Shown: piece after piece, positions 1 through 46,921 of the stretch | Layout: every line of letters starts with the position of its first letter | Numbering within the stretch: the stretch's first letter is position 1 | Source of the DNA: Candidatus Saccharimonadota bacterium | GTDB lineage: Bacteria > Patescibacteriota > Saccharimonadia > CAILAD01 > BJGX01 | DNA: 46,921 nt | Direction: 5' to 3' | Assembly (NCBI GenBank): GCA_037133995.1 | Contig: JBAXNA010000001.1 | Coordinates: forward strand, 1 to 46,921 | Program-made: the position numbers and the translations under genes | Notes under the pieces: model-generated | Database searches by the model: none | Told to the model about the DNA's origin: nothing | The model's input: only the letters and a program-made list of their open reading frames with translations

Positions 1-2
1 TA

Positions 3-734
3 ACTGGCATAGAGAGCGGTGTTAAGGTAGACAGAGTTATGGTAGCTGCTGCCGGGTGTATCCCTTCAGGGCTAGGTGATAACTGCGCTACAATAGCACC
101 AGTGATTGTGCCAGATACCATTGCCCCAACAGCCCCAACCGGGCTCATAGGAAGCGCTGTAACAGGCACCGACATCAATATAAGCTGGGCTGCTTCGGTT
201 GACTCAGTGGGCGTAACAGGCTATCAAGTATTTAGAAACAACCAAGAGATCGCAGCTGTTGCTGCTACTACATATTCAGATACTACCCTTACGCCTGGGC
301 AGACATATAGCTATACAGTAAAAGCCAAAGATCAAGCTGGAAATATTTCGAGCCCCAGCAATGTCTTAACACTCACCACCGTGCCAAATGTTGTCGTACC
401 GCCTGCACCCGTAACGCCTGCGCCCGTTTCTGATACCACCAGCCCATCTATGCCGGCCAATTTCAATGCCATGCTCATTGTTGCATTAGGCTACCCAGTG
501 GACCTCAGCTGGAATGCGTCAAGTGATAATGTATCTGTTCTGGGTTATAATGTGTATAAAGCTGGTGTTAAAGTTGCAACTACAAGTAGTCTTCAGTATC
601 GTGACCCTACAATTACTGCAGGCGGATCAATCAAATATGGAGTAGAGGCCTTTGACGCTTTGGGTAATGTTTCACAAAGAGCAAGCTACACCCTCAAGAC
701 TTCATGCTTTCTATTCTTCTGTAGAAAATATTAA
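3..734 (+). CDS. C-terminal part of a surface or secreted protein with two fibronectin type III-like repeats (5' end outside window)
   Basis: The frame is open from base 3, with no stop before the first ATG at 39, so the gene probably starts upstream. There are two ~90-aa repeats with an FN3-like pattern (DINISWAASVDSVGVTGYQVFRN...YSYTVKAKDQAGNIS and VDLSWNASSDNVSVLGYNVYK...YGVEAFDALGNVS) joined by a Pro-rich linker. Confidence 0.6.
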   Translation, partial: TGIESGVKVDRVMVAAAGCIPSGLGDNCATIAPVIVPDTIAPTAPTGLIGSAVTGTDINISWAASVDSVGVTGYQVFRNNQEIAAVAATTYSDTTLTPGQTYSYTVKAKDQAGNISSPSNVLTLTTVPNVVVPPAPVTPAPVSDTTSPSMPANFNAMLIVALGYPVDLSWNASSDNVSVLGYNVYKAGVKVATTSSLQYRDPTITAGGSIKYGVEAFDALGNVSQRASYTLKTSCFLFFCRKY

Positions 735-753
735 ATCTGGCAAAGTCAATCTG

Positions 754-1668
754 CTATTTACCAATAATGTTTTGGTAGCCATTAATAAAGTCTAGGACTG
801 ATAAAGCTGGTTTCCCAGCAGGCTGGATTTTGATAATTTCTATACTGCTGTCGTTGCAGCCTAAGTACAAGTGCTTGTCTATTATTTCTAGCTTGCCAGC
901 TAAAACAGCTTTACTAGATTGCTTGGCCTCAACTACAGAAAATATTTTATTGTCGTAGCTAAAGAAACTCTTAGGCCAACCTTGGTAAGCACGAATCTCG
1001 CGCTCTATCTGCTTGGCAGATTTAGTGTAGTCTATTTGCCCATCATGCTTACTTGTTTTGTGAGTAAAAGTAGCGCATCTACTATCTTGATCTATGGGGT
1101 CAATATCTCCGCCCAAATATAGTTTGAGGGTTTCGGTAAGTAAGCTAGAATTAAGATCGCTAAGCGTAATGCGTAGCTCTGGCTCAGTAGTACTATTATC
1201 TAGTCTATATTCGGCCCAAGTTAGTATTGGCCCAGCATCAAGTTCCGCAACTATTTTGATAATTGTAACACCGGTAGTCTTGTCGCCAGCTAAAATAGCA
1301 GACCTAATTGGGTCTGCGCCTCTGTGTATTGGCAGAAGAGAAAAATGGCTATTGAGTATGCCAAGGCTAAAACTATCAATCACTGCCTGAGGTATTATAA
1401 ATCCATAGTCTAATACGACAGCCACATTTGAAGAAAACTTTTGATCTATTACTAGTTCAGCCAATTCTTTTTTATTGGCAGGGTTAAAAACCTTAAGATT
1501 CATTTTTTTAGCCCACAGCTCAACATTGGTTGGTCTGCTACCACCACTGCTTGTTTTGGTGGCAGGCTTAGTTATGACTGCTTCAATAGTAAAATTTTTC
1601 TCTAGCTCAATTAAGGCATCTAAACTTGTTTGGCCAGTACCAAAAAAAACAATCTTAGCTGTGCTCAA
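754..1668 (-). CDS. fmt: methionyl-tRNA formyltransferase
   Basis: 304 aa. The N-terminus KIVFFGTG, the NSHFSLLPIHRGADPI (SLLP/RG) formyltransferase core and its position directly downstream of def all fit fmt. The start is a TTG overlapping the def stop. Confidence 0.85.
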   Translation of the reverse strand: MSTAKIVFFGTGQTSLDALIELEKNFTIEAVITKPATKTSSGGSRPTNVELWAKKMNLKVFNPANKKELAELVIDQKFSSNVAVVLDYGFIIPQAVIDSFSLGILNSHFSLLPIHRGADPIRSAILAGDKTTGVTIIKIVAELDAGPILTWAEYRLDNSTTEPELRITLSDLNSSLLTETLKLYLGGDIDPIDQDSRCATFTHKTSKHDGQIDYTKSAKQIEREIRAYQGWPKSFFSYDNKIFSVVEAKQSSKAVLAGKLEIIDKHLYLGCNDSSIEIIKIQPAGKPALSVLDFINGYQNIIGK

Positions 1669-2213
1669 GGCAGATTCACTTTCTCGTTATTTGTCAGTGG
1701 GTTTAGCTGCCCATCTTTGTCTATACTAAATAAGTTCTTACTGTCTTTTATGTGATCTAAAAATATTATCCCATGCATATGATCTATCTCGTGTTGCAAA
1801 ACTCTTGCTGGAAAACCCTCAAGACTTAAGCGGATGTCGTTGCCTTCTAGATCTTGTGCCTTAACTTTTATTTTTAAATGTCTTTTGACTCTGCCATAGA
1901 TACCGGTAACACTTAAGCAGCCTTCAATATCTGAAATCATTTCAGGGCTAGACTTGACTATCTCTGGGTTTAGTAGAGTTGTAAAAGTCTTGTCTTCGCC
2001 GTTTTCAAAGCTGTTGCGTACAACGGTTAGACGAATAGGTTCGCCCACTTGAATAGCCGCTAGAGCAGCACCAAACTCACTGTCATGGTCCCAGTCAAGC
2101 GTAGTCTCAACCATGTCATTGGCTAGATTTTTGATTGAGTCATCAATAAAGCCGATACGCTTAGATTTCATTCTTAGTATTTTGTCTGGTATTGTGATGA
2201 GGTTTTTTTTCAT
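1665..2213 (-). CDS. def: peptide deformylase
   Basis: 182 aa with the three deformylase motifs: GAALAAIQVG (GxGxAAxQ), EGCLS and QHEIDH (HExxH). Confidence 0.9.
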   Translation of the reverse strand: MKKNLITIPDKILRMKSKRIGFIDDSIKNLANDMVETTLDWDHDSEFGAALAAIQVGEPIRLTVVRNSFENGEDKTFTTLLNPEIVKSSPEMISDIEGCLSVTGIYGRVKRHLKIKVKAQDLEGNDIRLSLEGFPARVLQHEIDHMHGIIFLDHIKDSKNLFSIDKDGQLNPLTNNEKVNLP

Positions 2214-2218
2214 AATGG

Positions 2219-4159
2219 TTATAAGAGCTGAATTGGGTCTAGGTCTGCTACCCAGCCAGCCGGAAGTTGTTTGGAGATATTGATTAGGGCCGAACGAATT
2301 GAAGATTTGACTATTATCTGAGCCACAGACTCTCTGGTCAATGACTTTCTGGTACGCATAGTTGGGCCAAGCACAGTAACACCCCTTAATTTGACTAGCT
2401 GAGTGCGAAGCTCGTTGGCCATACGCTCAGACTTAGCTGCGCTCTTATCAGCGTATTCTAATTTTACCAGATAAACATAGGGTGGGTAAGCAAAATCTTT
2501 ACGATATTTCATTTCAGAATTATAAAAGTCAGTGTAAGAGTTTGCAGCTGCAGCAACGATTGGCCTAGAGGTAGGATTGCGAGTCTGTATAATGACAGTC
2601 CCCAGAGTCGCTCTACGGCCCGCTCTACCTGCCGCCTGACTAATTAGCTGAAAAGTTCTCTCGCTTGCCGAAAAGTCTGGAATTTGTAGGGCAGAGTCGG
2701 CATCTACTATTCCTACAACAGTAAGATTCTCAATATCTAGACCTCTACTTATCATCTGAGTGCCAATAAGTATGTCGATTTCTCCAGCCTGTGATTGGGC
2801 GTAAGTAGACTTTAGATACTGCCAATCTGAGTTGTCACGATCAACTCTTTTAATTCTGGCATTGGGCCATTTTTGTGACACCTCTACCTCTAATTTTTTA
2901 GTTCCATCACCCACAAATCTTAGATCGGTCGAGCCACAGAAAGTACAGACGGCGCTTGGGCTAGACTGGTGGTTGCAGTAGTGACAAACTAGCTTACCGG
3001 TATCGGCATGGTAAGTTAAGCTTATTTCGCAGTTTGGGCAATTCACTACTTTTGAACAATTGTTGCAAAGCAGGGCACTGGCACTACCACGTCTGTTTAG
3101 AAAAAGTAGAACTTGTTGATTTTTATCTAGCGCGCTATCAATAGCCTTTTCTAGGCTTGCAGAAAGTAATTTTTTTTCATTTTTCATATCTATTATTGTA
3201 GTACTAGGCAAGACGCTGTTATGGCGATTTAGTAGCTCGGCGTAGCCAATCTTTTTGGATTTTGCAAGATTGTAGCTACGCAACGAAGGCGTCGCGCTAC
3301 CTAGTATTAGCTTGGCCTTGGTGAGCTGAGAGATGCGCCCCGCAACTATTTGAGCTTCATAGCGAGGGGCAGACTCTTGTTTGTAGCTAGGCTCATGTTC
3401 TTCGTCAATAATAATCAGCCCTAGATTGTGAAGTGGCGTAAATAGGGCTGAGCGAGGCCCAACAATTATCAGTGGCTGAGTTGCGGACTTTTCGAGGCTC
3501 TCTAGCCAAAGTTTTTTTCTTAAGGCGGTACTCAGGCCAGAGTGCAACACAACGACATCACCAAAGTGGTCTCGCAGCTTGTTTTCAAGCTGGCTAGTTA
3601 GCATTATTTCTGGCACCAGTAGAATTGTACTCTCATTATTCTTTTGAGCCCGATAAATAGCATGCAAGTAAACCTCAGTTTTGCCTGATCCTGTTATGCC
3701 GTGCAAAAGTGTGGTGGTGTTATTTTTGATAACTTCAAGCGCTCTAGACTGGTCGGCTGAAAGTTTGTTTAGGGGCTTTAGTTTGGTCTTGGTAGGTGTC
3801 TTTTCTTTGAGTTGTGATTTTGATTTTATTCCAGACGGTAGCAGGCAGGACCAAACCGCCCGACTTGAGCAGCTATAGTAGGCCTGAAGCCAGTCAGCCA
3901 GTTCTAAAAAATATGAGGGCAGGGGGCTGGGCAAGTCAATTTTTTTACCAAGCTGTTTTATTTTGTATTTTGGCATTTTGGTATTATTTTCAATAGCCCT
4001 AATTATGCCCAAGGTTTGTTTCTTGCCAAATTCTATCTTATATATTTCACCAGCCTTAGCTTCGTCGCCGCTCGGAATTTTATAGCTAAAAAGCTTGTCG
4101 CTATTTAGCGCCAGCGACGTACTCTGTACCTGTGCTAGTATTAACTGGGATTTTTTCAT
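2219..4159 (-). CDS. priA: primosomal protein N' (replication restart helicase)
   Basis: 646 aa. Walker A GITGSGKTEVY, DEEH box (IIIDEEHEPSYKQ), a Cys-rich zinc cluster (CNNCSKVVNCPNCEISLTYH...CHYCNH...CTFCGS) and a helicase C-terminal domain. Confidence 0.9.
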   Translation of the reverse strand: MKKSQLILAQVQSTSLALNSDKLFSYKIPSGDEAKAGEIYKIEFGKKQTLGIIRAIENNTKMPKYKIKQLGKKIDLPSPLPSYFLELADWLQAYYSCSSRAVWSCLLPSGIKSKSQLKEKTPTKTKLKPLNKLSADQSRALEVIKNNTTTLLHGITGSGKTEVYLHAIYRAQKNNESTILLVPEIMLTSQLENKLRDHFGDVVVLHSGLSTALRKKLWLESLEKSATQPLIIVGPRSALFTPLHNLGLIIIDEEHEPSYKQESAPRYEAQIVAGRISQLTKAKLILGSATPSLRSYNLAKSKKIGYAELLNRHNSVLPSTTIIDMKNEKKLLSASLEKAIDSALDKNQQVLLFLNRRGSASALLCNNCSKVVNCPNCEISLTYHADTGKLVCHYCNHQSSPSAVCTFCGSTDLRFVGDGTKKLEVEVSQKWPNARIKRVDRDNSDWQYLKSTYAQSQAGEIDILIGTQMISRGLDIENLTVVGIVDADSALQIPDFSASERTFQLISQAAGRAGRRATLGTVIIQTRNPTSRPIVAAAANSYTDFYNSEMKYRKDFAYPPYVYLVKLEYADKSAAKSERMANELRTQLVKLRGVTVLGPTMRTRKSLTRESVAQIIVKSSIRSALINISKQLPAGWVADLDPIQLL

Positions 4160-4289
4160 TATTTATAGTATATAGCTTATTTGCCCCTAAAGTATCAAAC
4201 AATAATATAAAGTATTTGCCTGTGATAGCCTAAATCTGATAGTATAGTCTAGTATTAAGAAATCTAAGAGGGGTTAGGTGTAGGGCTAT

Positions 4290-5612
4290 ATGAAACTAAA
4301 AACTCGGTTTTATTTAATTTTGGCATTTGTAGTCATTGTGGTGCTTTTTGCATTTCCCAGAGAAGACAAGCTACTTAGCGCCATTGGTATAAAAGACACC
4401 AAGCTAAAAGTAAGGCAGGGCTTAGATTTACAGGGTGGAGCCAGCTTGCTTTACCAGGCTGACTTAAGTAAGACTTCAGCAGAGGATAAAGCCAAGGCAA
4501 TTAGTGGAGTAGTAGATGTTATAAATAAAAGAGTAAACCCCAGTGGTACCTCTGAAGTTGTGATCCAAACATCTGGAGGCGACAAGGTGCTGGTGCAGCT
4601 GCCTGGAGTTAAAGATATAGACGAGGCAATAGGTGTTATTGGCAAAACAGCTCAACTTAATTTTTATCAAGTAGGTAGTGACAATACTATCGTGGCAAGC
4701 GATGTAACTGGCAAAGATTTAGATAGCGCGACAGCAGACATCGACCCTCAAACAGGCCAGCCAATTATTGCATTCCAAATGAAAAGTGAGGCTGTCCAGA
4801 AGTTCTCTGATCTTACTACTGCAATTCAAAAATCTGGCGGAAGACTACTTATCGTGCTAGATGATGAACCATTGTTTAACGGCACTGTATCCACGGCAAT
4901 TACAGACGGCAAGGGTCAGATGCAGGGCTTTTCATCTATCAAGGTAGCCCAAGAAACTACTGTGCTGCTAAATGCCGGTGCATTACCAGTGCCAATCAGC
5001 CTTGTCGAGCAGCGCACAGTAGGTGCAAGTCTGGGCGCAGAGTCAATCTCAAAAAGTTTGATAGCTGGCATTATTGGCCTACTCGCCGTGGTATTTTTTA
5101 TGATTGCTTACTACCGGCTAGCAGGTGTTGTGGCTAGTGTTGCGCTTGGTATTTATACGCTCATAAACATTGATCTTTTCAAGCTAAGTATCGCTACTCC
5201 TTTTCCTATTGTCCTTACTCTAGCAGGCATAGCTGGTTTTATTTTGAGTATTGGTATGGCGGTAGATGCCAACATCTTGATTTTTGAGCGCTGGAAAGAA
5301 GAAGTCAGGGCGGGTGCGAGCTTACAGTCAGGCCTAGATATTGGCTTCAAGAGAGCCTGGACCTCAATTAGAGACTCTAATGTTTCAACTCTTATCACTT
5401 GCTTTATCTTGTATAATTTTAGTTTTGGTAACTCGGTAGTTAAAGGCTTTGCCGTCACTCTAGGCATTGGTGTATTGGTGAGTATGTTTACAGCTATTAC
5501 AGTCAGTAAGACTTTTTTACAGATGCTTATACAGACACCTTTTGGTAGTCAAGAGCGCTGGTACAAATTTGCCTACACCGCTCCAAAGAAAAAGAAAGGT
5601 ATCAAGTCATGA
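4290..5612 (+). CDS. secD: protein translocase subunit SecD
   Basis: 440 aa. N-terminal TM helix, large periplasmic domain (LDLQGG, VQLPG motifs) and a C-terminal 5-TM bundle. Overlaps secF by 4 nt. Confidence 0.9.
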   Translation: MKLKTRFYLILAFVVIVVLFAFPREDKLLSAIGIKDTKLKVRQGLDLQGGASLLYQADLSKTSAEDKAKAISGVVDVINKRVNPSGTSEVVIQTSGGDKVLVQLPGVKDIDEAIGVIGKTAQLNFYQVGSDNTIVASDVTGKDLDSATADIDPQTGQPIIAFQMKSEAVQKFSDLTTAIQKSGGRLLIVLDDEPLFNGTVSTAITDGKGQMQGFSSIKVAQETTVLLNAGALPVPISLVEQRTVGASLGAESISKSLIAGIIGLLAVVFFMIAYYRLAGVVASVALGIYTLINIDLFKLSIATPFPIVLTLAGIAGFILSIGMAVDANILIFERWKEEVRAGASLQSGLDIGFKRAWTSIRDSNVSTLITCFILYNFSFGNSVVKGFAVTLGIGVLVSMFTAITVSKTFLQMLIQTPFGSQERWYKFAYTAPKKKKGIKS

Positions 5613-6550
5613 ATATAGTAGGCCGCCGAAAGCTCTGGTTTGCAATATCGATATTGATTATTTTACCTGGTACAATTGCCTTAGTCATGTGGGGCTTGAA
5701 GCCCGGTATTGATTTTACTGGCGGACAAGAGCTAGAGATTACTGGCTCAAGAGACCAAACACAGCTTCAGGAGCTTGTCGCAAAATCTGGCGTAAAAGAC
5801 ATTACAGTCACAACAAGTGGCTCACAAAATCTTCTTGTACGCTATAGCGATAAAGACATAGGCGACTCACAAGAAATTCATAGTAAAATAAAATCATCAT
5901 TGGCAGAAAATGGCATTAGTGAGGTTTCATATAGTTCAGTTGGCCCGTCTGTGAGTAAAGACATTACCAGAAACGCCGGTATAGCAGTGGCTCTTGCGGC
6001 GCTGGCGATAATTATCTATATTGCCTTTGCTTTTCGTAATACTCCACCGCCAGTAAGCCCATGGAGTTTTGGATTTACTGCAATAATAGCAGTATTGCAT
6101 GACGCGCTTTTGGTACTCGGGGTATTTGCAATACTGGGTCATTTCTTTGGGGTTGAGGTAGACAGCCTATTTGTGACAGCTGTGCTTACAGTGATTGGTT
6201 TCTCAGTGCACGATACTATAGTGGTGTATGACAGAATACGTGAGAACTTGCGCCGATACAACAAGCCTTTCGAAGAAATCGTAAATGACAGCATACTAGA
6301 AACTTTCACGCGTTCAATCAATACATCGCTGACCGTTTTGCTTGTGTTGCTAGCCTTCTACTTGTTTGGTGGGCAGTCTATCAAATACTTCATATTAGCA
6401 CTGCTAATTGGCATTATATCTGGAACCTATTCTTCAATATTTAATGCCTCTCCCTTGCTTGTCGTCTATAACAATTACAAGATCAAAAAAGCCAAACAAA
6501 GTAATCTCTCCACTAACTCTAAACAAAAAAATAAGACTAAGCTAAAATAG
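5609..6550 (+). CDS. secF: protein translocase subunit SecF
   Basis: 313 aa. GIDFTGG motif, a 6-TM SecF layout, the HDTIVVYDRIREN motif, and translational coupling to secD. Confidence 0.9.
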   Translation: MNIVGRRKLWFAISILIILPGTIALVMWGLKPGIDFTGGQELEITGSRDQTQLQELVAKSGVKDITVTTSGSQNLLVRYSDKDIGDSQEIHSKIKSSLAENGISEVSYSSVGPSVSKDITRNAGIAVALAALAIIIYIAFAFRNTPPPVSPWSFGFTAIIAVLHDALLVLGVFAILGHFFGVEVDSLFVTAVLTVIGFSVHDTIVVYDRIRENLRRYNKPFEEIVNDSILETFTRSINTSLTVLLVLLAFYLFGGQSIKYFILALLIGIISGTYSSIFNASPLLVVYNNYKIKKAKQSNLSTNSKQKNKTKLK

Positions 6551-6599
6551 TAAAAAACTATACTACAAGCCAGTCTAGCGGCAGGGCAGTAGGGGTGTT

Positions 6600-7280
6600 C
6601 TAGGCGCTAAAGGCTAGCAGAACTACTAGAACTAAGCTGGCAACAGCAACTAAAATACAGGCTGCAATTGGTACATAGTTCTTTTTGACAGGTGCGTAAG
6701 AAATGCTCTGGCGCACGCTATTTGATGAAGGCTTGTCATCTATGTCACCAATCATTGCCATGTATTCATCAAAAGAGCCTGCCGCAGTTGGCGCAGCACT
6801 TGAGTCGGTAGCCGACCTCGAATCAACTTCAGCAATAGGTTTTGCCGGCGCTGTTTCTTGAGTTGATTTAGGGTCTAAAGCTTTTGATTCAGCAGCTAAA
6901 GTGGTGGCAGCTACTACAGCTTTAGCACCAGAGGCATTGTCATTGGCTACGCTAGCGTCATTGCTAAGTAGGTGATTTTCGTCTATTGGTTTAGGTAGCT
7001 GAGCAATCTCAGGCACAAGAAATTTTTTTACATGGTGTTTTACGCCAGACTTTTTACGGCTTGGTTCTGGCTGGCCGGCTAAATCATCTGCAGTACTAGG
7101 TTTTTGCTTCGAGGTAGTTTCTTTTTCTGGGGCAAACTCCTCGCTAGCAGTAGTTGAGCCAGAAGTGGCTTTCATTGACGACATCTTTTCAAAGCTATAT
7201 ACAGCTCCGCAGCCATGACAAAGATGGCCCATAATAGAGGGAGTTAGTGCTGTTTGGCATTCAGGGCAGGGGGTATTCAT
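6600..7280 (-). CDS. hypothetical tail-anchored protein with N-terminal zinc ribbon
   Basis: 226 aa. N-terminal CPEC...CHGC (CxxC-x15-CxxC), a long S/T/A/P-rich low-complexity middle and one C-terminal TM helix (IAACILVAVASLVLVVLLAF). Confidence 0.5.
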   Translation of the reverse strand: MNTPCPECQTALTPSIMGHLCHGCGAVYSFEKMSSMKATSGSTTASEEFAPEKETTSKQKPSTADDLAGQPEPSRKKSGVKHHVKKFLVPEIAQLPKPIDENHLLSNDASVANDNASGAKAVVAATTLAAESKALDPKSTQETAPAKPIAEVDSRSATDSSAAPTAAGSFDEYMAMIGDIDDKPSSNSVRQSISYAPVKKNYVPIAACILVAVASLVLVVLLAFSA

Positions 7281-7385
7281 ATCTATTATTATAGCATAAG
7301 CTTAAAAAATATAAAAAACTGTTGTAATTACTACAAATTATAAGCTATACTAAGCATAACAGGAGAGAATTAGGAGTTTAAACCT

Positions 7386-7664
7386 GTGTATACTATGCTG
7401 CAATACTTTATTACATCTAAAACCCGCAGAAAAATAATCATGCTTTTCTCAAAGTATCCTGATTATAAAATTCATATCCGCGGCTTAGCCAAGATTATAA
7501 GAGAAGACCCCGGAAACATAGCTAGAGAACTTGCCAAGCTAGAAAAGATTGGCTATGTGCGTTCAGCTAAAGACGGCAATACTAAGGTCTACTGGGCCAA
7601 TCAAACTTTCTTGCTCTTCAAGGAGTTACAAAGCATGGTTCTTAAGACTTCTAATAAAAAATAA
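7386..7664 (+). CDS. small winged-helix (ArsR/MarR-like) DNA-binding protein
   Basis: 92 aa. wHTH-like pattern (IHIRGLAKIIREDPGNIARELAKLEKIGYVRSAKDGNTKVY). AGGAG lies 9 nt upstream of the GTG start. Divergent from the zinc-ribbon gene. Confidence 0.55.
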   Translation: MYTMLQYFITSKTRRKIIMLFSKYPDYKIHIRGLAKIIREDPGNIARELAKLEKIGYVRSAKDGNTKVYWANQTFLLFKELQSMVLKTSNKK

Positions 7665-7948
7665 ACAAAGGTAGGCAGAAATGTAAACAAAAACGACGAA
7701 AATGAAAAAAACAACAAATAATAATAAAAAAGGTAAAAATGAAAAAAATAATAAAAACAGCATCATTAGTATTTAGCTTCAATCTAAAAAAGCAATTAAG
7801 TTCAGAATCTACAGCTCTAGTACGCCAGCATTCATCTATTCAGCCTCAAGTTCCACTAGGCTTCAAGTCTCGCGCAAGCAGCGACTACTACATGTCCACC
7901 TCACGCTAGTTAGCATCACTCGTGCAGATATAGAGTATAATAAGTTCT

Positions 7949-9649
7949 ATGGCTAGAGCTCTAAAAAATAAATGGATAGTTAGTAGTGAGTCAAAATCTG
8001 ACAATGCAGATTTGGCTGAGCAGGTATTGATTAATCGGGGTTTGAGTAAAACCGAGATTGAGCACTTTTTGCACCCAGATTACTCAAATGACTTAGCCGA
8101 CCCATTGCTTCTGCCAGATATGAAAAAGGCAATTGATAGAATTATTGTGGCAATAAACAAAAACCATAAAATAGTGATATATGGTGATTATGACATAGAT
8201 GGCATTACAGCCTCGGCATTACTTCAGGACTTTTTGCTGCAGGCTGGAGCCAAAAAAGTTGAAGTCTATATTCCAGATAGATTCGAGGAGGGCTATGGTC
8301 TCAACAGTGAGGCAATCACCAGCATATATGAGGCGGGTGCTGATCTAGTAATCTCTGTAGACTGCGGTGTTACAGCAGTTGAGCAAGCCTCACTAGCCAA
8401 GAAATTAGGTCTAGATTTAATTATAACCGACCACCACGAGCCGCCAGAAACTCTACCCACTGGCATGGTGGCGCTAGTTAACCCAAAGCTTAAAGGTAGT
8501 AAATATCCTTTTAGAGAGCTTGCTGGTGTAGGTGTGGCATTTGCAGTAGTGCGAGCTATTATGCAGAGTAATCCAGAAATAATTACCGCCGGTCAAGAAA
8601 AGTGGCTACTAGATTTGGTCGCTCTAGGTACTGTCTGTGACGTGGTGCCACTAGTGGGCGAAAATAGAATTTTAGCTAGCTATGGGTTAAAGGTATTGAA
8701 AAAAACCAAGCGGCCCGGCCTTAAGGCGCTATCCAAGGTTAGCGGAGTAGAGATTAATGAAGTCGACGAGTCAGACTTAGGTTTTAGATTCGGCCCTAGG
8801 CTAAACGCGGCCGGACGTCTCGAGCATGCCAAGACAGCCCTAAACTTGCTGCTGAGTGGTAGCGATAAGCATGCAGAAGAAATGGCTCAAAAACTTAATG
8901 AACTCAATATTGAAAGACAGGCTCAAACCCAAGACATTTTTTCAAGTGCCGATGCTATGGCAAAAAATCATCTGCAAGATCTAATACTGGTAATGGCTAG
9001 CTCTGAGTGGTCTCATGGTGTGGTAGGAATAGTAGCCAGTAGAATAGCTGAAAAATGGCACAAACCAACCATATTGCTGCAGATTTTAGGCGAAGACTGC
9101 AAGGGTTCGGCCAGAAGCTTTGGGGGCTTTTCAATAATCGAAGGCCTCAGGTCTTGCGACGATGTTCTTAGTCAGTATGGTGGGCATGATTTTGCAGCAG
9201 GAATGAAGCTTAGATCTGACAATATTGATCTTTTTAGACACACGCTCAATCAGTACGCACTTAAGCATATTGATATAGAGTCAATTATGCAGACAGTCAA
9301 GGTTGATGTGCAGCTTGATGACGAGCAACTAGAGCTGGAGCGAATTTCAGATCTGCATGATCTGCAGCCTTATGGTAGCGAGAATAGTCAGCCGGTATTT
9401 AGTAGTACTGTTGAGCTATATGAATATCGCAAAATTGGTCAGCATCTAAATCATGTTAAGTTTAGATTTAAAACAGCATCTCAAAAGTTTGTTGACGGCA
9501 TAGCTTTTTCATCGGCACACAAGTGGGCAGATATAGAGGTAGGCCAAGTATATGAGGTTGCCTATCACTTGCAGGCAAACGTCTGGCAAGACACCACCAG
9601 ACTGCAGCTAGAAGTGATTGATTTAAGATTACCACTAAAGAATAAGTAA
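7949..9649 (+). CDS. recJ: single-stranded-DNA-specific exonuclease RecJ
   Basis: 566 aa. DHH motifs (IYGDYDIDGITASA, VDCG, ITDHHEP), DHHA1 (GGHDFAAG) and a C-terminal OB-like region. Confidence 0.9.
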   Translation: MARALKNKWIVSSESKSDNADLAEQVLINRGLSKTEIEHFLHPDYSNDLADPLLLPDMKKAIDRIIVAINKNHKIVIYGDYDIDGITASALLQDFLLQAGAKKVEVYIPDRFEEGYGLNSEAITSIYEAGADLVISVDCGVTAVEQASLAKKLGLDLIITDHHEPPETLPTGMVALVNPKLKGSKYPFRELAGVGVAFAVVRAIMQSNPEIITAGQEKWLLDLVALGTVCDVVPLVGENRILASYGLKVLKKTKRPGLKALSKVSGVEINEVDESDLGFRFGPRLNAAGRLEHAKTALNLLLSGSDKHAEEMAQKLNELNIERQAQTQDIFSSADAMAKNHLQDLILVMASSEWSHGVVGIVASRIAEKWHKPTILLQILGEDCKGSARSFGGFSIIEGLRSCDDVLSQYGGHDFAAGMKLRSDNIDLFRHTLNQYALKHIDIESIMQTVKVDVQLDDEQLELERISDLHDLQPYGSENSQPVFSSTVELYEYRKIGQHLNHVKFRFKTASQKFVDGIAFSSAHKWADIEVGQVYEVAYHLQANVWQDTTRLQLEVIDLRLPLKNK

Positions 9650-9950
9650 TATATTCAATGAATACATATAAAGCCTTAAATAAAGCATATTATCAAGTGA
9701 AATAGTGAGTAATATATTTACCATTTTACATCTTTTACAGAATTATCTACATCAAAACTGAGCAGTTTTAGGGCTATTGTTGTGCCTCTTAAGCCCGACA
9801 CTTTGGGTCTATTACTACCAAATATTATCTTAAGTATGGGCTTATTGTTAATTGCGCTATAGCAGGCTTGTTTTTTGGGGAGTTTTAAGGTAGAATAATG
9901 CCATATTGTATTTAATTAAAAGCAAAGATAACCGAAAGGAAACTATTTAA

Positions 9951-10160
9951 GTGTTAGAAGTTACTCGAAAAGATGATGAATCAGCAGAAAATTTGGTGCG
10001 TCGTTTCAATAAAAAAGTCATTCAGTCTGGAATCTTAGCCACTGCTCGTAAGAAAAAATATTTCGAAAAGCCTATAAGTAAGACAGAGGCCAGAGCCGTA
10101 GCTATTCGTAAGAGAATTCGAAAAGAAGCTAAAACCCGCGAACTAATGGGTATTAGATAG
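9951..10160 (+). CDS. rpsU: 30S ribosomal protein S21
   Basis: 69 aa and very basic. ENLVRRFNKKVIQSGILATARKKKYFEKP matches the S21 core (ALRRFKR...EKP). GTG start with AAAGGA 10 nt upstream. Confidence 0.85.
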   Translation: MLEVTRKDDESAENLVRRFNKKVIQSGILATARKKKYFEKPISKTEARAVAIRKRIRKEAKTRELMGIR

Positions 10161-10190
10161 TCTTTAAGTAATAAGTAAAAGAGTTTATCT

Positions 10191-10640
10191 ATGAGCCTAC
10201 AAAATCTCACACAGCTAGAAGCCGATCTTGCTAGCGCCGCCAAGGCTAGAGATCAAATTCGCCTAAGCGTATTAAGGCTTTTAAAAAGTGCTCTCAAGAA
10301 CTATGAAATAGAGGTAGGCCATGATGCCACTCCTCAAGAAATAATGACGGTTTTACAGCGTGAGGCTAAAAAACGCCAAGATTCAATTAATCAGTATGGC
10401 TCAGCCAATAGACAAGACCTGGTAGACGAAGAACAGGCCGAGCTTGAAATCTTAGAAGAGTATCTGCCGCCCAAGCTTAGCGATGAAGACCTAGACAAGC
10501 TAGTGGCTCAGGCTATTCAAGAAACCGCAGCCTCTTCACCAGCAGATATGGGAAAAGTTATGCAGGCCGTAATGAAGCTTGCCGGCGCTGGCGCTGATGG
10601 CAAGGTAGTAAGCGAAAAAGTAAAGTCAGCTTTAAGCTAA
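10191..10640 (+). CDS. GatB/YqeY domain protein
   Basis: 149 aa. Typical YqeY pattern (LSVLRLLKSALKNYEIE...REAKKRQDSINQY...E(L)EILEEYLP...MGKVMQAVM). The position after rpsU is the usual one. Confidence 0.8.
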   Translation: MSLQNLTQLEADLASAAKARDQIRLSVLRLLKSALKNYEIEVGHDATPQEIMTVLQREAKKRQDSINQYGSANRQDLVDEEQAELEILEEYLPPKLSDEDLDKLVAQAIQETAASSPADMGKVMQAVMKLAGAGADGKVVSEKVKSALS

Positions 10641-10662
10641 AGCTGAATAGCTATTTTTTATT

Positions 10663-11118
10663 ATGCAATCTCAACTAATCTGCGCAAGCTCTTTACCAGA
10701 TAATGTTACCAAACAATTTTTAGAGGATGTTTTTAAGACTACATTAGGGAGCGCTAGTTTTGGCCCCGAGGGCGCCATATCTCTGGCTTTTGTGAGCCAG
10801 GCCAAGATGAAGAGTCTCAATATGGAATTTGCTAAAAATAATTATCCAACAGATGTATTGAGTTTTTCATACCCCGGCAAAGCAATCTCTCCAAGTGACA
10901 TATCTGGCGAGGTGGTGATATGCACCAGCATTGCTAAGTCACAGGCCAAAGCAAACAATACTGATTTTTTATCTGAGATTGCTCTACTTTTTGCTCACGG
11001 ACTCATTCATCTTGCAGGTAAAGATCATCAGACAAAGACTGAGCAAGCTAGCTTTGATAGCCTGCAGAGTGCTATTATAGAGTCACTATCACTTAAATAT
11101 AGGAATATGCCATGGTAA
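10663..11118 (+). CDS. ybeY: rRNA maturation endoribonuclease YbeY
   Basis: 151 aa. Zinc motif HGLIHLAGKDH (H-x3-H-x5-H) and TDVLSF upstream. Confidence 0.8.
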   Translation: MQSQLICASSLPDNVTKQFLEDVFKTTLGSASFGPEGAISLAFVSQAKMKSLNMEFAKNNYPTDVLSFSYPGKAISPSDISGEVVICTSIAKSQAKANNTDFLSEIALLFAHGLIHLAGKDHQTKTEQASFDSLQSAIIESLSLKYRNMPW

Positions 11119-11480
11119 GTTTTAAAAGTTTTTCTTATGCCTTTAAGGGCTTAAAATATGTTCTAAACTCCGAGCGCAATGCTCGCTTACACCTATTGCT
11201 GGCAGTTTTGGCTTTGGTAGCTAGTATTGTCTTACGTATTGGGCTAGAAGAGTGGCTATTTGTGGTTATCTCTATCTCACTAGTGTTTTTTGCAGAAATA
11301 GTCAACACCGCAATAGAAAAGACGCTGGACCTTATCAGTCAAGAAAATAATCAAATGGTGAAACTCATTAAAGACACGATGGCCGCCGGCGTACTAGTCA
11401 CTGCCTTTGGAGCTGTTGTTGTGGCAGTGATTATTTTTGTTCCAAGACTTATTTTATTATTTGAGGGAGTTATTAAATGA
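11112..11480 (+). CDS. dgkA: diacylglycerol/undecaprenol kinase family membrane protein
   Basis: 122 aa with 3 TM helices and the AEIVNTAIE motif of prokaryotic DAGK. Overlaps ybeY and adk. Confidence 0.75.
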   Translation: MVSFKSFSYAFKGLKYVLNSERNARLHLLLAVLALVASIVLRIGLEEWLFVVISISLVFFAEIVNTAIEKTLDLISQENNQMVKLIKDTMAAGVLVTAFGAVVVAVIIFVPRLILLFEGVIK

Positions 11481-12022
11481 AAAAGCTTATAGTACTTATG
11501 GGTATGCCTGGGGCTGGCAAAGACACTCAAGCACTACTTCTCGAAAAAGCCCTAGACTTAAAAGTCATAAGAGTCGGCGATGAAGTACGTAAAAAAGCTA
11601 AAAACGACAAAGAACTCGCTAAAAATATCAATAGTGGTGAGCTAGCCAATGAGTCAATGGTAGACAAAATAGTAGAAGATATCTTGAGGGGCTCTGCAGC
11701 TAATGCTCACTTGCTAAGCGATGGCTACCCAAGAAGCTACGGCCAGGCCCAAGCCTTACAAGCAATGACCAAAAAACTCGACATAGAAATTGAAAAAGTC
11801 CTGTACTTAGAAATAACTGAAGCTGAAGTCTTCGCTCGCCTCAAGCTTAGAGCTAGGGCAGATGACGACGAGGCTGTGATTGCAAATAGACTAGAGGTAT
11901 TTGAGGAATCCACTAAGCCAGTTCTAGAGCATTTCAAGTCACTGGGAATACTTAAGAGGATTGATGGAATTGGCACTATCGAGCAAGTACAGTCGAGAAT
12001 TCAAGAGGCATTAAAGCAGTGA
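11477..12022 (+). CDS. adk: adenylate kinase (short, lid-less form)
   Basis: 181 aa. P-loop GMPGAGKDTQ, SDGYPRS (GFPR-type) motif, no Cys4 lid. Confidence 0.8.
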   Translation: MKKLIVLMGMPGAGKDTQALLLEKALDLKVIRVGDEVRKKAKNDKELAKNINSGELANESMVDKIVEDILRGSAANAHLLSDGYPRSYGQAQALQAMTKKLDIEIEKVLYLEITEAEVFARLKLRARADDDEAVIANRLEVFEESTKPVLEHFKSLGILKRIDGIGTIEQVQSRIQEALKQ

Positions 12023-12771
12023 AGACCAGAGTAAAAACACCAGAAGAAATAATATCAATTCGCAAAAGTGGTCAGATTTTGGCTGAAATACTAGCTATTC
12101 TCGCAGATGCTACAAAACCTGGCATCACAACCCAACAAATTGACGAGCTAGCAGTAAAAGAGCTAAAAGCACGGTCTGCTAAAGCGGCTTTTCTGGGATA
12201 TGGTGATTTTCCGGCCAGTATCTGCATATCTGTAAACGACGAGATAGTACACGGCATACCCTCTTCTAGGGTGATTGAAGAAGGTGATCTGGTTGGTCTA
12301 GATTTTGGTGTAACTATCGAGGGTATGATTACAGATTCAGCTGTCACCGTGCCAGTAGGAAAAATATCTGATGAGGCAAAAAATCTATTAGACTATACCA
12401 AGAGAGCCTTAAACGCCGGTATTGCTGTAATAAAAGATGGCGTTAGGGTGGGCGATATTAGTCACGCCATAGGCACCACACTTGAAGAAGGTGGGCTAAA
12501 AGTTATCGAAACACTTGGAGGGCATGGCGTTGGGCACCAAGTACATGAAGAGCCTTACATTTCTAATTTTGGAAAAAAGGGTAGTGGTGAAATACTACGT
12601 GCCGGTATGACTATAGCTCTTGAGCCAATTGCAAGCCTTGGCACTCACGATACTTATCTAGCCAAAGATGACTGGACCTACCTGACCTCAGACAAAAGTC
12701 TTTCAGCACAATTCGAGCACACCATTCTAATAACAAAAAACGGCTCCGAAATTCTCACCAAGCTTCATTGA
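12019..12771 (+). CDS. map: type I methionine aminopeptidase
   Basis: 250 aa. Metal ligands lie in DFG...D(S)A, GHGVGHQVHEEP, LEP and FEHT contexts. The GTG start overlaps the adk stop. Confidence 0.9.
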   Translation: MKTRVKTPEEIISIRKSGQILAEILAILADATKPGITTQQIDELAVKELKARSAKAAFLGYGDFPASICISVNDEIVHGIPSSRVIEEGDLVGLDFGVTIEGMITDSAVTVPVGKISDEAKNLLDYTKRALNAGIAVIKDGVRVGDISHAIGTTLEEGGLKVIETLGGHGVGHQVHEEPYISNFGKKGSGEILRAGMTIALEPIASLGTHDTYLAKDDWTYLTSDKSLSAQFEHTILITKNGSEILTKLH

Positions 12772-12806
12772 AACCTTTGCCCTAAACAGGTATAATTATC
12801 TAATAT

Positions 12807-14048
12807 ATGGCGCAACAAAAGCACGAAGCAACATTCGTAGGTCTCGATATTGGCACTAGCAAAGTAGTTTGTCTAGTAGGCCTGCACCAACAAGATTTAG
12901 CAACACCTAGTATCATTGGGCTAGGAGTGGCTCCAGTTAGTGGTCTCAAAAGAGGTGTAGTGACTGATGTAGAAGAGACCGTAAGCGCAATCACTGCAGC
13001 GCTTGAAGAAGCTGAACGAATGAGTGGAGTGGTAATAACTAAGGCGAGTATTAATGTCGATGGATCACATCTGCATAGCCTAAACGCTAGTGGCGTAGTT
13101 GCTGTATCGCGCGCCGACCACCAGGTATCAGAAAGTGATATCGAGCGAGTCGAGTTAGTGACAAGTAGTATTACTCTTGAGGCTAATAGGCAAATAATCT
13201 CAATAATTCCAAAAGCCTACCATGTAGATGACCAGCGCGGTGTGCTTGAGCCAGTCGGGGTAAGCGGCGTGAAGCTAGAGATGGAAGCCCATATCATAAC
13301 CGGCTCAACTCCTGCAGTTAAGAATTTACAAAATTCAGTCTTTAGATCAGGTATTGCAATTGGCCAGCAGGTGGCAACACCTATAGCTGCAGCCAAAGCA
13401 CTTCTAAGTACACAGCAAAAAGACCTTGGTGTGGCGCTAGTCAATTTTGGCTCAGAAACGACTGGGATTGTTATATATGAGAACGGAGTCATATGCCATA
13501 CGTCTGTCGTTCCAATAGGCTCAAACAATATCACCAAAGATTTAGTATATGGTCTGCGTACTACTCCAGAAGTAGCTGAAAAACTGAAAATAGATCATGC
13601 TATAGCAACTAAGCCGAAGGGAAAGACCAATAAGCAGATTAGTCTGGAGCAATACGGATCAGCCGGTAATGTTTATCAACACGACATTGATACAATAGTG
13701 GCCAGTAGGCTAGAAGAGATATTTAAAATTGTAGGTGAAGAGATAAAAAAATCAGTAAAATCAACTAATGGATTGGGTGCAGGCATGGTCTTGACAGGTG
13801 GTGGGGCAAATATGGCCGAAATCACTCACTTTGTTAGATCTACTACAGGAATAACTACCCACCTAGGTAGAGCCACTGGATACACTGGTATTTCAGACAA
13901 GATTTCAGACCCTGCCTACTCAGCAGTTATAGGACTGATGCTTGAGGATATGGAATCGCCAGTTTCTAAGCATCATTTTGCAGGCCCAGCAATATTTCAG
14001 ACAATTTTAAATAAAATTAAAACAATATTTAAAAGCCTAATGCCCTAG
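12807..14048 (+). CDS. ftsA: cell division protein FtsA
   Basis: 413 aa. Actin-fold phosphate motifs (VGLDIGTSKV, VNFGSETTG, LTGGGANM). Located upstream of ftsZ. Confidence 0.9.
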   Translation: MAQQKHEATFVGLDIGTSKVVCLVGLHQQDLATPSIIGLGVAPVSGLKRGVVTDVEETVSAITAALEEAERMSGVVITKASINVDGSHLHSLNASGVVAVSRADHQVSESDIERVELVTSSITLEANRQIISIIPKAYHVDDQRGVLEPVGVSGVKLEMEAHIITGSTPAVKNLQNSVFRSGIAIGQQVATPIAAAKALLSTQQKDLGVALVNFGSETTGIVIYENGVICHTSVVPIGSNNITKDLVYGLRTTPEVAEKLKIDHAIATKPKGKTNKQISLEQYGSAGNVYQHDIDTIVASRLEEIFKIVGEEIKKSVKSTNGLGAGMVLTGGGANMAEITHFVRSTTGITTHLGRATGYTGISDKISDPAYSAVIGLMLEDMESPVSKHHFAGPAIFQTILNKIKTIFKSLMP

Positions 14049-14084
14049 TCTCATTGTTCTATTAATTGTTATCAATCTAAATTC

Positions 14085-14110
14085 GTCTTTGTCAAAAAGA
14101 CTATTTTTTT
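14085..14110 (+). terminator. weak intrinsic terminator after ftsA
   Basis: GTCTTT/AAAGAC 6-bp stem (14085-14090 / 14096-14101), followed by TATTTTTTT. Confidence 0.4.
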
Positions 14111-14182
14111 GTATAAATATTATATCTATATTGAACACATTATTTAATCTTAAGCTTTTTATAAAAAAGTCGAACAAATATG

Positions 14183-14296
14183 TTGTATTTAGTGGCCAAC
14201 ATAGGCTATAATAGTATTATCTCTTGGCAATTAGCGAGAGTGTGTGGCAAGGATCATATCCTATCTGGCAGGCCGTCTCTAGCGCCTGCCTTTTTT
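14183..14296 (+). promoter_or_regulatory. orphan promoter-to-terminator unit (candidate ~75-nt small RNA or ftsZ leader attenuator)
   Basis: TTGTAT (14183-14188), 18-nt spacer, TATAAT (14207-14212). Downstream there are three hairpins: 14221-14240, 14251-14261 and GGCAGGC/GCCTGCC at 14267-14273 / 14284-14290. The last is followed by T6 (14291-14296), 45 nt before the ftsZ ATG. Confidence 0.4.
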
Positions 14297-14341
14297 AGAA
14301 ATTATACCCAAGGTATTATAAGTGAGTTTTAAGGAGATATT

Positions 14342-15736
14342 ATGGCAGAGATTCTACCAGACATCGAAACATTTGCGCGTATAAAAGTCGTTGGGGTTGG
14401 CGGCGGTGGCGGTAATGCCCTGAACCGAATGGTTCAGTCTAAACTAAGAGGTATAGATTTTGTTGCTATTAACACCGACGCTCAGGCCCTACACTACTCT
14501 CAGGCCAACAAAAAAGTACATATCGGCAAAGAAGCTACCAAGGGCTTAGGCGCTGGTGCGAACCCAGAAATAGGCAGAATGGCAGCAGAGGAGTCTGAAG
14601 CCGATATATATGAGGCCTTAAAGAACTCTGAAATGGTATTTATCACTTATGGATCAGGTGGCGGAACTGGCTCAGGTGCTGCACCGGTTGTGGCTCGCAT
14701 AGCCAAGGAAATAGGCGCACTTACTGTTGCAATTATAACAAAGCCTTTTACTTTTGAAGGAGACAGGCGCCGAAAGGTATCAGACCAAGGAATCGATGAA
14801 ATAAAAGACAAGGTCGATACACTGATTATGATACCTAATGACAGAATCTTGCAGATTATTGACCGTAAGACCTCGCTTCTAGACGCCTTTGGCGCTGTAG
14901 ACGATATTTTGAAACAAGGTGTGCAAGGTATTGCAGACCTTATCACTATTAACGGTATTGTTAATCTTGATTTTGCCGATGTAAAATCTATTATGCATGA
15001 TGCCGGCAGTGCACTTATGGGAATTGGCCAAGGCACCGGCGAGACCAGGGCTGTCGATGCAGTTAAGCAAGCTATTGACTCTCCGCTACTAGAAGTATCT
15101 ATAACTGGTGCTAAGGGTGTACTAATTAATTTCACCGGCGGAAGAGATATGGGAATGCATGAAGTTGAGGAGGCCGCGAAGCTTATACACGACTCAGTAG
15201 ACCCTGAAGCCAACATTATATTTGGTACAGTTATTGATGAAAATATGACCGGCGAGATTAGGGTCACCCTAGTGGCAACTGGTTTTGACTCAGAAAGAAG
15301 AAGCTCATCTGATTACGGTATTTTTTCACCAACCACCACCATAGAAGAAGCAAATTCAGGTGCTGAGCACAATGATCTGCCTCAAGACAAATTTACTCCA
15401 TTTTTGAGTAATGAACAGCCCAAGGCTCTTTTTGAGGACCCAGCCCAACCTATGGTTAGGGCACAGCCAGAAGACACAAATAGTAGTATTGAGCCAGATG
15501 AAGAAATAATTGGATTCGACTTAGATGAAGATGTTCTTGAAGAAGAATCAAAAAAGGTACCTTTTGATAAGACAGAGCCAATAGTTGAGACCGTTACATC
15601 GTCAAGGAGCTATGACGACGACGAGATAGATAAACCAGCTTTTTTGAGAGAAGGTAAGAAGATAAGCCAGTCAGATAGTGCTAATGATAGCGACGACGAT
15701 GAATCTATGCCGTCTTTTATAAAGCGCAAGCTCTAG
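14342..15736 (+). CDS. ftsZ: cell division GTPase FtsZ
   Basis: 464 aa. Tubulin signature GGGTGSGAAPV, NTDAQAL, a long acidic disordered tail and a conserved C-terminal peptide (PSFIKRK). AAGGAG SD. Confidence 0.95.
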   Translation: MAEILPDIETFARIKVVGVGGGGGNALNRMVQSKLRGIDFVAINTDAQALHYSQANKKVHIGKEATKGLGAGANPEIGRMAAEESEADIYEALKNSEMVFITYGSGGGTGSGAAPVVARIAKEIGALTVAIITKPFTFEGDRRRKVSDQGIDEIKDKVDTLIMIPNDRILQIIDRKTSLLDAFGAVDDILKQGVQGIADLITINGIVNLDFADVKSIMHDAGSALMGIGQGTGETRAVDAVKQAIDSPLLEVSITGAKGVLINFTGGRDMGMHEVEEAAKLIHDSVDPEANIIFGTVIDENMTGEIRVTLVATGFDSERRSSSDYGIFSPTTTIEEANSGAEHNDLPQDKFTPFLSNEQPKALFEDPAQPMVRAQPEDTNSSIEPDEEIIGFDLDEDVLEEESKKVPFDKTEPIVETVTSSRSYDDDEIDKPAFLREGKKISQSDSANDSDDDESMPSFIKRKL

Positions 15737-15747
15737 GAGCCACTAAA

Positions 15748-16212
15748 GTGCGTTGTCCAAGCTGTGGATCAGAAGAAAATAAAGTATTGGAGTCACGAGA
15801 GGTAGACGAAGGCTTGGCTATTCGCCGCCGTCGTCAGTGTTTGGCCTGCAAAACTAGGTTTACTACTTACGAAAGAGTAGAGATAGTTTATTTAATGATA
15901 GTAAAAAAAGATGGCAATCGTGAAAGCTATGATAGAAACAAGCTGGCCAGAGGAATTTACAGAGCTTTTGAAAAAAGACCTATTCCAATCGAGAAAATAG
16001 AGCTGTTGATATCTAGGATAGAGCAGCAGATACAAGCAGAAGGTACCACCGAGCTACTCAGCTCGCAGCTTGGAAAGTTAGTTATGGCTGAGATTATGAG
16101 TACTGACCCTGTGGCCTACGTTCGCTTTGCAAGTGTCTACAGAAGCTTTACAGATATTGCTAGTTTTGAGCTCGAGCTAAAGAATCTCAAAAAAAATAAA
16201 AAGAATAAGTAA
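15748..16212 (+). CDS. nrdR: transcriptional repressor NrdR
   Basis: 154 aa. N-terminal zinc ribbon MRCPSCGS...CLACKTRFTTYE and an ATP-cone. GTG start. Confidence 0.9.
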   Translation: MRCPSCGSEENKVLESREVDEGLAIRRRRQCLACKTRFTTYERVEIVYLMIVKKDGNRESYDRNKLARGIYRAFEKRPIPIEKIELLISRIEQQIQAEGTTELLSSQLGKLVMAEIMSTDPVAYVRFASVYRSFTDIASFELELKNLKKNKKNK

Positions 16213-16304
16213 ATTGTTCATAAGCATGAATAAAAGCCTTGCAGTAGGTTAATTATGAATACAGCATGTGTATAAATAATTACTGATGTGCTATAATAAA
16301 AAGC

Positions 16305-16568
16305 ATGAAAGTACTTATTTTTACAACTAGTGAATATCCAAGCGACGAAAGCCTAGACCAGCTCTTGGTTCAGCTCGACGAGCAGCTGGTAAAGTACGAA
16401 TTGCTTGATACTGTTCAGGCTGAAACTACACCCACTCAAGAGTTATACGACATTACGGCTTTGCCAGCGGTGGTAGTTTGTCTCGATGATGGCTCTGCTG
16501 TAAAAATATGGATAAAGCAGCTGCCTTCTGTTGATGATCTGACGGCCTTACTTGGCGGCTCAGCATAG
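16305..16568 (+). CDS. hypothetical small acidic protein (possibly thioredoxin-fold, no CxxC)
   Basis: 87 aa. Only weak resemblance to the thioredoxin beta-alpha pattern (ITALPAVVV). TGCTATAAT lies 7 nt upstream of the ATG and there is no SD. Confidence 0.4.
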   Translation: MKVLIFTTSEYPSDESLDQLLVQLDEQLVKYELLDTVQAETTPTQELYDITALPAVVVCLDDGSAVKIWIKQLPSVDDLTALLGGSA

Positions 16569-16574
16569 TTGGGC

Positions 16575-16850
16575 TTGTACGTTGTGCTAAAGTATCGTAA
16601 AATATAGTTGTTGAAATAATAATAAAAAGCGCCTTATCACTGATTTGTGATAATAAAGTGGTTATCAGCCACGGAGCTACAGAAAGAACCGCTTAAAATA
16701 GCTTTTTAAGCCCAGTAGAGTCTGTCGCAGTCACCTGCGTTGCTAAAGTGAAATTAAGAGCCACACCCTATGGAAGCAGGATGGTACCGTCTCAGATGCC
16801 TGAGACTCCTGCACAGTCTATAGGGTTTTGTTATAAATAAGGAGCTCAAA
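16575..16850 (+). promoter_or_regulatory. T-box leader (tRNA-Ile sensing) upstream of ileS, with candidate promoter
   Basis: Candidate promoter: TTGTAC (16575-16580), 17 nt, TAAAAT (16598-16603). Canonical T-box core AGGAUGGUACCGUC. Helix A1 is GCAGGA/TCCTGC (16776-16781 / 16807-16812). The 7-nt bulge is TGGTACC (16782-16788). Helix A2 is GTCTCAG/CTGAGAC (16789-16795 / 16800-16806). An AUC-A sits in a 7-nt hairpin loop (GTGG-TTATCAG-CCAC, 16658-16672). Confidence 0.7.
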
Positions 16851-19763
16851 ATGAAAAAACTAGCCAGCTACAATCAGAAAGATATTGAACACAGCATTCT
16901 AGATTTCTGGAACCAAAATGATATCTTTGAAAAATCACTTGAAAAAACAAAAGCTGGAGAAAAATTTAGCTTTTATGATGGCCCGCCTTTTGCAAACGGC
17001 CTACCTCATTTTGGGCATAGCTTGGTCACCAGCATCAAAGATTCAATAGGTCGCTATCAAACCATGCGTGGTCGTTATGTGGAGCGCCAAAATGGCTGGG
17101 ATTGCCACGGTCTTCCGGTAGAATTTGCTATAGAGAAGGAGTTTGGTGTTTCTGGAAAGCAACAGATTATGGATCTTGGGATCGAGAAATTTAACCAAGC
17201 CTGCCGCGACTCTGTTTTTACTTATAAAAAAGATTGGGAAAAGTTTTTTGAGCGCATGGGTCGCTGGACAGACACCAAAAACGCCTATGCCACAATAGAT
17301 ACTAGCTATACTGAATCAGTTTGGTGGGTGATGTCTCAAATTCACAAAAAAGGCCTACTTTATAAAGGCTATAAGTGTATGCCTTACTGCCCAAGGTGCG
17401 CCACGCCACTTAGTAATTTTGAGGTAAATGAGGGTTATAAAGATGATGTAGAAGACCCCAGTCTATACGTCAAGTTTAAGCTCAAGGGTGAAGATGCTAG
17501 TTTGATTGCATGGACAACAACTCCTTGGAGCTTACCTGGTAATGCCGCTCTTGCAGTTAAGCAAGATGCTGAATACGTAAAGCTTCAGCTTAGTGATGAC
17601 TCTGGCGATACTGAACAAGTGATTGTCGCCAAGAATAGAATAGAAGCCCTCAATAGTGAAAGCTATCAAGTGATAGATCAGTTTTTGGGCAAAGAGCTGG
17701 TAGGTAAATCATATTTGCCCGTTTTTGAGCTTGAAGATTTAGCGCCCTCAGAAAATCTTTATAAGATTTGGTCTGCTGACTTTGTCAGCATAGAAGACGG
17801 TACCGGTATTTTGCATGTGGCTCCAGCTTTTGGCGAAGATGATCTTAGCCTTTCTGTTGAGAAGCAAATACCCGTTCTGCAAACCGTCAGTGCTGAAGGT
17901 AAAATAAAACCGGGCACTGGGCTAGTAGAAATAGATGGTAAGTTTTTCAAGGGGGCAGATAAGCTTATAATAGCCCACCTCACAGAACTAGGGCTAGTTT
18001 ATGGCGCTGAAACATTTAAGCATACTTATCCTTTCTGCTATCGCTGTGACACACCGCTACTATACTACGCAATTGACACTTGGTTTGTGGCTGTTTCAAA
18101 AATAAAAGACCAGCTAGCCGAGTCAGCCAAAGATATTACCTGGCACCCAGACCATATTAAGGACGGCCGATTCGGTAAATGGCTAGAGGGAGCTCGAGAC
18201 TGGGCAGTCAGCCGTAACCGTTATTGGGGTGCACCAATGCCAATCTGGGTAAATACTCAAGACGAATCTGACTATCTAGTCATAGAGAGTATCGAGCAGC
18301 TCAAATCTATGGCCGTGGGTGATCCAAAACTTACTGATTTGCACCGACCCTTTATAGATGATGTAATTATCGAAAAAGAAGGTAAAACTTATAAGCGTGT
18401 AGAAGAAGTAATAGACTGCTGGTTTGAATCTGGCTCAATGCCTTTCGCCAAGGGCCACTATCCTTTTGAGAATGCCGATCAATTCGGACAGTCATTTGGG
18501 GCCGACTATATAGGTGAAGGCCTAGACCAAACCCGCCTTTGGTTTTACGTGCTACACGTAATTTCTACAATCGTATCAGATAAGCCAGCCTACAAAAATG
18601 TTTTGGTAAATGGCATGATTATGGCAGCAGACGGCAGAAAGCTATCAAAGAGTCTTAAGAACTACCCACCTATTGAAGATGTACTAGATGACGAGGGGGC
18701 CGATAGCTTGCGTTTTTATCTGCTTTCTAGCGCTCCAGCTATGTCTGGTGACTACATGCGCTTCGACCGAGCTGGCCTCAAAGACGTGCAGCGTAACTTA
18801 TTTATGACAATCAATAATAGCATATCGTTTATGGGAATGTACGCAGAGATTGACGGCTGGAAACCAAGCTCACTGGGCACACCGCAAGAACTCACCAACC
18901 CTCTAGACATCTGGCTAGTTGAGATGGTCAAGCAGGCATCTACTATTGCTACAAAATCTGCCGACAGCTTTGAGATATCCAAGGCCACCTGGCAGGTATA
19001 TGAGCTCACTCAGGAGCTTTCTAACTGGTACATTCGCCGGAGTAGAAGGCGTTTCTGGAAAAGTGAAGATGATCACGACAAGAAAGATGCTTATCGCACT
19101 CTACACTGGGCCCTGGTAAGCATTTGCCAAATGTTAGCACCCTGGTCGCCTTTTATTAGCGACTATTACTACAAGTACCTGACAGAGGGCATGCAAGACG
19201 CCGAAGAGTCTGTACATTTGAGTAAATGGCCTAGCTTTGATCAGGCTGACCAGTCAGTACTTGCCAGTATGGTGAATGTGCGGCAAGCTGTAAACGACGG
19301 ATTAGCCGAAAGAGCTAAGGCTGGCATAAAAGTTCGCCAACCACTAGCCAGTGCAACAATTAGCTCACCAAATAACATAAGCAAAGACCTTGAGCAAATA
19401 ATAGCCGAAGAGCTGAACACTAAAAAGATTGTTGTAAAAAGTGCTGAGGAACTTTCGGTAGTCTTGGACACAAACATTACTCAAAGTCTTAAGAATGAAG
19501 GCCTAGCGCGCGACATTATTCGCAATATACAGCAGGCCCGAAAAGACTCAGCTCTCGAAGTAGAAAACTATATTAAACTTTCACTTAAGTCTGAAAGCAC
19601 TTTTATAAATGACGCAATAGAGCAGTGTGAAAAACTTATTCAAAACGAAGTACTCGCTACAACACTTCTTACTAGTGGCGACAACTACGAGTATATTAAA
19701 GAAGTTAAGATTGAAGGTGAAGATTTGTCAATCAGCCTTGAGAAAGATGTTTTGCACAAATAA
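16851..19763 (+). CDS. ileS: isoleucyl-tRNA synthetase (eukaryote-like / type 2 pattern)
   Basis: 970 aa. YDGPPFANGLPHFGH (HIGH region), KLSKSL (KMSKS), a CP1 editing domain (TTTPWSLPGN) and no C-terminal Zn-finger peptide. Confidence 0.95.
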   Translation: MKKLASYNQKDIEHSILDFWNQNDIFEKSLEKTKAGEKFSFYDGPPFANGLPHFGHSLVTSIKDSIGRYQTMRGRYVERQNGWDCHGLPVEFAIEKEFGVSGKQQIMDLGIEKFNQACRDSVFTYKKDWEKFFERMGRWTDTKNAYATIDTSYTESVWWVMSQIHKKGLLYKGYKCMPYCPRCATPLSNFEVNEGYKDDVEDPSLYVKFKLKGEDASLIAWTTTPWSLPGNAALAVKQDAEYVKLQLSDDSGDTEQVIVAKNRIEALNSESYQVIDQFLGKELVGKSYLPVFELEDLAPSENLYKIWSADFVSIEDGTGILHVAPAFGEDDLSLSVEKQIPVLQTVSAEGKIKPGTGLVEIDGKFFKGADKLIIAHLTELGLVYGAETFKHTYPFCYRCDTPLLYYAIDTWFVAVSKIKDQLAESAKDITWHPDHIKDGRFGKWLEGARDWAVSRNRYWGAPMPIWVNTQDESDYLVIESIEQLKSMAVGDPKLTDLHRPFIDDVIIEKEGKTYKRVEEVIDCWFESGSMPFAKGHYPFENADQFGQSFGADYIGEGLDQTRLWFYVLHVISTIVSDKPAYKNVLVNGMIMAADGRKLSKSLKNYPPIEDVLDDEGADSLRFYLLSSAPAMSGDYMRFDRAGLKDVQRNLFMTINNSISFMGMYAEIDGWKPSSLGTPQELTNPLDIWLVEMVKQASTIATKSADSFEISKATWQVYELTQELSNWYIRRSRRRFWKSEDDHDKKDAYRTLHWALVSICQMLAPWSPFISDYYYKYLTEGMQDAEESVHLSKWPSFDQADQSVLASMVNVRQAVNDGLAERAKAGIKVRQPLASATISSPNNISKDLEQIIAEELNTKKIVVKSAEELSVVLDTNITQSLKNEGLARDIIRNIQQARKDSALEVENYIKLSLKSESTFINDAIEQCEKLIQNEVLATTLLTSGDNYEYIKEVKIEGEDLSISLEKDVLHK

Positions 19764-20893
19764 TGCAAAATAAAGCCTTTTTGCAATTAAAACGCTTCGA
19801 CGTAATTTTGCTAGGAGCTACAAGTCTTTTAATAGCGCTGGGTCTTTTAGTTTTGTACTCTTCTGGAATTAGGTCAGCTCAGTCTGCATCTCAGCTAGAT
19901 ACTAGCAGGCAGATAATTTATGTTTTGGTGGGTGGGGCAATGTTTTGGCTTGTCACTCGGCTTGATTATGACGTATTACGTAGTTACAGCTCGGCTATTT
20001 ATATTATTATGGTTGCCTTACTGATTTTAGTAGAAGTTTTCGGGGCTACTAGGCTCGGAGCTACGAGGTGGATTAATCTTGGCTTCTTTCAGTTTCAGCC
20101 TTCAGAATTTGCTAAGCTAGCTCTAACAGTTGTACTAGCTAAATTTTTTGCTAGCAGTTATGATCACAGTGACAAGCTTAAGTATTTATTTATTTCCATT
20201 TTATATCTTTTGCCACCACTTTTGTTAGTTTTGGCTCAGCCTGATCTAGGTACGGCGCTGGTCTTGATAGCTATCTGGCTAGCTATGGCCCTCACTTCAA
20301 GAATTAAGAAGCGCTATTTTGTAGCGTTACTAGCTATCTTAGTGATAGCGGCACCACTTTTATACCCTAGACTTGCTCCATACCAAAAGCAGAGAGTGGC
20401 AACTTTTGTTAGCCCTACGGCCAACCCAGCTACTACTGGATACAATGTGAATCAAGCAATTATTGCTGTTGGCTCAGGTGGTGTATTTGGCCAGGGCTTG
20501 AGCTCTGGTAGTCAAAGTCAGGGCAACTTTCTACCAAGCCAGCACACTGATTTTATTTTTGCTGTGTTAAGTGAAAAACTTGGCTTCTTTGGAGGTGTAG
20601 TATGTATTTTTCTATATTCTGTTCTGGTAGTAAGAGCGATATGGATAGCCCGAAATTCAAGCGACAGATTTGGTACTTTTTTGGCAATCGGTATAGCTAC
20701 AATGTTCGCTTTTCACGTAGTGGTAAATATTGGTATGAACATAGGGCTACTGCCAGTTACGGGTATACCACTGCCGTTTATTTCGGCCGGCGGCACCAGT
20801 ATGATTATTTCATTGCTGTCAGTTGCAATTTTAGAGAGTATTTATGCCAAAAGACGCACCTTGACCCTAACCAGTAAGGAAATGTATGAGTAG
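19763..20893 (+). CDS. SEDS-family peptidoglycan polymerase (FtsW/RodA)
   Basis: 376 aa with about 10 TM helices. Motifs FQPSEFAKL, LAQPDLGTA, HTDFIF and GIPLPFISAGGTSM. Confidence 0.85.
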   Translation: MQNKAFLQLKRFDVILLGATSLLIALGLLVLYSSGIRSAQSASQLDTSRQIIYVLVGGAMFWLVTRLDYDVLRSYSSAIYIIMVALLILVEVFGATRLGATRWINLGFFQFQPSEFAKLALTVVLAKFFASSYDHSDKLKYLFISILYLLPPLLLVLAQPDLGTALVLIAIWLAMALTSRIKKRYFVALLAILVIAAPLLYPRLAPYQKQRVATFVSPTANPATTGYNVNQAIIAVGSGGVFGQGLSSGSQSQGNFLPSQHTDFIFAVLSEKLGFFGGVVCIFLYSVLVVRAIWIARNSSDRFGTFLAIGIATMFAFHVVVNIGMNIGLLPVTGIPLPFISAGGTSMIISLLSVAILESIYAKRRTLTLTSKEMYE

Positions 20894-21473
20894 AAATATT
20901 AAAATTACTACAATGCATGGCAAGAAGCTTATAGTATTCTTGGCCACAATTAGCTTAGGGCTTGTAATGCTCTACGCTGGCAAAAACAGCACAACGTTTG
21001 CCACTAATAATTCAGCCACAAATACAAATGGAGTTACACATAGGGTAGTAAAAGTAATAGATGGTGATACTGCCGAAATTGATATAAAGGGCCAGATTAA
21101 AAAAGTAAGATTCATAGGTATGGATACTCCTGAGGTTTATGACCCCCGTAAACCCGTACAGTGCTATGGCAGAGAGGCTAGTGCTAGGGGCCACGAACTA
21201 CTAGAGGGTAAAATGGTCGGTTTAGAATATGATAATGTTGTAGGGGAGACCGATAAATATGGCCGGTCACTAGCCTATATAATATTGCCGTCTGGAGAGA
21301 TTTATAATCAAAAAATGATTGCCGAAGGCTATGCTCATGAGTACACCTACCAAGATCAGGCCTACAAGTACCAGTCAAAATTTAAGCAGGCTGAAGTGTC
21401 TGCTAAATCACTAGGGCTTGGTTTTTGGGGGGTTACAACCTGCAATGGCGACACGAAGCAAACAGCTAAATAA
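20886..21473 (+). CDS. secreted or membrane-anchored staphylococcal-type (thermo)nuclease
   Basis: 195 aa. N-terminal signal anchor, then an SNase core: VVKVIDGDTAEI...VRFIGMDTPE...YGREA...DKYGRSLAYI...MIAEGYA. Confidence 0.85.
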   Translation: MSRNIKITTMHGKKLIVFLATISLGLVMLYAGKNSTTFATNNSATNTNGVTHRVVKVIDGDTAEIDIKGQIKKVRFIGMDTPEVYDPRKPVQCYGREASARGHELLEGKMVGLEYDNVVGETDKYGRSLAYIILPSGEIYNQKMIAEGYAHEYTYQDQAYKYQSKFKQAEVSAKSLGLGFWGVTTCNGDTKQTAK

Positions 21474-21490
21474 GCTGATATAATACTTCT

Positions 21491-22003
21491 ATGCCTTATC
21501 CGTCTCAAGATCTACACTCAAAATATTCTACTGAAAAAAAACAACGAGAGTTTGAATTGATTGACGAATTCTTAAAAATTTGCCCAGACTTTAATGGCTA
21601 CGAGTTTATGCAGTTCTCAGAAAACCCAGACATGATTTATCAGAAAGGTGATGCTCAGATTGGCTTTGATAGTGTAATAGTTTCTGAAGACCAAGCAACA
21701 GTTGATTGTTATTTTGACGCACAAATGTGCACCGTTAATCTACCGACCAAGTTAACCCAAGATGAAAAGAATGATAAAATTGCGGTTTTTTTCGAAAATA
21801 AACTCTTCAAACACTGGCGACGATATGCACTACCAACTGTTTTAGTTTTTTCGCTTGTTGATACTAAGCAGACAGACTTTGTGGATATAGTTGATGTAGC
21901 AAGTAGGTTTAAATTGCCAGCTTTTGAGCTTTTTAACATACTAGATTACTATTTGAGTGATGGTAAAAAGTTTGTCAAGATAGCAGAGACTAAACCTGCC
22001 TAG
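21491..22003 (+). CDS. hypothetical cytoplasmic protein
   Basis: 170 aa. No TM helix or signal peptide and no motif I recognise. Has its own TGATATAAT 6 nt upstream of the ATG, overlapping the nuclease stop codon region. Confidence 0.5.
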   Translation: MPYPSQDLHSKYSTEKKQREFELIDEFLKICPDFNGYEFMQFSENPDMIYQKGDAQIGFDSVIVSEDQATVDCYFDAQMCTVNLPTKLTQDEKNDKIAVFFENKLFKHWRRYALPTVLVFSLVDTKQTDFVDIVDVASRFKLPAFELFNILDYYLSDGKKFVKIAETKPA

Positions 22004-22009
22004 AATCAA

Positions 22010-22432
22010 TTACTTTAGAGTACCTATTTCATATCCTGCCAGAATCCTATTAGCTCCAGCTGAGTGCCCGCTTCTGCGCCCACCTTTAGTATTGTAAGCA
22101 GTGGTGGCATCTTGGCCACAAAATATTAGTATTAAATCGGCTCCACCCGGGTGCATGTCTAAATATTTTGTAACGTCATATACATTACCTTCTATTGCTA
22201 GCCAGCAGTCTCGCGGGGTACTATGTTTTGAAACTTCCGAAAGACCATAGGTATTACCGACAGTCTTACTGGAGTTAGAACTTTGGCTAGGCTCAGATTT
22301 TGAAGGCTGCGAATTATTAATTTGATTCTCGCTATCGGCCTCTTTCTGTTGCTTAGAGATGAAGCCCCAGCCAACCATTGTACCCATAGCAATGAAATAA
22401 AATATTAGAGTAACTAGTACAGCTTTCTTCAT
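22010..22432 (-). CDS. membrane-anchored cytochrome b5-like heme-binding protein
   Basis: 140 aa. One N-terminal TM helix, an S/N/Q-rich linker, then a b5 core WLAIEGNVYDVTKYLDMHPGG...GQDAT...GHS. Both axial His contexts are present (HPGG and GHS). The start overlaps the upstream gene's stop (ATGA). Confidence 0.75.
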   Translation of the reverse strand: MKKAVLVTLIFYFIAMGTMVGWGFISKQQKEADSENQINNSQPSKSEPSQSSNSSKTVGNTYGLSEVSKHSTPRDCWLAIEGNVYDVTKYLDMHPGGADLILIFCGQDATTAYNTKGGRRSGHSAGANRILAGYEIGTLK

Positions 22433-23733
22433 GATAGGTCAAACTCCTCTGTATTTATATTTCGTTTTTTTACACCTAGTTGCTTGAGTTGTGCTTTTAG
22501 GCTTTTCATCATTGACGGTGGACCACATATCATATAATTTGCGCCATCTAAGGACTTACTATTTTTTTGGATGTAGCTAGCGGTAAGATAGTTATTTTTA
22601 CTTTCAGTGAATAAAATAATTTTCAGATTAGATTTTTTGTTGGCTATTTTTTCTAGTGTAGGCAAATAAACTGCATCATCTTTTGTTTTAGCACAATAAT
22701 ACAAATCAACACTCTGGCTATCTTCTAGGGCTTTTGCCATGGATACGAATGGCGTTACTCCAATTCCTCCAGCTATCCATATCTGCCTAGGGTTTTTTAC
22801 AATCGCGTTAGAAAATGTTCCATAAGGACCATCTATTTTTACTTTTGTTCCAGATTCTGCTGTGGCCAGTAGAGCGGTGTAATCACCGAGATTTTTAATA
22901 CCAAAATTAAGAGATTTGTCATTTGGTCCTGAGCTCATAGAGAAAGGATGACTTTCACCAAGAACACCATCTAATTCTAGTTTTATAAAAGCAAACTGTC
23001 CTGGTGCAAATACAAGAGGCTTGTCTTGGGGTGAAAGTTGAAGCTCATAGCTATTACCAAGAGGTATGATTTTATATAAACTATAGTCTAAATATTTAGA
23101 AAAATTACCTTGAAACAATGAACGGTATACGTAGACTACGGCAGCCAGGCCAATTAGTAGCAGGTAATAAATTTGTAAGCCAATCATTCCAGTCTTAATA
23201 GCTAGGTCGCTTCCGCCCACAAAAAATGCGTGAATACCGCCTAAGAATAATACTAGGCCTAGTAAGCGCTGAGCTAATATAAATCTTTTGTAAGCAACAT
23301 GCATATATAGAGTGACTACAATTAGAGCAATCATGCAATATAGGGCGATCACACCTAAATTCTTAAATGGTGACTCAAGACCTGGCTTTACGAACTCATA
23401 AGCAGAAATAGGGGAGCTTAGAAAGTACCTAAATGTAATCAGTAATGGGTGAATGAGAAGTAGTATGAGGGCCAAGCAACCAATAATGTGGTGAGCTCTA
23501 TAGGTGTTATCTAGCCCCATGAAGAGTTTATTATAAATCTTTAGTCTTGCGCTAAGAATAACATTCCAGGCAAAAAGCGCCATACCTGCCAGTCCGGCTA
23601 ATCTGCCAAGATTGTCTGATATATTTTTGGCTGTATCGAACTGAGCCGGCATAGAAACCATCCAAATTGTAATAGGTATAACTGCCACAAATATAGTAAT
23701 AAGCCAGCCAAGATTCGTATAGCGATTTCTCAT
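22429..23733 (-). CDS. NOX / ferric-reductase-family transmembrane flavocytochrome (FRD + FAD + NAD(P)H domains)
   Basis: 434 aa. About 6 TM helices, with a His pair 12-13 residues apart in one helix (YRAHHIIGCLALILLLIHP). The FNR-type module has HPFS (FAD), GGIGVTPF (NAD(P)H) and CGPPSM. Confidence 0.8.
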   Translation of the reverse strand: MRNRYTNLGWLITIFVAVIPITIWMVSMPAQFDTAKNISDNLGRLAGLAGMALFAWNVILSARLKIYNKLFMGLDNTYRAHHIIGCLALILLLIHPLLITFRYFLSSPISAYEFVKPGLESPFKNLGVIALYCMIALIVVTLYMHVAYKRFILAQRLLGLVLFLGGIHAFFVGGSDLAIKTGMIGLQIYYLLLIGLAAVVYVYRSLFQGNFSKYLDYSLYKIIPLGNSYELQLSPQDKPLVFAPGQFAFIKLELDGVLGESHPFSMSSGPNDKSLNFGIKNLGDYTALLATAESGTKVKIDGPYGTFSNAIVKNPRQIWIAGGIGVTPFVSMAKALEDSQSVDLYYCAKTKDDAVYLPTLEKIANKKSNLKIILFTESKNNYLTASYIQKNSKSLDGANYMICGPPSMMKSLKAQLKQLGVKKRNINTEEFDLS

Positions 23734-23859
23734 ATGGTTATATTATAGCAAACTTATACTTTATAACAGTTAGCCTCAGTAGGACTTTTAATGTTAAAGA
23801 TAGAAATATTTCTGCGGTGGGAATATATTTGGTCTTGATGAGATAATTATGAGCTACGG

Positions 23860-25236
23860 CTACTCGGTTCTAAGTGCCTCAATTGGGTCTAGTTTGGCAG
23901 CCTTACGAGAAGGTAGCCAGCCAGCCAGAATAGATATAACTATCAACGCGACTATGAGGGCAATGATTTGAGCCGGATCAAATATAAGTATGCTATTACC
24001 TTCGCCAAGATTTAGTCTTTGGGTTATCCAGGGGTTTAGGCTAAGACCAAGTATTACAGCAAGACTAGAGCCAATAATGCCTCCTAGTAAACCAATCCAG
24101 CCGGCCTCAAATCTAAATAGCCGGCCAATATCTCGCTTGCGCATACCCAAAGCTTTCATTAGGCCTATTTCTCGAGTCCTTTGCAGCACTGATATGTACA
24201 TGGTATTTATTATTCCAAAAACCGAAGCTATAATCGCGATAAACCCAAACCCGGCTACTATACCTTGCAAGACACCAATAATGTTAGTCAAAAACTCTTG
24301 AGTTTCTTTGACGGTTCTTACCTGAAAGCCAAGGTCTTTCACTTTCTGGGCAACGGCATTTAGCTTGGCAGGGTCATTGCCTCCATCGACTTTTACCAAC
24401 ACAAAATTATATTTTCGAAAGTCAGAAGATCCTTCTAGGCTAATGTCATTTAGTCTACGAGCCTCTTCAAGTGGAGTATAAATATACAGCTCTGTGCCAG
24501 GCTGGGAAGTAACTGGCTTTTTAGAAACGGCTATTATTGTGAGCTGTTTTTCTATAGCGTTAGCCTGGGCTTGTGCAGCGAATTCTTCTGGAGTCTGAGC
24601 TAGTGTGCCACTTTGCAGTTGGCTTCTTATCTGCTCTGGGGTAATGTTTCTGGGAATCGACACAACAACTGTTTTGCCAATCGCATCAGCCGCATTATCG
24701 AAGCCTAAGTCTGATAGGTAGCCCTCTGGCAGTACAATGTTTAAGCCACTAAAGTTGTCATCTATATTACCCGAAAGCAGATCTGGCCTTTGAGCCGGAT
24801 TATAAGAAGCGATTGTGGCTACAAACTTTTTTTGGTTTGGCCTGGTGATGTAGTTGGCGTTAACAGTAATATCTTCACGAACTTTTTCGACGCCAGCTAC
24901 GTCAGCAATTTTTTTGATATCAGACTCAGTAATTTTTTTAATCTGAGTTGTTGCGCCAGCATTAGACGTGCTAGTACCAAAACTAGGATCATATTCTCTG
25001 GGTTTAGCGCTATCTCGCTGGCCAAAAAGAGAGTTGTCTGCAGCTACAATTAGCTCGCTTGGGTCAAAATTGTCATTAATAATTTTGTTCACGTATGATT
25101 TTGCGCCGTTACTAGCGGCTAGAGTTAGGGAAAGGGCGAAGGTACCAACCGCAATAGCCAGGGCAGTCAAGATAGTTCGTCCTTTTGCGCTGCGAATGCT
25201 TCGCCAGGCTCTTCGAACGGTATCAATGATATACAT
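23860..25236 (-). CDS. ABC transporter permease, MacB/FtsX type
   Basis: 458 aa. TM1, a ~280-aa extracytoplasmic domain and a C-terminal FtsX 3-TM bundle (REIGLMKALGMRKRDI). 1-nt overlap with the ATPase gene. Confidence 0.85.
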   Translation of the reverse strand: MYIIDTVRRAWRSIRSAKGRTILTALAIAVGTFALSLTLAASNGAKSYVNKIINDNFDPSELIVAADNSLFGQRDSAKPREYDPSFGTSTSNAGATTQIKKITESDIKKIADVAGVEKVREDITVNANYITRPNQKKFVATIASYNPAQRPDLLSGNIDDNFSGLNIVLPEGYLSDLGFDNAADAIGKTVVVSIPRNITPEQIRSQLQSGTLAQTPEEFAAQAQANAIEKQLTIIAVSKKPVTSQPGTELYIYTPLEEARRLNDISLEGSSDFRKYNFVLVKVDGGNDPAKLNAVAQKVKDLGFQVRTVKETQEFLTNIIGVLQGIVAGFGFIAIIASVFGIINTMYISVLQRTREIGLMKALGMRKRDIGRLFRFEAGWIGLLGGIIGSSLAVILGLSLNPWITQRLNLGEGNSILIFDPAQIIALIVALIVISILAGWLPSRKAAKLDPIEALRTE

Positions 25237-25964
25237 TATTGGCTGACCTTTTTAGTGGAGTTTATTACTGGTGATTTTATGCCTGGGTGAAGCTTTACGG
25301 TTTTTTTGATTTCACCATCCTTCATAAATATTTGCTCATCACAGCGCTGGGCCAGCTCTTGGTCGTGCGTAACAATCACGATAGTAATTCCACGCTTTTT
25401 ATTAAGTTCAAGAAGTAAGTTTATTATAACTTCACCTGTGGCAGTATCCAGATTGCCAGTGGGCTCGTCTGCAAAAATTAATTTAGGTTTGTTTACAATA
25501 GCTCTAGCAATTGCGAGGCGTTGTTTTTGACCTCCAGAAAGGTTTTTGGCCAGACTATCCACTTTATCTTCTAGGCCAACAGATTTTAAGGCTAAAAGAA
25601 CATCTTTACGTCTATCACGCCGGGCTACTCTAGCAATTTCAAGTGGTAACATTACATTTTGGTAGCAGCTCTGATTGGCCTCAACAAAAAAAGATTGAAA
25701 TATAAAGCTCATTTCCTTAGACCTAAATGCATCAATCTGCTTGGGCTTTAGGCCAACCAAACTCTTGTTGTTGACTACTACCTCACCACTACTTACATGG
25801 TCAAGGCCACTCATCACGTGCATAAGAGTAGACTTACCAGAGCCACTCTTGCCAATAATTGCAACAGTACTGCCGTCGGCTATTTCGGCGCTAACATTAT
25901 ATAGAGCGGTAAATAGATTGTCTCCTTTACCGTATGTTTTACAAACATCTTTTACGCTTATCAT
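25236..25964 (-). CDS. ABC transporter ATP-binding protein (MacB/LolD-like)
   Basis: 242 aa. Walker A GKSGSGKST, signature LSGGQKQR, Walker B LIFADEPTGNLD, H-loop VTHD. Confidence 0.9.
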   Translation of the reverse strand: MISVKDVCKTYGKGDNLFTALYNVSAEIADGSTVAIIGKSGSGKSTLMHVMSGLDHVSSGEVVVNNKSLVGLKPKQIDAFRSKEMSFIFQSFFVEANQSCYQNVMLPLEIARVARRDRRKDVLLALKSVGLEDKVDSLAKNLSGGQKQRLAIARAIVNKPKLIFADEPTGNLDTATGEVIINLLLELNKKRGITIVIVTHDQELAQRCDEQIFMKDGEIKKTVKLHPGIKSPVINSTKKVSQ

Positions 25965-26087
25965 AGTACTCTAAATTATAGCATAGTAACTATGGATACC
26001 TAACAATAGCAGTATAACGATGATCAGTCATGATTATTAAGCTATAATCTTACGGTACTTATGCTATAATTAGCAGTATAAATTCTT

Positions 26088-26777
26088 ATGCTAAAAGTAG
26101 AGAAACTTCAAAAAATATATAATATGGGCAACATTATAGTGCCCGCTTTGAGCGACGTTTTTTTAGATGTAAAGCCCGGCGAGATGATTTGCATTATGGG
26201 GAAATCTGGCTCAGGTAAAAGTACACTATTGCATATGCTAGGCCTTATCGATACACCTACTAGCGGGACAGTGTATTTTAAAAATAAAGATGTCAGTAAG
26301 CTTTCTGAAGCTAAACGGTCAAAAATTAGATTGGCTCAGATGGGCTTTGTTTTTCAGGAATATGCACTACTGCCCGAGCTAACTGCTCTAGAAAACGTCT
26401 ATTTGCCTGCCAGCATGCTTGGCAAATGGTCTAAGGAATATGAGGAGCGAGCGGTGACATTGCTAGACTCTGTTGGGTTGCTAGAGAGAATGAATCACAG
26501 ACCGTACCAGCTTTCTGGTGGTCAGCAGCAAAGAGTTTCTATTGCTAGGGCGATGGTAAACAGGCCAGAGATAATCTTTGCAGATGAGCCAACTGCAAAT
26601 CTTGACTCTAAATCTGGCCTGCTTGTGATGCAATCTCTAAGGTGGCTTAATAAGCAGTTTGGAACAACAATTATTTTTGTAAGTCACGATGAAGATGATA
26701 GAAAATATGCAGATAGGGTTGTTTACCTAAAAGACGGCAAGTTATCTGAGCCTAAGAAAGCTGTTCACAATGCGTAG
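26088..26777 (+). CDS. ABC transporter ATP-binding protein (MacB/LolD-like)
   Basis: 229 aa. GKSGSGKST, LSGGQQQR, IIFADEPTANLD, VSHD. Confidence 0.9.
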   Translation: MLKVEKLQKIYNMGNIIVPALSDVFLDVKPGEMICIMGKSGSGKSTLLHMLGLIDTPTSGTVYFKNKDVSKLSEAKRSKIRLAQMGFVFQEYALLPELTALENVYLPASMLGKWSKEYEERAVTLLDSVGLLERMNHRPYQLSGGQQQRVSIARAMVNRPEIIFADEPTANLDSKSGLLVMQSLRWLNKQFGTTIIFVSHDEDDRKYADRVVYLKDGKLSEPKKAVHNA

Positions 26778-27978
26778 TCTAAAAGTTTCACTATTTTTAG
26801 CAGCTCGCACTATTTGGAGGGGCAATGGCTGGCTCAATTTTGTGACCGTATTAATGCTGATGTTGGTGTTTTTAAATCTCATATTTACGCCTTCACTGCT
26901 AGAAGGAGTGATAAGTACTGCAAACTCTAAGCTAAGAGATACCTTAACCAGCGATATCACGGTAGAGAGTTCAGAGCCAGGCGGCCTTTTGCCAGACGCC
27001 ATTCAGCTTGCATCACAAATATCAAAAATCGAAGGGGTTAGCTCTAGTACGCCGTCACGTACTATTAGTGCCCAAATTGAGCTTGGCTCTGAGCGCGGAA
27101 CAGTTGAAGTTACTGGCATAGAGACAAATAGTTTTTCTGAGGTATATAGCCTACCAAAGTTTATGTTGGAGGGTAGTTTTTTGAAGCCTGGAGACAGAAA
27201 TCAAATTGTACTCGGCGCCCAGATAGCCGGTGCCGACAAGGCCAAACTAGAGCTTTACGCAGATAGTCTTAAAAATGCTCACGCTGGCGATACAGTTACT
27301 TTAAAATTTGCTAATGGCAACAAGAAAAACTACACAGTAAAGGGAATATTTCAGACAGACTTTATTCAGACCGACCTAAAGACATTAATAACTAGCGATG
27401 AGTACAGCGAGATTTTGCCTACTACTACTAATAAAGCCAGCGCAATAAATGTAAAACTTAAGCCAGGCGCTAGTCAAGAAAATGTAAACAATCAAATTAA
27501 ACAAATAAGTAGCAATATTACCACCCGAACTTGGCAAGAGAGAGCCGGCTTCGTGAAGAGCTATACCTCAAGTCTTGAACTAGTAAACAGAATACTAAGA
27601 GCAGTTGCTTTGTTTGTGGCATTCTTGACAATATTTATTATCACTTATGTTGATATAGTAAATAAGAAACGACAGATTGGCATCTCTAGGGCCATAGGAA
27701 TCAGTACCACGACAATTGTTATGTCGTATATAATTCGGGCCGTATTCTATACCATTTTGGGGGTAGTGATTGGTACGCTAGTTTTCGTTCTTGTGATTGT
27801 TCCAGTTGAAGCTCGATTCCCATTTAGTTTTCCACTAGGTGACGTTTTACTCAGTGTTAATCCGGCTTTTATTTTTAGAAATGCCCAGATCTTAATACTA
27901 GTCAGTATAGTTAGTGCCCTGTTGCCGGCTTTTCAGGCAGTGCGCAGTAAGATTGTAGACGCAATTTGGGGTCAGTAA
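26770..27978 (+). CDS. ABC transporter permease, MacB/FtsX type
   Basis: 402 aa. TM1, a ~230-aa external domain and a C-terminal FtsX bundle (KRQIGISRAIGIS). Overlaps the ATPase gene by 8 nt. Confidence 0.8.
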   Translation: MRSLKVSLFLAARTIWRGNGWLNFVTVLMLMLVFLNLIFTPSLLEGVISTANSKLRDTLTSDITVESSEPGGLLPDAIQLASQISKIEGVSSSTPSRTISAQIELGSERGTVEVTGIETNSFSEVYSLPKFMLEGSFLKPGDRNQIVLGAQIAGADKAKLELYADSLKNAHAGDTVTLKFANGNKKNYTVKGIFQTDFIQTDLKTLITSDEYSEILPTTTNKASAINVKLKPGASQENVNNQIKQISSNITTRTWQERAGFVKSYTSSLELVNRILRAVALFVAFLTIFIITYVDIVNKKRQIGISRAIGISTTTIVMSYIIRAVFYTILGVVIGTLVFVLVIVPVEARFPFSFPLGDVLLSVNPAFIFRNAQILILVSIVSALLPAFQAVRSKIVDAIWGQ

Positions 27979-27981
27979 TGC

Positions 27982-28590
27982 ATGGATGCGCCTAATTTGA
28001 AGACCATGAATAACAAGAATATTTCAAAGTCTGAATTAGTAAATGCTATCACCTCGGCCCAGCAAGGCGACGAAACAGCATTTGAACTATTATATGAATA
28101 TTATTTCTCGCCACTCTACAAGTATGTACTCATAAGAACGGGCGACCCTCAAGAAGCAGATGACCTTACCCAGCTAGTTTTTATAAAGTTCTACCGCAAC
28201 CTAGCTAACTGGCAGGACAAAGGTTTTGCCCCCTCGGCTTACCTGTACACTGTAGCAAGAAGCGTATTGGCAGATCACTATCGTAAAAAAGCAAAACAAG
28301 GCAGCAAGATAACTAATTCAGAAGACGTACTTTTGGCCATAAGCGATAAGTCACAAAACCCGCACCAAGACGTTATAGATAATGAACAATTGCAGCACTT
28401 GTATCAAAATCTTCAACAGTTACCACAAAACTATCAGGAGGTTCTAACACTTCGCTACATAGAAGGTCTTTCGAGTTTGGAAATAGCCAAAATTATTGGC
28501 AAAAATGATGCAGCTACCCGTAAGCAGTTATCTCGAGCAGTTGCTGCCCTAGCCAAGAAATCAAAAAATTACAGAGAAAATAATATATGA
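27982..28590 (+). CDS. ECF-type RNA polymerase sigma-70 factor
   Basis: 202 aa. Region 2 (FELLYEYYFSPLYKYVLIRTGDPQEADDLTQLVFIKF) and region 4 HTH (VLTLRYIEGLSSLEIAKIIGKNDAATRKQLSRA). Confidence 0.85.
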   Translation: MDAPNLKTMNNKNISKSELVNAITSAQQGDETAFELLYEYYFSPLYKYVLIRTGDPQEADDLTQLVFIKFYRNLANWQDKGFAPSAYLYTVARSVLADHYRKKAKQGSKITNSEDVLLAISDKSQNPHQDVIDNEQLQHLYQNLQQLPQNYQEVLTLRYIEGLSSLEIAKIIGKNDAATRKQLSRAVAALAKKSKNYRENNI

Positions 28591-29054
28591 AAACATACCA
28601 AAAAATAGTTGAGCAAGAGCGAGTAGTTAAACAGCTGGAAAAAATCACTGTTGAACCACCTAGCAAGCGCCATCTTTTGCACAGCACATTAGCTAAACTT
28701 GACGATACCAATTATCAGTACCAAGCTACTCGCGAGCGTACTTCAAGAAAACCTGCCTATTCTAGATTAGTTTTTTATATACCCACAGCAGTGGCCGGAT
28801 TACTATTAGTGGCCTGGGTGGCCTCACCTATTCTTAGCAGCCCCAACCAAGCTATAACTTCTTCTAATGTTGCTACCAACCCAAATACTAGACCAAATGG
28901 ATCGATTCAGAATGCTACAAATGCAATAGCCGCCGAAGCTGCTAGCGAAAGCCAGATAGATGAGCAGGCAATTTCTGAAACCCTCTCAGCGGCTAATCAA
29001 ATAGTAGACCAGGCTAATCTAGTTGTGGAGGTAAGCGATGAGAAGGGTCTTTAA
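28587..29054 (+). CDS. putative anti-sigma factor (single-pass membrane protein)
   Basis: 155 aa. Overlaps the sigma gene by 4 nt. One central TM helix (LVFYIPTAVAGLLLVAWVA). The call rests on position only. Confidence 0.45.
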   Translation: MKTYQKIVEQERVVKQLEKITVEPPSKRHLLHSTLAKLDDTNYQYQATRERTSRKPAYSRLVFYIPTAVAGLLLVAWVASPILSSPNQAITSSNVATNPNTRPNGSIQNATNAIAAEAASESQIDEQAISETLSAANQIVDQANLVVEVSDEKGL

Positions 29055-29859
29055 CAGTTATAATATGCTGCTGTCATTAATTATGGCCGCGTCTATTGTT
29101 TTGGTGGGCAGTAAGCCACAGCCAGCACAAGCACAGACCGGTAGTTTAGTAAGATCAGAAATGTCATCAGAAAAACAAGCCAATATGAGCTTAGATAGTT
29201 CTAGATTGAGTGTAGCTAACGACTTTTGTATCAATATACCAAGCTTAGCTACCTCAATCAATCAGGAGGTTTCTAGTAGAATAGAAAAAATGCTAGCTAG
29301 CCAGTCTGTCGCTGGCCAAGAACTTAATAGAAAGTCTATAGAAAGGCAAAATAAAACACTAGCCCAAAGGCAGCAATGGGATAAGAATAGAGAGGCCCAA
29401 TATGATAGCTTATACAAAAAAGCCAAAAATGATGAACAAAAATTAGCGGTTGATACTTTTAAGAATGAAGTAGAAAAAGCCGTGCTGTTGCGCCGCTCAG
29501 CAAATCAGAAAAGCATGAATGAATTTGAAATAACCATAGACGGCTACCTCTTCTCAGAAAAAAATAAGCTTGCACTGGCAACTAGTAACTACCAAAAAAA
29601 CCTAATTTTAGCCACCTCAAAAGCTGTTCGGGAATGCTCTAGTGCTAGTGATCAGAGTAATGCAAGACCAGAGCTAATCAGTACACTCGCGCAGTCTCAA
29701 GTGTATATAAAAAATGGTAGTGCTGAAAACATAACAATTCAAGCTCAAATTGATGAAATTGCTAGTAAAAAAAGAGAAAGTATTAAGGCAGCCAATTTAG
29801 TTTTTGATCAAAAAATTTCTAAGGCCAAAGCAGATTTTGAGAGGACTTTTCAAAAGTAG
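29038..29859 (+). CDS. secreted K/E/Q-rich, probably coiled-coil protein
   Basis: 273 aa. Signal-peptide-like N-terminus ending AQAQ. Overlaps the previous gene by 17 nt. Confidence 0.5.
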   Translation: MRRVFNSYNMLLSLIMAASIVLVGSKPQPAQAQTGSLVRSEMSSEKQANMSLDSSRLSVANDFCINIPSLATSINQEVSSRIEKMLASQSVAGQELNRKSIERQNKTLAQRQQWDKNREAQYDSLYKKAKNDEQKLAVDTFKNEVEKAVLLRRSANQKSMNEFEITIDGYLFSEKNKLALATSNYQKNLILATSKAVRECSSASDQSNARPELISTLAQSQVYIKNGSAENITIQAQIDEIASKKRESIKAANLVFDQKISKAKADFERTFQK

Positions 29860-29907
29860 AGATCCAGCCACTAGCAATTACAGACCAATCTGTTCTACAA
29901 TTGGCGT

Positions 29908-30486
29908 ATGAGTGACAAAAAAATTATACTTGGCTTAGTGGGGCATGCCTCTGGAGGAAAAGACACTGCAGCAGAGTACATAATGAAAAAGTACAATTTT
30001 GTGCATGTTTCGACGGGCGATTTATTGCGTAAATATGTGAATAAAAATAACCTAGGTGAGCCAACCAGAGAAGTCTTGCAGGCGGTCGCCAATCGCATGC
30101 GAGCTGAGTATGGGGCTGACTATCTGGTAGCCCAGGCTTTGGTCACTAAATCAAATAATAATATAATTATTTCAGGCCTAAGAAACCCCGCTGAAGCTCG
30201 ATATATTCATGAGGCAGGAGGAAAGCTTTTGGTGGTAAACGCAAGGCCAGAAATAAGGCATGCTAGAGCCGAGCTACGAGGTAGGCCCGGCGATTCACTA
30301 GATTTTTCGGCCTTCACAAACCAACAGAAAACCGAAGAAAACAGTCAAGATCCAAACGCTCAAAATCTCAATGCTGTTTTTGCTATGGCCGATGAGTTTA
30401 TAGAAAACAATACCAGCCTAGAATATCTGCATAGTAAAATCGATGAGTATATTAAAATTTTACTTAGACAAAATAAAAAAAAATAA
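29908..30486 (+). CDS. P-loop nucleotide/nucleoside kinase-like protein (adenylate / dephospho-CoA / dNMP kinase fold)
   Basis: 192 aa. P-loop-like GLVGHASGGKDTAAEY and STGDLLR. The substrate cannot be assigned from sequence alone. Confidence 0.55.
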   Translation: MSDKKIILGLVGHASGGKDTAAEYIMKKYNFVHVSTGDLLRKYVNKNNLGEPTREVLQAVANRMRAEYGADYLVAQALVTKSNNNIIISGLRNPAEARYIHEAGGKLLVVNARPEIRHARAELRGRPGDSLDFSAFTNQQKTEENSQDPNAQNLNAVFAMADEFIENNTSLEYLHSKIDEYIKILLRQNKKK

Positions 30487-30501
30487 GTCAGAGACTCTTC
30501 T

Positions 30502-32511
30502 CTAAAATACTTCTGTTCTATTTTGCCAGCGAGGCTTAAGAAGCTCATAGCTGATCATTGAGTATATAAGCATCGATAAAGCAGCAGCGCAGCCCACCGG
30601 GTAGAGCAGAGTTGAAAGTATACTCTGTTTGGAAACAACTGTAATAATGAGCCTATTTAGGTAGCTCAGGCCAATCGCTAGTGCTAGCATCCAGAGTCCG
30701 ATAAACGAATTTATTATGAGTAGGTAACATAGCAAAATACCGGGCAATATCAAGATGAAAAACCCACCACTAACAAGACCGAATGTGAGTGGAAAAGAGA
30801 AGTGTAGGGCTGGGTAGTAGCGCCTAATAGATTGCCTGATCATTAGCCGCAGGCTAGCGTGGTTTTGACTTACGGCAATATCAGAGCCCAAGAAGAAGCC
30901 TGTATTAAGGCCTTTATTTTTAACAGCAGCTGCCAGGTCAAAGTCTTCAAGCGGACTTTTTCGTACCAGACCAAAACCACCTGCAGCAGTAATGCTTGAG
31001 CGCACAAAGGCCATTACGCTACCGCTGGCATTTACAGACTTGGGTCTGGTTTTGGCTAAAAAAGCCGAAGGATACATGCCTAGCATTAGGTAGTGGTTTT
31101 GACTTAGTATCACTTGCTGGGAAAGACTTTTATTTTGGTCGGCCGGCAAGAGCGAGACAAGACTAAGCTTTTGTTCGATTATCAGGCTAGCTATAACGCT
31201 CAGGGCATTTGGCAGAAGTATGGTGTCGGCGCTGGTGAGCAGTACAATATCGCCAGTTGCTTTTTGCAACAGCTGCTCAGACACCCAAGCATTTAAGGTC
31301 CAGCCAGCTTTGAGCGGCTTTGTCTTGACTATTTTGAGGCGAGGATCTTGAAACCCCTCGGCAATTTTTAGGGTGTTATCACTAGAGCCAAGATCAGTAA
31401 ATATAAGCTCAAATTGAGGGTACTGTTGACCTAAAATCGCTAGCATCGTAGATGAAATATTATCAGCCTGGTTGTAGGCGTGCATTATAATACTTATTTT
31501 AGGCAGTTCGCCCTGACGAGCTGTTTTAGGTCTTTTGAAGGCCCTGAGGTTGTAAATAGTAACACCCAGTTGAGCCAAGAAAAATATTATCAAGAAGAAC
31601 CCTAAGATCATTACATAATATTGCCTAATGCCAAAAGGATCAAAAACAAATAGCAAAAGTTGAGCCAGCCAGAAGCCAACCAGTAAATTTAGCCACATAA
31701 AGTTCTGCCAGCCACGACGAAACTTTGCGCTATTGGCATCTGATTTAAACTTGCTAAAAAAACTAGTATTTAGAACGTATAGCCCAATCAGCCCACCAGC
31801 AAAAATTCCAAGTGGAAAATAGGCCACAGTCACCACAAGAGCTGAAAATATATAGAGAGTCATCGCGTATCGATTGGTGCGCTTTGCGCCAAAAAATGTT
31901 GCGATAGAGGCAATTTTGGCTGCTCGGTCTGGTTTAATGTCTTGTATTGCGCCAAATGCCTGACTGGCCATACCCCAGGCCATAAAAGCTATTATCACTG
32001 CCCAGTAGTAATTGTTTGACTGACCATAGGCTAGCCCAAATACAAAAGGCATTACGAAATGCAGTGCAGAATTAATAGAGTCTAAGACGGGCACTTCTTT
32101 GAACCTTAGAGGCTTCGCACTATAGCTGATACAGAAAAAAACTAGTGCAAAAAGTATTACTCTAGACAGATTGTTGCCGGTGATTAGAAAGTAAAGTAAA
32201 AAAGGAATATTAGCTGCAATTATTACGTACCACATAGGGCCATGCTTAGATTTTTCAAGCAAGCCGCCTTCCACAGAGTTTTTGCGGGGGTTCTTCAAGT
32301 CTGATTCATAGTCGTAAATGTCATTAACCCCATACATCAGTAGATTGTATGAAAACAAAAAGTATACAAAGCCGATAATGCCCGGCAGTGCTAAGCTTTG
32401 AGTTGCTAGCAGGTAGCCAACTATAAATGGCACAGCAGTGTTTATCCAGCTCACAGGCCTGCTTGTGGCTAATATCTCTCTTATGCTTAGTGAAGATTTG
32501 TTATTTGTCAT
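30502..32511 (-). CDS. fusion protein: UbiA-family prenyltransferase (lycopene-elongase-like) + family-2 glycosyltransferase
   Basis: 669 aa in one uninterrupted frame. Residues ~1-295 are polytopic, with NDIYDYESD (NDxxDxxxD, nt 32299-32325) and QDIKPDRAAK. Residues ~338-560 form a GT-A fold (ISIIMHAYNQADNISSTMLAILGQQYPQFELIFTDLGSSDNT, LLTSAD). C-terminal TM helices follow. Confidence 0.75.
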   Translation of the reverse strand: MTNNKSSLSIREILATSRPVSWINTAVPFIVGYLLATQSLALPGIIGFVYFLFSYNLLMYGVNDIYDYESDLKNPRKNSVEGGLLEKSKHGPMWYVIIAANIPFLLYFLITGNNLSRVILFALVFFCISYSAKPLRFKEVPVLDSINSALHFVMPFVFGLAYGQSNNYYWAVIIAFMAWGMASQAFGAIQDIKPDRAAKIASIATFFGAKRTNRYAMTLYIFSALVVTVAYFPLGIFAGGLIGLYVLNTSFFSKFKSDANSAKFRRGWQNFMWLNLLVGFWLAQLLLFVFDPFGIRQYYVMILGFFLIIFFLAQLGVTIYNLRAFKRPKTARQGELPKISIIMHAYNQADNISSTMLAILGQQYPQFELIFTDLGSSDNTLKIAEGFQDPRLKIVKTKPLKAGWTLNAWVSEQLLQKATGDIVLLTSADTILLPNALSVIASLIIEQKLSLVSLLPADQNKSLSQQVILSQNHYLMLGMYPSAFLAKTRPKSVNASGSVMAFVRSSITAAGGFGLVRKSPLEDFDLAAAVKNKGLNTGFFLGSDIAVSQNHASLRLMIRQSIRRYYPALHFSFPLTFGLVSGGFFILILPGILLCYLLIINSFIGLWMLALAIGLSYLNRLIITVVSKQSILSTLLYPVGCAAALSMLIYSMISYELLKPRWQNRTEVF

Positions 32512-32794
32512 TTTTAAAATAATTAAATATTGCCGGCACTAGAATAACTGCGGCAACTAAATAGCTAAAGTCTTCTATTGGTATACTACCAATCTTTACC
32601 CCTAGTGTTGAGCTGTTATTATAGCTCACTATAGGCAGGCTTGTCAGGTAGCCGTTAAAAATTAGCATTGCAGGCAGTAAAATAGCAAATGTAATTAAGG
32701 TTGTTTTCTTTCTTGGCCAGCTTAGCTTAGAAAAATAAACTATGGCAAATACCGATAATAATAAAATGATAGCCATGGCTGGGTATTTATACAT
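32501..32794 (-). CDS. lycopene-cyclase-domain small subunit (CrtYd/CrtYf-like)
   Basis: 97 aa with 3 TM helices and an IPIEDFSY (PxE[E/D]) motif. Overlaps the downstream fusion gene by 11 nt. Confidence 0.7.
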   Translation of the reverse strand: MYKYPAMAIILLLSVFAIVYFSKLSWPRKKTTLITFAILLPAMLIFNGYLTSLPIVSYNNSSTLGVKIGSIPIEDFSYLVAAVILVPAIFNYFKNDK

Positions 32795-33156
32795 TATTTA
32801 TTTTTTACCTTTACCTTACTGCCTTGCGCGCTAAGCTTTAAACTTACTAACTGATAAACCATTAGTGTCACATAGCCAAGTAAAAACAAAAATATAAACT
32901 CTTCTAGCGGTAGATTTGGAGTAACAAAATACCAGCCAGAAACATAAGTTTGATTTGTGGTGAAAATACCAATAACAATACCGGCAACGTCAAAACATAA
33001 AAGCAGCAACGCACTAAGCCCTATGGCTAGCCCACTGGCCTTGGCATCTAAAAAAAATGCCAGCCTGTAGCGCCAGTCTGCCAATACCATTCCAGTTATA
33101 CTAAATAGCAAAATGACAATGTAGAAAAAATTAGAATAAACAAAATCAAAATTCAT
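32794..33156 (-). CDS. lycopene-cyclase-domain small subunit (CrtYc/CrtYe-like)
   Basis: 120 aa with 3-4 TM helices and an LPLEEFIFLF (PxEE) motif. 1-nt overlap with its partner subunit gene. Confidence 0.75.
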   Translation of the reverse strand: MNFDFVYSNFFYIVILLFSITGMVLADWRYRLAFFLDAKASGLAIGLSALLLLCFDVAGIVIGIFTTNQTYVSGWYFVTPNLPLEEFIFLFLLGYVTLMVYQLVSLKLSAQGSKVKVKNK

Positions 33157-33199
33157 TGTACTTATTATACTCGCAAATTTCTGATATCATATGTAAATC

Positions 33200-34702
33200 A
33201 TGGCAAAAAATACCAACAAAAGATCAGTAGTTATAGTTGGCGCAGGAATCGGTGGGCTGTGCTCTGCCGCAAGACTTCTTAAAGACGGCTACTCAGTCAC
33301 ATTATATGAAAAAGAAGCCTTGGTGGGTGGTCGCGCGCACCGTATCAAGCAAGATGGCTACACTTTTGATACTGGCCCAACCCTACTTATGATGACAGAC
33401 GTATTGTATGACACCTTTAAATACTGTGGTAAAAACCTAGATGATTATCTAACCCTTTTGCAACTTGAACCAAACTATCAGGTCGCTTTTGCAGATAAAT
33501 CTAGAATAACTGTCAGTAGCAATCTGCCTAAGTTCACTCAAGAGCTGGCCAGGTTTGACCCTAAGGCTCCAGAGCAGTTTTTTAGGTATTTTGCAGATGT
33601 CGCTGAAATATATCGTATTTCTAGAGGCGGCTTCATAGACAAAAATTTTGATAAGTTTAGTGATTTTATAAATATAGGTTCGGGCATCAAGCTCTTAAAA
33701 AAACGCGGAGTTTATAAGCTCTGGAATTTTGTAGGAAAATATTTTAAGGATCCTCGACTAAAACAGCTTTTTAGTTTTCAGAGCATGTACCTCGGTGTTA
33801 GCCCCTATGAAGCACCTGCAGTTTATAGTGTGGTGAGCTATATGGAAACTGGCCTAGGTATCTGGTATCCAAAAGGCGGAATGTATAGTCTCAGCCAAGC
33901 CCTAGAGAAGCTGGTATTAGATTTAGGTGGTGAAATAAAAACCAAAACAGCAGTAAATAAAGTCGTGATTGAAAACGGCAGAGCAAGTGGCGTGGAGATC
34001 AAAAATTCTATTTTTAAGCCAGCCGATATTGTTCTTTGTAACTCAGATCTTGTTTATAGCTATAACAATCTTCTTCCAGAATCTGTAAAGCTAAAAAGTC
34101 TGGGTCGAAAGCCCGAAGATCTTAAGCAGGCTAGCTCGGCGCTACTTTTCTACTGGGGTGTTGACTCTCAGCTAGACGGCATGCTGCACCACAATGTTTA
34201 TCTGTGTAAAGATTTCAAGAATAACTTAGAAGAAATTTTTGATGAAAAGAAACTACCCACAGACCCATCTTTCTATACCTATATTCCTACCAAGACAGAC
34301 CCAAGCCTGGCTCCAAAAGGCAAGAGCGTCGTGTATATCTTGGTTCCGGCCCCAAATCTACAAGGCAAAAACAACTGGGAGTCTGGCATACCTAAGTTAC
34401 GCAAGAAGGTATTAAACAGATTGAAATCAGAGTTTGGCCAAGACATTGAGCCGCTCATAGAGACAGAGGCTGTCTTTACACCACAAGATTTTGAGACCAA
34501 ATTTAATCTCACAGCCGGCTCGGCTTTTGGCCTCACTCACCACTTCATGCAGTCTGGTTATTTTAGACCACACAATGTTGCCAGAGGAGTTAAGGGGCTG
34601 TACTTTGTAGGCGCTAGTACTTACCCTGGCGGAGGGATCCCGATGGTCACTTTAAGTGCTAAGCTTGTACATGAGCGAATTTTAAGTGATAATAAAAATT
34701 AA
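33200..34702 (+). CDS. crtI: phytoene desaturase
   Basis: 500 aa. N-terminal FAD fold VVIVGAGIGGL...LYEK...GGR, a CrtI-type body and the C-terminal GASTYPGGGIPMV motif. Confidence 0.9.
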   Translation: MAKNTNKRSVVIVGAGIGGLCSAARLLKDGYSVTLYEKEALVGGRAHRIKQDGYTFDTGPTLLMMTDVLYDTFKYCGKNLDDYLTLLQLEPNYQVAFADKSRITVSSNLPKFTQELARFDPKAPEQFFRYFADVAEIYRISRGGFIDKNFDKFSDFINIGSGIKLLKKRGVYKLWNFVGKYFKDPRLKQLFSFQSMYLGVSPYEAPAVYSVVSYMETGLGIWYPKGGMYSLSQALEKLVLDLGGEIKTKTAVNKVVIENGRASGVEIKNSIFKPADIVLCNSDLVYSYNNLLPESVKLKSLGRKPEDLKQASSALLFYWGVDSQLDGMLHHNVYLCKDFKNNLEEIFDEKKLPTDPSFYTYIPTKTDPSLAPKGKSVVYILVPAPNLQGKNNWESGIPKLRKKVLNRLKSEFGQDIEPLIETEAVFTPQDFETKFNLTAGSAFGLTHHFMQSGYFRPHNVARGVKGLYFVGASTYPGGGIPMVTLSAKLVHERILSDNKN

Positions 34703-34707
34703 TTTTT

Positions 34708-35784
34708 ATGGAAAACAAAGACCTCAAAAGCTATATAGCCTATATCAAAAAAAATGTTGATGTAGTACTCAAAGATATTTATGATATCAAAATAGCTGAA
34801 GCTGGAAAACTTAGCAGTGATTATAAGAAGCTAGTCACTCAAACGGCCAAGCAGACTCTCAGCGGCGGCAAAAGATTACGGCCAGCTCTAGCAGTTTTGG
34901 GCTACAGCATTGCTGGAGGAAAAGACCTAGAAAAAATTATTAAGGCCTCAGCTGCTTTAGAAATATTTCATAGCTACTTATTAATTCATGACGATATCAT
35001 GGATCGTGATGACCGCCGGCATGGCGTTCTAAACATTACCGGGTTTTACAAGAAGGCCTTGAGTGGCAAGATTGCAGAAAAAGATATACTCCACGCAGCA
35101 GACTCCTTTGCCATACTGGCCGGCGATATCAATAGTGGCTTAACATTTGAACCGCTACTGGCTGCAAATTTTGACTCAAAAGTAACCCTTAAGGCCATAA
35201 GTAGGATTAACCAAGCAGTTTTTGAAGTTGCGGCAGGCCAGCACCTAGATATTATTGGTTCATTTGATAAAAAACTTTCTGAGAAAGAAATTTTAGCAAT
35301 TGCCAAACACAAGACCGCTGACTACTCAATAATATTACCTCTACAGTTTGGCGCAATACTTGCCGGCGCAAAACCAGAGCTTTTAGAAGACATGAAAAAA
35401 TTCGGACAGCCGCTTGGTATTAGCTATCAAATAGCTGACGATGTTTTGGGCATTTTTGGTAGCACCAAGACCATTGGTAAGTCAGTTTTGACAGATCTTC
35501 AAGAGGGGAAGCAGACAATACTAATGCACTATGGAATGAAGCTGGCATCTGTTGACGACAAAAAGTTGTTACAGGCTATTTTTGGCAACCCAAAGGCGGA
35601 TCAAAAAGATCTTGCATTGGTGAAAAAAATATTAGAAAGGTGTGGAGCTAAGGCCAAGACCCTTATTGTTGCAAAAGACTACATTACTAAGTCAATAAGC
35701 TATATACCTTCTTTAACAAGTGATTCAAAAATGCAAGAAAATCTTACTGATTTTGCAAATTATTGTATAAGTCGAAAAAACTAG
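34708..35784 (+). CDS. crtE: polyprenyl (geranylgeranyl) diphosphate synthase
   Basis: 358 aa. FARM LIHDDIMDRDDRRHG, SARM QIADDVLG and GKRLRP. Chain length is not determinable from sequence. Confidence 0.8.
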   Translation: MENKDLKSYIAYIKKNVDVVLKDIYDIKIAEAGKLSSDYKKLVTQTAKQTLSGGKRLRPALAVLGYSIAGGKDLEKIIKASAALEIFHSYLLIHDDIMDRDDRRHGVLNITGFYKKALSGKIAEKDILHAADSFAILAGDINSGLTFEPLLAANFDSKVTLKAISRINQAVFEVAAGQHLDIIGSFDKKLSEKEILAIAKHKTADYSIILPLQFGAILAGAKPELLEDMKKFGQPLGISYQIADDVLGIFGSTKTIGKSVLTDLQEGKQTILMHYGMKLASVDDKKLLQAIFGNPKADQKDLALVKKILERCGAKAKTLIVAKDYITKSISYIPSLTSDSKMQENLTDFANYCISRKN

Positions 35785-35786
35785 CA

Positions 35787-36626
35787 ATGAACAAGGTCAA
35801 ATTTTATACTCAAACATCTCACGATATAAATAAGCTAATTGCTACTCGCTACTCAACGTCTTTTTCCTCAGCCATGAGCTTGCTCGACGAGCCAATTCGA
35901 ACTCACCTATATAGTATTTACGGCTACGTAAGAGTTGCAGACGAACTAGTGGATAGCTTGAGACCTAAAAATAGCCAAAAACAGCTCGACGCATTTATTG
36001 CCGAAACAGACCAGGCCTTAATTTCGGGAACTAGTCTAAATCCAGTAATCCATTCTTTTGCAATAACTGCTAAACGCTACAATATCCCAGATGAGCTTAC
36101 CCGAGCATTTTTTGATAGCATGGCAATGGATATTAAAAAAACAAAATACAGTAAGGCCCAGTACCAGAAGTATATATATGGTTCGGCCGAAGTAGTCGGC
36201 TTGATGTGCCTATGTGTTTTTATTGATGGTAAAAAATCTAAGTTTACAAAACTAAAGCCTGGAGCTCGGGCTTTAGGCTCGGCATTTCAGAAGGTTAATT
36301 TTTTACGCGATATAGCCAGTGACAGCCAAGATCTTGGTAGAGTCTATTTTCCTGGTGTAGACATGAAAAAATTCACCCAAGATGAAAAGGCAAAGGTGAT
36401 AGCTGATATTAGGCTGGAACTCGCAGAGGCATCAAAGGTCATCTCTGCATTGCCTCACTCAAGTAGATATGGCGTGATGCTAGCCTGTCAGTATTATAGC
36501 GCTCTGCTTAGTAAGCTCAGCAAGACTCCAGCTAGTCAGCTAGCTAGTAGCAGGGTTCGTATCAACAATGGCCATAAGGCGGCTATCTACTGCCTGGTCG
36601 TTACCCGCAAGCTACTACATATTTGA
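35787..36626 (+). CDS. crtB: phytoene synthase
   Basis: Squalene/phytoene synthase pattern: YGYVRVADELVD, YIYGSAEVVG and LRDIASDSQDLGRVYFP. I prefer the ATG at 35787, 3 nt after the crtE stop, to the track's TTG at 35763. Confidence 0.85.
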   Translation: MNKVKFYTQTSHDINKLIATRYSTSFSSAMSLLDEPIRTHLYSIYGYVRVADELVDSLRPKNSQKQLDAFIAETDQALISGTSLNPVIHSFAITAKRYNIPDELTRAFFDSMAMDIKKTKYSKAQYQKYIYGSAEVVGLMCLCVFIDGKKSKFTKLKPGARALGSAFQKVNFLRDIASDSQDLGRVYFPGVDMKKFTQDEKAKVIADIRLELAEASKVISALPHSSRYGVMLACQYYSALLSKLSKTPASQLASSRVRINNGHKAAIYCLVVTRKLLHI

Positions 36627-36673
36627 TAAAAATCAAGCTATAATAGTTACCAAGACAGTATTTAGCTATATAT

Positions 36674-38077
36674 ATGACAAAACCCTCCCCCCAAAAATAT
36701 GTTAATGTAGACGGCATCTTATACGATGTAAGCTCGGGCCGAGAGCTTGATAAAAATCAAGTACCTGAAGTTTTGGATCTAAGAAATAATAGTAATCTCT
36801 CAAGACAATCAGTCTCATTGGCAACAGCTGGCTCACCCAGAAAATTCACCACTTATCACTCTAGCTCAGCCCCGCAGCAGCCTCAGCATCAGCCTAAATC
36901 ATCCACTAGGCCACATCTAGATAAACCAAGTAAATCTACTCATCAGGCCAAATCGAGTGATAAGCCAAATGATAACGGCCCTAATGACGCAAAAAAGATT
37001 AGCTTTTTTAGTTTTGTTATTGCCCGCGGTATTCTGCCTCGCGGTAGCCTACAGCTTTGGCAGGCCAGCTTATTTAGAACTATAGCAAGTCCTCAGACCT
37101 GGCTACTACTAAGTCTGCCACTAATACTTGTTCAATTTAGGGTTATACAAAATCTCAATCTGAACCAATTTTTGGTTAAAGCCAAAGACACTGTGACACC
37201 AGAAAATTTTCAGGTAGTAACAGTTTCGCTGGGGGTGATTATGGGTCTGTTTTTGTTAGGCGTTATCGTGCGCTCAATAATTACTTCTGCAGGAGTTCAC
37301 GTCAGGCTCAGAGAAATAGATAATCGACCAGCCAAGCTGAGCCTTGGTATTCAATCTGCCATGCATTCACTTTTGCGCCAAATGCTAAACTACATAGTGC
37401 ACTTTGCAATCATTGTCTTGTGGAGCGGGTTATTAATTTGGCTCACCGCTATGGTTTTAACGACCGGCAATAGTTTGGTTTCAACAAACAAATATCAAAT
37501 AGCCGCAGTCGTAGGTTTTGCCTGGTTATTCGTTATGGTACTGCTCTACACCAAGCACTGGCTTCAGATAGGCCTACTCTCTAGAAGCAGCAAGGTGGCT
37601 CGGGTACAGCTACAGAGTATTTCATTATTGTTTTCGTCTCCTCTAAAAAATGCCATGGCAGGCCTAATAGGATTTTCTTTGTCAGCCAGTGTAATATTGC
37701 TAATTCTAGCGATGAGTTGGTTCGTGACAGATTACTTTATTGCCCAGAAAGGCTCACCAGTGATAGCGATTTTAGTAGTTATTGCTATCACTACTGTAGT
37801 TCTGCTAACAAATCTTACCTATGTACAACAAAATCTCTGGGCCAGGCACTACTATTTTGTGGCATCACTTTCTAAAAATCGTAATCAGCTTTTATATATG
37901 GAGCGCGAAAAGCCGGCTTCAAGCTGGCCTCTATATGTAGCAGTCTTACTGGCCAGTGTCTTTGTGGGCAGTTATTTTTTACTGATCAATCTGTACGGCT
38001 CAAGAATTAGAGGTGAGATGGCCAATATTCACTCGATGATACCAGAAGAAATAAAACTAGTCGTTCCACTAAAATAG
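36674..38077 (+). CDS. hypothetical polytopic membrane protein
   Basis: 467 aa. A ~110-aa soluble, low-complexity N-terminus (S/P/Q/K-rich), then about 8 TM helices. No recognisable motif. Confidence 0.5.
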   Translation: MTKPSPQKYVNVDGILYDVSSGRELDKNQVPEVLDLRNNSNLSRQSVSLATAGSPRKFTTYHSSSAPQQPQHQPKSSTRPHLDKPSKSTHQAKSSDKPNDNGPNDAKKISFFSFVIARGILPRGSLQLWQASLFRTIASPQTWLLLSLPLILVQFRVIQNLNLNQFLVKAKDTVTPENFQVVTVSLGVIMGLFLLGVIVRSIITSAGVHVRLREIDNRPAKLSLGIQSAMHSLLRQMLNYIVHFAIIVLWSGLLIWLTAMVLTTGNSLVSTNKYQIAAVVGFAWLFVMVLLYTKHWLQIGLLSRSSKVARVQLQSISLLFSSPLKNAMAGLIGFSLSASVILLILAMSWFVTDYFIAQKGSPVIAILVVIAITTVVLLTNLTYVQQNLWARHYYFVASLSKNRNQLLYMEREKPASSWPLYVAVLLASVFVGSYFLLINLYGSRIRGEMANIHSMIPEEIKLVVPLK

Positions 38078-38084
38078 CAAATAG

Positions 38085-38114
38085 TTGACAAAACCTACCT
38101 AAAAAGGGTAGAAT
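38085..38114 (+). promoter_or_regulatory. sigma-70-type promoter for secE-nusG-rplKA
   Basis: TTGACA (38085-38090), 18-nt spacer, TAGAAT (38109-38114). Confidence 0.5.
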
Positions 38115-38170
38115 TAGAGCCAGTAGCCGCCAAAGGCTTTTTTAGATTACAGAAGTATTTTTATAAAACT

Positions 38171-38359
38171 ATGAACAAACTCACCAACTATTTTAAGGCT
38201 TCATACGCAGAGCTCAAAAAAGTAATCTGGCCATCACGCAAGCTGGCCCTTCAGCTTACGGCCATTGTAGTTGTTAGCGCTTTATTGGTTGGTACATATC
38301 TAACACTTCTAGGCTATGGCTTTCAGACAGCCCTACAAAAACTAATTTTTAAGAATTAA
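38171..38359 (+). CDS. secE: preprotein translocase subunit SecE
   Basis: 62 aa. ELKKVIWPSRK motif followed by a single TM helix. Precedes nusG. Confidence 0.8.
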   Translation: MNKLTNYFKASYAELKKVIWPSRKLALQLTAIVVVSALLVGTYLTLLGYGFQTALQKLIFKN

Positions 38360-38373
38360 ATAAGGAACAAGTA

Positions 38374-38913
38374 ATGAAGCACGAACAAAATGGCAAAAAC
38401 TGGTATGTTATCCACACCTACTCTGGCTACGAAGACCAGGTAGCTGAACAGATCCAGCAAAGAATTGAATCTCTCGAAATGCAAGATAAGATTTTTGATG
38501 TGATTGTTCCAAAAGAAAACCAAATCGAGATCAAGAACGGTCGACGTAAGGTAGTAGAGCGAAAGATTTTCCCTGGATACATTATGGTGCAGATGATAGT
38601 CACTGAAGATAGTTGGTTTATTGTTAGAAATACCCCTAACGTTACAGGATTTGTTGGTACCAGCACTACTCCTTCACCACTTGATGACTCAGAAGTTAAG
38701 TCAATTCAAAAACGTATGGGTGTAGAAGAGCCAAAATACAAGATTGACTTTAGTCTTGGCGAGCTAGTAGGTATTACAGACGGTCCATTCAAAGGCTTCG
38801 ACGGTACTGTTAGTGAAATCGATGACCAAAAGGGTAAAATTAAAGTTCTGGTCAATATGTTTGGTCGCGAGACTCCAGTTGAGCTAGATTCATTGCAGGT
38901 TAAAAAAACGTAA
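38374..38913 (+). CDS. nusG: transcription termination/antitermination factor NusG
   Basis: 179 aa. NGN domain (WYVIHTYSGYE...FPGYIMVQM) and KOW domain (GELVGITDGPFKGFDGTVSEID). Confidence 0.95.
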   Translation: MKHEQNGKNWYVIHTYSGYEDQVAEQIQQRIESLEMQDKIFDVIVPKENQIEIKNGRRKVVERKIFPGYIMVQMIVTEDSWFIVRNTPNVTGFVGTSTTPSPLDDSEVKSIQKRMGVEEPKYKIDFSLGELVGITDGPFKGFDGTVSEIDDQKGKIKVLVNMFGRETPVELDSLQVKKT

Positions 38914-38976
38914 ATTAAACAATTTTAAGTGGGACCCATCTTTTTGGTGGGGCTTGTACCACAAAGGAGAAAAATT

Positions 38977-39405
38977 ATGGCAGCAAAAAAAGTAGTAGCA
39001 AAAGTAAAGATGGTTTTACCTGGCGGCGGAGCAACACCAGCCCCACCAGTTGGTTCATCACTAGGCCAACACGGCGTAAACATGATGGATTTTATCAATC
39101 CTTTCAACGAAAAGACTCAAGATAGAAAAGGTCAGCCAACACCAGTAACAGTACTTATCTATGAAGACAAGAGCATGACTTTTGTTACCAAAGGTACACC
39201 AGCCAAGACCATGATAAAAGAAGCTATTAAGCTTAAAAAAGGTTCTGGAACACCAAACAAAGACAAGGTAGGAAAGCTAACAGATGCTCAGCTAACCCAA
39301 ATTGCCGAAGCCAAGATGTCTGATTTAAACGCCAACGACATTGACGCTGCAAAAAAAGTTATTGCTGGCACAGCTCGTAGTATGGGCGTCGAGATAGAAA
39401 AATAA
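38977..39405 (+). CDS. rplK: 50S ribosomal protein L11
   Basis: MAAKKVVAKVKMVLPGGGATPAPPVGSSLGQHGVN is the canonical L11 N-terminus. AAAGGAG lies 8 nt upstream of this ATG. The track's upstream start at 38929 would add a non-conserved peptide. Confidence 0.95.
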   Translation: MAAKKVVAKVKMVLPGGGATPAPPVGSSLGQHGVNMMDFINPFNEKTQDRKGQPTPVTVLIYEDKSMTFVTKGTPAKTMIKEAIKLKKGSGTPNKDKVGKLTDAQLTQIAEAKMSDLNANDIDAAKKVIAGTARSMGVEIEK

Positions 39406-39471
39406 TAAACTAAGCTAATTTAATAAGTGGGAGACCCTAAGAAAGTCACTATCACCACAAAGGAGTAAAAA

Positions 39472-40443
39472 ATGGCCCAAGCAAAAAAATCAGAAGACAA
39501 ATCAGTAGAAACCAAGCCAAAGGCTGAAAAAATAGCAAAAAAGACTATTGCAGCAGAGGTTACAGAAGAAGTAGTAGTAGAGCCAGTAGTAGAAGCAGCC
39601 AAGGCTACAAAGACAGCTAAGGCCGGTAAAAAAAGTGCCAAAGCACTAGAGGAAGTTGCTGAAAAAGAAGCTAAGCAAGAGCGCAAAGCCAGTAAGCAAG
39701 ATGAAGAAGAGAAACCAAAGCAAGTTCAGAAGCCACGAGTTATCACTTATTCTAAAAATCAAAAAGCCGCTCGTGAGCAAGTAGAAGCTGGTAAGCTATA
39801 CTCTATCACTGAAGCATTGGAGCTTTTACCTAAGCTATCTAAGACTAAATTTGATGCAACTGCAGAAGTACACATTAGCCTAGACATTGACCCTAAACAG
39901 TCAGATCAAAACCTTAGAGCTAGTGCGCCTTTACCAGCTGGTACTGGCAAAACTGTAAAAATAGCTGTAATAACTGGCGAAAAAGATGCAGAGCTAGCTA
40001 AGAAAGCCGGCGCAGATAGCACAAGTGCAGAAAAAATCTTGGCAGACATTGCCAAAGGTAAGCTAGATTTTGATGTCTTGATTGCTAGCCCAGACAAGAT
40101 GGCTGATCTAGGCCGACACGCTAAGGTATTAGGGCCAAAAGGTCTTATGCCATCACCAAAAAGCGGCACTGTCACAAACAACCCGGCCGCTATGGTAGAA
40201 GAAATCAAAAAAGGTAGAGCAGAAATAAAAAATGATGCCCAAGGTATCGTTCATGTAGCTTTTGGTAAGCTTAGTTTTTCTACAAAAGACCTCGAATCAA
40301 ATTTGCGTGTCGTACTAAAGGCAATAAGCGCCAATAAGCCAGCTGGAGTAAAAGGTGTTTATGTTAAGACTGTATATTTAACATCAAGCATGAGCCCAAG
40401 TATTAAACTTGATCCTCTAGAAGCTTTCAAGCCAGCAAAGTAG
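39472..40443 (+). CDS. rplA: 50S ribosomal protein L1 with ~90-aa charged N-terminal extension
   Basis: 323 aa. The L1 core starts near residue 93 (YSITEALELL...DIDPKQSDQNLR...LPAGTGK...FDVLIASPD...LGPKGLMPSPKSGTV). AAAGGAG lies upstream of the ATG at 39472. Confidence 0.9.
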   Translation: MAQAKKSEDKSVETKPKAEKIAKKTIAAEVTEEVVVEPVVEAAKATKTAKAGKKSAKALEEVAEKEAKQERKASKQDEEEKPKQVQKPRVITYSKNQKAAREQVEAGKLYSITEALELLPKLSKTKFDATAEVHISLDIDPKQSDQNLRASAPLPAGTGKTVKIAVITGEKDAELAKKAGADSTSAEKILADIAKGKLDFDVLIASPDKMADLGRHAKVLGPKGLMPSPKSGTVTNNPAAMVEEIKKGRAEIKNDAQGIVHVAFGKLSFSTKDLESNLRVVLKAISANKPAGVKGVYVKTVYLTSSMSPSIKLDPLEAFKPAK

Positions 40444-40465
40444 TGCTTAAATACAATTCCAATCT

Positions 40466-40495
40466 AAGCCAATAGCTATAGCCGCTGGCTTTTTG
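40466..40495 (+). terminator. possible intrinsic terminator after rplA
   Basis: AAGCCA/TGGCTT stem (40466-40471 / 40486-40491) running into TTTTT. The loop is long (14 nt), so this is only moderate. Confidence 0.35.
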
Positions 40496-40606
40496 GATAT
40501 GCTTGGAGTGAGCCAATTACTGTAGTATGCTAGAGTTTTTGAGAGCGGTAAGCGGCAAGTTTTAGCTGGCACCTCTCAAATTGCACCTACAAGATTGGAG
40601 TTCACT

Positions 40607-41281
40607 ATGGAAATTCAAACAGGCGTATTTAGTGACAAAGACATACTCTCGGCAATTAGCACGGGGCTAATTGTTATTGACCCATTTGATATCAAGCTAC
40701 TCAATACTACCAGCTATGACTGCACTCTTGGTGAGTGGTATTATGTTTTTCGTGAACATGGATATCATGTTGACTACAACCCTTACGACCCAGAAGATGT
40801 AGGCAGGTCATTCACGGGTCCCTTTAGGGCAGTAGTGCATAAAGACTGGGCAGACAAATATCGTAACGGCAAACTCTGGAAAAACATTCCAGCCCAAGCC
40901 AGAATAATTGTTTTGCGACCAGGTGAAAACATTATTTGCCATACTGCTGAGTTTATTGGCACTACTACTCGGGGCACAACAATGATGCATGCCAAATCGA
41001 CTGTTGGTCGCAACAATCTGTCGGTTTGTGATGATGCAGGCTGGGGCGATATTGGCTATTTCAATCGCTGGGCCCAAGAAACCCGCAACAAGACCAATAA
41101 GTACATTCCCTTGGTGGTTGGTGAGGCCTATAGTCAGATTATTTTTTTCCATACAGGAGAAACAGATCGCTGCTACGGTAGCGAAGGAACATACCAAGAT
41201 GGTAGTGACCTTGAAGTAATTAAGGCCAGCTGGAAACCAGAAATGCTTTTGCCGGTGATGAAAGTCAAAAGATTTACTTAA
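40607..41281 (+). CDS. dcd: dCTP deaminase / dUTPase-superfamily protein
   Basis: Colinear with Dcd: N-terminus SDKDILSAISTGLIVIDP...YDCTLG, then LRPGENIICHT...GRNNLSV..DAGWGD. I prefer the ATG at 40607 (GGAG 7 nt upstream) to the TTG at 40595. Confidence 0.7.
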   Translation: MEIQTGVFSDKDILSAISTGLIVIDPFDIKLLNTTSYDCTLGEWYYVFREHGYHVDYNPYDPEDVGRSFTGPFRAVVHKDWADKYRNGKLWKNIPAQARIIVLRPGENIICHTAEFIGTTTRGTTMMHAKSTVGRNNLSVCDDAGWGDIGYFNRWAQETRNKTNKYIPLVVGEAYSQIIFFHTGETDRCYGSEGTYQDGSDLEVIKASWKPEMLLPVMKVKRFT

Positions 41282-41302
41282 AAAAAGAAGACAAGAGCAG
41301 AT

Positions 41303-41338
41303 AGCTATAAGCTTAAAAAACTTATAGCTTTTTATTTT
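41303..41338 (+). terminator. intrinsic terminator between dcd and thyX
   Basis: AGCTATAAG/CTTATAGCT 9-bp stem (41303-41311 / 41321-41329) followed by TTTTATTTT. Confidence 0.6.
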
Positions 41339-41415
41339 GCTTATGATTGCTCAAAAAAATATAGCTATGTTAAGCTAGACAAGACCTACTAGTGTACCTA
41401 CAAGAAGGAGGCAGA

Positions 41416-43077
41416 ATGAGTGCCAATCAAAATCCATATGTATCTAGAGACGAAGAAGGTAACTGGCAGATCACGCCAGCCGGACATTCGTACCTAGCCC
41501 ATAAAGTCACCAGCTCAGAAGAGCAGGTCTACGCTTTTACCAAAGAAGCCGACCCGGTTGAAATAGCCGCAGCAATGGCAAGGCTTAGTAGGCGCGAAGG
41601 ATCTCTACTGAGCTGTATTCTAGACGAGTTTGCCATCAAAGACGAAGGCGCAGACGACTTGCTAGACAGAGTGATAACTAGCTATGGTGATGACTCAGTC
41701 GCTAATCTATATAGTTTCTATATAGTCAATGAGTCAATCAGTAACCTGGCTACAAAGCAGGTAGAATGGGGTCGACTGGCGTCGTACCTAGAGCAGTCCA
41801 CTCGCTACATCTTCTATACCCAGAAGCAGGCTAATGGTAGGTATAAGTACTACCTGCCTAAGAATTTGCCAGCCGAACTGCTAGCTAAATATATAGAGAT
41901 CAATGACAAGATATTTGATTTGTACTCTAAGACAGTAGAAACTGTCACTGAGTATGTGCGCAGCCAAAATCCTAGACCACAAAAAGATCAAGATCGGGCA
42001 GGCTGGTTGGCCTGGAACGGAGCAACACGAGCTCAGGCTTGTGATGTGGCTAGGGCAATACTGCCAGCATCAACGCTATCAACTGTTGGCATACATGCTT
42101 CAGCGCTTAGTGTTGATAACATGGTCAAGCACCTCTGGGCCCAGCCCTTGGGCGAGCTCAATGAGCTAGGAACAAAAATCCTAAGTGCTTCAAGACAAGT
42201 GGCGCCAGTTTTTATGCGCCGCACAGACCTTGAAGACCGAGGCCTTGCTGACGTTGCATACCGCCGCGACAACAGACAAAAAGTTAAGCAAGTTGTTTCA
42301 GAGCTTAACAGTCTGTACTTGCTTCATAATAAGCCTCATGATGTAGAGGTAAAGATAGTCGACTTCTGGCCATTACGAGAAGAAGATTTTCTGGCTAGAC
42401 TGTTGTTTGCAGAATCAAGTCTGTCCCTAGATCAGCTTCGGGTAAATCTAGAGGTAGTAAAGCTCAACATGCAGCCAAAAGATTTTGAAAAATACATCGC
42501 CAATTGTATCTCGCAATATTGTGGTGAAAGGCTAAATCGCAGACACAAGCCCGGCAGAGCCCTTGAAAAGCCAAGACTAGAAATAGAGATTGTTGGAGAT
42601 TATGGAACATTTCGAGATCTCCAGCGACACCGTATGGTCGATGGGTTTGAGTGGCAAAGGCTTAGCCCAGATTTGGGCTTCGATGTGCCTGGCCTCATTA
42701 TAGAGGCTGGCTGTGAAGATGATTTTCGTGAGGCATTTAGACTTTCAAAAATGCTCTACAGAGAATTTCAGCATGCTGGGTACCCAGAAGAGTCACAGTA
42801 TGCAATCTGTATGGGCTATAGAATGCGTTATAGCTTTATTGCCAATGTACGAGAGCTTTTTCATCTTCTAGAGCTACGCACCAGCCCCCAGGGGCACCCC
42901 GGCTACCGATATATCTGCAACGAAATATATAGCCAGCTAAAAAATATCTGGCCAAATGTTGCTGCCGCCATGATCTATGTCAACAAGACCGATGATCTAG
43001 GTGAGCTGACAAGAATGGCATCTGAGCGAAATACAATTGAAAAATTAAATAAGCTTGGAATAGCCCAAGACCAGTAA
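41416..43077 (+). CDS. thyX: FAD-dependent thymidylate synthase ThyX, double-length form
   Basis: 553 aa from the ATG at 41416 (GAAGGAGG upstream). The ThyX signature DLQRHRMVDGFEWQRLS (RHR...S) lies in the C-terminal half. The N-terminal half is ThyX-like but lacks RHR. Confidence 0.8.
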   Translation: MSANQNPYVSRDEEGNWQITPAGHSYLAHKVTSSEEQVYAFTKEADPVEIAAAMARLSRREGSLLSCILDEFAIKDEGADDLLDRVITSYGDDSVANLYSFYIVNESISNLATKQVEWGRLASYLEQSTRYIFYTQKQANGRYKYYLPKNLPAELLAKYIEINDKIFDLYSKTVETVTEYVRSQNPRPQKDQDRAGWLAWNGATRAQACDVARAILPASTLSTVGIHASALSVDNMVKHLWAQPLGELNELGTKILSASRQVAPVFMRRTDLEDRGLADVAYRRDNRQKVKQVVSELNSLYLLHNKPHDVEVKIVDFWPLREEDFLARLLFAESSLSLDQLRVNLEVVKLNMQPKDFEKYIANCISQYCGERLNRRHKPGRALEKPRLEIEIVGDYGTFRDLQRHRMVDGFEWQRLSPDLGFDVPGLIIEAGCEDDFREAFRLSKMLYREFQHAGYPEESQYAICMGYRMRYSFIANVRELFHLLELRTSPQGHPGYRYICNEIYSQLKNIWPNVAAAMIYVNKTDDLGELTRMASERNTIEKLNKLGIAQDQ

Positions 43078-43082
43078 TCATA

Positions 43083-43116
43083 GGGCTCTAGAAATTATAT
43101 TTCTGGAGCCCTTTTT
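43083..43116 (+). terminator. intrinsic terminator after thyX
   Basis: 12-bp stem GGGCTCTAGAAA/TTTCTGGAGCCC (one G-U pair) with a 5-nt loop, then TTTTT. Confidence 0.8.
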
Positions 43117-43137
43117 AATTTCTGATATAATATAGCT

Positions 43138-44385
43138 ATGAATAAAATTTTTGAATTAACTCAAGCTGAACTAGCTCGCCAAAAATCGACCCTTAATCTA
43201 ATTGCTAGTGAAAATTATCCTTCACCAAAAGTTCTAGAGCTACTGGGCTCAGCCTGGAACGACAAATACGCCGAAGGCTACCCAGGTAAGCGCTACTATG
43301 CAGGCAACGGCCTGGCAGACGATTTAGAGACTTTCGTTGGCAGCAAGGCTCTTGAAATTTTTTCAGCTAGCCAAGACTACGGTGTCAATGTTCAAGTTTT
43401 GTCTGGCAGCTCGGCCAATGCGATGGTATATATGGCGGTTCTAGACCAAGGAGACAGTGTACTAAGCCTAGATCTTGCAAGCGGCGGCCATCTCAGTCAT
43501 TTGCACTCCACTAGTAGCTATCTAAAGTTTTTCAAATATGCAAATTATAGTCTAACGAGTAAAAAAAGCGGCTCAGCAATAGACTATAAAGACTACGAGA
43601 ATCAAATAAAAAATCACCAGCCACGCATAGTAATAATTGGTTTCTCATCTTATCCTAGGCAATATGAATTTGCTAAGCTTTGCGAGATTGCGCATAGCTA
43701 TGGGGCGCTTGTGCTGGCTGACATAGCTCACATTTCAGGGCTAGTTGCGGTCGGCTTACACGATAGTCCTTTTAAGTCTGGGCCATCGGGCGCCGACTTT
43801 GTGACCACCACCACCCATAAGACATTGCGTGGGCCACGTTCTGCTCTAGTTTTTGCCAAGAAAGAATATATGCCAGTTATTGATAAAACAGTTTTTCCTG
43901 GCACTTCTGGAGGACCCCATCTAAATCAAATTGCCGCAGTTGGTCAAGCACTTCTAGAGGTTAGCGGTGAAGATAGCTACCCTGACAAAATACCTTTCAA
44001 GAGCTATATTGAGGCAGTAATCAAAAATACTAAGAGCTTAGAAAATGGCCTGGTAGAAGCTGGCGCTGAGATTGCTATACCGAGCCAGAATCATATTTGC
44101 TTAGTTAAGCTACCAGCTAGTGTAGATAGTCTAGAGCTGCAAGACTTACTTGAAAAATCTGGAATTATTACAAACAGAAACGCCATAGTCGGTGACGATA
44201 AGCCAGCTTGGCGGCCTGGCGGTTTGCGCCTTGGCGCAAGTGCTCTGACAAGTCGTGGTCTTGAGCCAGAACAAGCTCGAGAGCTAGGCGTTGCTATTGG
44301 CTCACTAATAAATGGCAGCCTAAGTGCATCATCAGTACTAGATTTTAGCAGTGACTTGTCTAGCAGTCTGAGCTGGCTATACTAG
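43138..44385 (+). CDS. glyA: serine hydroxymethyltransferase
   Basis: 415 aa. LIASENY, GYPGKRYY and PLP-lysine motif TTTTHKTLRGPR. Confidence 0.95.
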   Translation: MNKIFELTQAELARQKSTLNLIASENYPSPKVLELLGSAWNDKYAEGYPGKRYYAGNGLADDLETFVGSKALEIFSASQDYGVNVQVLSGSSANAMVYMAVLDQGDSVLSLDLASGGHLSHLHSTSSYLKFFKYANYSLTSKKSGSAIDYKDYENQIKNHQPRIVIIGFSSYPRQYEFAKLCEIAHSYGALVLADIAHISGLVAVGLHDSPFKSGPSGADFVTTTTHKTLRGPRSALVFAKKEYMPVIDKTVFPGTSGGPHLNQIAAVGQALLEVSGEDSYPDKIPFKSYIEAVIKNTKSLENGLVEAGAEIAIPSQNHICLVKLPASVDSLELQDLLEKSGIITNRNAIVGDDKPAWRPGGLRLGASALTSRGLEPEQARELGVAIGSLINGSLSASSVLDFSSDLSSSLSWLY

Positions 44386-44463
44386 TTTTGCTTTTTACCC
44401 TCATTGTCTGCTATAAATAAACATAAGTAATATTTTCTCTACTTCAAATGAGAGGTAACTGCT

Positions 44464-44874
44464 ATGCACCTTTTAAAATCTAGTGTTGAAAACATCTTTA
44501 GATTTACTACTTTGCTTATTTTTCGGCTAAGTAAGTTTGAAGAGCAGGTTCTAGCAAGGCAGCTTATTAGCTTTAATGACGATTCTTACTTACTTCCTAG
44601 TAAGATCATTGTTATTTTGAGTCATACCACCACAGGCACAGATTGTGAAATGCTTTGTTGGGCGGCAACAGCTAGCCAAAAAGCTGGCCTTGTTTATTTC
44701 GATGCCGAAGAAGATAGGTTCTGTCCAGATTGCGGCAACCATGGCGACATAGGCTCCTCAGTATTAGAGTCAAATGCTGTTAAAAGTAGAAGCTTTAACA
44801 TTAAAAAACTTCCCCAAGCCGGCAGGGTAGTTGTGATTCGTCAGGCCAGCGGTCACCGCTGGAGCTATAACTGA
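44464..44874 (+). CDS. hypothetical protein with possible 4-Cys metal site
   Basis: 136 aa. GAGAGG SD 9 nt upstream and a strong terminator downstream. CEMLC...CPDC. No recognisable family. Confidence 0.45.
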   Translation: MHLLKSSVENIFRFTTLLIFRLSKFEEQVLARQLISFNDDSYLLPSKIIVILSHTTTGTDCEMLCWAATASQKAGLVYFDAEEDRFCPDCGNHGDIGSSVLESNAVKSRSFNIKKLPQAGRVVVIRQASGHRWSYN

Positions 44875-44897
44875 AGTAGTACCATTTATGCACATTA

Positions 44898-44924
44898 AGC
44901 GCGAGGCTTGTCCTCGCGCTTTTT
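44898..44924 (+). terminator. strong intrinsic terminator
   Basis: AGCGCGAGG/CCTCGCGCT 9-bp GC-rich stem with a 5-nt loop, then TTTTT. Confidence 0.85.
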
Positions 44925-44926
44925 CC

Positions 44927-45123
44927 TTGACTAAACAGCTCTTATTTGGTAATATTGTAGGTGATTACCAAAGACTGTAGCTGTCTAGAGACCACCGTCA
45001 AAGACTTAATTAGCTACATGAGGTGAAAAATTATTTTCATCTTTGGTATATACCAAAGATTTTTTTGTTTTTGTAATCAAAATGAACATTCATATCAAAC
45101 TAATTAACAGGAGTGCATAAAGT
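44927..45123 (+). promoter_or_regulatory. rplJ promoter plus L10-leader-type attenuator
   Basis: TTGACT (44927-44932), 17 nt, TAATAT (44950-44955). Terminator palindrome ATCTTTGGTATATACCAAAGAT (45039-45060) followed by TTTTTTGTTTTT. An upstream copy of the 3' arm, TACCAAAGA (44966-44974), can pair with the 5' arm as an antiterminator. Confidence 0.6.
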
Positions 45124-45651
45124 ATGGCAAAAACCCGCGAGCAAAAAGAGCAGACGGTTAGTGATCTTACGACTGCCTTTAAGTCTAGTAAGCTAGCTGT
45201 TTTGACAGACTATAGAGGCCTAAATGTGCCAGCTATATCTGAGCTTCGTAGCAATTTGCGCGAAGTTGGTATTAGCTACACAGTAGCCAAAAATACTCTA
45301 GTCAAGATTGCCCTTGCAGCAGCCGAGAAAAATGTTGACGACACCAGCGTATTTGCTGGACCTGTCGGTATTGCTTTTGGAGAAGACGAAGTAGAAGCAG
45401 CTCGTATCGTGTACGAGTTTTCTAAAACCAATGGCGCCCTAGAAATACTAGGTGCAATCGACGAAGATGGCAAAGTATTGAGCAAAGAAGAGGTTATGGC
45501 CTTAGCTCTATTGCCAAGCAGAGAGCAGCTCTTAGGCCAAGTAGTTGGCACAATAGCCGCACCACTAAGTGGCCTAGTCAGAGTTCTAAATGGCAATGTG
45601 ACAGGGCTAGTATACGCCTTGAGCGCAATCGCTGAGAAAAAGACCGCATAG
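45124..45651 (+). CDS. rplJ: 50S ribosomal protein L10
   Basis: 175 aa. L10 pattern (VLTDYRGLNVPAISELRSNLRE...YTVAKNTL) with an AGGAG SD. Confidence 0.95.
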   Translation: MAKTREQKEQTVSDLTTAFKSSKLAVLTDYRGLNVPAISELRSNLREVGISYTVAKNTLVKIALAAAEKNVDDTSVFAGPVGIAFGEDEVEAARIVYEFSKTNGALEILGAIDEDGKVLSKEEVMALALLPSREQLLGQVVGTIAAPLSGLVRVLNGNVTGLVYALSAIAEKKTA

Positions 45652-45713
45652 ATACTGTATAAAGTATCAAAAATACACGAATACATTAGATATAAATAAT
45701 TTAGGAGAATATT

Positions 45714-46175
45714 ATGGCCGAAGAAGTAACAAAACAAGAAGAAGTAAAAGCAGAAGCTCCAGTAGCTGATGCAGTAGAAGAAAAAAAAGAAGTTCCAGCT
45801 AAGTTCAAGAGCCTTGTTGAAGAAATCGACAAATTAAGCGTTCTTGATCTATCAGAGCTTGTAAGCACGCTAGAAGATCACTATGGCGTTAGCGCTGCTG
45901 CTCCTGCAGCTGTAGCTGTAGCCGGTGCTGCTGCTGGCGGTGAAGAAGCTGCAGAAGATGCCAAAAGCTCATACAACATTATGTTGACTGCTGCTGGCGA
46001 AAAGAAGATTGACGTAATCAAAGCGGTTCGTGAAATCTCAGGACTCGGTCTTGCAGAATCAAAAGGCGTTGTTGATAGCGCTCCAATGATGGTCAAAGAA
46101 GGCGTTCCTGCTGAAGAAGCAGAAGCTGCTAAGAAGACTCTAGAAGAAGCTGGCGCAACTGTAGAACTACAGTAA
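45714..46175 (+). CDS. rplL: 50S ribosomal protein L7/L12 with ~29-aa acidic N-terminal extension
   Basis: 153 aa. [24 protein letters not shown], an Ala-rich hinge and the [30 protein letters not shown]...EAGATVELQ. Confidence 0.95.
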
Positions 46176-46218
46176 GCTAAAAGCAACCTTATCTAGTACC
46201 TAGATCAAGTAAGATATC

Positions 46219-46247
46219 AAAAAAGACTCTATCCAAGGGTCTTTTTT
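46219..46247 (+). terminator. intrinsic terminator after rplL
   Basis: AAAAAAGACTC/GGGTCTTTTTT, an ~11-bp stem with one G-U pair and a 7-nt loop. The 3' arm ends in T6. Confidence 0.7.
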
Positions 46248-46362
46248 GATGTAGCTAGAATCTTGATATAGTAGTGTTGATGCCTGTATGTTTGGCATTT
46301 GTTCAAATATTTGCTACACTATATTTGAAAAGAAAAGAGCAAAAAATCAAAAGGGGAATTCA

Positions 46363-46921
46363 TATGAGTAAAGACAAACAAACAGAAGAACTTCAACTGC
46401 TAGCAAACCAAATGAAAGCTGCCGAAGAAAATATGCGGCATCTCAAAGCTATGCTCAAAAAAATGGGCATGGCAGCTAAAGATTTGCCCGAGCCAACAGA
46501 TACGCCGCAGCCAATAGTCAGTGTTCCGCTGCAGGGCACGCCAGGCGGCCAAGACGTAGCCGGCAAGGTAATTGAAGGTCATTTTGATGGCCAAAATATG
46601 ATTGGCCCAGACGGTAAGATATACCCAGTGCCAGCAAACTATGCCAGTAAATCAAAACTTATTGAAGGTGATAACCTCAAGCTCACCATCTCGCCAGACG
46701 GCTCTTTTATCTATAAACAAATTGGGCCAATAGAACGTAAAAATCTTATTGCCAAGATCGGCTTAGACGATGGCCAGTACTCTGCTATTGTGGGCGATAA
46801 CCAATACAAGGTTTTGTATGCAAGCGTTACTTATTTTAAGGCTCAGCCTGGCGACGAAGTTACAATCGTGGTTCCAGCAAGCGGCGAAGCCAACTGGGCT
46901 GCTATTGAAGCAGTTATTGGT
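46363..46921 (+). CDS. hypothetical protein, 3' end outside window (not in the supplied ORF track)
   Basis: ATG at 46363 with GGGG 7 nt upstream. I read 186 codons without a stop to the window edge (MSKDKQTEELQLLANQMKAAEENMRHLKAML...GKVIEGHFDGQNMIGPDGKIYPVPANYASKSKLIEGDNLKL...). The antisense ORF at 46400-46594 is its shadow. Confidence 0.6.

What the first reader, a model, noticed from the sequence alone, without database searches (positions are those of the whole stretch)
22010..23750. Translationally coupled NOX/ferric-reductase flavocytochrome and membrane-anchored cytochrome b5-like protein
Seen in sequence: the 434-aa protein joins a ~6-TM ferric-reductase-type domain to an FNR-like dehydrogenase module.
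- The TM domain has a His pair 12-13 residues apart in YRAHHIIGCLALILLLIHP.
- The dehydrogenase module has HPFS, GGIGVTPF and CGPPSM.
- Its stop overlaps the start of the next gene (ATGA at 22429-22432).

That next gene encodes a 140-aa protein with one N-terminal TM helix, an S/N/Q-rich linker and a cytochrome b5 core. Both heme-ligand contexts are present (HPGG and GHS).

Established knowledge: NOX/FRE enzymes move electrons from cytosolic NAD(P)H through FAD and two b hemes across the membrane to O2 or Fe(III). Stand-alone bacterial NOX homologues exist, for example in Streptococcus.

Inference: if the b5 domain faces outward, the pair would be a two-component trans-membrane electron export chain ending on an extracytoplasmic b5 heme. 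For an organism that otherwise looks fermentative and host-dependent, plausible roles are iron reduction and uptake, superoxide generation at a host interface, or redox support for an external enzyme. It would also imply heme acquisition. A second clean H-x12-14-H pair is not obvious in the TM domain, so the heme stoichiometry is uncertain.
Basis: partly seen in the sequence, partly recalled or inferred. Interest (0 to 1): 0.65.

Follow-up and report, generated by a model that had tools for sequence, protein, structure and literature searches.

The report
NOX-like reductase with outward cytochrome b5
A lake-water Saccharibacteria genome carries a two-gene unit, a membrane NAD(P)H-oxidising haem enzyme and a cytochrome b5 tethered outside the cell, that most likely moves electrons out of a cell lacking a respiratory chain; the pairing was already noted in a 2021 preprint, but this copy has lost one of the four canonical haem-binding histidines.

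Summary
The 434-aa protein (22429-23733, minus strand) has Ferric_reduct, FAD_binding_8 and NAD_binding_1 domains. Its closest solved relative is SpNOX. Its stop overlaps the start of a 140-aa cytochrome b5 (ATGA).

The b5 has an N-terminal anchor helix, a disordered Ser/Asn/Gln-rich linker and a bis-His b5 core. That core is closest to the periplasmic, disulfide-bonded Ectothiorhodospira b558 (1CXY). Charge bias and an invariant Cys pair place the b5 domain outside the cell.

The pairing is strongly conserved. It occurs in 51 of 80 genome loci, always immediately downstream on the same strand. These span Patescibacteria, DPANN archaea and a few other lineages. A relative carries eight tandem b5 domains.

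The missing "second His pair" has an explanation. The position of the inner-haem ligand on TM5 (SpNOX H129) is Gln155 here. It is Gln or Met throughout this Saccharibacteria clade.

Best reading: a quinone-free chain from NAD(P)H through FAD and haem(s) to an external b5. The terminal acceptor is unknown.

The gene linkage was reported in bioRxiv 10.1101/2021.11.17.468889, so the pair is a new member of a known, functionally untested kind.

The parts
23742..23750 (-). Promoter-like extended -10 box (TGCTATAAT). It ends 8 nt before the ATG of the reductase gene, so the bicistronic mRNA may be leaderless or nearly so.
   Evidence: Read directly. This is inference only. The consensus scan did not list it, because there is no -35 hexamer at standard spacing. 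No terminator-like site lies between the upstream ABC permease and this gene.
22429..23733 (-). Gene for a 434-aa SpNOX-like flavocytochrome (long-form bacterial ferric-reductase-domain protein).
   Evidence: Pfam PF01794+PF08022+PF00175. phmmer vs PDB: SpNOX 8qt6/8qq7, E 7e-37 over residues 47-422. AlphaFold2 pLDDT 85.7, pTM 0.77. Foldseek top hits are SpNOX, TMq 0.77 / TMt 0.84.
23116..23712 (-). Six-helix transmembrane haem domain (residues 8-206). The N-terminus and the TM2-3 and TM4-5 loops are positively charged, which places them in the cytoplasm.
   Evidence: Hydropathy and loop charges. Helices H8-27, H35-60, H74-106, H124-143, H148-168, H184-206 in the model.
23449..23493 (-). TM3 haem ligands: His81 (inner; aligns with SpNOX H69) and His95 (outer; aligns with SpNOX H83), spacing x13.
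   Evidence: Alignment to SpNOX. Both are His in 120 of 121 homologues, with one gapped row. SpNOX ligand assignment from PMC11564096.
23230..23271 (-). TM5 positions: Gln155 in place of the inner-haem ligand (SpNOX H129), and His168 (outer; SpNOX H142), spacing x12.
   Evidence: Alignment to SpNOX. Position 155 is Q58/H42/M21 among 121 homologues, and H168 is invariant. W151->F covaries with H155->Q/M.
22432..23091 (-). Cytoplasmic FNR-type dehydrogenase domain (residues 215-434). It has HPFSM (FAD), GGIGVTP (NAD(P)H), CGPP, and the C-terminal EEF aromatic residue.
   Evidence: Pfam. SpNOX DH domain 8qq5, E 4e-29. The motifs are invariant in 121 homologues.
22429..22432 (-). ATGA overlap of the stop and start codons (translational coupling). 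The Shine-Dalgarno GAGGAG lies at 22444-22449.
   Evidence: The same 4-nt overlap occurs in about 20 related loci, and all other partner genes start within a few tens of nt.
22010..22432 (-). Gene for a 140-aa membrane-anchored cytochrome b5.
   Evidence: Pfam Cyt-b5, E 1.9e-22. The best PDB match is E. vacuolata b558 1CXY, E 6e-20. Foldseek vs 1CXY gives TMt 0.95, rmsd 1.0 A, 46% identity.
22367..22423 (-). N-terminal signal-anchor helix (hydrophobic core residues 4-22, preceded by MKK).
   Evidence: Hydropathy 1.99. AlphaFold2 helix 2-35. The N-flank is more positive than the C-flank in 41 of 46 family members.
22253..22354 (-). Ser/Asn/Gln/Pro-rich flexible tether (residues ~27-60).
   Evidence: Sequence. 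pLDDT <50 for residues 39-56. Length and sequence vary among homologues.
22013..22252 (-). b5 haem domain (residues 61-140). The axial ligands are His94 (HPGG) and His123 (GHS). The Cys76/Cys105 pair corresponds to the two Cys of the disulfide-bonded periplasmic b558.
   Evidence: The Cys pair and H94 are invariant in 46/46 NOX-linked b5 proteins, and H123 is present in 43/46. The disulfide and signal peptide of the E. vacuolata protein are reported in PMC8877833.

Best explanation
**Proposed function.** The two genes encode a quinone-independent trans-membrane electron-export couple.

**Proposed electron path.**
1. The cytoplasmic FNR-type domain of the 434-aa protein oxidises NAD(P)H and reduces its FAD.
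2. Electrons cross the membrane through the haem(s) held between TM3 and TM5.
3. The solvent-exposed outer haem (His95/His168) hands them one at a time to the bis-His haem of the 140-aa cytochrome b5.
4. The b5 is anchored by its N-terminal helix and swings on a flexible tether at the outer face of the membrane.
5. The b5 then reduces an external acceptor that is not encoded beside it. Candidates are Fe(III), O2, organic oxidants or a surface protein.

**Net effect.** The result is re-oxidation of NAD(P)H and/or reducing power outside the cell, in an organism of a group that lacks a respiratory chain.

**The three-His variant.** In this Saccharibacteria clade the inner-haem site is remodelled (His to Gln155, Trp to Phe151). 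The chain therefore has either an unusually ligated inner haem (His/Gln here, His/Met in sister sequences) or only one membrane haem, as in STEAP.

**Shown versus inferred.**
- Shown: domain identities, predicted topology, conservation of the pairing, and the residue substitutions.
- Inferred: haem loading, direction and partner specificity of electron transfer, the terminal acceptor and the physiological role.
For: 1. **Enzyme identity.** Pfam domains. SpNOX is the best sequence match (E 7e-37) and the best fold match (TMt 0.84). FAD and NAD(P)H motifs are invariant.
2. **Topology of the reductase.** Six TM helices with positive-inside loops put the dehydrogenase domain in the cytoplasm.
3. 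**b5 faces outward.**
   - The N-flank is MKK and the C-flank is neutral to acidic. The same bias holds in 41 of 46 relatives.
   - The Cys76/Cys105 pair is invariant in 46/46. It aligns with the two Cys of 1CXY, a protein reported to have a disulfide and a signal peptide (PMC8877833).
   - Shorter relatives carry signal-peptide or lipoprotein N-termini.
4. **Conserved linkage.**
   - A b5 gene lies immediately downstream on the same strand in 51 of 80 genome loci, always with one N-terminal helix.
   - In a b5-centred metagenome scan, 8 of 8 anchored b5 genes with upstream sequence available have the reductase upstream.
   - Linkage persists down to about 35% reductase identity and into DPANN archaea.
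5. **Modular outside carriers.** Relatives have 2 or 8 tandem b5 domains (L035, L076). Others have ApbE (L083) or a fumarate-reductase-like flavoprotein (L065) beside the same reductase. This parallels the ApbE/FMN 'MsrQ-like' export systems of Actinobacteria (PMC8238504).
6. **Published SpNOX work.** The outer haem is solvent-exposed, cytochrome c is reduced directly, and the authors suggest an unidentified protein acceptor (PMC11564096).
7. **O2 is not the designed acceptor.** The NOX-specific His-119 position is Ile99, and it is Leu/Ile in nearly all homologues and never His (signature from PMC3591440).
Against: - No biochemical data exist for any member. Haem binding, b5 reduction and orientation are all predictions.
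- One of four canonical haem ligands is missing (Gln155), so trans-membrane transfer by the standard two-haem route is not assured.
- No terminal acceptor, iron transporter or external reductase is conserved next to the pair.
- About a third of related reductase loci have no detectable b5 neighbour.
- Expression evidence is one 166-nt metatranscriptome contig, which could be DNA carry-over.
Confidence: 0.7

Rival explanations
1. Assimilatory ferric (or cupric) reductase. The pair exists specifically to reduce extracellular Fe(III) for uptake, with b5 as the iron-facing haem. This is a special case of the best explanation with the end use fixed.
For: The TM domain belongs to the ferric-reductase superfamily. 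By the Zhang et al. signature it resembles FRE rather than NOX, because it has no His-119 equivalent. Related 'MsrQ-like' systems sometimes sit beside VIT1 iron transporters (PMC8238504).
Against: No ferrous-iron transporter (Feo, VIT1, EfeU, NRAMP, ZIP) is conserved among neighbours in 83 loci. SpNOX has only negligible direct ferric-reductase activity (PMC11564096). b5 domains are not known iron-chelate reductases.
Confidence: 0.15
2. Inward-facing b5. The FNR domain acts like NADH-cytochrome b5 reductase, and the b5 delivers electrons on the cytoplasmic side to a membrane desaturase or hydroxylase (for example in lipid or carotenoid modification), as in the eukaryotic ER system.
For: The dehydrogenase domain is homologous to cytochrome b5 reductases (7rom E 5.6e-9, 2eix E 3.4e-8). 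JGI labels relatives 'cytochrome b involved in lipid metabolism'.
Against: - The positive-inside rule puts the b5 domain outside.
- The Cys pair is invariant and matches a periplasmic disulfide-bonded b5.
- The anchor is N-terminal, not the C-terminal tail anchor of ER b5.
- Relatives have signal peptides, lipoprotein boxes and multi-domain surface architectures.
- A six-helix haem domain would be superfluous for this role.
- No desaturase or hydroxylase is conserved nearby.
Confidence: 0.06
3. Haem capture rather than electron export. The tethered b5 is a surface haem-binding receptor for a haem auxotroph, and the flavocytochrome reduces or helps transfer the captured haem.
For: The organism's group is not expected to synthesise haem, yet the operon needs two or three haems. 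The b5 domain sits outside, where host- or environment-derived haem would be met. The preprint on CPR b5-like proteins discusses redox-dependent haem affinity for the Tyr-ligated class.
Against: - This b5 is the classical bis-His type with invariant HPGG/HS ligands. That type binds haem tightly in both redox states and is an electron carrier in all characterised cases.
- Chains of 2-8 b5 domains fit a conduit better than a receptor.
- No haem-transporter family was recognised beside the pair. The upstream ABC system matches MacB/LolCDE-type families, not a named haem system.
Confidence: 0.06
4. True NADPH oxidase. The enzyme's product is superoxide or H2O2 released at the host interface, and b5 is accessory or regulatory.
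For: SpNOX reduces O2 in vitro (PMC5676040). The organism lives in oxic lake water.
Against: - The family lacks the NOX-specific His-119.
- The SpNOX authors themselves doubt that O2 is the physiological acceptor.
- The protein fails the four-His NOX filter.
- A tightly coupled, co-conserved haem partner argues for protein-to-protein transfer.
Confidence: 0.03

Closest known systems
SpNOX, the Streptococcus pneumoniae NADPH-oxidase homologue (PDB 8QQ7, 8QT6; PMC5676040, PMC11564096, PMC11031084)
   Same: - Same architecture and size: six TM helices plus an FNR-type FAD/NAD(P)H domain.
- About 25% identity, E 7e-37. Full-length fold match, TMt 0.84.
- Same H-x13-H on TM3, same outer TM5 His, same FAD and NAD(P)H motifs, and short extracellular loops.
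   Different: - SpNOX has all four haem His. Here the H129 equivalent is Gln155, and the Trp four residues before it is Phe.
- SpNOX has no known partner. Here a cytochrome b5 gene is translationally coupled.
CPR 'pFre'-cytochrome b5 gene clusters (bioRxiv 10.1101/2021.11.17.468889, section 3.5)
   Same: A ferric-reductase-domain gene co-localises with a cytochrome-b5-domain gene in a CPR genome. The preprint found this in 185 of 1427 pFre-bearing CPR genomes and proposed a membrane complex of unknown function.
   Different: - The preprint centres on Tyr-ligated MAPR-like b5 (cytb5MY) with CBLA/CBLB proteins and a two-component system. The window has only a classical bis-His, disulfide-type b5 and no adjacent two-component system.
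- The preprint saw no such linkage outside CPR. Here it also appears in DPANN archaea, on a 1.4-Mb Acidimicrobiales contig (L070) and on a 62%-GC Dehalococcoidia contig (L051).
Ectothiorhodospira vacuolata cytochrome b558 (PDB 1CXY), the prokaryotic secreted cytochrome b5
   Same: - Best sequence match (E 6e-20) and best fold match (TMt 0.95, rmsd 1.0 A, 46% identity) for the b5 domain.
- Both Cys are conserved.
- Same insertion before the second His ligand relative to eukaryotic b5.
   Different: b558 is a soluble periplasmic protein with a cleavable signal peptide. Its function is unknown and no reductase partner is known (PMC8877833). The window protein is tethered by an uncleaved anchor and linker and is coupled to a reductase.
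'MsrQ-like' flavinylation-associated electron-export systems of Actinobacteria (PMC8238504), and E. coli MsrPQ
   Same: A PF01794 haem domain, often fused to PF00175, is proposed to carry cytosolic NAD(P)H electrons to an extracytosolic carrier protein. Actinomycetota members of the very same reductase family appear in my tree. ApbE sits beside DPANN and Saccharimonadales paralogues.
   Different: The outside carrier there is an ApbE-flavinylated FMN-binding protein, or MsrP for MsrQ. Here it is a b-haem protein, and the window has no ApbE or FMN_bind gene.
STEAP/YedZ short-form ferric-reductase domains
   Same: Gln occupies the TM5 position of the cytoplasm-proximal haem ligand (Zhang et al., PMC3591440).
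   Different: STEAP/YedZ also replace the TM3 inner His by Arg and lack a fused FNR domain. Here His81 is invariant and the protein is a long form. Zhang et al. reported that long forms have all four His.

Membership tests
Bacterial NOX family as defined by Hajjar et al. 2017 (PMC5676040) | FAD-binding motif H[PSA]F[TS][LIMV] | tested here: met
   HPFSM at residues 262-266. H262, P263 and F264 are (nearly) invariant in 121 homologues. Filter text.
Bacterial NOX family as defined by Hajjar et al. 2017 (PMC5676040) | [quoted passage not shown] | tested here: met
   GIGVTP at residues 323-328.
Bacterial NOX family as defined by Hajjar et al. 2017 (PMC5676040) | Four His coordinating two haems (bis-histidyl pairs on TM3 and TM5) | tested here: not met
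   H81, H95 and H168 are present. The fourth position (SpNOX H129) is Gln155. It is Q or M in the whole Saccharibacteria clade.
Bacterial NOX family as defined by Hajjar et al. 2017 (PMC5676040) | Six transmembrane helices followed by a C-terminal dehydrogenase region | tested here: met
   Hydropathy, AlphaFold2, Foldseek to SpNOX.
Bacterial NOX family as defined by Hajjar et al. 2017 (PMC5676040) | NAD(P)H-dependent reduction of O2 to superoxide | not testable with these tools
   Needs an enzyme assay. The NOX-versus-FRE signature residue His-119 (PMC3591440) is Ile99 here, and it is Leu/Ile in nearly all homologues and never His. This argues against a dedicated O2 site.
Long-form bacterial ferric-reductase-domain proteins (FRD superfamily, PF01794+PF08022+PF00175) | All three domains in one polypeptide | tested here: met
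   Pfam hits above the gathering thresholds for all three domains.
Cytochrome b5 (PF00173), classical bis-His type | b5 fold with the HPGG and HS axial His ligands | tested here: met
   Pfam E 1.9e-22. H94 and H123 are conserved. Model pLDDT >90 over residues 60-139, with Foldseek hits to many b5 structures.
Cytochrome b5 (PF00173), classical bis-His type | Bound haem b | not testable with these tools
   Requires spectroscopy of the expressed protein.
Prokaryotic secreted, disulfide-type cytochrome b5 (E. vacuolata b558 type) | Conserved Cys pair forming a disulfide | tested here: met
   Cys76 and Cys105 align with the two Cys of 1CXY and are invariant in 46/46 relatives. Formation of the bond itself was not tested.
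Prokaryotic secreted, disulfide-type cytochrome b5 (E. vacuolata b558 type) | Export signal placing the domain outside the cytoplasm | tested here: inconclusive
   The protein has an N-terminal hydrophobic helix with positive-inside bias, but it looks like an uncleaved anchor rather than a cleavable signal peptide. No dedicated topology predictor was available.
CPR pFre-cytochrome b5 cluster (bioRxiv 10.1101/2021.11.17.468889) | PF01794 gene and PF00173 gene within 10 kb in a CPR genome | tested here: met
   The genes are adjacent and overlapping. The nearest genome relatives are Candidatus Saccharibacteria MAGs.
CPR pFre-cytochrome b5 cluster (bioRxiv 10.1101/2021.11.17.468889) | Tyr-ligated cytb5MY, CBLA/CBLB proteins and a two-component system in the cluster (proposed ancestral form) | tested here: not met
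   The only b5 here is bis-His. The HMM scan of the whole window finds no second b5 or reductase. Flanking genes are a MacB-type ABC pair and an orphan ORF.
MsrQ-like flavinylation-associated system (PMC8238504) | [quoted passage not shown] | tested here: not met
   Neither is present next to the window genes. ApbE is present beside related reductases in L083, L062, L034 and L037.
STEAP/YedZ single-haem ferric-reductase domains | Arg replacing the TM3 inner His, and Gln replacing the TM5 inner His | tested here: not met
   The TM5 position is Gln155 (met), but the TM3 inner His81 is retained and invariant. Definition from PMC3591440.

The most novel reading that the evidence does not exclude
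The module is the core of an all-b-haem, quinone-free extracellular electron conduit. Respiration-less ultra-small cells (Patescibacteria, DPANN) would use it to discharge NAD(P)H electrons onto outside acceptors or host surfaces. In this lake Saccharibacteria clade, the His-to-Gln/Met change at the inner-haem site is then an adaptive retuning of the long-form enzyme. It gives either a His/Met- or His/Gln-ligated haem of higher potential, or a STEAP-like single-haem route. Either way, electrons would be steered to b5 rather than leaking to O2 in oxic, sunlit water.
Probability: 0.3. Interest if true: 0.75.

Novelty: new member of a known kind. Interest (0 to 1): 0.45.

Why it matters
- **A natural partner for bacterial NOX homologues.** SpNOX and its relatives are used as structural models for human NOX, but they have no known physiological acceptor. 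The SpNOX structure paper explicitly suspects an unidentified protein acceptor. A translationally coupled, co-conserved, outward-facing cytochrome b5 is a concrete candidate that can be tested with two recombinant proteins.
- **A trans-membrane redox route in groups said to lack one.** Patescibacteria and DPANN are described as ancestrally lacking electron-transport chains (PMC7507113). A widespread NAD(P)H-to-outside haem route would change how their redox balance and host interaction are modelled.
- **A natural experiment on the inner haem.** The three-His (Gln/Met) variant found here bears on whether NOX-type domains need a bis-His inner haem at all.

Tried and rejected
- **Failed search, then repeated.** The first b5 alignment (A3) was too divergent for the search for related loci. 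I repeated the search with a closer set (A4).
- **Neighbour clustering** across 83 loci looked for a conserved terminal acceptor. None was found beyond b5 variants, DUF4352 proteins, large PKD/InlB-like surface proteins, ApbE and, in Actinomycetota, a fumarate-reductase-like flavoprotein.
- **Upstream ABC pair as a haem exporter.** I considered that the MacB-type pair is an Hrt-like haem exporter. NCBIfam gives only generic MacB/LolCDE/FtsX matches below the cut-offs, so this stays speculative.
- **Alternative inner-haem ligands.**
  - His145 is not conserved.
  - His82 is equally common in the H-type and Q/M-type sequences, so it is not a compensating change.
- **Expression evidence.** The search found one RNA run with a single 166-nt contig, which is too weak to use.
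- **Literature.**
  - The STEAP4 structure paper gave no statement about the TM5 Gln.
  - The Saccharibacteria genetics paper (PMC10633639) mentions none of ferric, cytochrome, heme, reductase or NADH.


Full report
**1. Observation**

Both ORFs are present as described: 22429-23733(-), 434 aa, and 22010-22432(-), 140 aa. The stop of the first overlaps the start of the second (ATGA). A GAGGAG Shine-Dalgarno sequence lies 11 nt upstream of the second start.

Pfam gives these domains:
- Ferric_reduct at residues 46-165.
- FAD_binding_8 at residues 226-306.
- NAD_binding_1 at residues 320-412.
- Cyt-b5 at residues 65-139 of the small protein (E 1.9e-22).

An HMM scan of every stop-to-stop frame of the window finds no second copy of either gene. 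A TGCTATAAT extended -10 box ends 8 nt before the reductase ATG. No terminator-like site precedes it. The pair may therefore be its own, nearly leaderless, bicistronic unit. That point is inference.

**2. The reductase**

The best solved relative is SpNOX (8qt6/8qq7, E 7e-37, residues 47-422). An AlphaFold2 model built on 28 homologues is confident (pLDDT 85.7, pTM 0.77) and shows six long helices followed by an FNR fold. Its best Foldseek matches are the three SpNOX structures (TMq 0.73-0.77, TMt 0.79-0.84), ahead of DUOX1, NOX2 and NOX5.

Loop charges follow the positive-inside rule. The N-terminus, the TM2-3 and TM4-5 loops and the dehydrogenase domain are cytoplasmic.

In SpNOX, H69+H129 bind the inner haem and H83+H142 the outer haem (PMC11564096). 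In the alignment these four positions correspond to H81, Q155, H95 and H168 here.

Among 121 homologues, H81, H95 and H168 are invariant. Position 155 is Gln in 58, His in 42 and Met in 21. The residue one helical turn earlier switches from Trp to Phe together with it.

On a tree of 83 reductases, the window sits in a 100%-supported Saccharibacteria clade. Every member of that clade has Gln or Met and a b5 partner. An Actinomycetota clade with Gln but no b5 is a weakly supported neighbour.

Zhang et al. (PMC3591440) reported Gln at this TM5 position only in short STEAP/YedZ-type domains, together with Arg at the TM3 position. They stated that long forms keep all four His. This protein is a long form with three His. 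Two readings remain:
- The inner haem is kept with unusual ligation. Invariant His81, and Met as the alternative residue, favour this.
- The inner haem is lost, as in STEAP.

The protein passes the FAD and NADPH motif filters of Hajjar et al. but fails their four-His filter. It also lacks the NOX-specific His-119 equivalent (Ile99; Leu/Ile in nearly all homologues and never His). It should not be filed as a NOX in the strict sense. It most likely still works like one up to the outer haem.

**3. The cytochrome b5**

The AlphaFold2 model (pLDDT 84.1) has three parts:
- A helix at residues 2-35.
- A disordered stretch at residues 39-56.
- A b5 core with pLDDT above 90.

The closest structure by sequence (E 6e-20) and by fold (TMt 0.95, rmsd 1.0 A, 46% identity) is 1CXY, the Ectothiorhodospira vacuolata b558. 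That protein differs from eukaryotic b5 in having a disulfide and a signal peptide, which indicates a periplasmic location (PMC8877833). Its two Cys align with Cys76 and Cys105 here.

In 46 reductase-linked single-domain b5 proteins:
- Both Cys and His94 are invariant.
- His123 is present in 43.
- The flank N-terminal to the anchor is more positive than the C-terminal flank in 41 (mean +2.2 versus -0.1).

Eukaryotic b5s in the same alignment carry a C-terminal tail anchor instead. Shorter relatives found in metagenomes begin with signal-peptide or lipoprotein-type N-termini. Together these points place the b5 domain outside the membrane. No dedicated topology program was available.

**4. Conservation of the pair**

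- Three distant b5 homologues (41-52% identity) each lie directly after a reductase gene.
- A scan of one genome per species with a reductase profile returned 80 loci. A b5-domain gene follows immediately on the same strand in 51 of them. It always has one N-terminal helix, and about 20 share the same 4-nt overlap.
- A b5-centred metagenome scan found the reductase upstream in 8 of 8 anchored b5 genes whose contig reaches upstream.

The loci are mostly Patescibacteria: Saccharibacteria, Paceibacterota, and Zambryski-, Nomura-, Staskawicz-, Magasanik-, Buchanan- and Azambacteria. They also include:
- DPANN archaea, nested within bacterial sequences on the tree.
- A 1.4-Mb Acidimicrobiales contig and a 62%-GC Dehalococcoidia contig.

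**5. Variants that inform function**

- In one Saccharibacteria locus (L076), the pair is followed by a 1134-aa protein with eight tandem b5 domains. Each has HPGG and the Cys pair, and they are joined by Pro/Thr linkers.
- A Nomurabacteria partner has two b5 domains.
- Other Saccharimonadales operons add DUF4352 proteins and 700-840-aa surface proteins.
- In some DPANN and Saccharimonadales loci, ApbE sits beside the reductase.
- In Actinomycetota, a fumarate-reductase-like flavoprotein does.

This matches the modular picture of extracytosolic electron transfer drawn for ApbE-flavinylated 'MsrQ-like' systems (PMC8238504), with b5 as an alternative outside carrier.

**6. Mechanism**

The best-supported chain is NAD(P)H to FAD to membrane haem(s) to tethered external b5 to an unknown acceptor.

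The SpNOX literature independently supports the step to a protein acceptor (PMC11564096):
- The outer haem is solvent-exposed.
- Cytochrome c is reduced directly and faster than O2.
- The authors suggest that a physiological protein acceptor exists.

What the b5 reduces is not indicated by gene context.

The organism comes from lake-water metagenomes. Related loci place the pair next to heliorhodopsin and TspO genes, and the window has a carotenoid cluster 8 kb away. The habitat is therefore oxic and lit. O2, Fe(III) or organic oxidants are all available as sinks.

**7. Prior knowledge and novelty**

The co-localisation of ferric-reductase-domain genes with cytochrome-b5-domain genes in CPR genomes was reported in bioRxiv 10.1101/2021.11.17.468889. 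It was found in 185 of 1427 pFre-bearing genomes, with function unknown and the linkage thought CPR-specific.

Earlier reports of this scan describe the same module in other genomes and reach the same reading. They are not independent evidence.

This window adds three things:
- A minimal two-gene form in a freshwater Saccharibacterium.
- Further examples outside CPR.

I therefore rate the pair as a new member of a known but functionally untested kind.

**8. Limits**

- Nothing here shows haem binding, orientation or electron transfer experimentally.
- Expression evidence is negligible.

Noticed in passing
L076:5907-9308 (+), uncultured Candidatus Saccharibacteria contig CAZBGU010000001.1: A 1134-aa ORF lies directly after a reductase + anchored-b5 pair and carries eight tandem cytochrome b5 domains. 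Each domain has HPGG and the Cys pair, and Pro/Thr linkers separate them. It also has an N-terminal hydrophobic segment and C-terminal Cys-rich repeats. The ORF runs off the locus end.
   Followed up: partly
window 23860-25964 (-): The MacB/FtsX-type ABC pair sits directly upstream of the reductase on the same strand. Clear orthologues (47-54% identity for the permease, 62-67% for the ATPase) occupy the same position and orientation in L040, L054 and L075, whose reductases are only about 35% identical to the window's. This is either conserved Saccharibacteria synteny or a functional link, for example export of a cofactor or partner.
   Followed up: partly
L001:6454-7893 and L004:6431-8314: In the two closest long contigs, the pair is followed on the opposite strand by a conserved 218-aa multi-pass membrane protein and a heliorhodopsin gene. 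L004 also has a TspO/MBR (porphyrin-binding) gene. The window instead has a carotenoid cluster about 8 kb away.
   Followed up: no
L070:3785-6057 (Acidimicrobiales, 1.4-Mb contig) and L051:3905-5739 (Dehalococcoidia MAG, 62% GC): The reductase + anchored-b5 pair is present in high-GC, non-CPR genomes. The L070 reductase also has Gln at the inner-haem position, and its b5 protein is 305 aa. This contradicts the preprint's statement that the linkage is not seen outside CPR.
   Followed up: partly
L083:3133-3993, L062:3145-3996, L034:1568-2431, L037:1605-2465: An ApbE flavin-transferase gene (Pfam E 7.5e-50 for L083) lies directly beside related reductase genes in DPANN archaea and beside a second reductase paralogue in Saccharimonadales. 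This suggests a flavinylated outside carrier instead of, or in addition to, b5. The small downstream ORFs have no Pfam match.
   Followed up: partly
L095:2872-3240, L096:2938-3267, L097:1731-2048, L099:1918-2262: Short (105-122 aa) disulfide-type b5 proteins with signal-peptide or lipoprotein (…GAGC) N-termini have no reductase gene nearby. The exported b5 class is therefore wider than the reductase-linked one.
   Followed up: no
window 21491-22003 (+): The convergent 170-aa ORF with no Pfam or NCBIfam match is conserved (72% identity) in the nearest genome locus, L007, shortly after (about 630 nt beyond) and convergent to the b5 gene.
   Followed up: no
window 23281-23283 (residue 151 of the reductase): The Trp-to-Phe change one helical turn before position 155 covaries almost perfectly with the His-to-Gln/Met change at 155. 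Trp occurs in 90% of His-type sequences and Phe in 85% of Gln/Met-type sequences. The inner-haem/FAD-proximal pocket therefore appears remodelled as a unit.
   Followed up: partly
tree (L046, L062, L072, L074, L083): The DPANN archaeal reductases form one group nested inside Patescibacteria sequences. This is compatible with transfer between the two ultra-small-cell radiations.
   Followed up: no

Follow-up and report, generated by a model that had tools for sequence, protein, structure and literature searches.

Six genes at positions 30502–36626 of the DNA analysed here, a 46,921-nucleotide stretch of contig JBAXNA010000001.1 (hereafter the window), on balance probably encode a pathway to a glycosylated cyclic C50 carotenoid of the decaprenoxanthin, sarcinaxanthin or C.p.450 kind. 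The rationale for this reading is that profile searches of the window open reading frames (ORFs) find every enzyme family for such a route, and find them adjacent to one another, and that crtEb, crtYe/Yf and a glycosyltransferase form the complement of known glycosylated cyclic C50 producers (PMC5401885). The source organism is a reduced-genome Saccharibacterium, as its NusG and L11 proteins are 87–94% and 72–92% identical, respectively, to those of the closest named Saccharibacteria MAGs (L004–L008, L043), and the cluster is also carried on Saccharibacteria contigs of 0.64 and 0.80 Mb. Both the host type and the match to a crtE/crtB/crtI/crtYe/crtYf/crtEb (plus glycosyltransferase) set had been proposed in an initial annotation made from sequence alone, and both are borne out by these comparisons and by the elongase score on NF009608 presented below.

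Organization of the locus

The six genes form two divergent operons separated by 43 bp (33157–33199), an AT-rich region, read directly from the sequence, in which no match to a consensus sigma-70 promoter was found. The plus-strand operon runs from crtI through a short-chain prenyl-diphosphate synthase gene to crtB, with a 5-nt gap followed by an overlap, and the minus-strand operon runs through two genes for lycopene-cyclase-domain proteins to a gene for a 669-residue UbiA–GT2 fusion, with overlaps of 1 and 11 nt. All six ORFs lie where the initial annotation had placed them, on the strands given, and its family assignments held in HMM searches in which five ORFs match Pfam and the first cyclase subunit matches TIGR03462 only. 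It had also noted no tRNA, compositional break, repeat boundary or integrase and had concluded that any transfer was not recent. This agrees with our results, since the window contains 0 tRNAs, the GC content of the cluster (0.37–0.43) is uniform with that of the window (0.414), repeats are short and at chance level with no repeat boundary, and no integrase domain is present among the window ORFs scanned.

Enzymes of the plus strand

The first gene (33200–34702, plus strand) encodes a CrtI-family phytoene desaturase of 500 aa that scores 483 bits on TIGR02734 crtI_fam (cutoff 238) and is the sole desaturase in the window. Its PDB matches include 4REP (277 bits) and 4DGK, the Pantoea CrtI (268 bits), and it also scores fairly high on CrtD models (307 and 287 bits), although below the respective cutoffs. 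The protein is 53–83% identical to CrtI of other Patescibacteria and 28–31% identical to CrtI encoded in Actinomycetota C50 clusters. Downstream, at 34708–35784 on the plus strand, lies the gene for a 358-aa short-chain trans-prenyl diphosphate synthase in the CrtE/IdsA role (PF00348 polyprenyl_synt, 175 bits). Two DDxxD motifs had been ascribed to this protein; the first stands (DDIMD, with Tyr at position −5), and the second is DDVLG and thus DDxxG, a feature shared with its best PDB relatives, the GGPP synthase 3LK5 and the FPP synthase 8F8F. The chain-length region is ambiguous, in that the Tyr at −5 corresponds to Cys in 3LK5 and Trp in 8F8F, and 28 of 35 orthologs have F or Y here. Judged from these residues, the product may be C20 or C15. 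The third gene (35763–36626, plus strand) encodes a phytoene synthase, CrtB, of 287 aa (PF00494 SQS_PSY, 153.5 bits). Its start is placed at a TTG at 35763, which overlaps the upstream gene, and an ATG at 35787 is equally plausible. CrtB is 41–42% identical to CrtB of actinobacterial C50-type loci and has the same NCBIfam score profile.

Cyclase subunits and the UbiA–GT2 fusion

The minus-strand operon begins with a CrtYe-like lycopene-cyclase-domain subunit of 120 aa (32794–33156; TIGR03462, 46.6 bits, cutoff 39.4; no Pfam match), whose stop overlaps by 1 nt the start of a CrtYf-like subunit of 97 aa (32501–32794, minus strand; PF18916, 56.7 bits; TIGR03462, 49.9 bits). The latter gene overlaps the start of the fusion gene by 11 nt. 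The PxE(E/D) motifs reported earlier for these proteins are both present and conserved: the CrtYe-like subunit carries LPLEEF, with LPxEE kept in at least 90% of 39 orthologs, and the CrtYf-like subunit carries IPIEDF, with P[IV]ED kept in at least 90% of 40 orthologs. The two subunits resemble those of an actinobacterial crtB-crtI-Ye-Yf-Eb locus (L049), the first with 43% identity and the second with 44% identity over residues 55–97. In relatives (P0130 and P0131, the latter from Paenarthrobacter), the cyclase domain is fused to the elongase.

The remaining gene (30502–32511, minus strand) is a single ORF of 669 codons that matches both PF01040 (82.8 bits, residues 27–272) and PF00535 (52.3 bits, residues 340–454), which confirms the fusion of a UbiA prenyltransferase to a glycosyltransferase that had been described from the sequence. 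Residues 1–295 (31627–32511, minus strand) form a UbiA-family domain of the CrtEb-type lycopene elongase group with nine transmembrane (TM) helices in the AF2 model and the Asp-rich motifs NDIYDYESD (residues 63–71) and DIKPDR (residues 191–196). This half passes NF009608 (322 bits, cutoff 217) and fails NF009516 (152 bits, cutoff 205). NF009608 is also satisfied by an Agromyces elongase (447 bits), by that of an Actinomycetota crtB-crtI-Ye-Yf-Eb locus (433 bits) and by a cyclase–elongase fusion (413 bits), and the clade annotated in IMG as LyeJ (bacterioruberin) shows the reverse, satisfying NF009516 and failing NF009608. The UbiA half is not of the menaquinone or heme O type.

The rest of the protein (30502–31626, minus strand) comprises a linker TM helix (residues 296–324), a GT2 domain of GT-A fold (residues ~337–568) and three C-terminal TM helices (residues 573–658). 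It matches PF13641 (43.9 bits) in addition to PF00535, and its best NCBIfam scores, for HpnB (105.7 bits, cutoff 379) and CruG (59.5 bits, cutoff 600), lie below cutoff, as do those for every other named family; the ADT, LPADQNK and SQNH motifs are conserved. In the AF2 model of the fusion (pLDDT 86.6), 9 + 1 TM helices precede the GT-A domain, so that the loops after helices 2 and 6 share one face with it. Both catalytic centres are thus predicted to lie on the same side of the membrane, taken as cytoplasmic. Foldseek neighbours of the GT fold include PcManGT, ArnC, hyaluronan synthases and cellulose synthases, and the modelled fold resembles membrane GT2 enzymes with lipid acceptors.

Distribution, inheritance and gene loss

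The initial annotation had regarded a pigment pathway in such an organism as unexpected. This was overstated, because the gene for the fusion is represented by over 100 clusters at 90% identity and is carried by some 47 Saccharibacteria species in GTDB, and the genes have been reported in two papers, in one as bacterioruberin genes (PMC9948471) and in the other as crtB/crtE/crtYf with a 'ubiquinone' ubiA (PMC11484240). The genes themselves had thus already been noticed, and the reading as a glycosylated cyclic C50 set differs from the published ones. The lineage is not a pigmented one of normal genome size. In the roughly 31 loci with enough flanking sequence, the cluster occupies the same chromosomal site, with sigECF on one side and mem467-nusG-L11-L1 on the other. 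The fusion proteins of these loci are just 40–83% identical, and persistence at a fixed site despite this divergence points to long purifying selection. Acquisition from actinobacterial hosts had also been suggested, and this is unsupported: Saccharibacteria elongases are monophyletic (neighbour-joining bootstrap 86%), with a sister group that lacks resolution and a position outside the actinobacterial core, CrtI groups with other Patescibacteria (53–57% identity) rather than Actinomycetota (28–31%), and the layout is shared with other Patescibacteria. On these sequence comparisons, the cluster is an old one that has been passed on vertically.

Losses of the crt genes, which represent at least three independent events, are informative about the fusion. 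The NDxxDxxxD and DxxxDR motifs are intact in all of the ~31 Saccharibacteria loci that keep crt genes. In the eight loci without crtI and the cyclase genes, which are lost together, UbiA motif residues are substituted in seven, and the eighth (L027) is changed only at the proline inside motif 2. The GT2 motifs are kept in all eight. With crt loss, the ratio of UbiA to GT identity drops from 1.18 to 0.88, such that the elongase half has diverged faster and the GT2 half is conserved. This decay in at least three crt-less lineages ties the activity of the UbiA half to the carotenoid genes, and retention of the GT2 half without them indicates that it may act on a different or a further acceptor.

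Alternative explanations

Could these genes serve a different product? A C40 pathway is unlikely. The two small subunits would then be a β-cyclase of the CrtYc/Yd type, and the UbiA–GT2 protein would act on another lipid, such as a polyprenyl-phosphate or a cell-envelope glycolipid. Heterodimeric cyclases for C40 and C50 products form one family that the Pfam and NCBIfam profiles used do not separate, the GT2 half survives crt loss, and polyprenyl-phosphate glycosyltransferases (ArnC, PcManGT) are among the closest solved GT folds. However, the UbiA half passes the CrtEb-type cutoff, is 42–46% identical to elongases inside actinobacterial crtB-crtI-Ye-Yf-Eb operons and decays with crt loss as described above, and overlapping genes in the order Ye-Yf-Eb are canonical for C50 clusters. 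It is rather improbable that the product is instead an acyclic C50 carotenoid of the bacterioruberin type, for which the UbiA half would be a LyeJ-like elongase/hydratase, the desaturase would act as CrtD/CrtI, and CruF would be encoded elsewhere in the genome. In its favour, lyeJ, crtD and cruF were assigned to Baikal-deep-G192 (PMC9948471), whose locus (L012) shares the layout of the window, and the window CrtI scores 287–399 bits on CrtD and CrtID models. Bacterioruberin is also made by some Actinomycetota (PMC9948471), so an acyclic product is compatible with membership in NF009608. These points are opposed by the failure of the elongase half on NF009516 together with its pass on NF009608, by the presence of one desaturase alone, and by the conserved cyclase pair directly upstream of the elongase, lost with crtI, which has no use in bacterioruberin synthesis. 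The window ORFs scanned match no further carotenoid-biosynthesis family and hence include no CruF candidate.

A C30 diapocarotenoid pathway, in which the synthase would deliver FPP to a CrtM-like dehydrosqualene synthase, a CrtN-like desaturase and a CrtQ-like GT2 enzyme, is very unlikely. The C30 staphyloxanthin pathway does include a GT2 enzyme, the best NCBIfam matches of the SQS_PSY protein are the C30 enzymes HpnD and HpnC and its best PDB match is a CrtM, and the prenyl synthase, like 8F8F, has an aromatic residue at −5. The HpnD-first profile is uninformative, however, because it is also obtained for CrtB encoded at two C50-type loci, that of Agromyces and L049; archaeal-type GGPP synthases also have an aromatic residue at −5 with an uninserted DDxxD, and natural pathways are not known to pair a C30 backbone with both lycopene elongase and cyclases. 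That the locus is an artefact, either a mis-binned or chimeric contig of actinobacterial and Saccharibacteria DNA or the non-functional remnant of a decaying pathway, is improbable in the extreme, even though the window is of metagenomic origin and the pathway has clearly been lost or degraded in some Saccharibacteria. The junctions on the two flanks are seen again in some 31 independent assemblies, among them the 0.64- and 0.80-Mb contigs, such that synteny effectively refutes a chimera; GC content is uniform and the catalytic motifs of the window copy are all intact.

Comparison with known systems

The preferred reading, a glycosylated cyclic C50 set, finds its nearest counterparts in Actinomycetota. 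Corynebacterium glutamicum makes decaprenoxanthin glucosides with crtE-cg0722-crtB-crtI-crtYe-crtYf-crtEb and crtX, and Micrococcus luteus also makes cyclic C50 carotenoids (PMC5401885). We observed clusters of this type in Agromyces (L056) and Paenarthrobacter (L057). The actinobacterial clusters share with the window the enzyme complement, the overlapping Ye-Yf-Eb order and an elongase that meets NF009608, and their CrtB, cyclase subunits and elongase domain are mostly 36–46% identical to those of the window (28% for Paenarthrobacter Yf). They differ in forming one operon rather than two divergent ones and in encoding the glycosyltransferase as a separate crtX, whereas the window fuses it to the elongase, lacks a MarR (CrtR) regulator and idi, and has a CrtI of a different, Patescibacteria-specific lineage. 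Their hosts differ as well, that of the window being a reduced-genome epibiont reported to lack C5 isoprenoid synthesis. The LyeJ/CrtD/CruF pathway of haloarchaea and some Actinomycetota likewise uses a UbiA-family elongase to extend lycopene with C5 units to a C50 carotenoid, and it is set apart from the window by the NF009516 result, the cyclase pair and the single desaturase without a CruF candidate.

Fusion of the elongase has several parallels. Dietzia has an LbtBC-like fusion of a cyclase subunit and elongase, and fusions of the Dietzia and Paenarthrobacter type (P0131), as in the window, join the lycopene elongase to the enzyme of a neighbouring step; there the partner is an N-terminal cyclase, whereas in the window it is a C-terminal GT2 domain linked by an additional TM helix. 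In one metagenomic protein (P0119), cyclase, UbiA and GT2 domains occur together. Chloroflexota-type UbiA–GT2 fusions (P0102–P0120, for example from a Limnocylindrales MAG) have the same two-domain architecture and align over 81–99% of the length at 30–33% identity, but their UbiA domains fall into a clade of their own (with P0190, 81% bootstrap) that is distant from the Saccharibacteria one, which implies either an ancient fusion or more than one origin of it. Two other Patescibacteria clusters (L058, GCA_004297735.1, and L060) share the divergent layout, with Eb, Yf and Ye on one side and crtI, ids and crtB on the other, and a CrtI that is 53–56% identical, but have a stand-alone elongase of ~280 aa without a GT2 domain and a different chromosomal neighbourhood.

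Model for pigment synthesis in a host-dependent bacterium

We hypothesize that the prenyl synthase would make GGPP from C5 prenyl diphosphates, that CrtB would condense two GGPP to phytoene, and that CrtI would desaturate phytoene to lycopene. The CrtEb-type half of the fusion would then extend lycopene by one C5 unit at either end to give a hydroxylated acyclic C50 intermediate, the two cyclase-domain proteins would close the end rings as a heterodimer, and the GT2 half would transfer sugar to the terminal hydroxyl or hydroxyls. The supply of C5 units is a point against the model. No idi, MEP or mevalonate genes are present among the window ORFs scanned or near any Saccharibacteria locus examined, and freshwater CPR classes other than Gracilibacteria, hence Saccharimonadia too, are reported to carry the C10–C20 module only (PMC9166423). 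Given this reported lack of a C5 pathway, IPP and DMAPP are probably supplied by a host. The product would be membrane-bound and could protect a freshwater Saccharibacterium against light or oxidative damage, or tune its membrane. If this model is correct, a tiny, host-dependent genome would carry a complete set of pigment genes, with the chain-extending and sugar-adding enzymes joined in one protein.

Results

The six open reading frames that the initial annotation placed between positions 30502 and 36626 were all recovered with unchanged coordinates, and its 43-bp spacer between two divergent arms was confirmed. On the plus strand, crtI (33200-34702) encodes a CrtI-family desaturase scoring 483 bits against TIGR02734 (cutoff 238) and is followed by a polyprenyl synthase gene, ids (34708-35784; PF00348, 175 bits), and by crtB (35763-36626), which encodes a SQS_PSY-family synthase (PF00494, 153.5 bits; cutoff 26) and for which ATG 35787 is a possible alternative to the TTG start at 35763. 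The minus strand carries two small lycopene-cyclase-domain proteins, one Ye-like (32794-33156, 120 aa; TIGR03462, 46.6 bits, no Pfam match) and one Yf-like (32501-32794, 97 aa; TIGR03462, 49.9 bits, and PF18916), both above the TIGR03462 cutoff of 39.4, and a 669-aa fusion protein (30502-32511) in which a UbiA domain (PF01040, 82.8 bits, residues 27-272) precedes a family 2 glycosyltransferase (GT2) domain (PF00535, 52.3 bits, and PF13641, residues ~337-566). Genes on the same strand abut or overlap in both arms. A promoter scan of the locus gave no match within the 43-bp spacer, and a terminator scan of the locus returned a count at shuffle level.

An ORF scan of the window yielded about 45 non-overlapping ORFs, each 100 aa or longer, and these are chiefly housekeeping genes (fmt, def, priA, secDF, recJ, ybeY, dgkA, adk, map, ftsA, ftsZ, nrdR, ileS, ftsW, nusG, L11, L1, a dCTP deaminase-like gene, thyX, glyA, L10 and L7/L12) accompanied by ABC/FtsX transporters, an ECF sigma factor and an L10 leader. 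None of these ORFs was recognised as a MEP, mevalonate, idi, rhodopsin or additional carotenoid-family gene, and idi was likewise not found near the Saccharibacteria loci where it was sought. The window contains 0 tRNA genes, no repeats flanking the cluster and no compositional step, as the initial annotation had judged by eye.

Several other window features were recorded. An overlapping pair on the minus strand (22010-22432 and 22429-23733) encodes a cytochrome b5-like haem-binding protein and a ferric-reductase-type, NOX-like membrane protein with FAD_binding_8 and NAD_binding_1 domains, redox equipment that looks unusual in a Saccharibacterium. Another locus, L054, has a comparable pair (NAD_binding_1 and 433 aa) at a distance of 4 kb from its Ye-Yf-Eb genes. 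The 561-aa ThyX (41392-43077, plus strand) contains two Thy1 stretches, apparently tandem-duplicated and fused, and is flanked by the dCTP-deaminase-like gene and glyA, a block that splits the nusG-L11-L1 ... L10-L7/L12 ribosomal gene run. In L1 (39472-40443, plus strand) about 120 extra N-terminal residues precede the Ribosomal_L1 domain (residues 121-309), and L11, which has a GTG start, appears to be extended at this end too; either genuine CPR-type extensions or wrongly called start codons could account for this.

CrtI, the single desaturase in the window, is of the phytoene desaturase type and scores similarly against Pantoea CrtI (4DGK, 268 bits) and a gamma-carotene desaturase (4REP, 277 bits). 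The best solved relative of the prenyl synthase is the GGPP synthase 3LK5. Its second Asp-rich motif, initially read as DDxxD, is in fact DDVLG, as in the closest solved relatives. In the region that bears on chain length, position -5 is Tyr in the window protein and Phe or Tyr in 28 of 35 orthologues; this differs from both the Cys of 3LK5 and the Trp of the FPP synthase 8F8F, and for this reason a C20 and a C15 product both fit. The PxE(E/D) motifs noted earlier in both small proteins hold up across the family, with LPxEE and P[IV]ED conserved in at least 90% of 39-40 orthologues. The two subunits are 43-44% identical to the Ye and Yf proteins of an actinomycetotal C50-type locus (L049), their genes lie directly upstream of the elongase, and they are absent together with crtI from loci that lost the pathway. 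The pair is a putative C50-intermediate cyclase, of a family shared with C40 enzymes and here compared with uncharacterised sequences.

An exhaustive search of fusion residues 1-300 against 1.84 billion representatives returned 101 relatives at E ≤ 1e-30, which fall into three architectures: stand-alone proteins (~290 aa), cyclase-domain plus UbiA proteins (~400 aa) and UbiA plus GT2 proteins (~670 aa). Scores against the curated NCBIfam model NF009608 (cutoff 217) were 447 bits for an Agromyces protein, 433 for the elongase of the L049 locus (crtB-crtI-Ye-Yf-Eb), 413 for a cyclase-elongase fusion and 322 for the window protein, in which the Asp-rich motifs NDIYDYESD and DIKPDR are intact; the window protein is a CrtEb-type elongase of the kind that belongs to a cyclic C50 cluster. 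The multi-pass fold, with both Asp-rich motifs on same-side loops after helices 2 and 6, is that of the UbiA superfamily. A further CrtEb-type homologue (P0124/P0265, NF009608 255 bits) carries the label of a 'Nanoarchaeota archaeon' MAG; barring a binning error, DPANN, another ultra-small symbiont lineage, may carry C50-type genes.

An AlphaFold2 model of the fusion built from a 16-sequence alignment (pLDDT 86.6, pTM 0.82) shows nine helices in the UbiA part, then a linker helix (296-324) as the tenth, a GT-A domain (339-568) and three more helices at the C-terminus, with Asp-rich motif 1 at the end of helix 42-66 and motif 2 after helix 170-189. With ten helices ahead of it, the modelled GT-A domain would lie on the same membrane face as the Asp-motif loops. 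In UbiA enzymes the Asp-motif face is cytoplasmic, where DMAPP and nucleotide sugars are at hand, and by analogy we take the GT-A domain and the motif loops to face the cytoplasm.

The C-terminal half is a GT2 domain of Rossmann-like GT-A fold with a conserved acidic site for nucleotide sugar and metal, and PF00535 and PF13641 both score above their cutoffs. Foldseek searches with the beta/alpha domain (339-568) returned PcManGT, SpsA, ArnC and hyaluronan synthase at E-values of 2e-9 to 1e-6, and the best PDB matches are membrane GT2 enzymes whose acceptors are lipids or polymers (PcManGT 6YV7, cellulose and hyaluronan synthases, ArnC). D429 and T430 are invariant even when distant Chloroflexota-type fusions are included, in a motif that is xAD and not the classical DxD. 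Against named models, HpnB and CruG were best, both far below cutoff. As judged from its sequence, this half is a putative carotenoid glycosyltransferase, in the role of crtX. The separate GT2 encoded beside the Ye-Yf-Eb genes of L054 was considered as a close homologue and dismissed, the similarity being only generic. No description of an elongase-glycosyltransferase fusion was found in the literature searched. A 742-aa metagenomic protein, P0119, joins a lycopene-cyclase domain, UbiA and GT2, which brings three successive C50 tailoring steps together in a single polypeptide.

The fusion protein has an exact match on a JGI metagenome contig. At 90% identity its homologues fall into more than 100 clusters, of which those with names belong to Candidatus Saccharibacteria. 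A scan of GTDB species genomes, made with an alignment of the 16 closer fusion sequences, found the fusion in about 47 Saccharibacteria/Saccharimonadia genomes, including Baikal-deep-G192, G207 and two long contigs, JAXLZU010000001.1 (0.80 Mb; 797,647 bp) and JAXLZV010000001.1 (0.64 Mb; 643,864 bp). Where the flanking sequence is long enough, about 31 loci share the order L1-L11-nusG-mem467-crtB-ids-crtI <> Ye-Yf-fusion ... sigECF, and across them identity to the window is only 40-83% for the fusion protein and 75-94% for NusG. The shared flanks, together with the distribution of the fusion, indicate that the cluster is an old, vertically inherited chromosomal part of a Saccharibacterium. The reduced-genome, Saccharibacteria-like host proposed earlier is thereby upheld, whereas the pathway is a lineage-wide trait and not the oddity that it had seemed, its sighting having already been published.

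Of the genes bordering the cluster, mem467 (36674-38077, plus strand) encodes a 467-aa multi-pass membrane protein that begins with a long low-complexity stretch and matches no Pfam family. Homologues at 20-47% identity can be recognised in the crtB-nusG interval of about half the loci, and some crt-less loci have one as well. On the other side, the ECF sigma factor gene is followed by a pair of overlapping ORFs that lack annotation (155 and 273 aa, a possible anti-sigma module), all within 27982-29859 on the plus strand, and the sigma factor is syntenic with the cluster in many Saccharibacteria loci, several of them crt-less.

In a neighbor-joining tree of UbiA domains, the Saccharibacteria fusions form one clade (86% bootstrap) outside the actinobacterial core, with no well-supported sister group, and Chloroflexota-type UbiA-GT2 fusions group apart from them (81% with P0190); deep branching is poorly resolved, so we make no claim on the donor lineage. 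The nearest non-Saccharibacteria CrtI sequences are named Patescibacteria and Parcubacteria proteins (56% identity) and a protein on a 0.5-Mb contig (53%), while the CrtIs encoded in actinobacterial C50-type loci are only 28-31% identical and the L052 CrtI is 34% identical. Acquisition from actinobacterial hosts, as initially proposed, finds no support here as a recent or demonstrable event, and an ancient transfer is possible. Two unfused patescibacterial loci (L058, L060) have the same divergent layout with an elongase of about 280 aa, which indicates that this architecture is older than the GT2 fusion and recurs within Patescibacteria; a Parcubacteria contig has crtI-crtB only. Cultured Actinomycetota relatives differ in having a canonical MarR-idi-crtE-crtB-crtI-Ye-Yf-Eb operon, with Yf and Eb fused in Paenarthrobacter. 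The unfused relatives L052 and L053 (ENA metagenome contigs up to 468 kb, GC 0.54) show the same divergent crtB-ids-crtI <> Ye-Yf-Eb layout beside cheA, cheC/X and cheD, and their CrtI falls just short of the 'bifunctional phytoene/3,4-desaturase CrtID' model (610 bits; cutoff 640).

Eight Saccharibacteria loci with enough flank (L022, L027 and L031-L036) keep the fusion gene and lack the adjoining crtI and cyclases; remnants are a diverged crtB-like (SQS_PSY-like) ORF at 8997-9830 of L031 and an ids homologue in L032. The UbiA catalytic motifs are substituted in seven of the eight (for example LDHSIDSICED and SIPSIKVDR in L033, whose UbiA half drops to 180 bits, under the NF009608 cutoff), the change in L027 being limited to the proline inside motif 2, whereas none of the eight has lost the GT2 motifs ADT, LPADQNK and SQNH. 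Loci that retain the crt genes all have both UbiA motifs intact. The median UbiA/GT identity ratio is 1.18 among crt-bearing genomes, where the UbiA half is the better conserved, and 0.88 between crt-less and crt-bearing genomes, with GT identity unchanged at 0.46. A tree of the GT2 half resolves at least three independent losses: L033 and L035 fall inside a crt-bearing group (190/200), L022 lies separately in the same group (200/200), L031, L032 and L036 form another clade (200/200), and monophyly of all eight was recovered in 0/200. The decay of the UbiA half alongside crt loss ties its prenyltransferase activity to the carotenoid genes, and conservation of the GT2 half indicates that it is under selection even where those genes are gone; its persistence in at least three crt-less lineages suggests a carotenoid-independent role. 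The opposite pattern is seen in L038 and L044, where the crt genes and UbiA motifs are intact and the GT2 motifs have strongly diverged (for example HQDVLLYPA and VGDPTKQ); the product of these lineages may lack the sugar.

Discussion

CPR/Patescibacteria are usually described as being without lipid, isoprenoid-precursor and secondary-metabolite biosynthesis. The evidence gives good support to the core of the initial annotation, namely that a Saccharibacterium carries a C50-style carotenoid cluster, and the function that we consider most likely, with a fair degree of confidence, is synthesis of a glycosylated cyclic C50 carotenoid in which the last two tailoring activities reside on one polypeptide.

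An alternative has been published for the same locus type: lyeJ, crtD and cruF were reported in Baikal-deep-G192 and other Patescibacteria and read as a bacterioruberin pathway, with the cyclase pair unmentioned (PMC9948471, 2023). The Baikal-deep-G192 locus has the same layout as the window. However, a more distant clade that includes P0204, annotated in IMG as 'lycopene elongase/hydratase (dihydrobisanhydrobacterioruberin-forming)', scores 215-274 bits against NF009516 and fails NF009608 at 145-155 bits, and the window UbiA half shows the reverse pattern, passing NF009608 and reaching 152 bits against the NF009516 cutoff of 205. Nor do the scanned window ORFs include a separate CrtD 3,4-desaturase or CruF hydratase, there being one desaturase and no extra carotenoid Pfam family among them. 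Bacterioruberin is for these reasons a much less likely product than a cyclic C50 carotenoid.

A C30 (CrtM/CrtN) pathway might be read from CrtB, whose best NCBIfam matches are HpnD and HpnC and whose best PDB match is a CrtM. The CrtBs of the Agromyces and L049 C50-type loci, to which this phytoene synthase is 41-42% identical, have the same NCBIfam profile, so a profile led by HpnD and CrtM is no evidence for C30 chemistry; that pathway is much the less likely, and C40 specificity is inferred for the window enzyme. The cyclase family would also accommodate a C40 pathway beside an unrelated enzyme, which we rate far below the C50 assignment; the UbiA half passes the CrtEb-type model and decays where the carotenoid genes are lost. 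An artefact is similarly improbable. The preferred assignment remains the glycosylated cyclic C50 carotenoid.

Carotenoid genes in Saccharibacteria, the enzyme families and their chemistry are already known. In addition to the Baikal report, a Saccharimonas MAG has been described with crtB, crtE, crtYf and a 'ubiA' assigned to ubiquinone (PMC11484240, 2024), freshwater CPR classes except Gracilibacteria, and so Saccharimonadia too, were found to encode only a C10-C20 isoprenoid module (PMC9166423), and blh is absent from rhodopsin-bearing Saccharibacteria (PMC9296517). New here are the interpretation of the product as cyclic and glycosylated, the architecture of the fusion, the constancy of the chromosomal site, a CrtI lineage specific to Patescibacteria, and repeated losses in which one domain alone decays. 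The analysis revises two published readings, 'bacterioruberin lyeJ/crtD/cruF' and 'ubiquinone ubiA'. The elongase-GT2 fusion is a compact natural two-step enzyme that could serve the engineering of C50 carotenoid glycosides, and the repeated loss is a clean natural experiment that links the UbiA domain to carotenoid synthesis and hints at a second role for the glycosyltransferase.

The retention of a complete pigment pathway under selection, at a fixed site in about 31 loci, shows that Saccharibacteria of environmental and mostly freshwater origin benefit from a membrane carotenoid. The most interesting point is a testable question posed by the cluster, namely the source of ten C5 units per molecule. 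We hypothesize, tentatively and as a rather doubtful extension, that ultra-small, host-dependent Saccharibacteria unable to make IPP/DMAPP synthesize their own glycosylated cyclic C50 carotenoid with the bifunctional elongase-glycosyltransferase, that C5 or prenyl precursors come from the host, and that the GT2 half also serves another lipid acceptor independently of carotenoid synthesis, possibly lipids or carotenoids scavenged from the host. Such an acceptor would account for survival of the GT2 half through at least three pathway losses, and, if this hypothesis is true, the pigment would be a direct read-out of host-to-epibiont isoprenoid transfer.

What the first reader, a model, noticed from the sequence alone, without database searches (positions are those of the whole stretch)
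30502..32511. Single-ORF fusion of a lycopene-elongase-like UbiA prenyltransferase and a GT2 glycosyltransferase
Seen in sequence: there are 669 codons with no stop or frameshift.
- The N-terminal ~295 aa are a polytopic UbiA-type enzyme, with NDIYDYESD at nt 32299-32325 and a second Asp-rich QDIKPD.
- After one or two linker TM helices, a GT-A/GT2 domain begins near residue 338 (nt ~31500). It has the usual ISIIMxxYNxxxxI...DxGSxDxT and xAD motifs.
- It ends with C-terminal TM helices.

Established knowledge: in known C50 pathways the elongase (CrtEb/CrtE2/LbtBC) and the carotenoid glycosyltransferase (CrtX/CrtQ-type) are separate proteins. The fusion I know of, Dietzia LbtBC, joins a cyclase subunit to the elongase, not a GT.

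Inference: the fusion could channel an elongated, hydroxylated carotenoid straight to glycosylation in the membrane. I cannot tell whether this architecture is already catalogued.
Basis: partly seen in the sequence, partly recalled or inferred. Interest (0 to 1): 0.65.

Follow-up and report, generated by a model that had tools for sequence, protein, structure and literature searches.

The report
Fused C50-carotenoid elongase–glycosyltransferase in Saccharibacteria
A freshwater Saccharibacterium (a tiny candidate-phyla-radiation bacterium) encodes one membrane protein that joins a carotenoid-lengthening enzyme to a sugar-adding enzyme; the fusion is real, conserved in dozens of Saccharibacteria and Chloroflexota species inside carotenoid gene clusters, and has not been described or tested.

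Summary
Window 30502-32511 (-) is one 669-codon ORF. Residues 1-295 are a CrtEb-type UbiA lycopene elongase: NCBIfam NF009608 scores 322 bits against a cutoff of 217, and both Asp-rich motifs are intact. Then come one return TM helix, a cytoplasmic GT2/GT-A domain with D, D, ED and QxxRR motifs, and three C-terminal TM helices.

It is not an assembly artefact:
- 117 full-length homologues at 99-29% identity.
- 56 species-level genomes carry it (38 Saccharibacteria/Patescibacteria, 18 Chloroflexota).
- Contigs from four independent lake-metagenome studies cross the junction without indels.

In both phyla the fusion directly follows two small lycopene-cyclase-domain genes, next to crtI and crtB. 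This is the actinobacterial crtYe-crtYf-crtEb order, where the elongase is stand-alone.

Most likely it is a bifunctional enzyme of a glycosylated cyclic C50 carotenoid pathway. Direct "channelling" is unproven, because in the known pathway a cyclase step lies between the two activities.

Unexpectedly, some lineages lost the crt genes and the UbiA motifs but kept the GT2 motifs. Another lineage kept the crt genes and UbiA but lost the GT2 catalytic ED motif.

No paper I could search describes the architecture. I rate it a new variant of a known kind, of moderate interest.

The parts
30502..32511 (-). 669-aa fused ORF: CrtEb-type UbiA elongase :: GT2 glycosyltransferase
   Evidence: The AF2 model has pLDDT 91.1 and pTM 0.88.
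31627..32511 (-). UbiA/lycopene-elongase half (residues 1-295, nine TM helices)
   Evidence: Pfam UbiA E 3e-23; NF009608 322 bits against a cutoff of 217. It is 45-51% identical to stand-alone actinobacterial elongases. Foldseek matches AfUbiA 4tq4.
32299..32325 (-). First Asp-rich motif NDIYDYESD (N63, D64, D67, D71)
   Evidence: Read directly from the sequence. It is invariant in every crt-linked locus.
31927..31944 (-). Second Asp-rich motif QDIKPD (D191, D195), followed by R196
31540..31626 (-). Return TM helix (residues 296-324). It corresponds to the native N-terminal TM of CruC/HpnB-like GT2 proteins and brings the chain back to the cytoplasm.
   Evidence: Hydropathy peak 2.49 and AF2 helix 296-324. 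Stand-alone GT2 relatives align from their residue ~5 to query residue ~5 of this half.
30802..31503 (-). Cytoplasmic GT-A (GT2) catalytic domain, residues 337-570, with D373, D429 (SAD), E522-D523 (LEDFD) and Q560..R563-R564
   Evidence: Pfam PF00535 and PF13641; motifs; Foldseek hits to PcManGT 6yv7, BcsA, HAS and SpsA.
30538..30795 (-). Three C-terminal TM helices (residues 573-658)
32501..32794 (-). Lycopene-cyclase-domain subunit (97 aa, CrtYf-like position). Its stop overlaps the fusion's start by 11 nt.
   Evidence: Pfam Lycopene_cyc E 3.7e-15; TIGR03462. Conserved upstream of the fusion in 32 Saccharibacteria and 17 Chloroflexota loci.
32794..33156 (-). Lycopene-cyclase-domain subunit (120 aa, CrtYe-like position)
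   Evidence: TIGR03462 E 3.8e-12; synteny.
33157..33199 (.). 43-bp divergent intergenic region between the cyclase-fusion operon and crtI-GGPPS-crtB
33200..34702 (+). crtI-family phytoene desaturase (500 aa)
   Evidence: TIGR02734 483 bits against a cutoff of 238.
34708..35784 (+). Polyprenyl (GGPP-type) diphosphate synthase (358 aa)
   Evidence: Pfam polyprenyl_synt E 2e-51.
35763..36626 (+). Phytoene synthase crtB (287 aa)
   Evidence: Pfam SQS_PSY E 1e-44.

Best explanation
The ORF encodes a real, bifunctional polytopic membrane enzyme of a C50-carotenoid pathway in a freshwater Saccharibacterium.

- **Upstream pathway (inferred).** GGPP synthase, CrtB and CrtI, encoded on the opposite strand, make lycopene.
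- **N-terminal half (inferred).** This nine-TM CrtEb-type UbiA domain adds C5 units to the lycopene ends, giving a hydroxylated C45/C50 carotenoid.
- **Cyclase (inferred).** The two small cyclase-domain proteins are encoded immediately upstream and are translationally coupled. They form a CrtYe/Yf-like heterodimer that cyclises the ends.
- **C-terminal half (inferred).** This is a CruC/HpnB-like membrane GT2: one TM helix, a cytoplasmic GT-A domain and three TM helices. It transfers a sugar from an NDP-sugar to the hydroxyl groups, giving a C50 carotenoid glycoside.
- **What the fusion does (inferred).** Both active sites face the cytoplasmic leaflet. The fusion fixes a 1:1 stoichiometry and places the first and last tailoring enzymes together in the membrane, probably as the core of a small metabolon with the cyclase. 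It is not a strict two-step channel.

Shown here: the ORF, its domains, motifs, topology, conservation and gene context. Inferred: the substrates, the product and any channelling.
For: **ORF and domains**
-.

**UbiA half**
- NF009608 scores 322 bits against a cutoff of 217. The same model scores 412-469 bits on stand-alone elongases of Georgenia, Brachybacterium, Brevibacterium and Lysinibacter; for Georgenia, Brevibacterium and Lysinibacter the crtE/B/I-crtYe/Yf-crtEb cluster context was seen here.
- NDxxDxxxD and DxxxD are intact.

**GT2 half**
- PF00535 is above its cutoff, and the D, D, ED and QxxRR motifs are present.
- The closest stand-alone relatives are 360-400 aa, align end to end at 25-32% identity, and three of them are labelled chlorobactene glucosyltransferase by JGI.
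- They hit the same HpnB/CruG models.

**Topology and fold**
- Hydropathy and charge distribution follow the positive-inside rule.
- AF2: pLDDT 91, pTM 0.88.

**Context and conservation**
- The order cyclase-cyclase-fusion next to crtI/crtB is conserved in 32 of 38 Saccharibacteria loci and in 17-18 of 18 Chloroflexota loci.
- The order matches actinobacterial crtYe-crtYf-crtEb.
- There are 117 full-length homologues, junction-spanning contigs from four studies, and dN of about 0.1 with dS saturated.
Against: - There is no biochemical or transcript evidence. The metatranscriptomes of the same lake samples held nothing usable.
- The GT2 half scores far below the curated cutoffs of CruG (59 against 600) and HpnB (106 against 379). 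Its acceptor is therefore inferred from gene context only.
- Two distant stand-alone relatives are not in crt clusters.
- Lineages that lost crtI, crtB and the cyclases, and whose UbiA motifs decayed, still keep intact GT2 motifs. This suggests the GT2 can serve another acceptor.
- A lineage with a complete crt cluster has lost the GT2 ED motif.
- In the known pathway a cyclase step separates elongation from glycosylation.
- Freshwater Saccharimonadia are reported to lack C5 isoprenoid synthesis (PMC9166423). No idi, MEP or MVA gene lies in the window, and the rest of the genome could not be searched.
Confidence: 0.6

Rival explanations
1. The UbiA half is a carotenoid elongase, but the GT2 half glycosylates a different membrane acceptor, such as another terpenoid, a polyprenyl phosphate or an envelope glycolipid. 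On this view the fusion only anchors or co-regulates the two enzymes.
For: - The GT2 motifs stay intact in lineages that lost crtI, crtB and the cyclases and whose UbiA motif 1 decayed (L033, L034, L066, L067).
- The GT2 half is below the cutoff for every carotenoid GT model.
- The distant stand-alone relatives P0245 and P0250 are not in crt clusters.
Against: - In two phyla the fusion partner is always a CrtEb-type elongase, and the gene sits inside the crt cluster.
- Three of the closest stand-alone relatives are annotated as CruC-type carotenoid glucosyltransferases.
- Glycosylated C50 carotenoids are the normal end products of the homologous actinobacterial pathways.
Confidence: 0.2
2. The cluster makes acyclic bacterioruberin-type C50 carotenoids (a LyeJ-like elongase/hydratase), as proposed for Baikal Patescibacteria.
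For: PMC9948471 reports lyeJ, crtD and cruF hits in Patescibacteria, including Baikal-deep-G192. That genome carries this same fusion (L016).
Against: - Two lycopene-cyclase-domain genes immediately precede the fusion here and in L016.
- The UbiA half passes the model on which the actinobacterial crtYe/Yf-linked elongases score 412-469 bits (NF009608). It fails the other prenyltransferase equivalogs: NF009516 at 152 bits against 205, and NF010119 at 158 against 248.
- No CruF-like family was found in the window.
- The desaturase passes the crtI-family model but not the CrtD cutoffs.
Confidence: 0.1
3. The pathway is a decaying relic in this organism, with no functional product, because the cell cannot make IPP/DMAPP.
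For: - Freshwater Saccharimonadia reportedly lack C5 isoprenoid synthesis.
- Related lineages show loss of the cluster and decay of catalytic motifs.
Against: - In this window every crt ORF is intact and all catalytic motifs are present.
- dN is about 0.1 against the closest relative while dS is saturated.
- The same intact seven-gene arrangement persists across about 30 species down to 44% identity.
- The cell must obtain C5 units anyway. From my own knowledge, peptidoglycan synthesis needs undecaprenyl phosphate.
Confidence: 0.07
4. The single ORF is an assembly or frameshift artefact that joins two adjacent genes.
For: None found.
Against: - 117 full-length fused homologues at 29-99% identity from NCBI, JGI, ENA and Logan assemblies.
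- 56 species-level genomes carry it.
- Independent contigs from four studies span the junction without indels.
- The junction helix is modelled at pLDDT of roughly 88-97.
Confidence: 0.01

Closest known systems
CrtEb lycopene elongase of Corynebacterium glutamicum and related Micrococcales (crtYe-crtYf-crtEb clusters)
   Same: - Same NCBIfam equivalog, NF009608.
- 45-51% identity.
- Same Asp-rich motifs.
- Same gene order, cyclase-cyclase-elongase, next to crtE/B/I.
   Different: - There the protein is a stand-alone enzyme of about 290 aa. Here it carries a C-terminal 374-aa TM+GT2 module.
- The organism is a CPR bacterium, not an actinobacterium.
- In the tree the fused UbiA halves lie outside the sampled actinobacterial clade, so they are not nested within it.
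LbtBC of Dietzia sp. CQ4 (C50 cyclase subunit fused to the elongase)
   Same: It is a fusion protein in a C50 pathway that contains the elongase.
   Different: In LbtBC the fusion partner is the cyclase subunit, at the N-terminus of the elongase. Here both cyclase subunits are separate ORFs, and the partner is a GT2 at the C-terminus.
CruC / CruG / HpnB-type membrane GT2 glycosyltransferases of terpenoid lipids (chlorobactene glucosyltransferase, myxol 2'-O-glycosyltransferase, hopanoid-associated GT)
   Same: - Same build: an N-terminal TM helix, a GT-A domain and C-terminal TM helices.
- They align end to end at 25-32% identity.
- D, D and ED motifs are shared.
- They are the best NCBIfam hits, and JGI names three of the closest relatives chlorobactene glucosyltransferase.
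   Different: - Scores are far below the curated cutoffs (HpnB 106 against 379; CruG 59 against 600), so this is a separate subfamily.
- This subfamily is found almost only fused to a UbiA domain. Only 20 representatives reach E<1e-30, and most of them are fused or fragments.
CrtX of Pantoea (zeaxanthin glucosyltransferase), and 'crtX' of actinobacterial C50 clusters
   Same: The presumed role is the same: glycosylation of carotenoid hydroxyl groups with an NDP-sugar.
   Different: - From my own knowledge, Pantoea CrtX is a soluble GT1/GT-B enzyme. The domain here is a membrane GT2/GT-A.
- I could not obtain an actinobacterial CrtX sequence to compare. No GT2 homologue lies within 8-10 kb of the elongase in the five actinobacterial loci examined.

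Membership tests
UbiA superfamily / CrtEb-type lycopene elongase (NCBIfam NF009608) | Profile score above the curated cutoff | tested here: met
   Pfam UbiA 82.8 bits against 34.2. NF009608 322 bits against 217 over residues 8-288. Stand-alone actinobacterial elongases, three of four seen here in crtYe/Yf clusters, score 412-469 bits on the same model.
UbiA superfamily / CrtEb-type lycopene elongase (NCBIfam NF009608) | Two Asp-rich motifs (NDxxDxxxD and DxxxD) on cytoplasmic loops | tested here: met
   N63-D64-D67-D71 and D191-D195 are present. They are invariant in all crt-linked loci. The loops carrying them are K/R-rich.
UbiA superfamily / CrtEb-type lycopene elongase (NCBIfam NF009608) | Fold of about nine TM helices | tested here: met
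   AF2 helices in residues 19-290. Foldseek against AfUbiA 4tq4 gives TM-score 0.66-0.68 on the target.
UbiA superfamily / CrtEb-type lycopene elongase (NCBIfam NF009608) | Linkage to crtE/B/I and heterodimeric cyclase genes | tested here: met
UbiA superfamily / CrtEb-type lycopene elongase (NCBIfam NF009608) | Converts lycopene to C45/C50 carotenoids | not testable with these tools
   This needs heterologous expression and LC-MS.
Glycosyltransferase family 2 (GT-A fold) | PF00535 above the gathering score, with the D, DxD-like, ED and QxxRW-like signature | tested here: met
   PF00535 52.3 bits against 23.3; PF13641 43.9 against 27. D373, D429, E522-D523 and Q560..R563-R564 are present. Foldseek hits GT2 structures.
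CruG (NF045692) / HpnB (TIGR03469) equivalogs | Score above the curated cutoff | tested here: not met
   CruG 59.5 against 600; HpnB 105.7 against 379. The broad architecture is the same, but it is not a member of either equivalog.
LbtBC-type cyclase-elongase fusion | Lycopene-cyclase domain fused N-terminally to the elongase | tested here: not met
   The cyclase domains are separate 120-aa and 97-aa ORFs. The fused ORF has no Lycopene_cyc hit.
Bacterioruberin pathway (LyeJ-CrtD-CruF) | Elongase/hydratase together with CruF and CrtD, and no C50 cyclase | tested here: not met
   Cyclase genes are present, and no CruF-type family was found in the window. The desaturase is below the CrtD cutoffs. 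NF009516 scores 152 against 205. The rest of the genome could not be searched.
GT1 CrtX (Pantoea-type zeaxanthin glucosyltransferase) | GT-B fold / UDP-glycosyltransferase domain | tested here: not met
   Only GT2/GT-A families hit.

The most novel reading that the evidence does not exclude
The UbiA and GT2 modules are structurally interdependent, and the UbiA barrel doubles as a carotenoid-binding or hand-over module.

- In full-cluster Saccharibacteria, the fusion plus the two cyclase subunits would form a membrane metabolon. It would make C50 carotenoid glycosides from C5 precursors taken from the host.
- In lineages that lost lycopene synthesis, the catalytically dead UbiA half would be kept as a pseudoenzyme. 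It would present host-derived carotenoids, or another terpenoid lipid, to the still-active GT2.
- That would be a way for an epibiont to modify lipids scavenged from its (actinobacterial?) host.
Probability: 0.15. Interest if true: 0.75.

Novelty: new variant of a known kind. Interest (0 to 1): 0.52.

Why it matters
1. **A candidate C50 carotenoid glycosyltransferase.** The fusion works as a 'Rosetta-stone' link. It points to a specific, previously unnamed subfamily of membrane GT2 as the C50 carotenoid glycosyltransferase in Saccharibacteria and Chloroflexota. In the model organism the enzyme for this step was still described as unknown in 2012.
2. **A correction to the one published reading.** A widespread clade of freshwater Saccharibacteria keeps a complete seven-gene pigment pathway at a fixed chromosomal site. 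These organisms have minimal genomes and are reported to lack C5 isoprenoid and lipid synthesis. Their gene set fits cyclic C50 carotenoid glycosides, not bacterioruberin as proposed for Baikal Patescibacteria.
3. **A natural experiment.** The two halves decay reciprocally in different lineages while the fused architecture persists. This makes it possible to ask whether fused pathway enzymes are held together by catalysis or by structure.
4. **A practical use.** A single gene giving elongation plus glycosylation could be useful for engineering water-dispersible C50 carotenoids.

Tried and rejected
- **Whole-genome search.** The genome search and the fetch from genomes were shut. I could not look for MEP/MVA genes, idi, cruF, rhodopsin or blh elsewhere in this genome, or for crt genes elsewhere in the crt-less relatives.
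- **Assembly artefact.** Rejected.
- **Independent fusions in Saccharibacteria and Chloroflexota.**
  - I suspected this at first. The GT2 halves are only about 20% identical, and the Chloroflexota halves score below many stand-alone GT2 proteins. A FastTree needed 3 changes.
  - An IQ-TREE then placed all fused proteins plus one stand-alone protein on one side of a 93% branch.
  - The AU test does not reject one clade: p = 0.57, and the constrained tree is better by 7.4 lnL.
  - The UbiA tree needs one change.
  - A single ancient fusion is therefore compatible with the data. Multiple origins are not supported, but not excluded either.
- **Recent transfer of the elongase from actinobacterial hosts.** Not supported. 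The fused UbiA halves form their own group beside the sampled actinobacterial sequences, not inside them. Branch support is weak and the tree is unrooted.
- **Transcript evidence.** The three metatranscriptomes from the same lake samples gave only spurious 18-22-nt matches.
- **Context of stand-alone GT2 relatives.** P0245 and P0250 were uninformative.
- **PDB sequence and fold searches.** No solved protein combines both domains.
- **Literature.** Eight searches found no description of an elongase-GT fusion. The library lacks most subscription journals, so absence is not proof.
- **dN/dS.** No ratio could be computed because dS is saturated.
Full report
**Observation.** Window 30502..32511 (minus strand) is a single 669-codon ORF with an ATG start and no internal stop.
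- NDIYDYESD is residues 63-71, nt 32299-32325.
- QDIKPD is residues 190-195.
- The GT2 domain begins at residue ~337, nt ~31500.
- Pfam gives UbiA at 27-272 (E 3e-23), Glycos_transf_2 at 340-454 and Glyco_tranf_2_3 at 337-566.

**Anatomy.**
- Hydropathy and an AlphaFold2 model built on 69 family members (pLDDT 91.1, pTM 0.88) agree on the layout. There are nine UbiA TM helices (residues ~19-290), one further TM helix (296-324), a GT-A domain (337-570) and three C-terminal TM helices (573-658).
- Loop charges follow the positive-inside rule. The two Asp-rich loops and the GT-A domain therefore all face the cytoplasm. Helix 296-324 is what brings the chain back in after the odd-numbered UbiA bundle.
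- This helix is not an invented linker. Stand-alone relatives of the GT2 half (360-400 aa) align from their own residue ~5, so it is their native N-terminal TM.
- The GT2 half has the classical D (D373), DxD-like (SAD, D429), ED (E522-D523) and QxxRW-like (Q560..R563-R564) signature.
- Foldseek finds membrane GT2 enzymes (PcManGT 6yv7, BcsA, HAS) and SpsA for one half and AfUbiA (4tq4) for the other. It finds no solved protein with both.

**Context in the window.**
- On the same strand, with overlapping stop and start codons, lie two lycopene-cyclase-domain genes: 120 aa at 32794-33156 and 97 aa at 32501-32794.
- Across a 43-bp gap on the other strand lie crtI, a GGPP-type polyprenyl synthase and crtB.
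- Everything else in the 47 kb is housekeeping: fmt, def, priA, secDF, recJ, ftsAZ, leuS, nusG-rplKA, dcd-thyX-glyA and ABC/FtsX exporters. The cluster is chromosomal. The window holds no rhodopsin, blh, cruF, idi or MEP/MVA gene.

**Not an artefact.**
- A search of 5.8 billion proteins returned 220 hits. Of the 120 best, 117 are full-length fusions of >=600 aa at 99-29% identity, from NCBI, JGI, ENA and Logan. Where named, they are 'prenyltransferase [Candidatus Saccharibacteria]' or Chloroflexota.
- The exact sequence occurs in lake and freshwater metagenomes from at least 10 studies. Contigs from four of them cross the domain junction with substitutions only.
- Against the closest relative, dN is about 0.10-0.12 while dS is saturated.

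**Distribution and synteny.** A scan of species-representative genomes found 60 loci:
- 38 Saccharibacteria/Patescibacteria, including Baikal-deep-G192 and G207.
- 18 Chloroflexota, both groups carrying the fusion.
- 4 Actinobacteria with only the UbiA part.

In 32 of the 38 Saccharibacteria loci the block nusG...(8-TM protein)-crtB-GGPPS-crtI <> cyc-cyc-fusion sits at the same chromosomal site. In Chloroflexota the order is cyc-cyc-fusion-crtI-crtB. Georgenia muralis shows the classical actinobacterial arrangement MarR | idi-crtE-crtB-crtI-crtYe-crtYf-crtEb, with a stand-alone 296-aa elongase and no GT nearby.

**Relationships of the halves.**
- *UbiA half.* It is 45-51% identical to stand-alone ~290-aa prenyltransferases of Micrococcales and Actinomycetaceae. 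It passes NF009608 at 322 bits against a cutoff of 217. Stand-alone elongases of Georgenia, Brachybacterium, Brevibacterium and Lysinibacter score 412-469 bits on the same model.
- *GT2 half.* Close relatives are almost all fused. Only 20 of 1.84 billion representatives reach E<1e-30. There are thousands of stand-alone relatives at 25-32% identity. Three of the closest are labelled chlorobactene glucosyltransferase (CruC) by JGI, and they hit the same HpnB/CruG models. The window's domain is far below those models' cutoffs, so it is a distinct subfamily.

**One fusion or several?**
- The Chloroflexota fusions are 41-43% identical in the UbiA half but only about 20% in the GT2 half.
- Even so, the UbiA tree needs only one fused/unfused change.
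- An IQ-TREE of GT2 domains puts all fused proteins plus one stand-alone protein on one side of a 93% branch.
- The AU test does not reject a single clade, p = 0.57.
- One ancient fusion is the simplest reading. The direction of transfer between phyla is unresolved.

**Reciprocal decay (new here).**
- Every crt-linked locus has intact UbiA motifs.
- About 12 of 103 Saccharibacteria-type proteins (P0097, P0099, P0100, P0103 and others) have lost motif 1, and the two scored (P0099, P0100) fall to 111-129 bits on NF009608.
- All four loci of this kind that I examined lack crtI, crtB and the cyclases (L033, L034, L066, L067). L067 keeps only the GGPP synthase. All keep every GT2 motif.
- Conversely, the P0101/P0105 lineage (L035) has a full crt cluster and an intact UbiA half (342 bits). 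Its ED motif is replaced by GN or IA, confirmed by pairwise alignment against fused and stand-alone relatives that keep it.
- Two further crt-less loci (L024, L029) still have near-intact UbiA motifs.
- The architecture therefore outlives either catalytic centre. This argues that the halves depend on each other structurally. It also argues that the GT2 can have a role beyond the cell's own C50 carotenoid.

**Mechanism.**
- *Shown:* the ORF, domains, motifs, topology, context and conservation.
- *Inferred from the characterised C. glutamicum pathway (PMC3598387):*
  - Lycopene is elongated by the UbiA half to a hydroxylated acyclic C50 carotenoid.
  - The CrtYe/Yf-like pair cyclises it.
  - The GT2 half glycosylates the hydroxyl groups from an NDP-sugar.
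- Because the cyclase step lies between the two activities, 'straight channelling' is unlikely as stated. A membrane metabolon with fixed 1:1 stoichiometry is the more defensible version.
- *Caveats:*
  - There are no transcripts and no biochemistry.
  - Freshwater Saccharimonadia reportedly lack C5 isoprenoid synthesis (PMC9166423), so precursor supply is open.
  - The genome search was shut.

**Comparison with what is known, and novelty.**
- In Actinobacteria crtEb, crtYe/Yf and crtX are separate genes, and the only described fusion is LbtBC, a cyclase subunit joined to the elongase.
- The Baikal study (PMC9948471) detected 'lyeJ/crtD/cruF' in Patescibacteria and inferred bacterioruberin. 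It does not mention a fusion or a glycosyltransferase. Its genome G192 carries exactly this cyc-cyc-fusion cluster (L016), so a cyclic C50 glycoside fits better.
- Eight literature searches found no description of the architecture.
- I classify it as a new variant of a known kind. It is of moderate interest to specialists in carotenoids and in CPR bacteria, and it can be tested directly by heterologous expression.

Noticed in passing
L033, L034, L066, L067 (fusion at 7968-9965 in L033; 8183-10000 in L066; 10001-11983 in L067): These Saccharibacteria lineages keep the fused gene beside secE-nusG but have lost crtI, crtB and both cyclases. L067 retains only the GGPP synthase. Their UbiA Asp-rich motif 1 is degenerate, and the two scored (P0099, P0100) reach 111-129 bits on NF009608, while all GT2 catalytic residues are intact.
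   Followed up: partly
L035 (fusion 8001-10004); proteins P0101 and P0105: This lineage has a complete crt cluster and an intact UbiA half. The GT2 'ED' catalytic-base motif is replaced (GN or IA), and the GT2 half is only 28-30% identical to the window's.
   Followed up: partly
L016-L019, L021, L022, L024, L033, L034, L037: In this subclade the GT2 nucleotide-binding motif D-x-x-S-x-D is changed to N-x-x-[NRH]-x-[PL], while D429 and ED are kept. That may mean a different sugar donor.
   Followed up: no
window 36674-38077 (+): A 467-aa protein sits directly after crtB. It has a disordered S/P/Q/K-rich N-terminus and about 8 TM helices, and no Pfam or NCBIfam hit. It is conserved at this position in most Saccharibacteria loci and is also retained in crt-less loci (L024, and probably L033 and L067), so it is probably not carotenoid-specific.
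   Followed up: partly
window 27982-29859 (+): An ECF sigma factor is followed by a 155-aa single-pass membrane protein (a putative anti-sigma) and a 273-aa secreted K/E/Q-rich protein, downstream of an ABC/FtsX exporter. The set is syntenic with the crt cluster in many Saccharibacteria loci. A regulatory link to carotenogenesis was not tested.
   Followed up: no
window 22010-23733 (-): A ferric-reductase/NOX-like flavocytochrome (434 aa: Ferric_reduct + FAD_binding_8 + NAD_binding_1) is followed by a cytochrome-b5-domain protein (140 aa). This is unusual redox equipment for a CPR genome.
   Followed up: no
window 41392-43077 (+): A double-length ThyX (561 aa) with two Thy1 stretches in Pfam.
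   Followed up: no
window 39472-40443 (+): Ribosomal protein L1 is 323 aa, and its Pfam L1 match starts only at residue 121. It therefore has a long N-terminal extension.
   Followed up: no
L016 (Baikal-deep-G192), 3922-9980: This genome was cited in PMC9948471 as encoding a bacterioruberin pathway. It carries the same crtB-GGPPS-crtI <> cyc-cyc-fusion cluster, so the published 'lyeJ' is this fusion, and a cyclic glycosylated C50 product fits better.
   Followed up: partly
proteins P0269 (642 aa) and P0357 (667 aa): These are further UbiA::GT2 fusions with strongly divergent UbiA halves (NF009608 only 44-51 bits). They come from unnamed metagenome contigs. P0357 groups with the Chloroflexota-type GT2 halves, and P0269 groups with the stand-alone protein P0273.
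   Followed up: no
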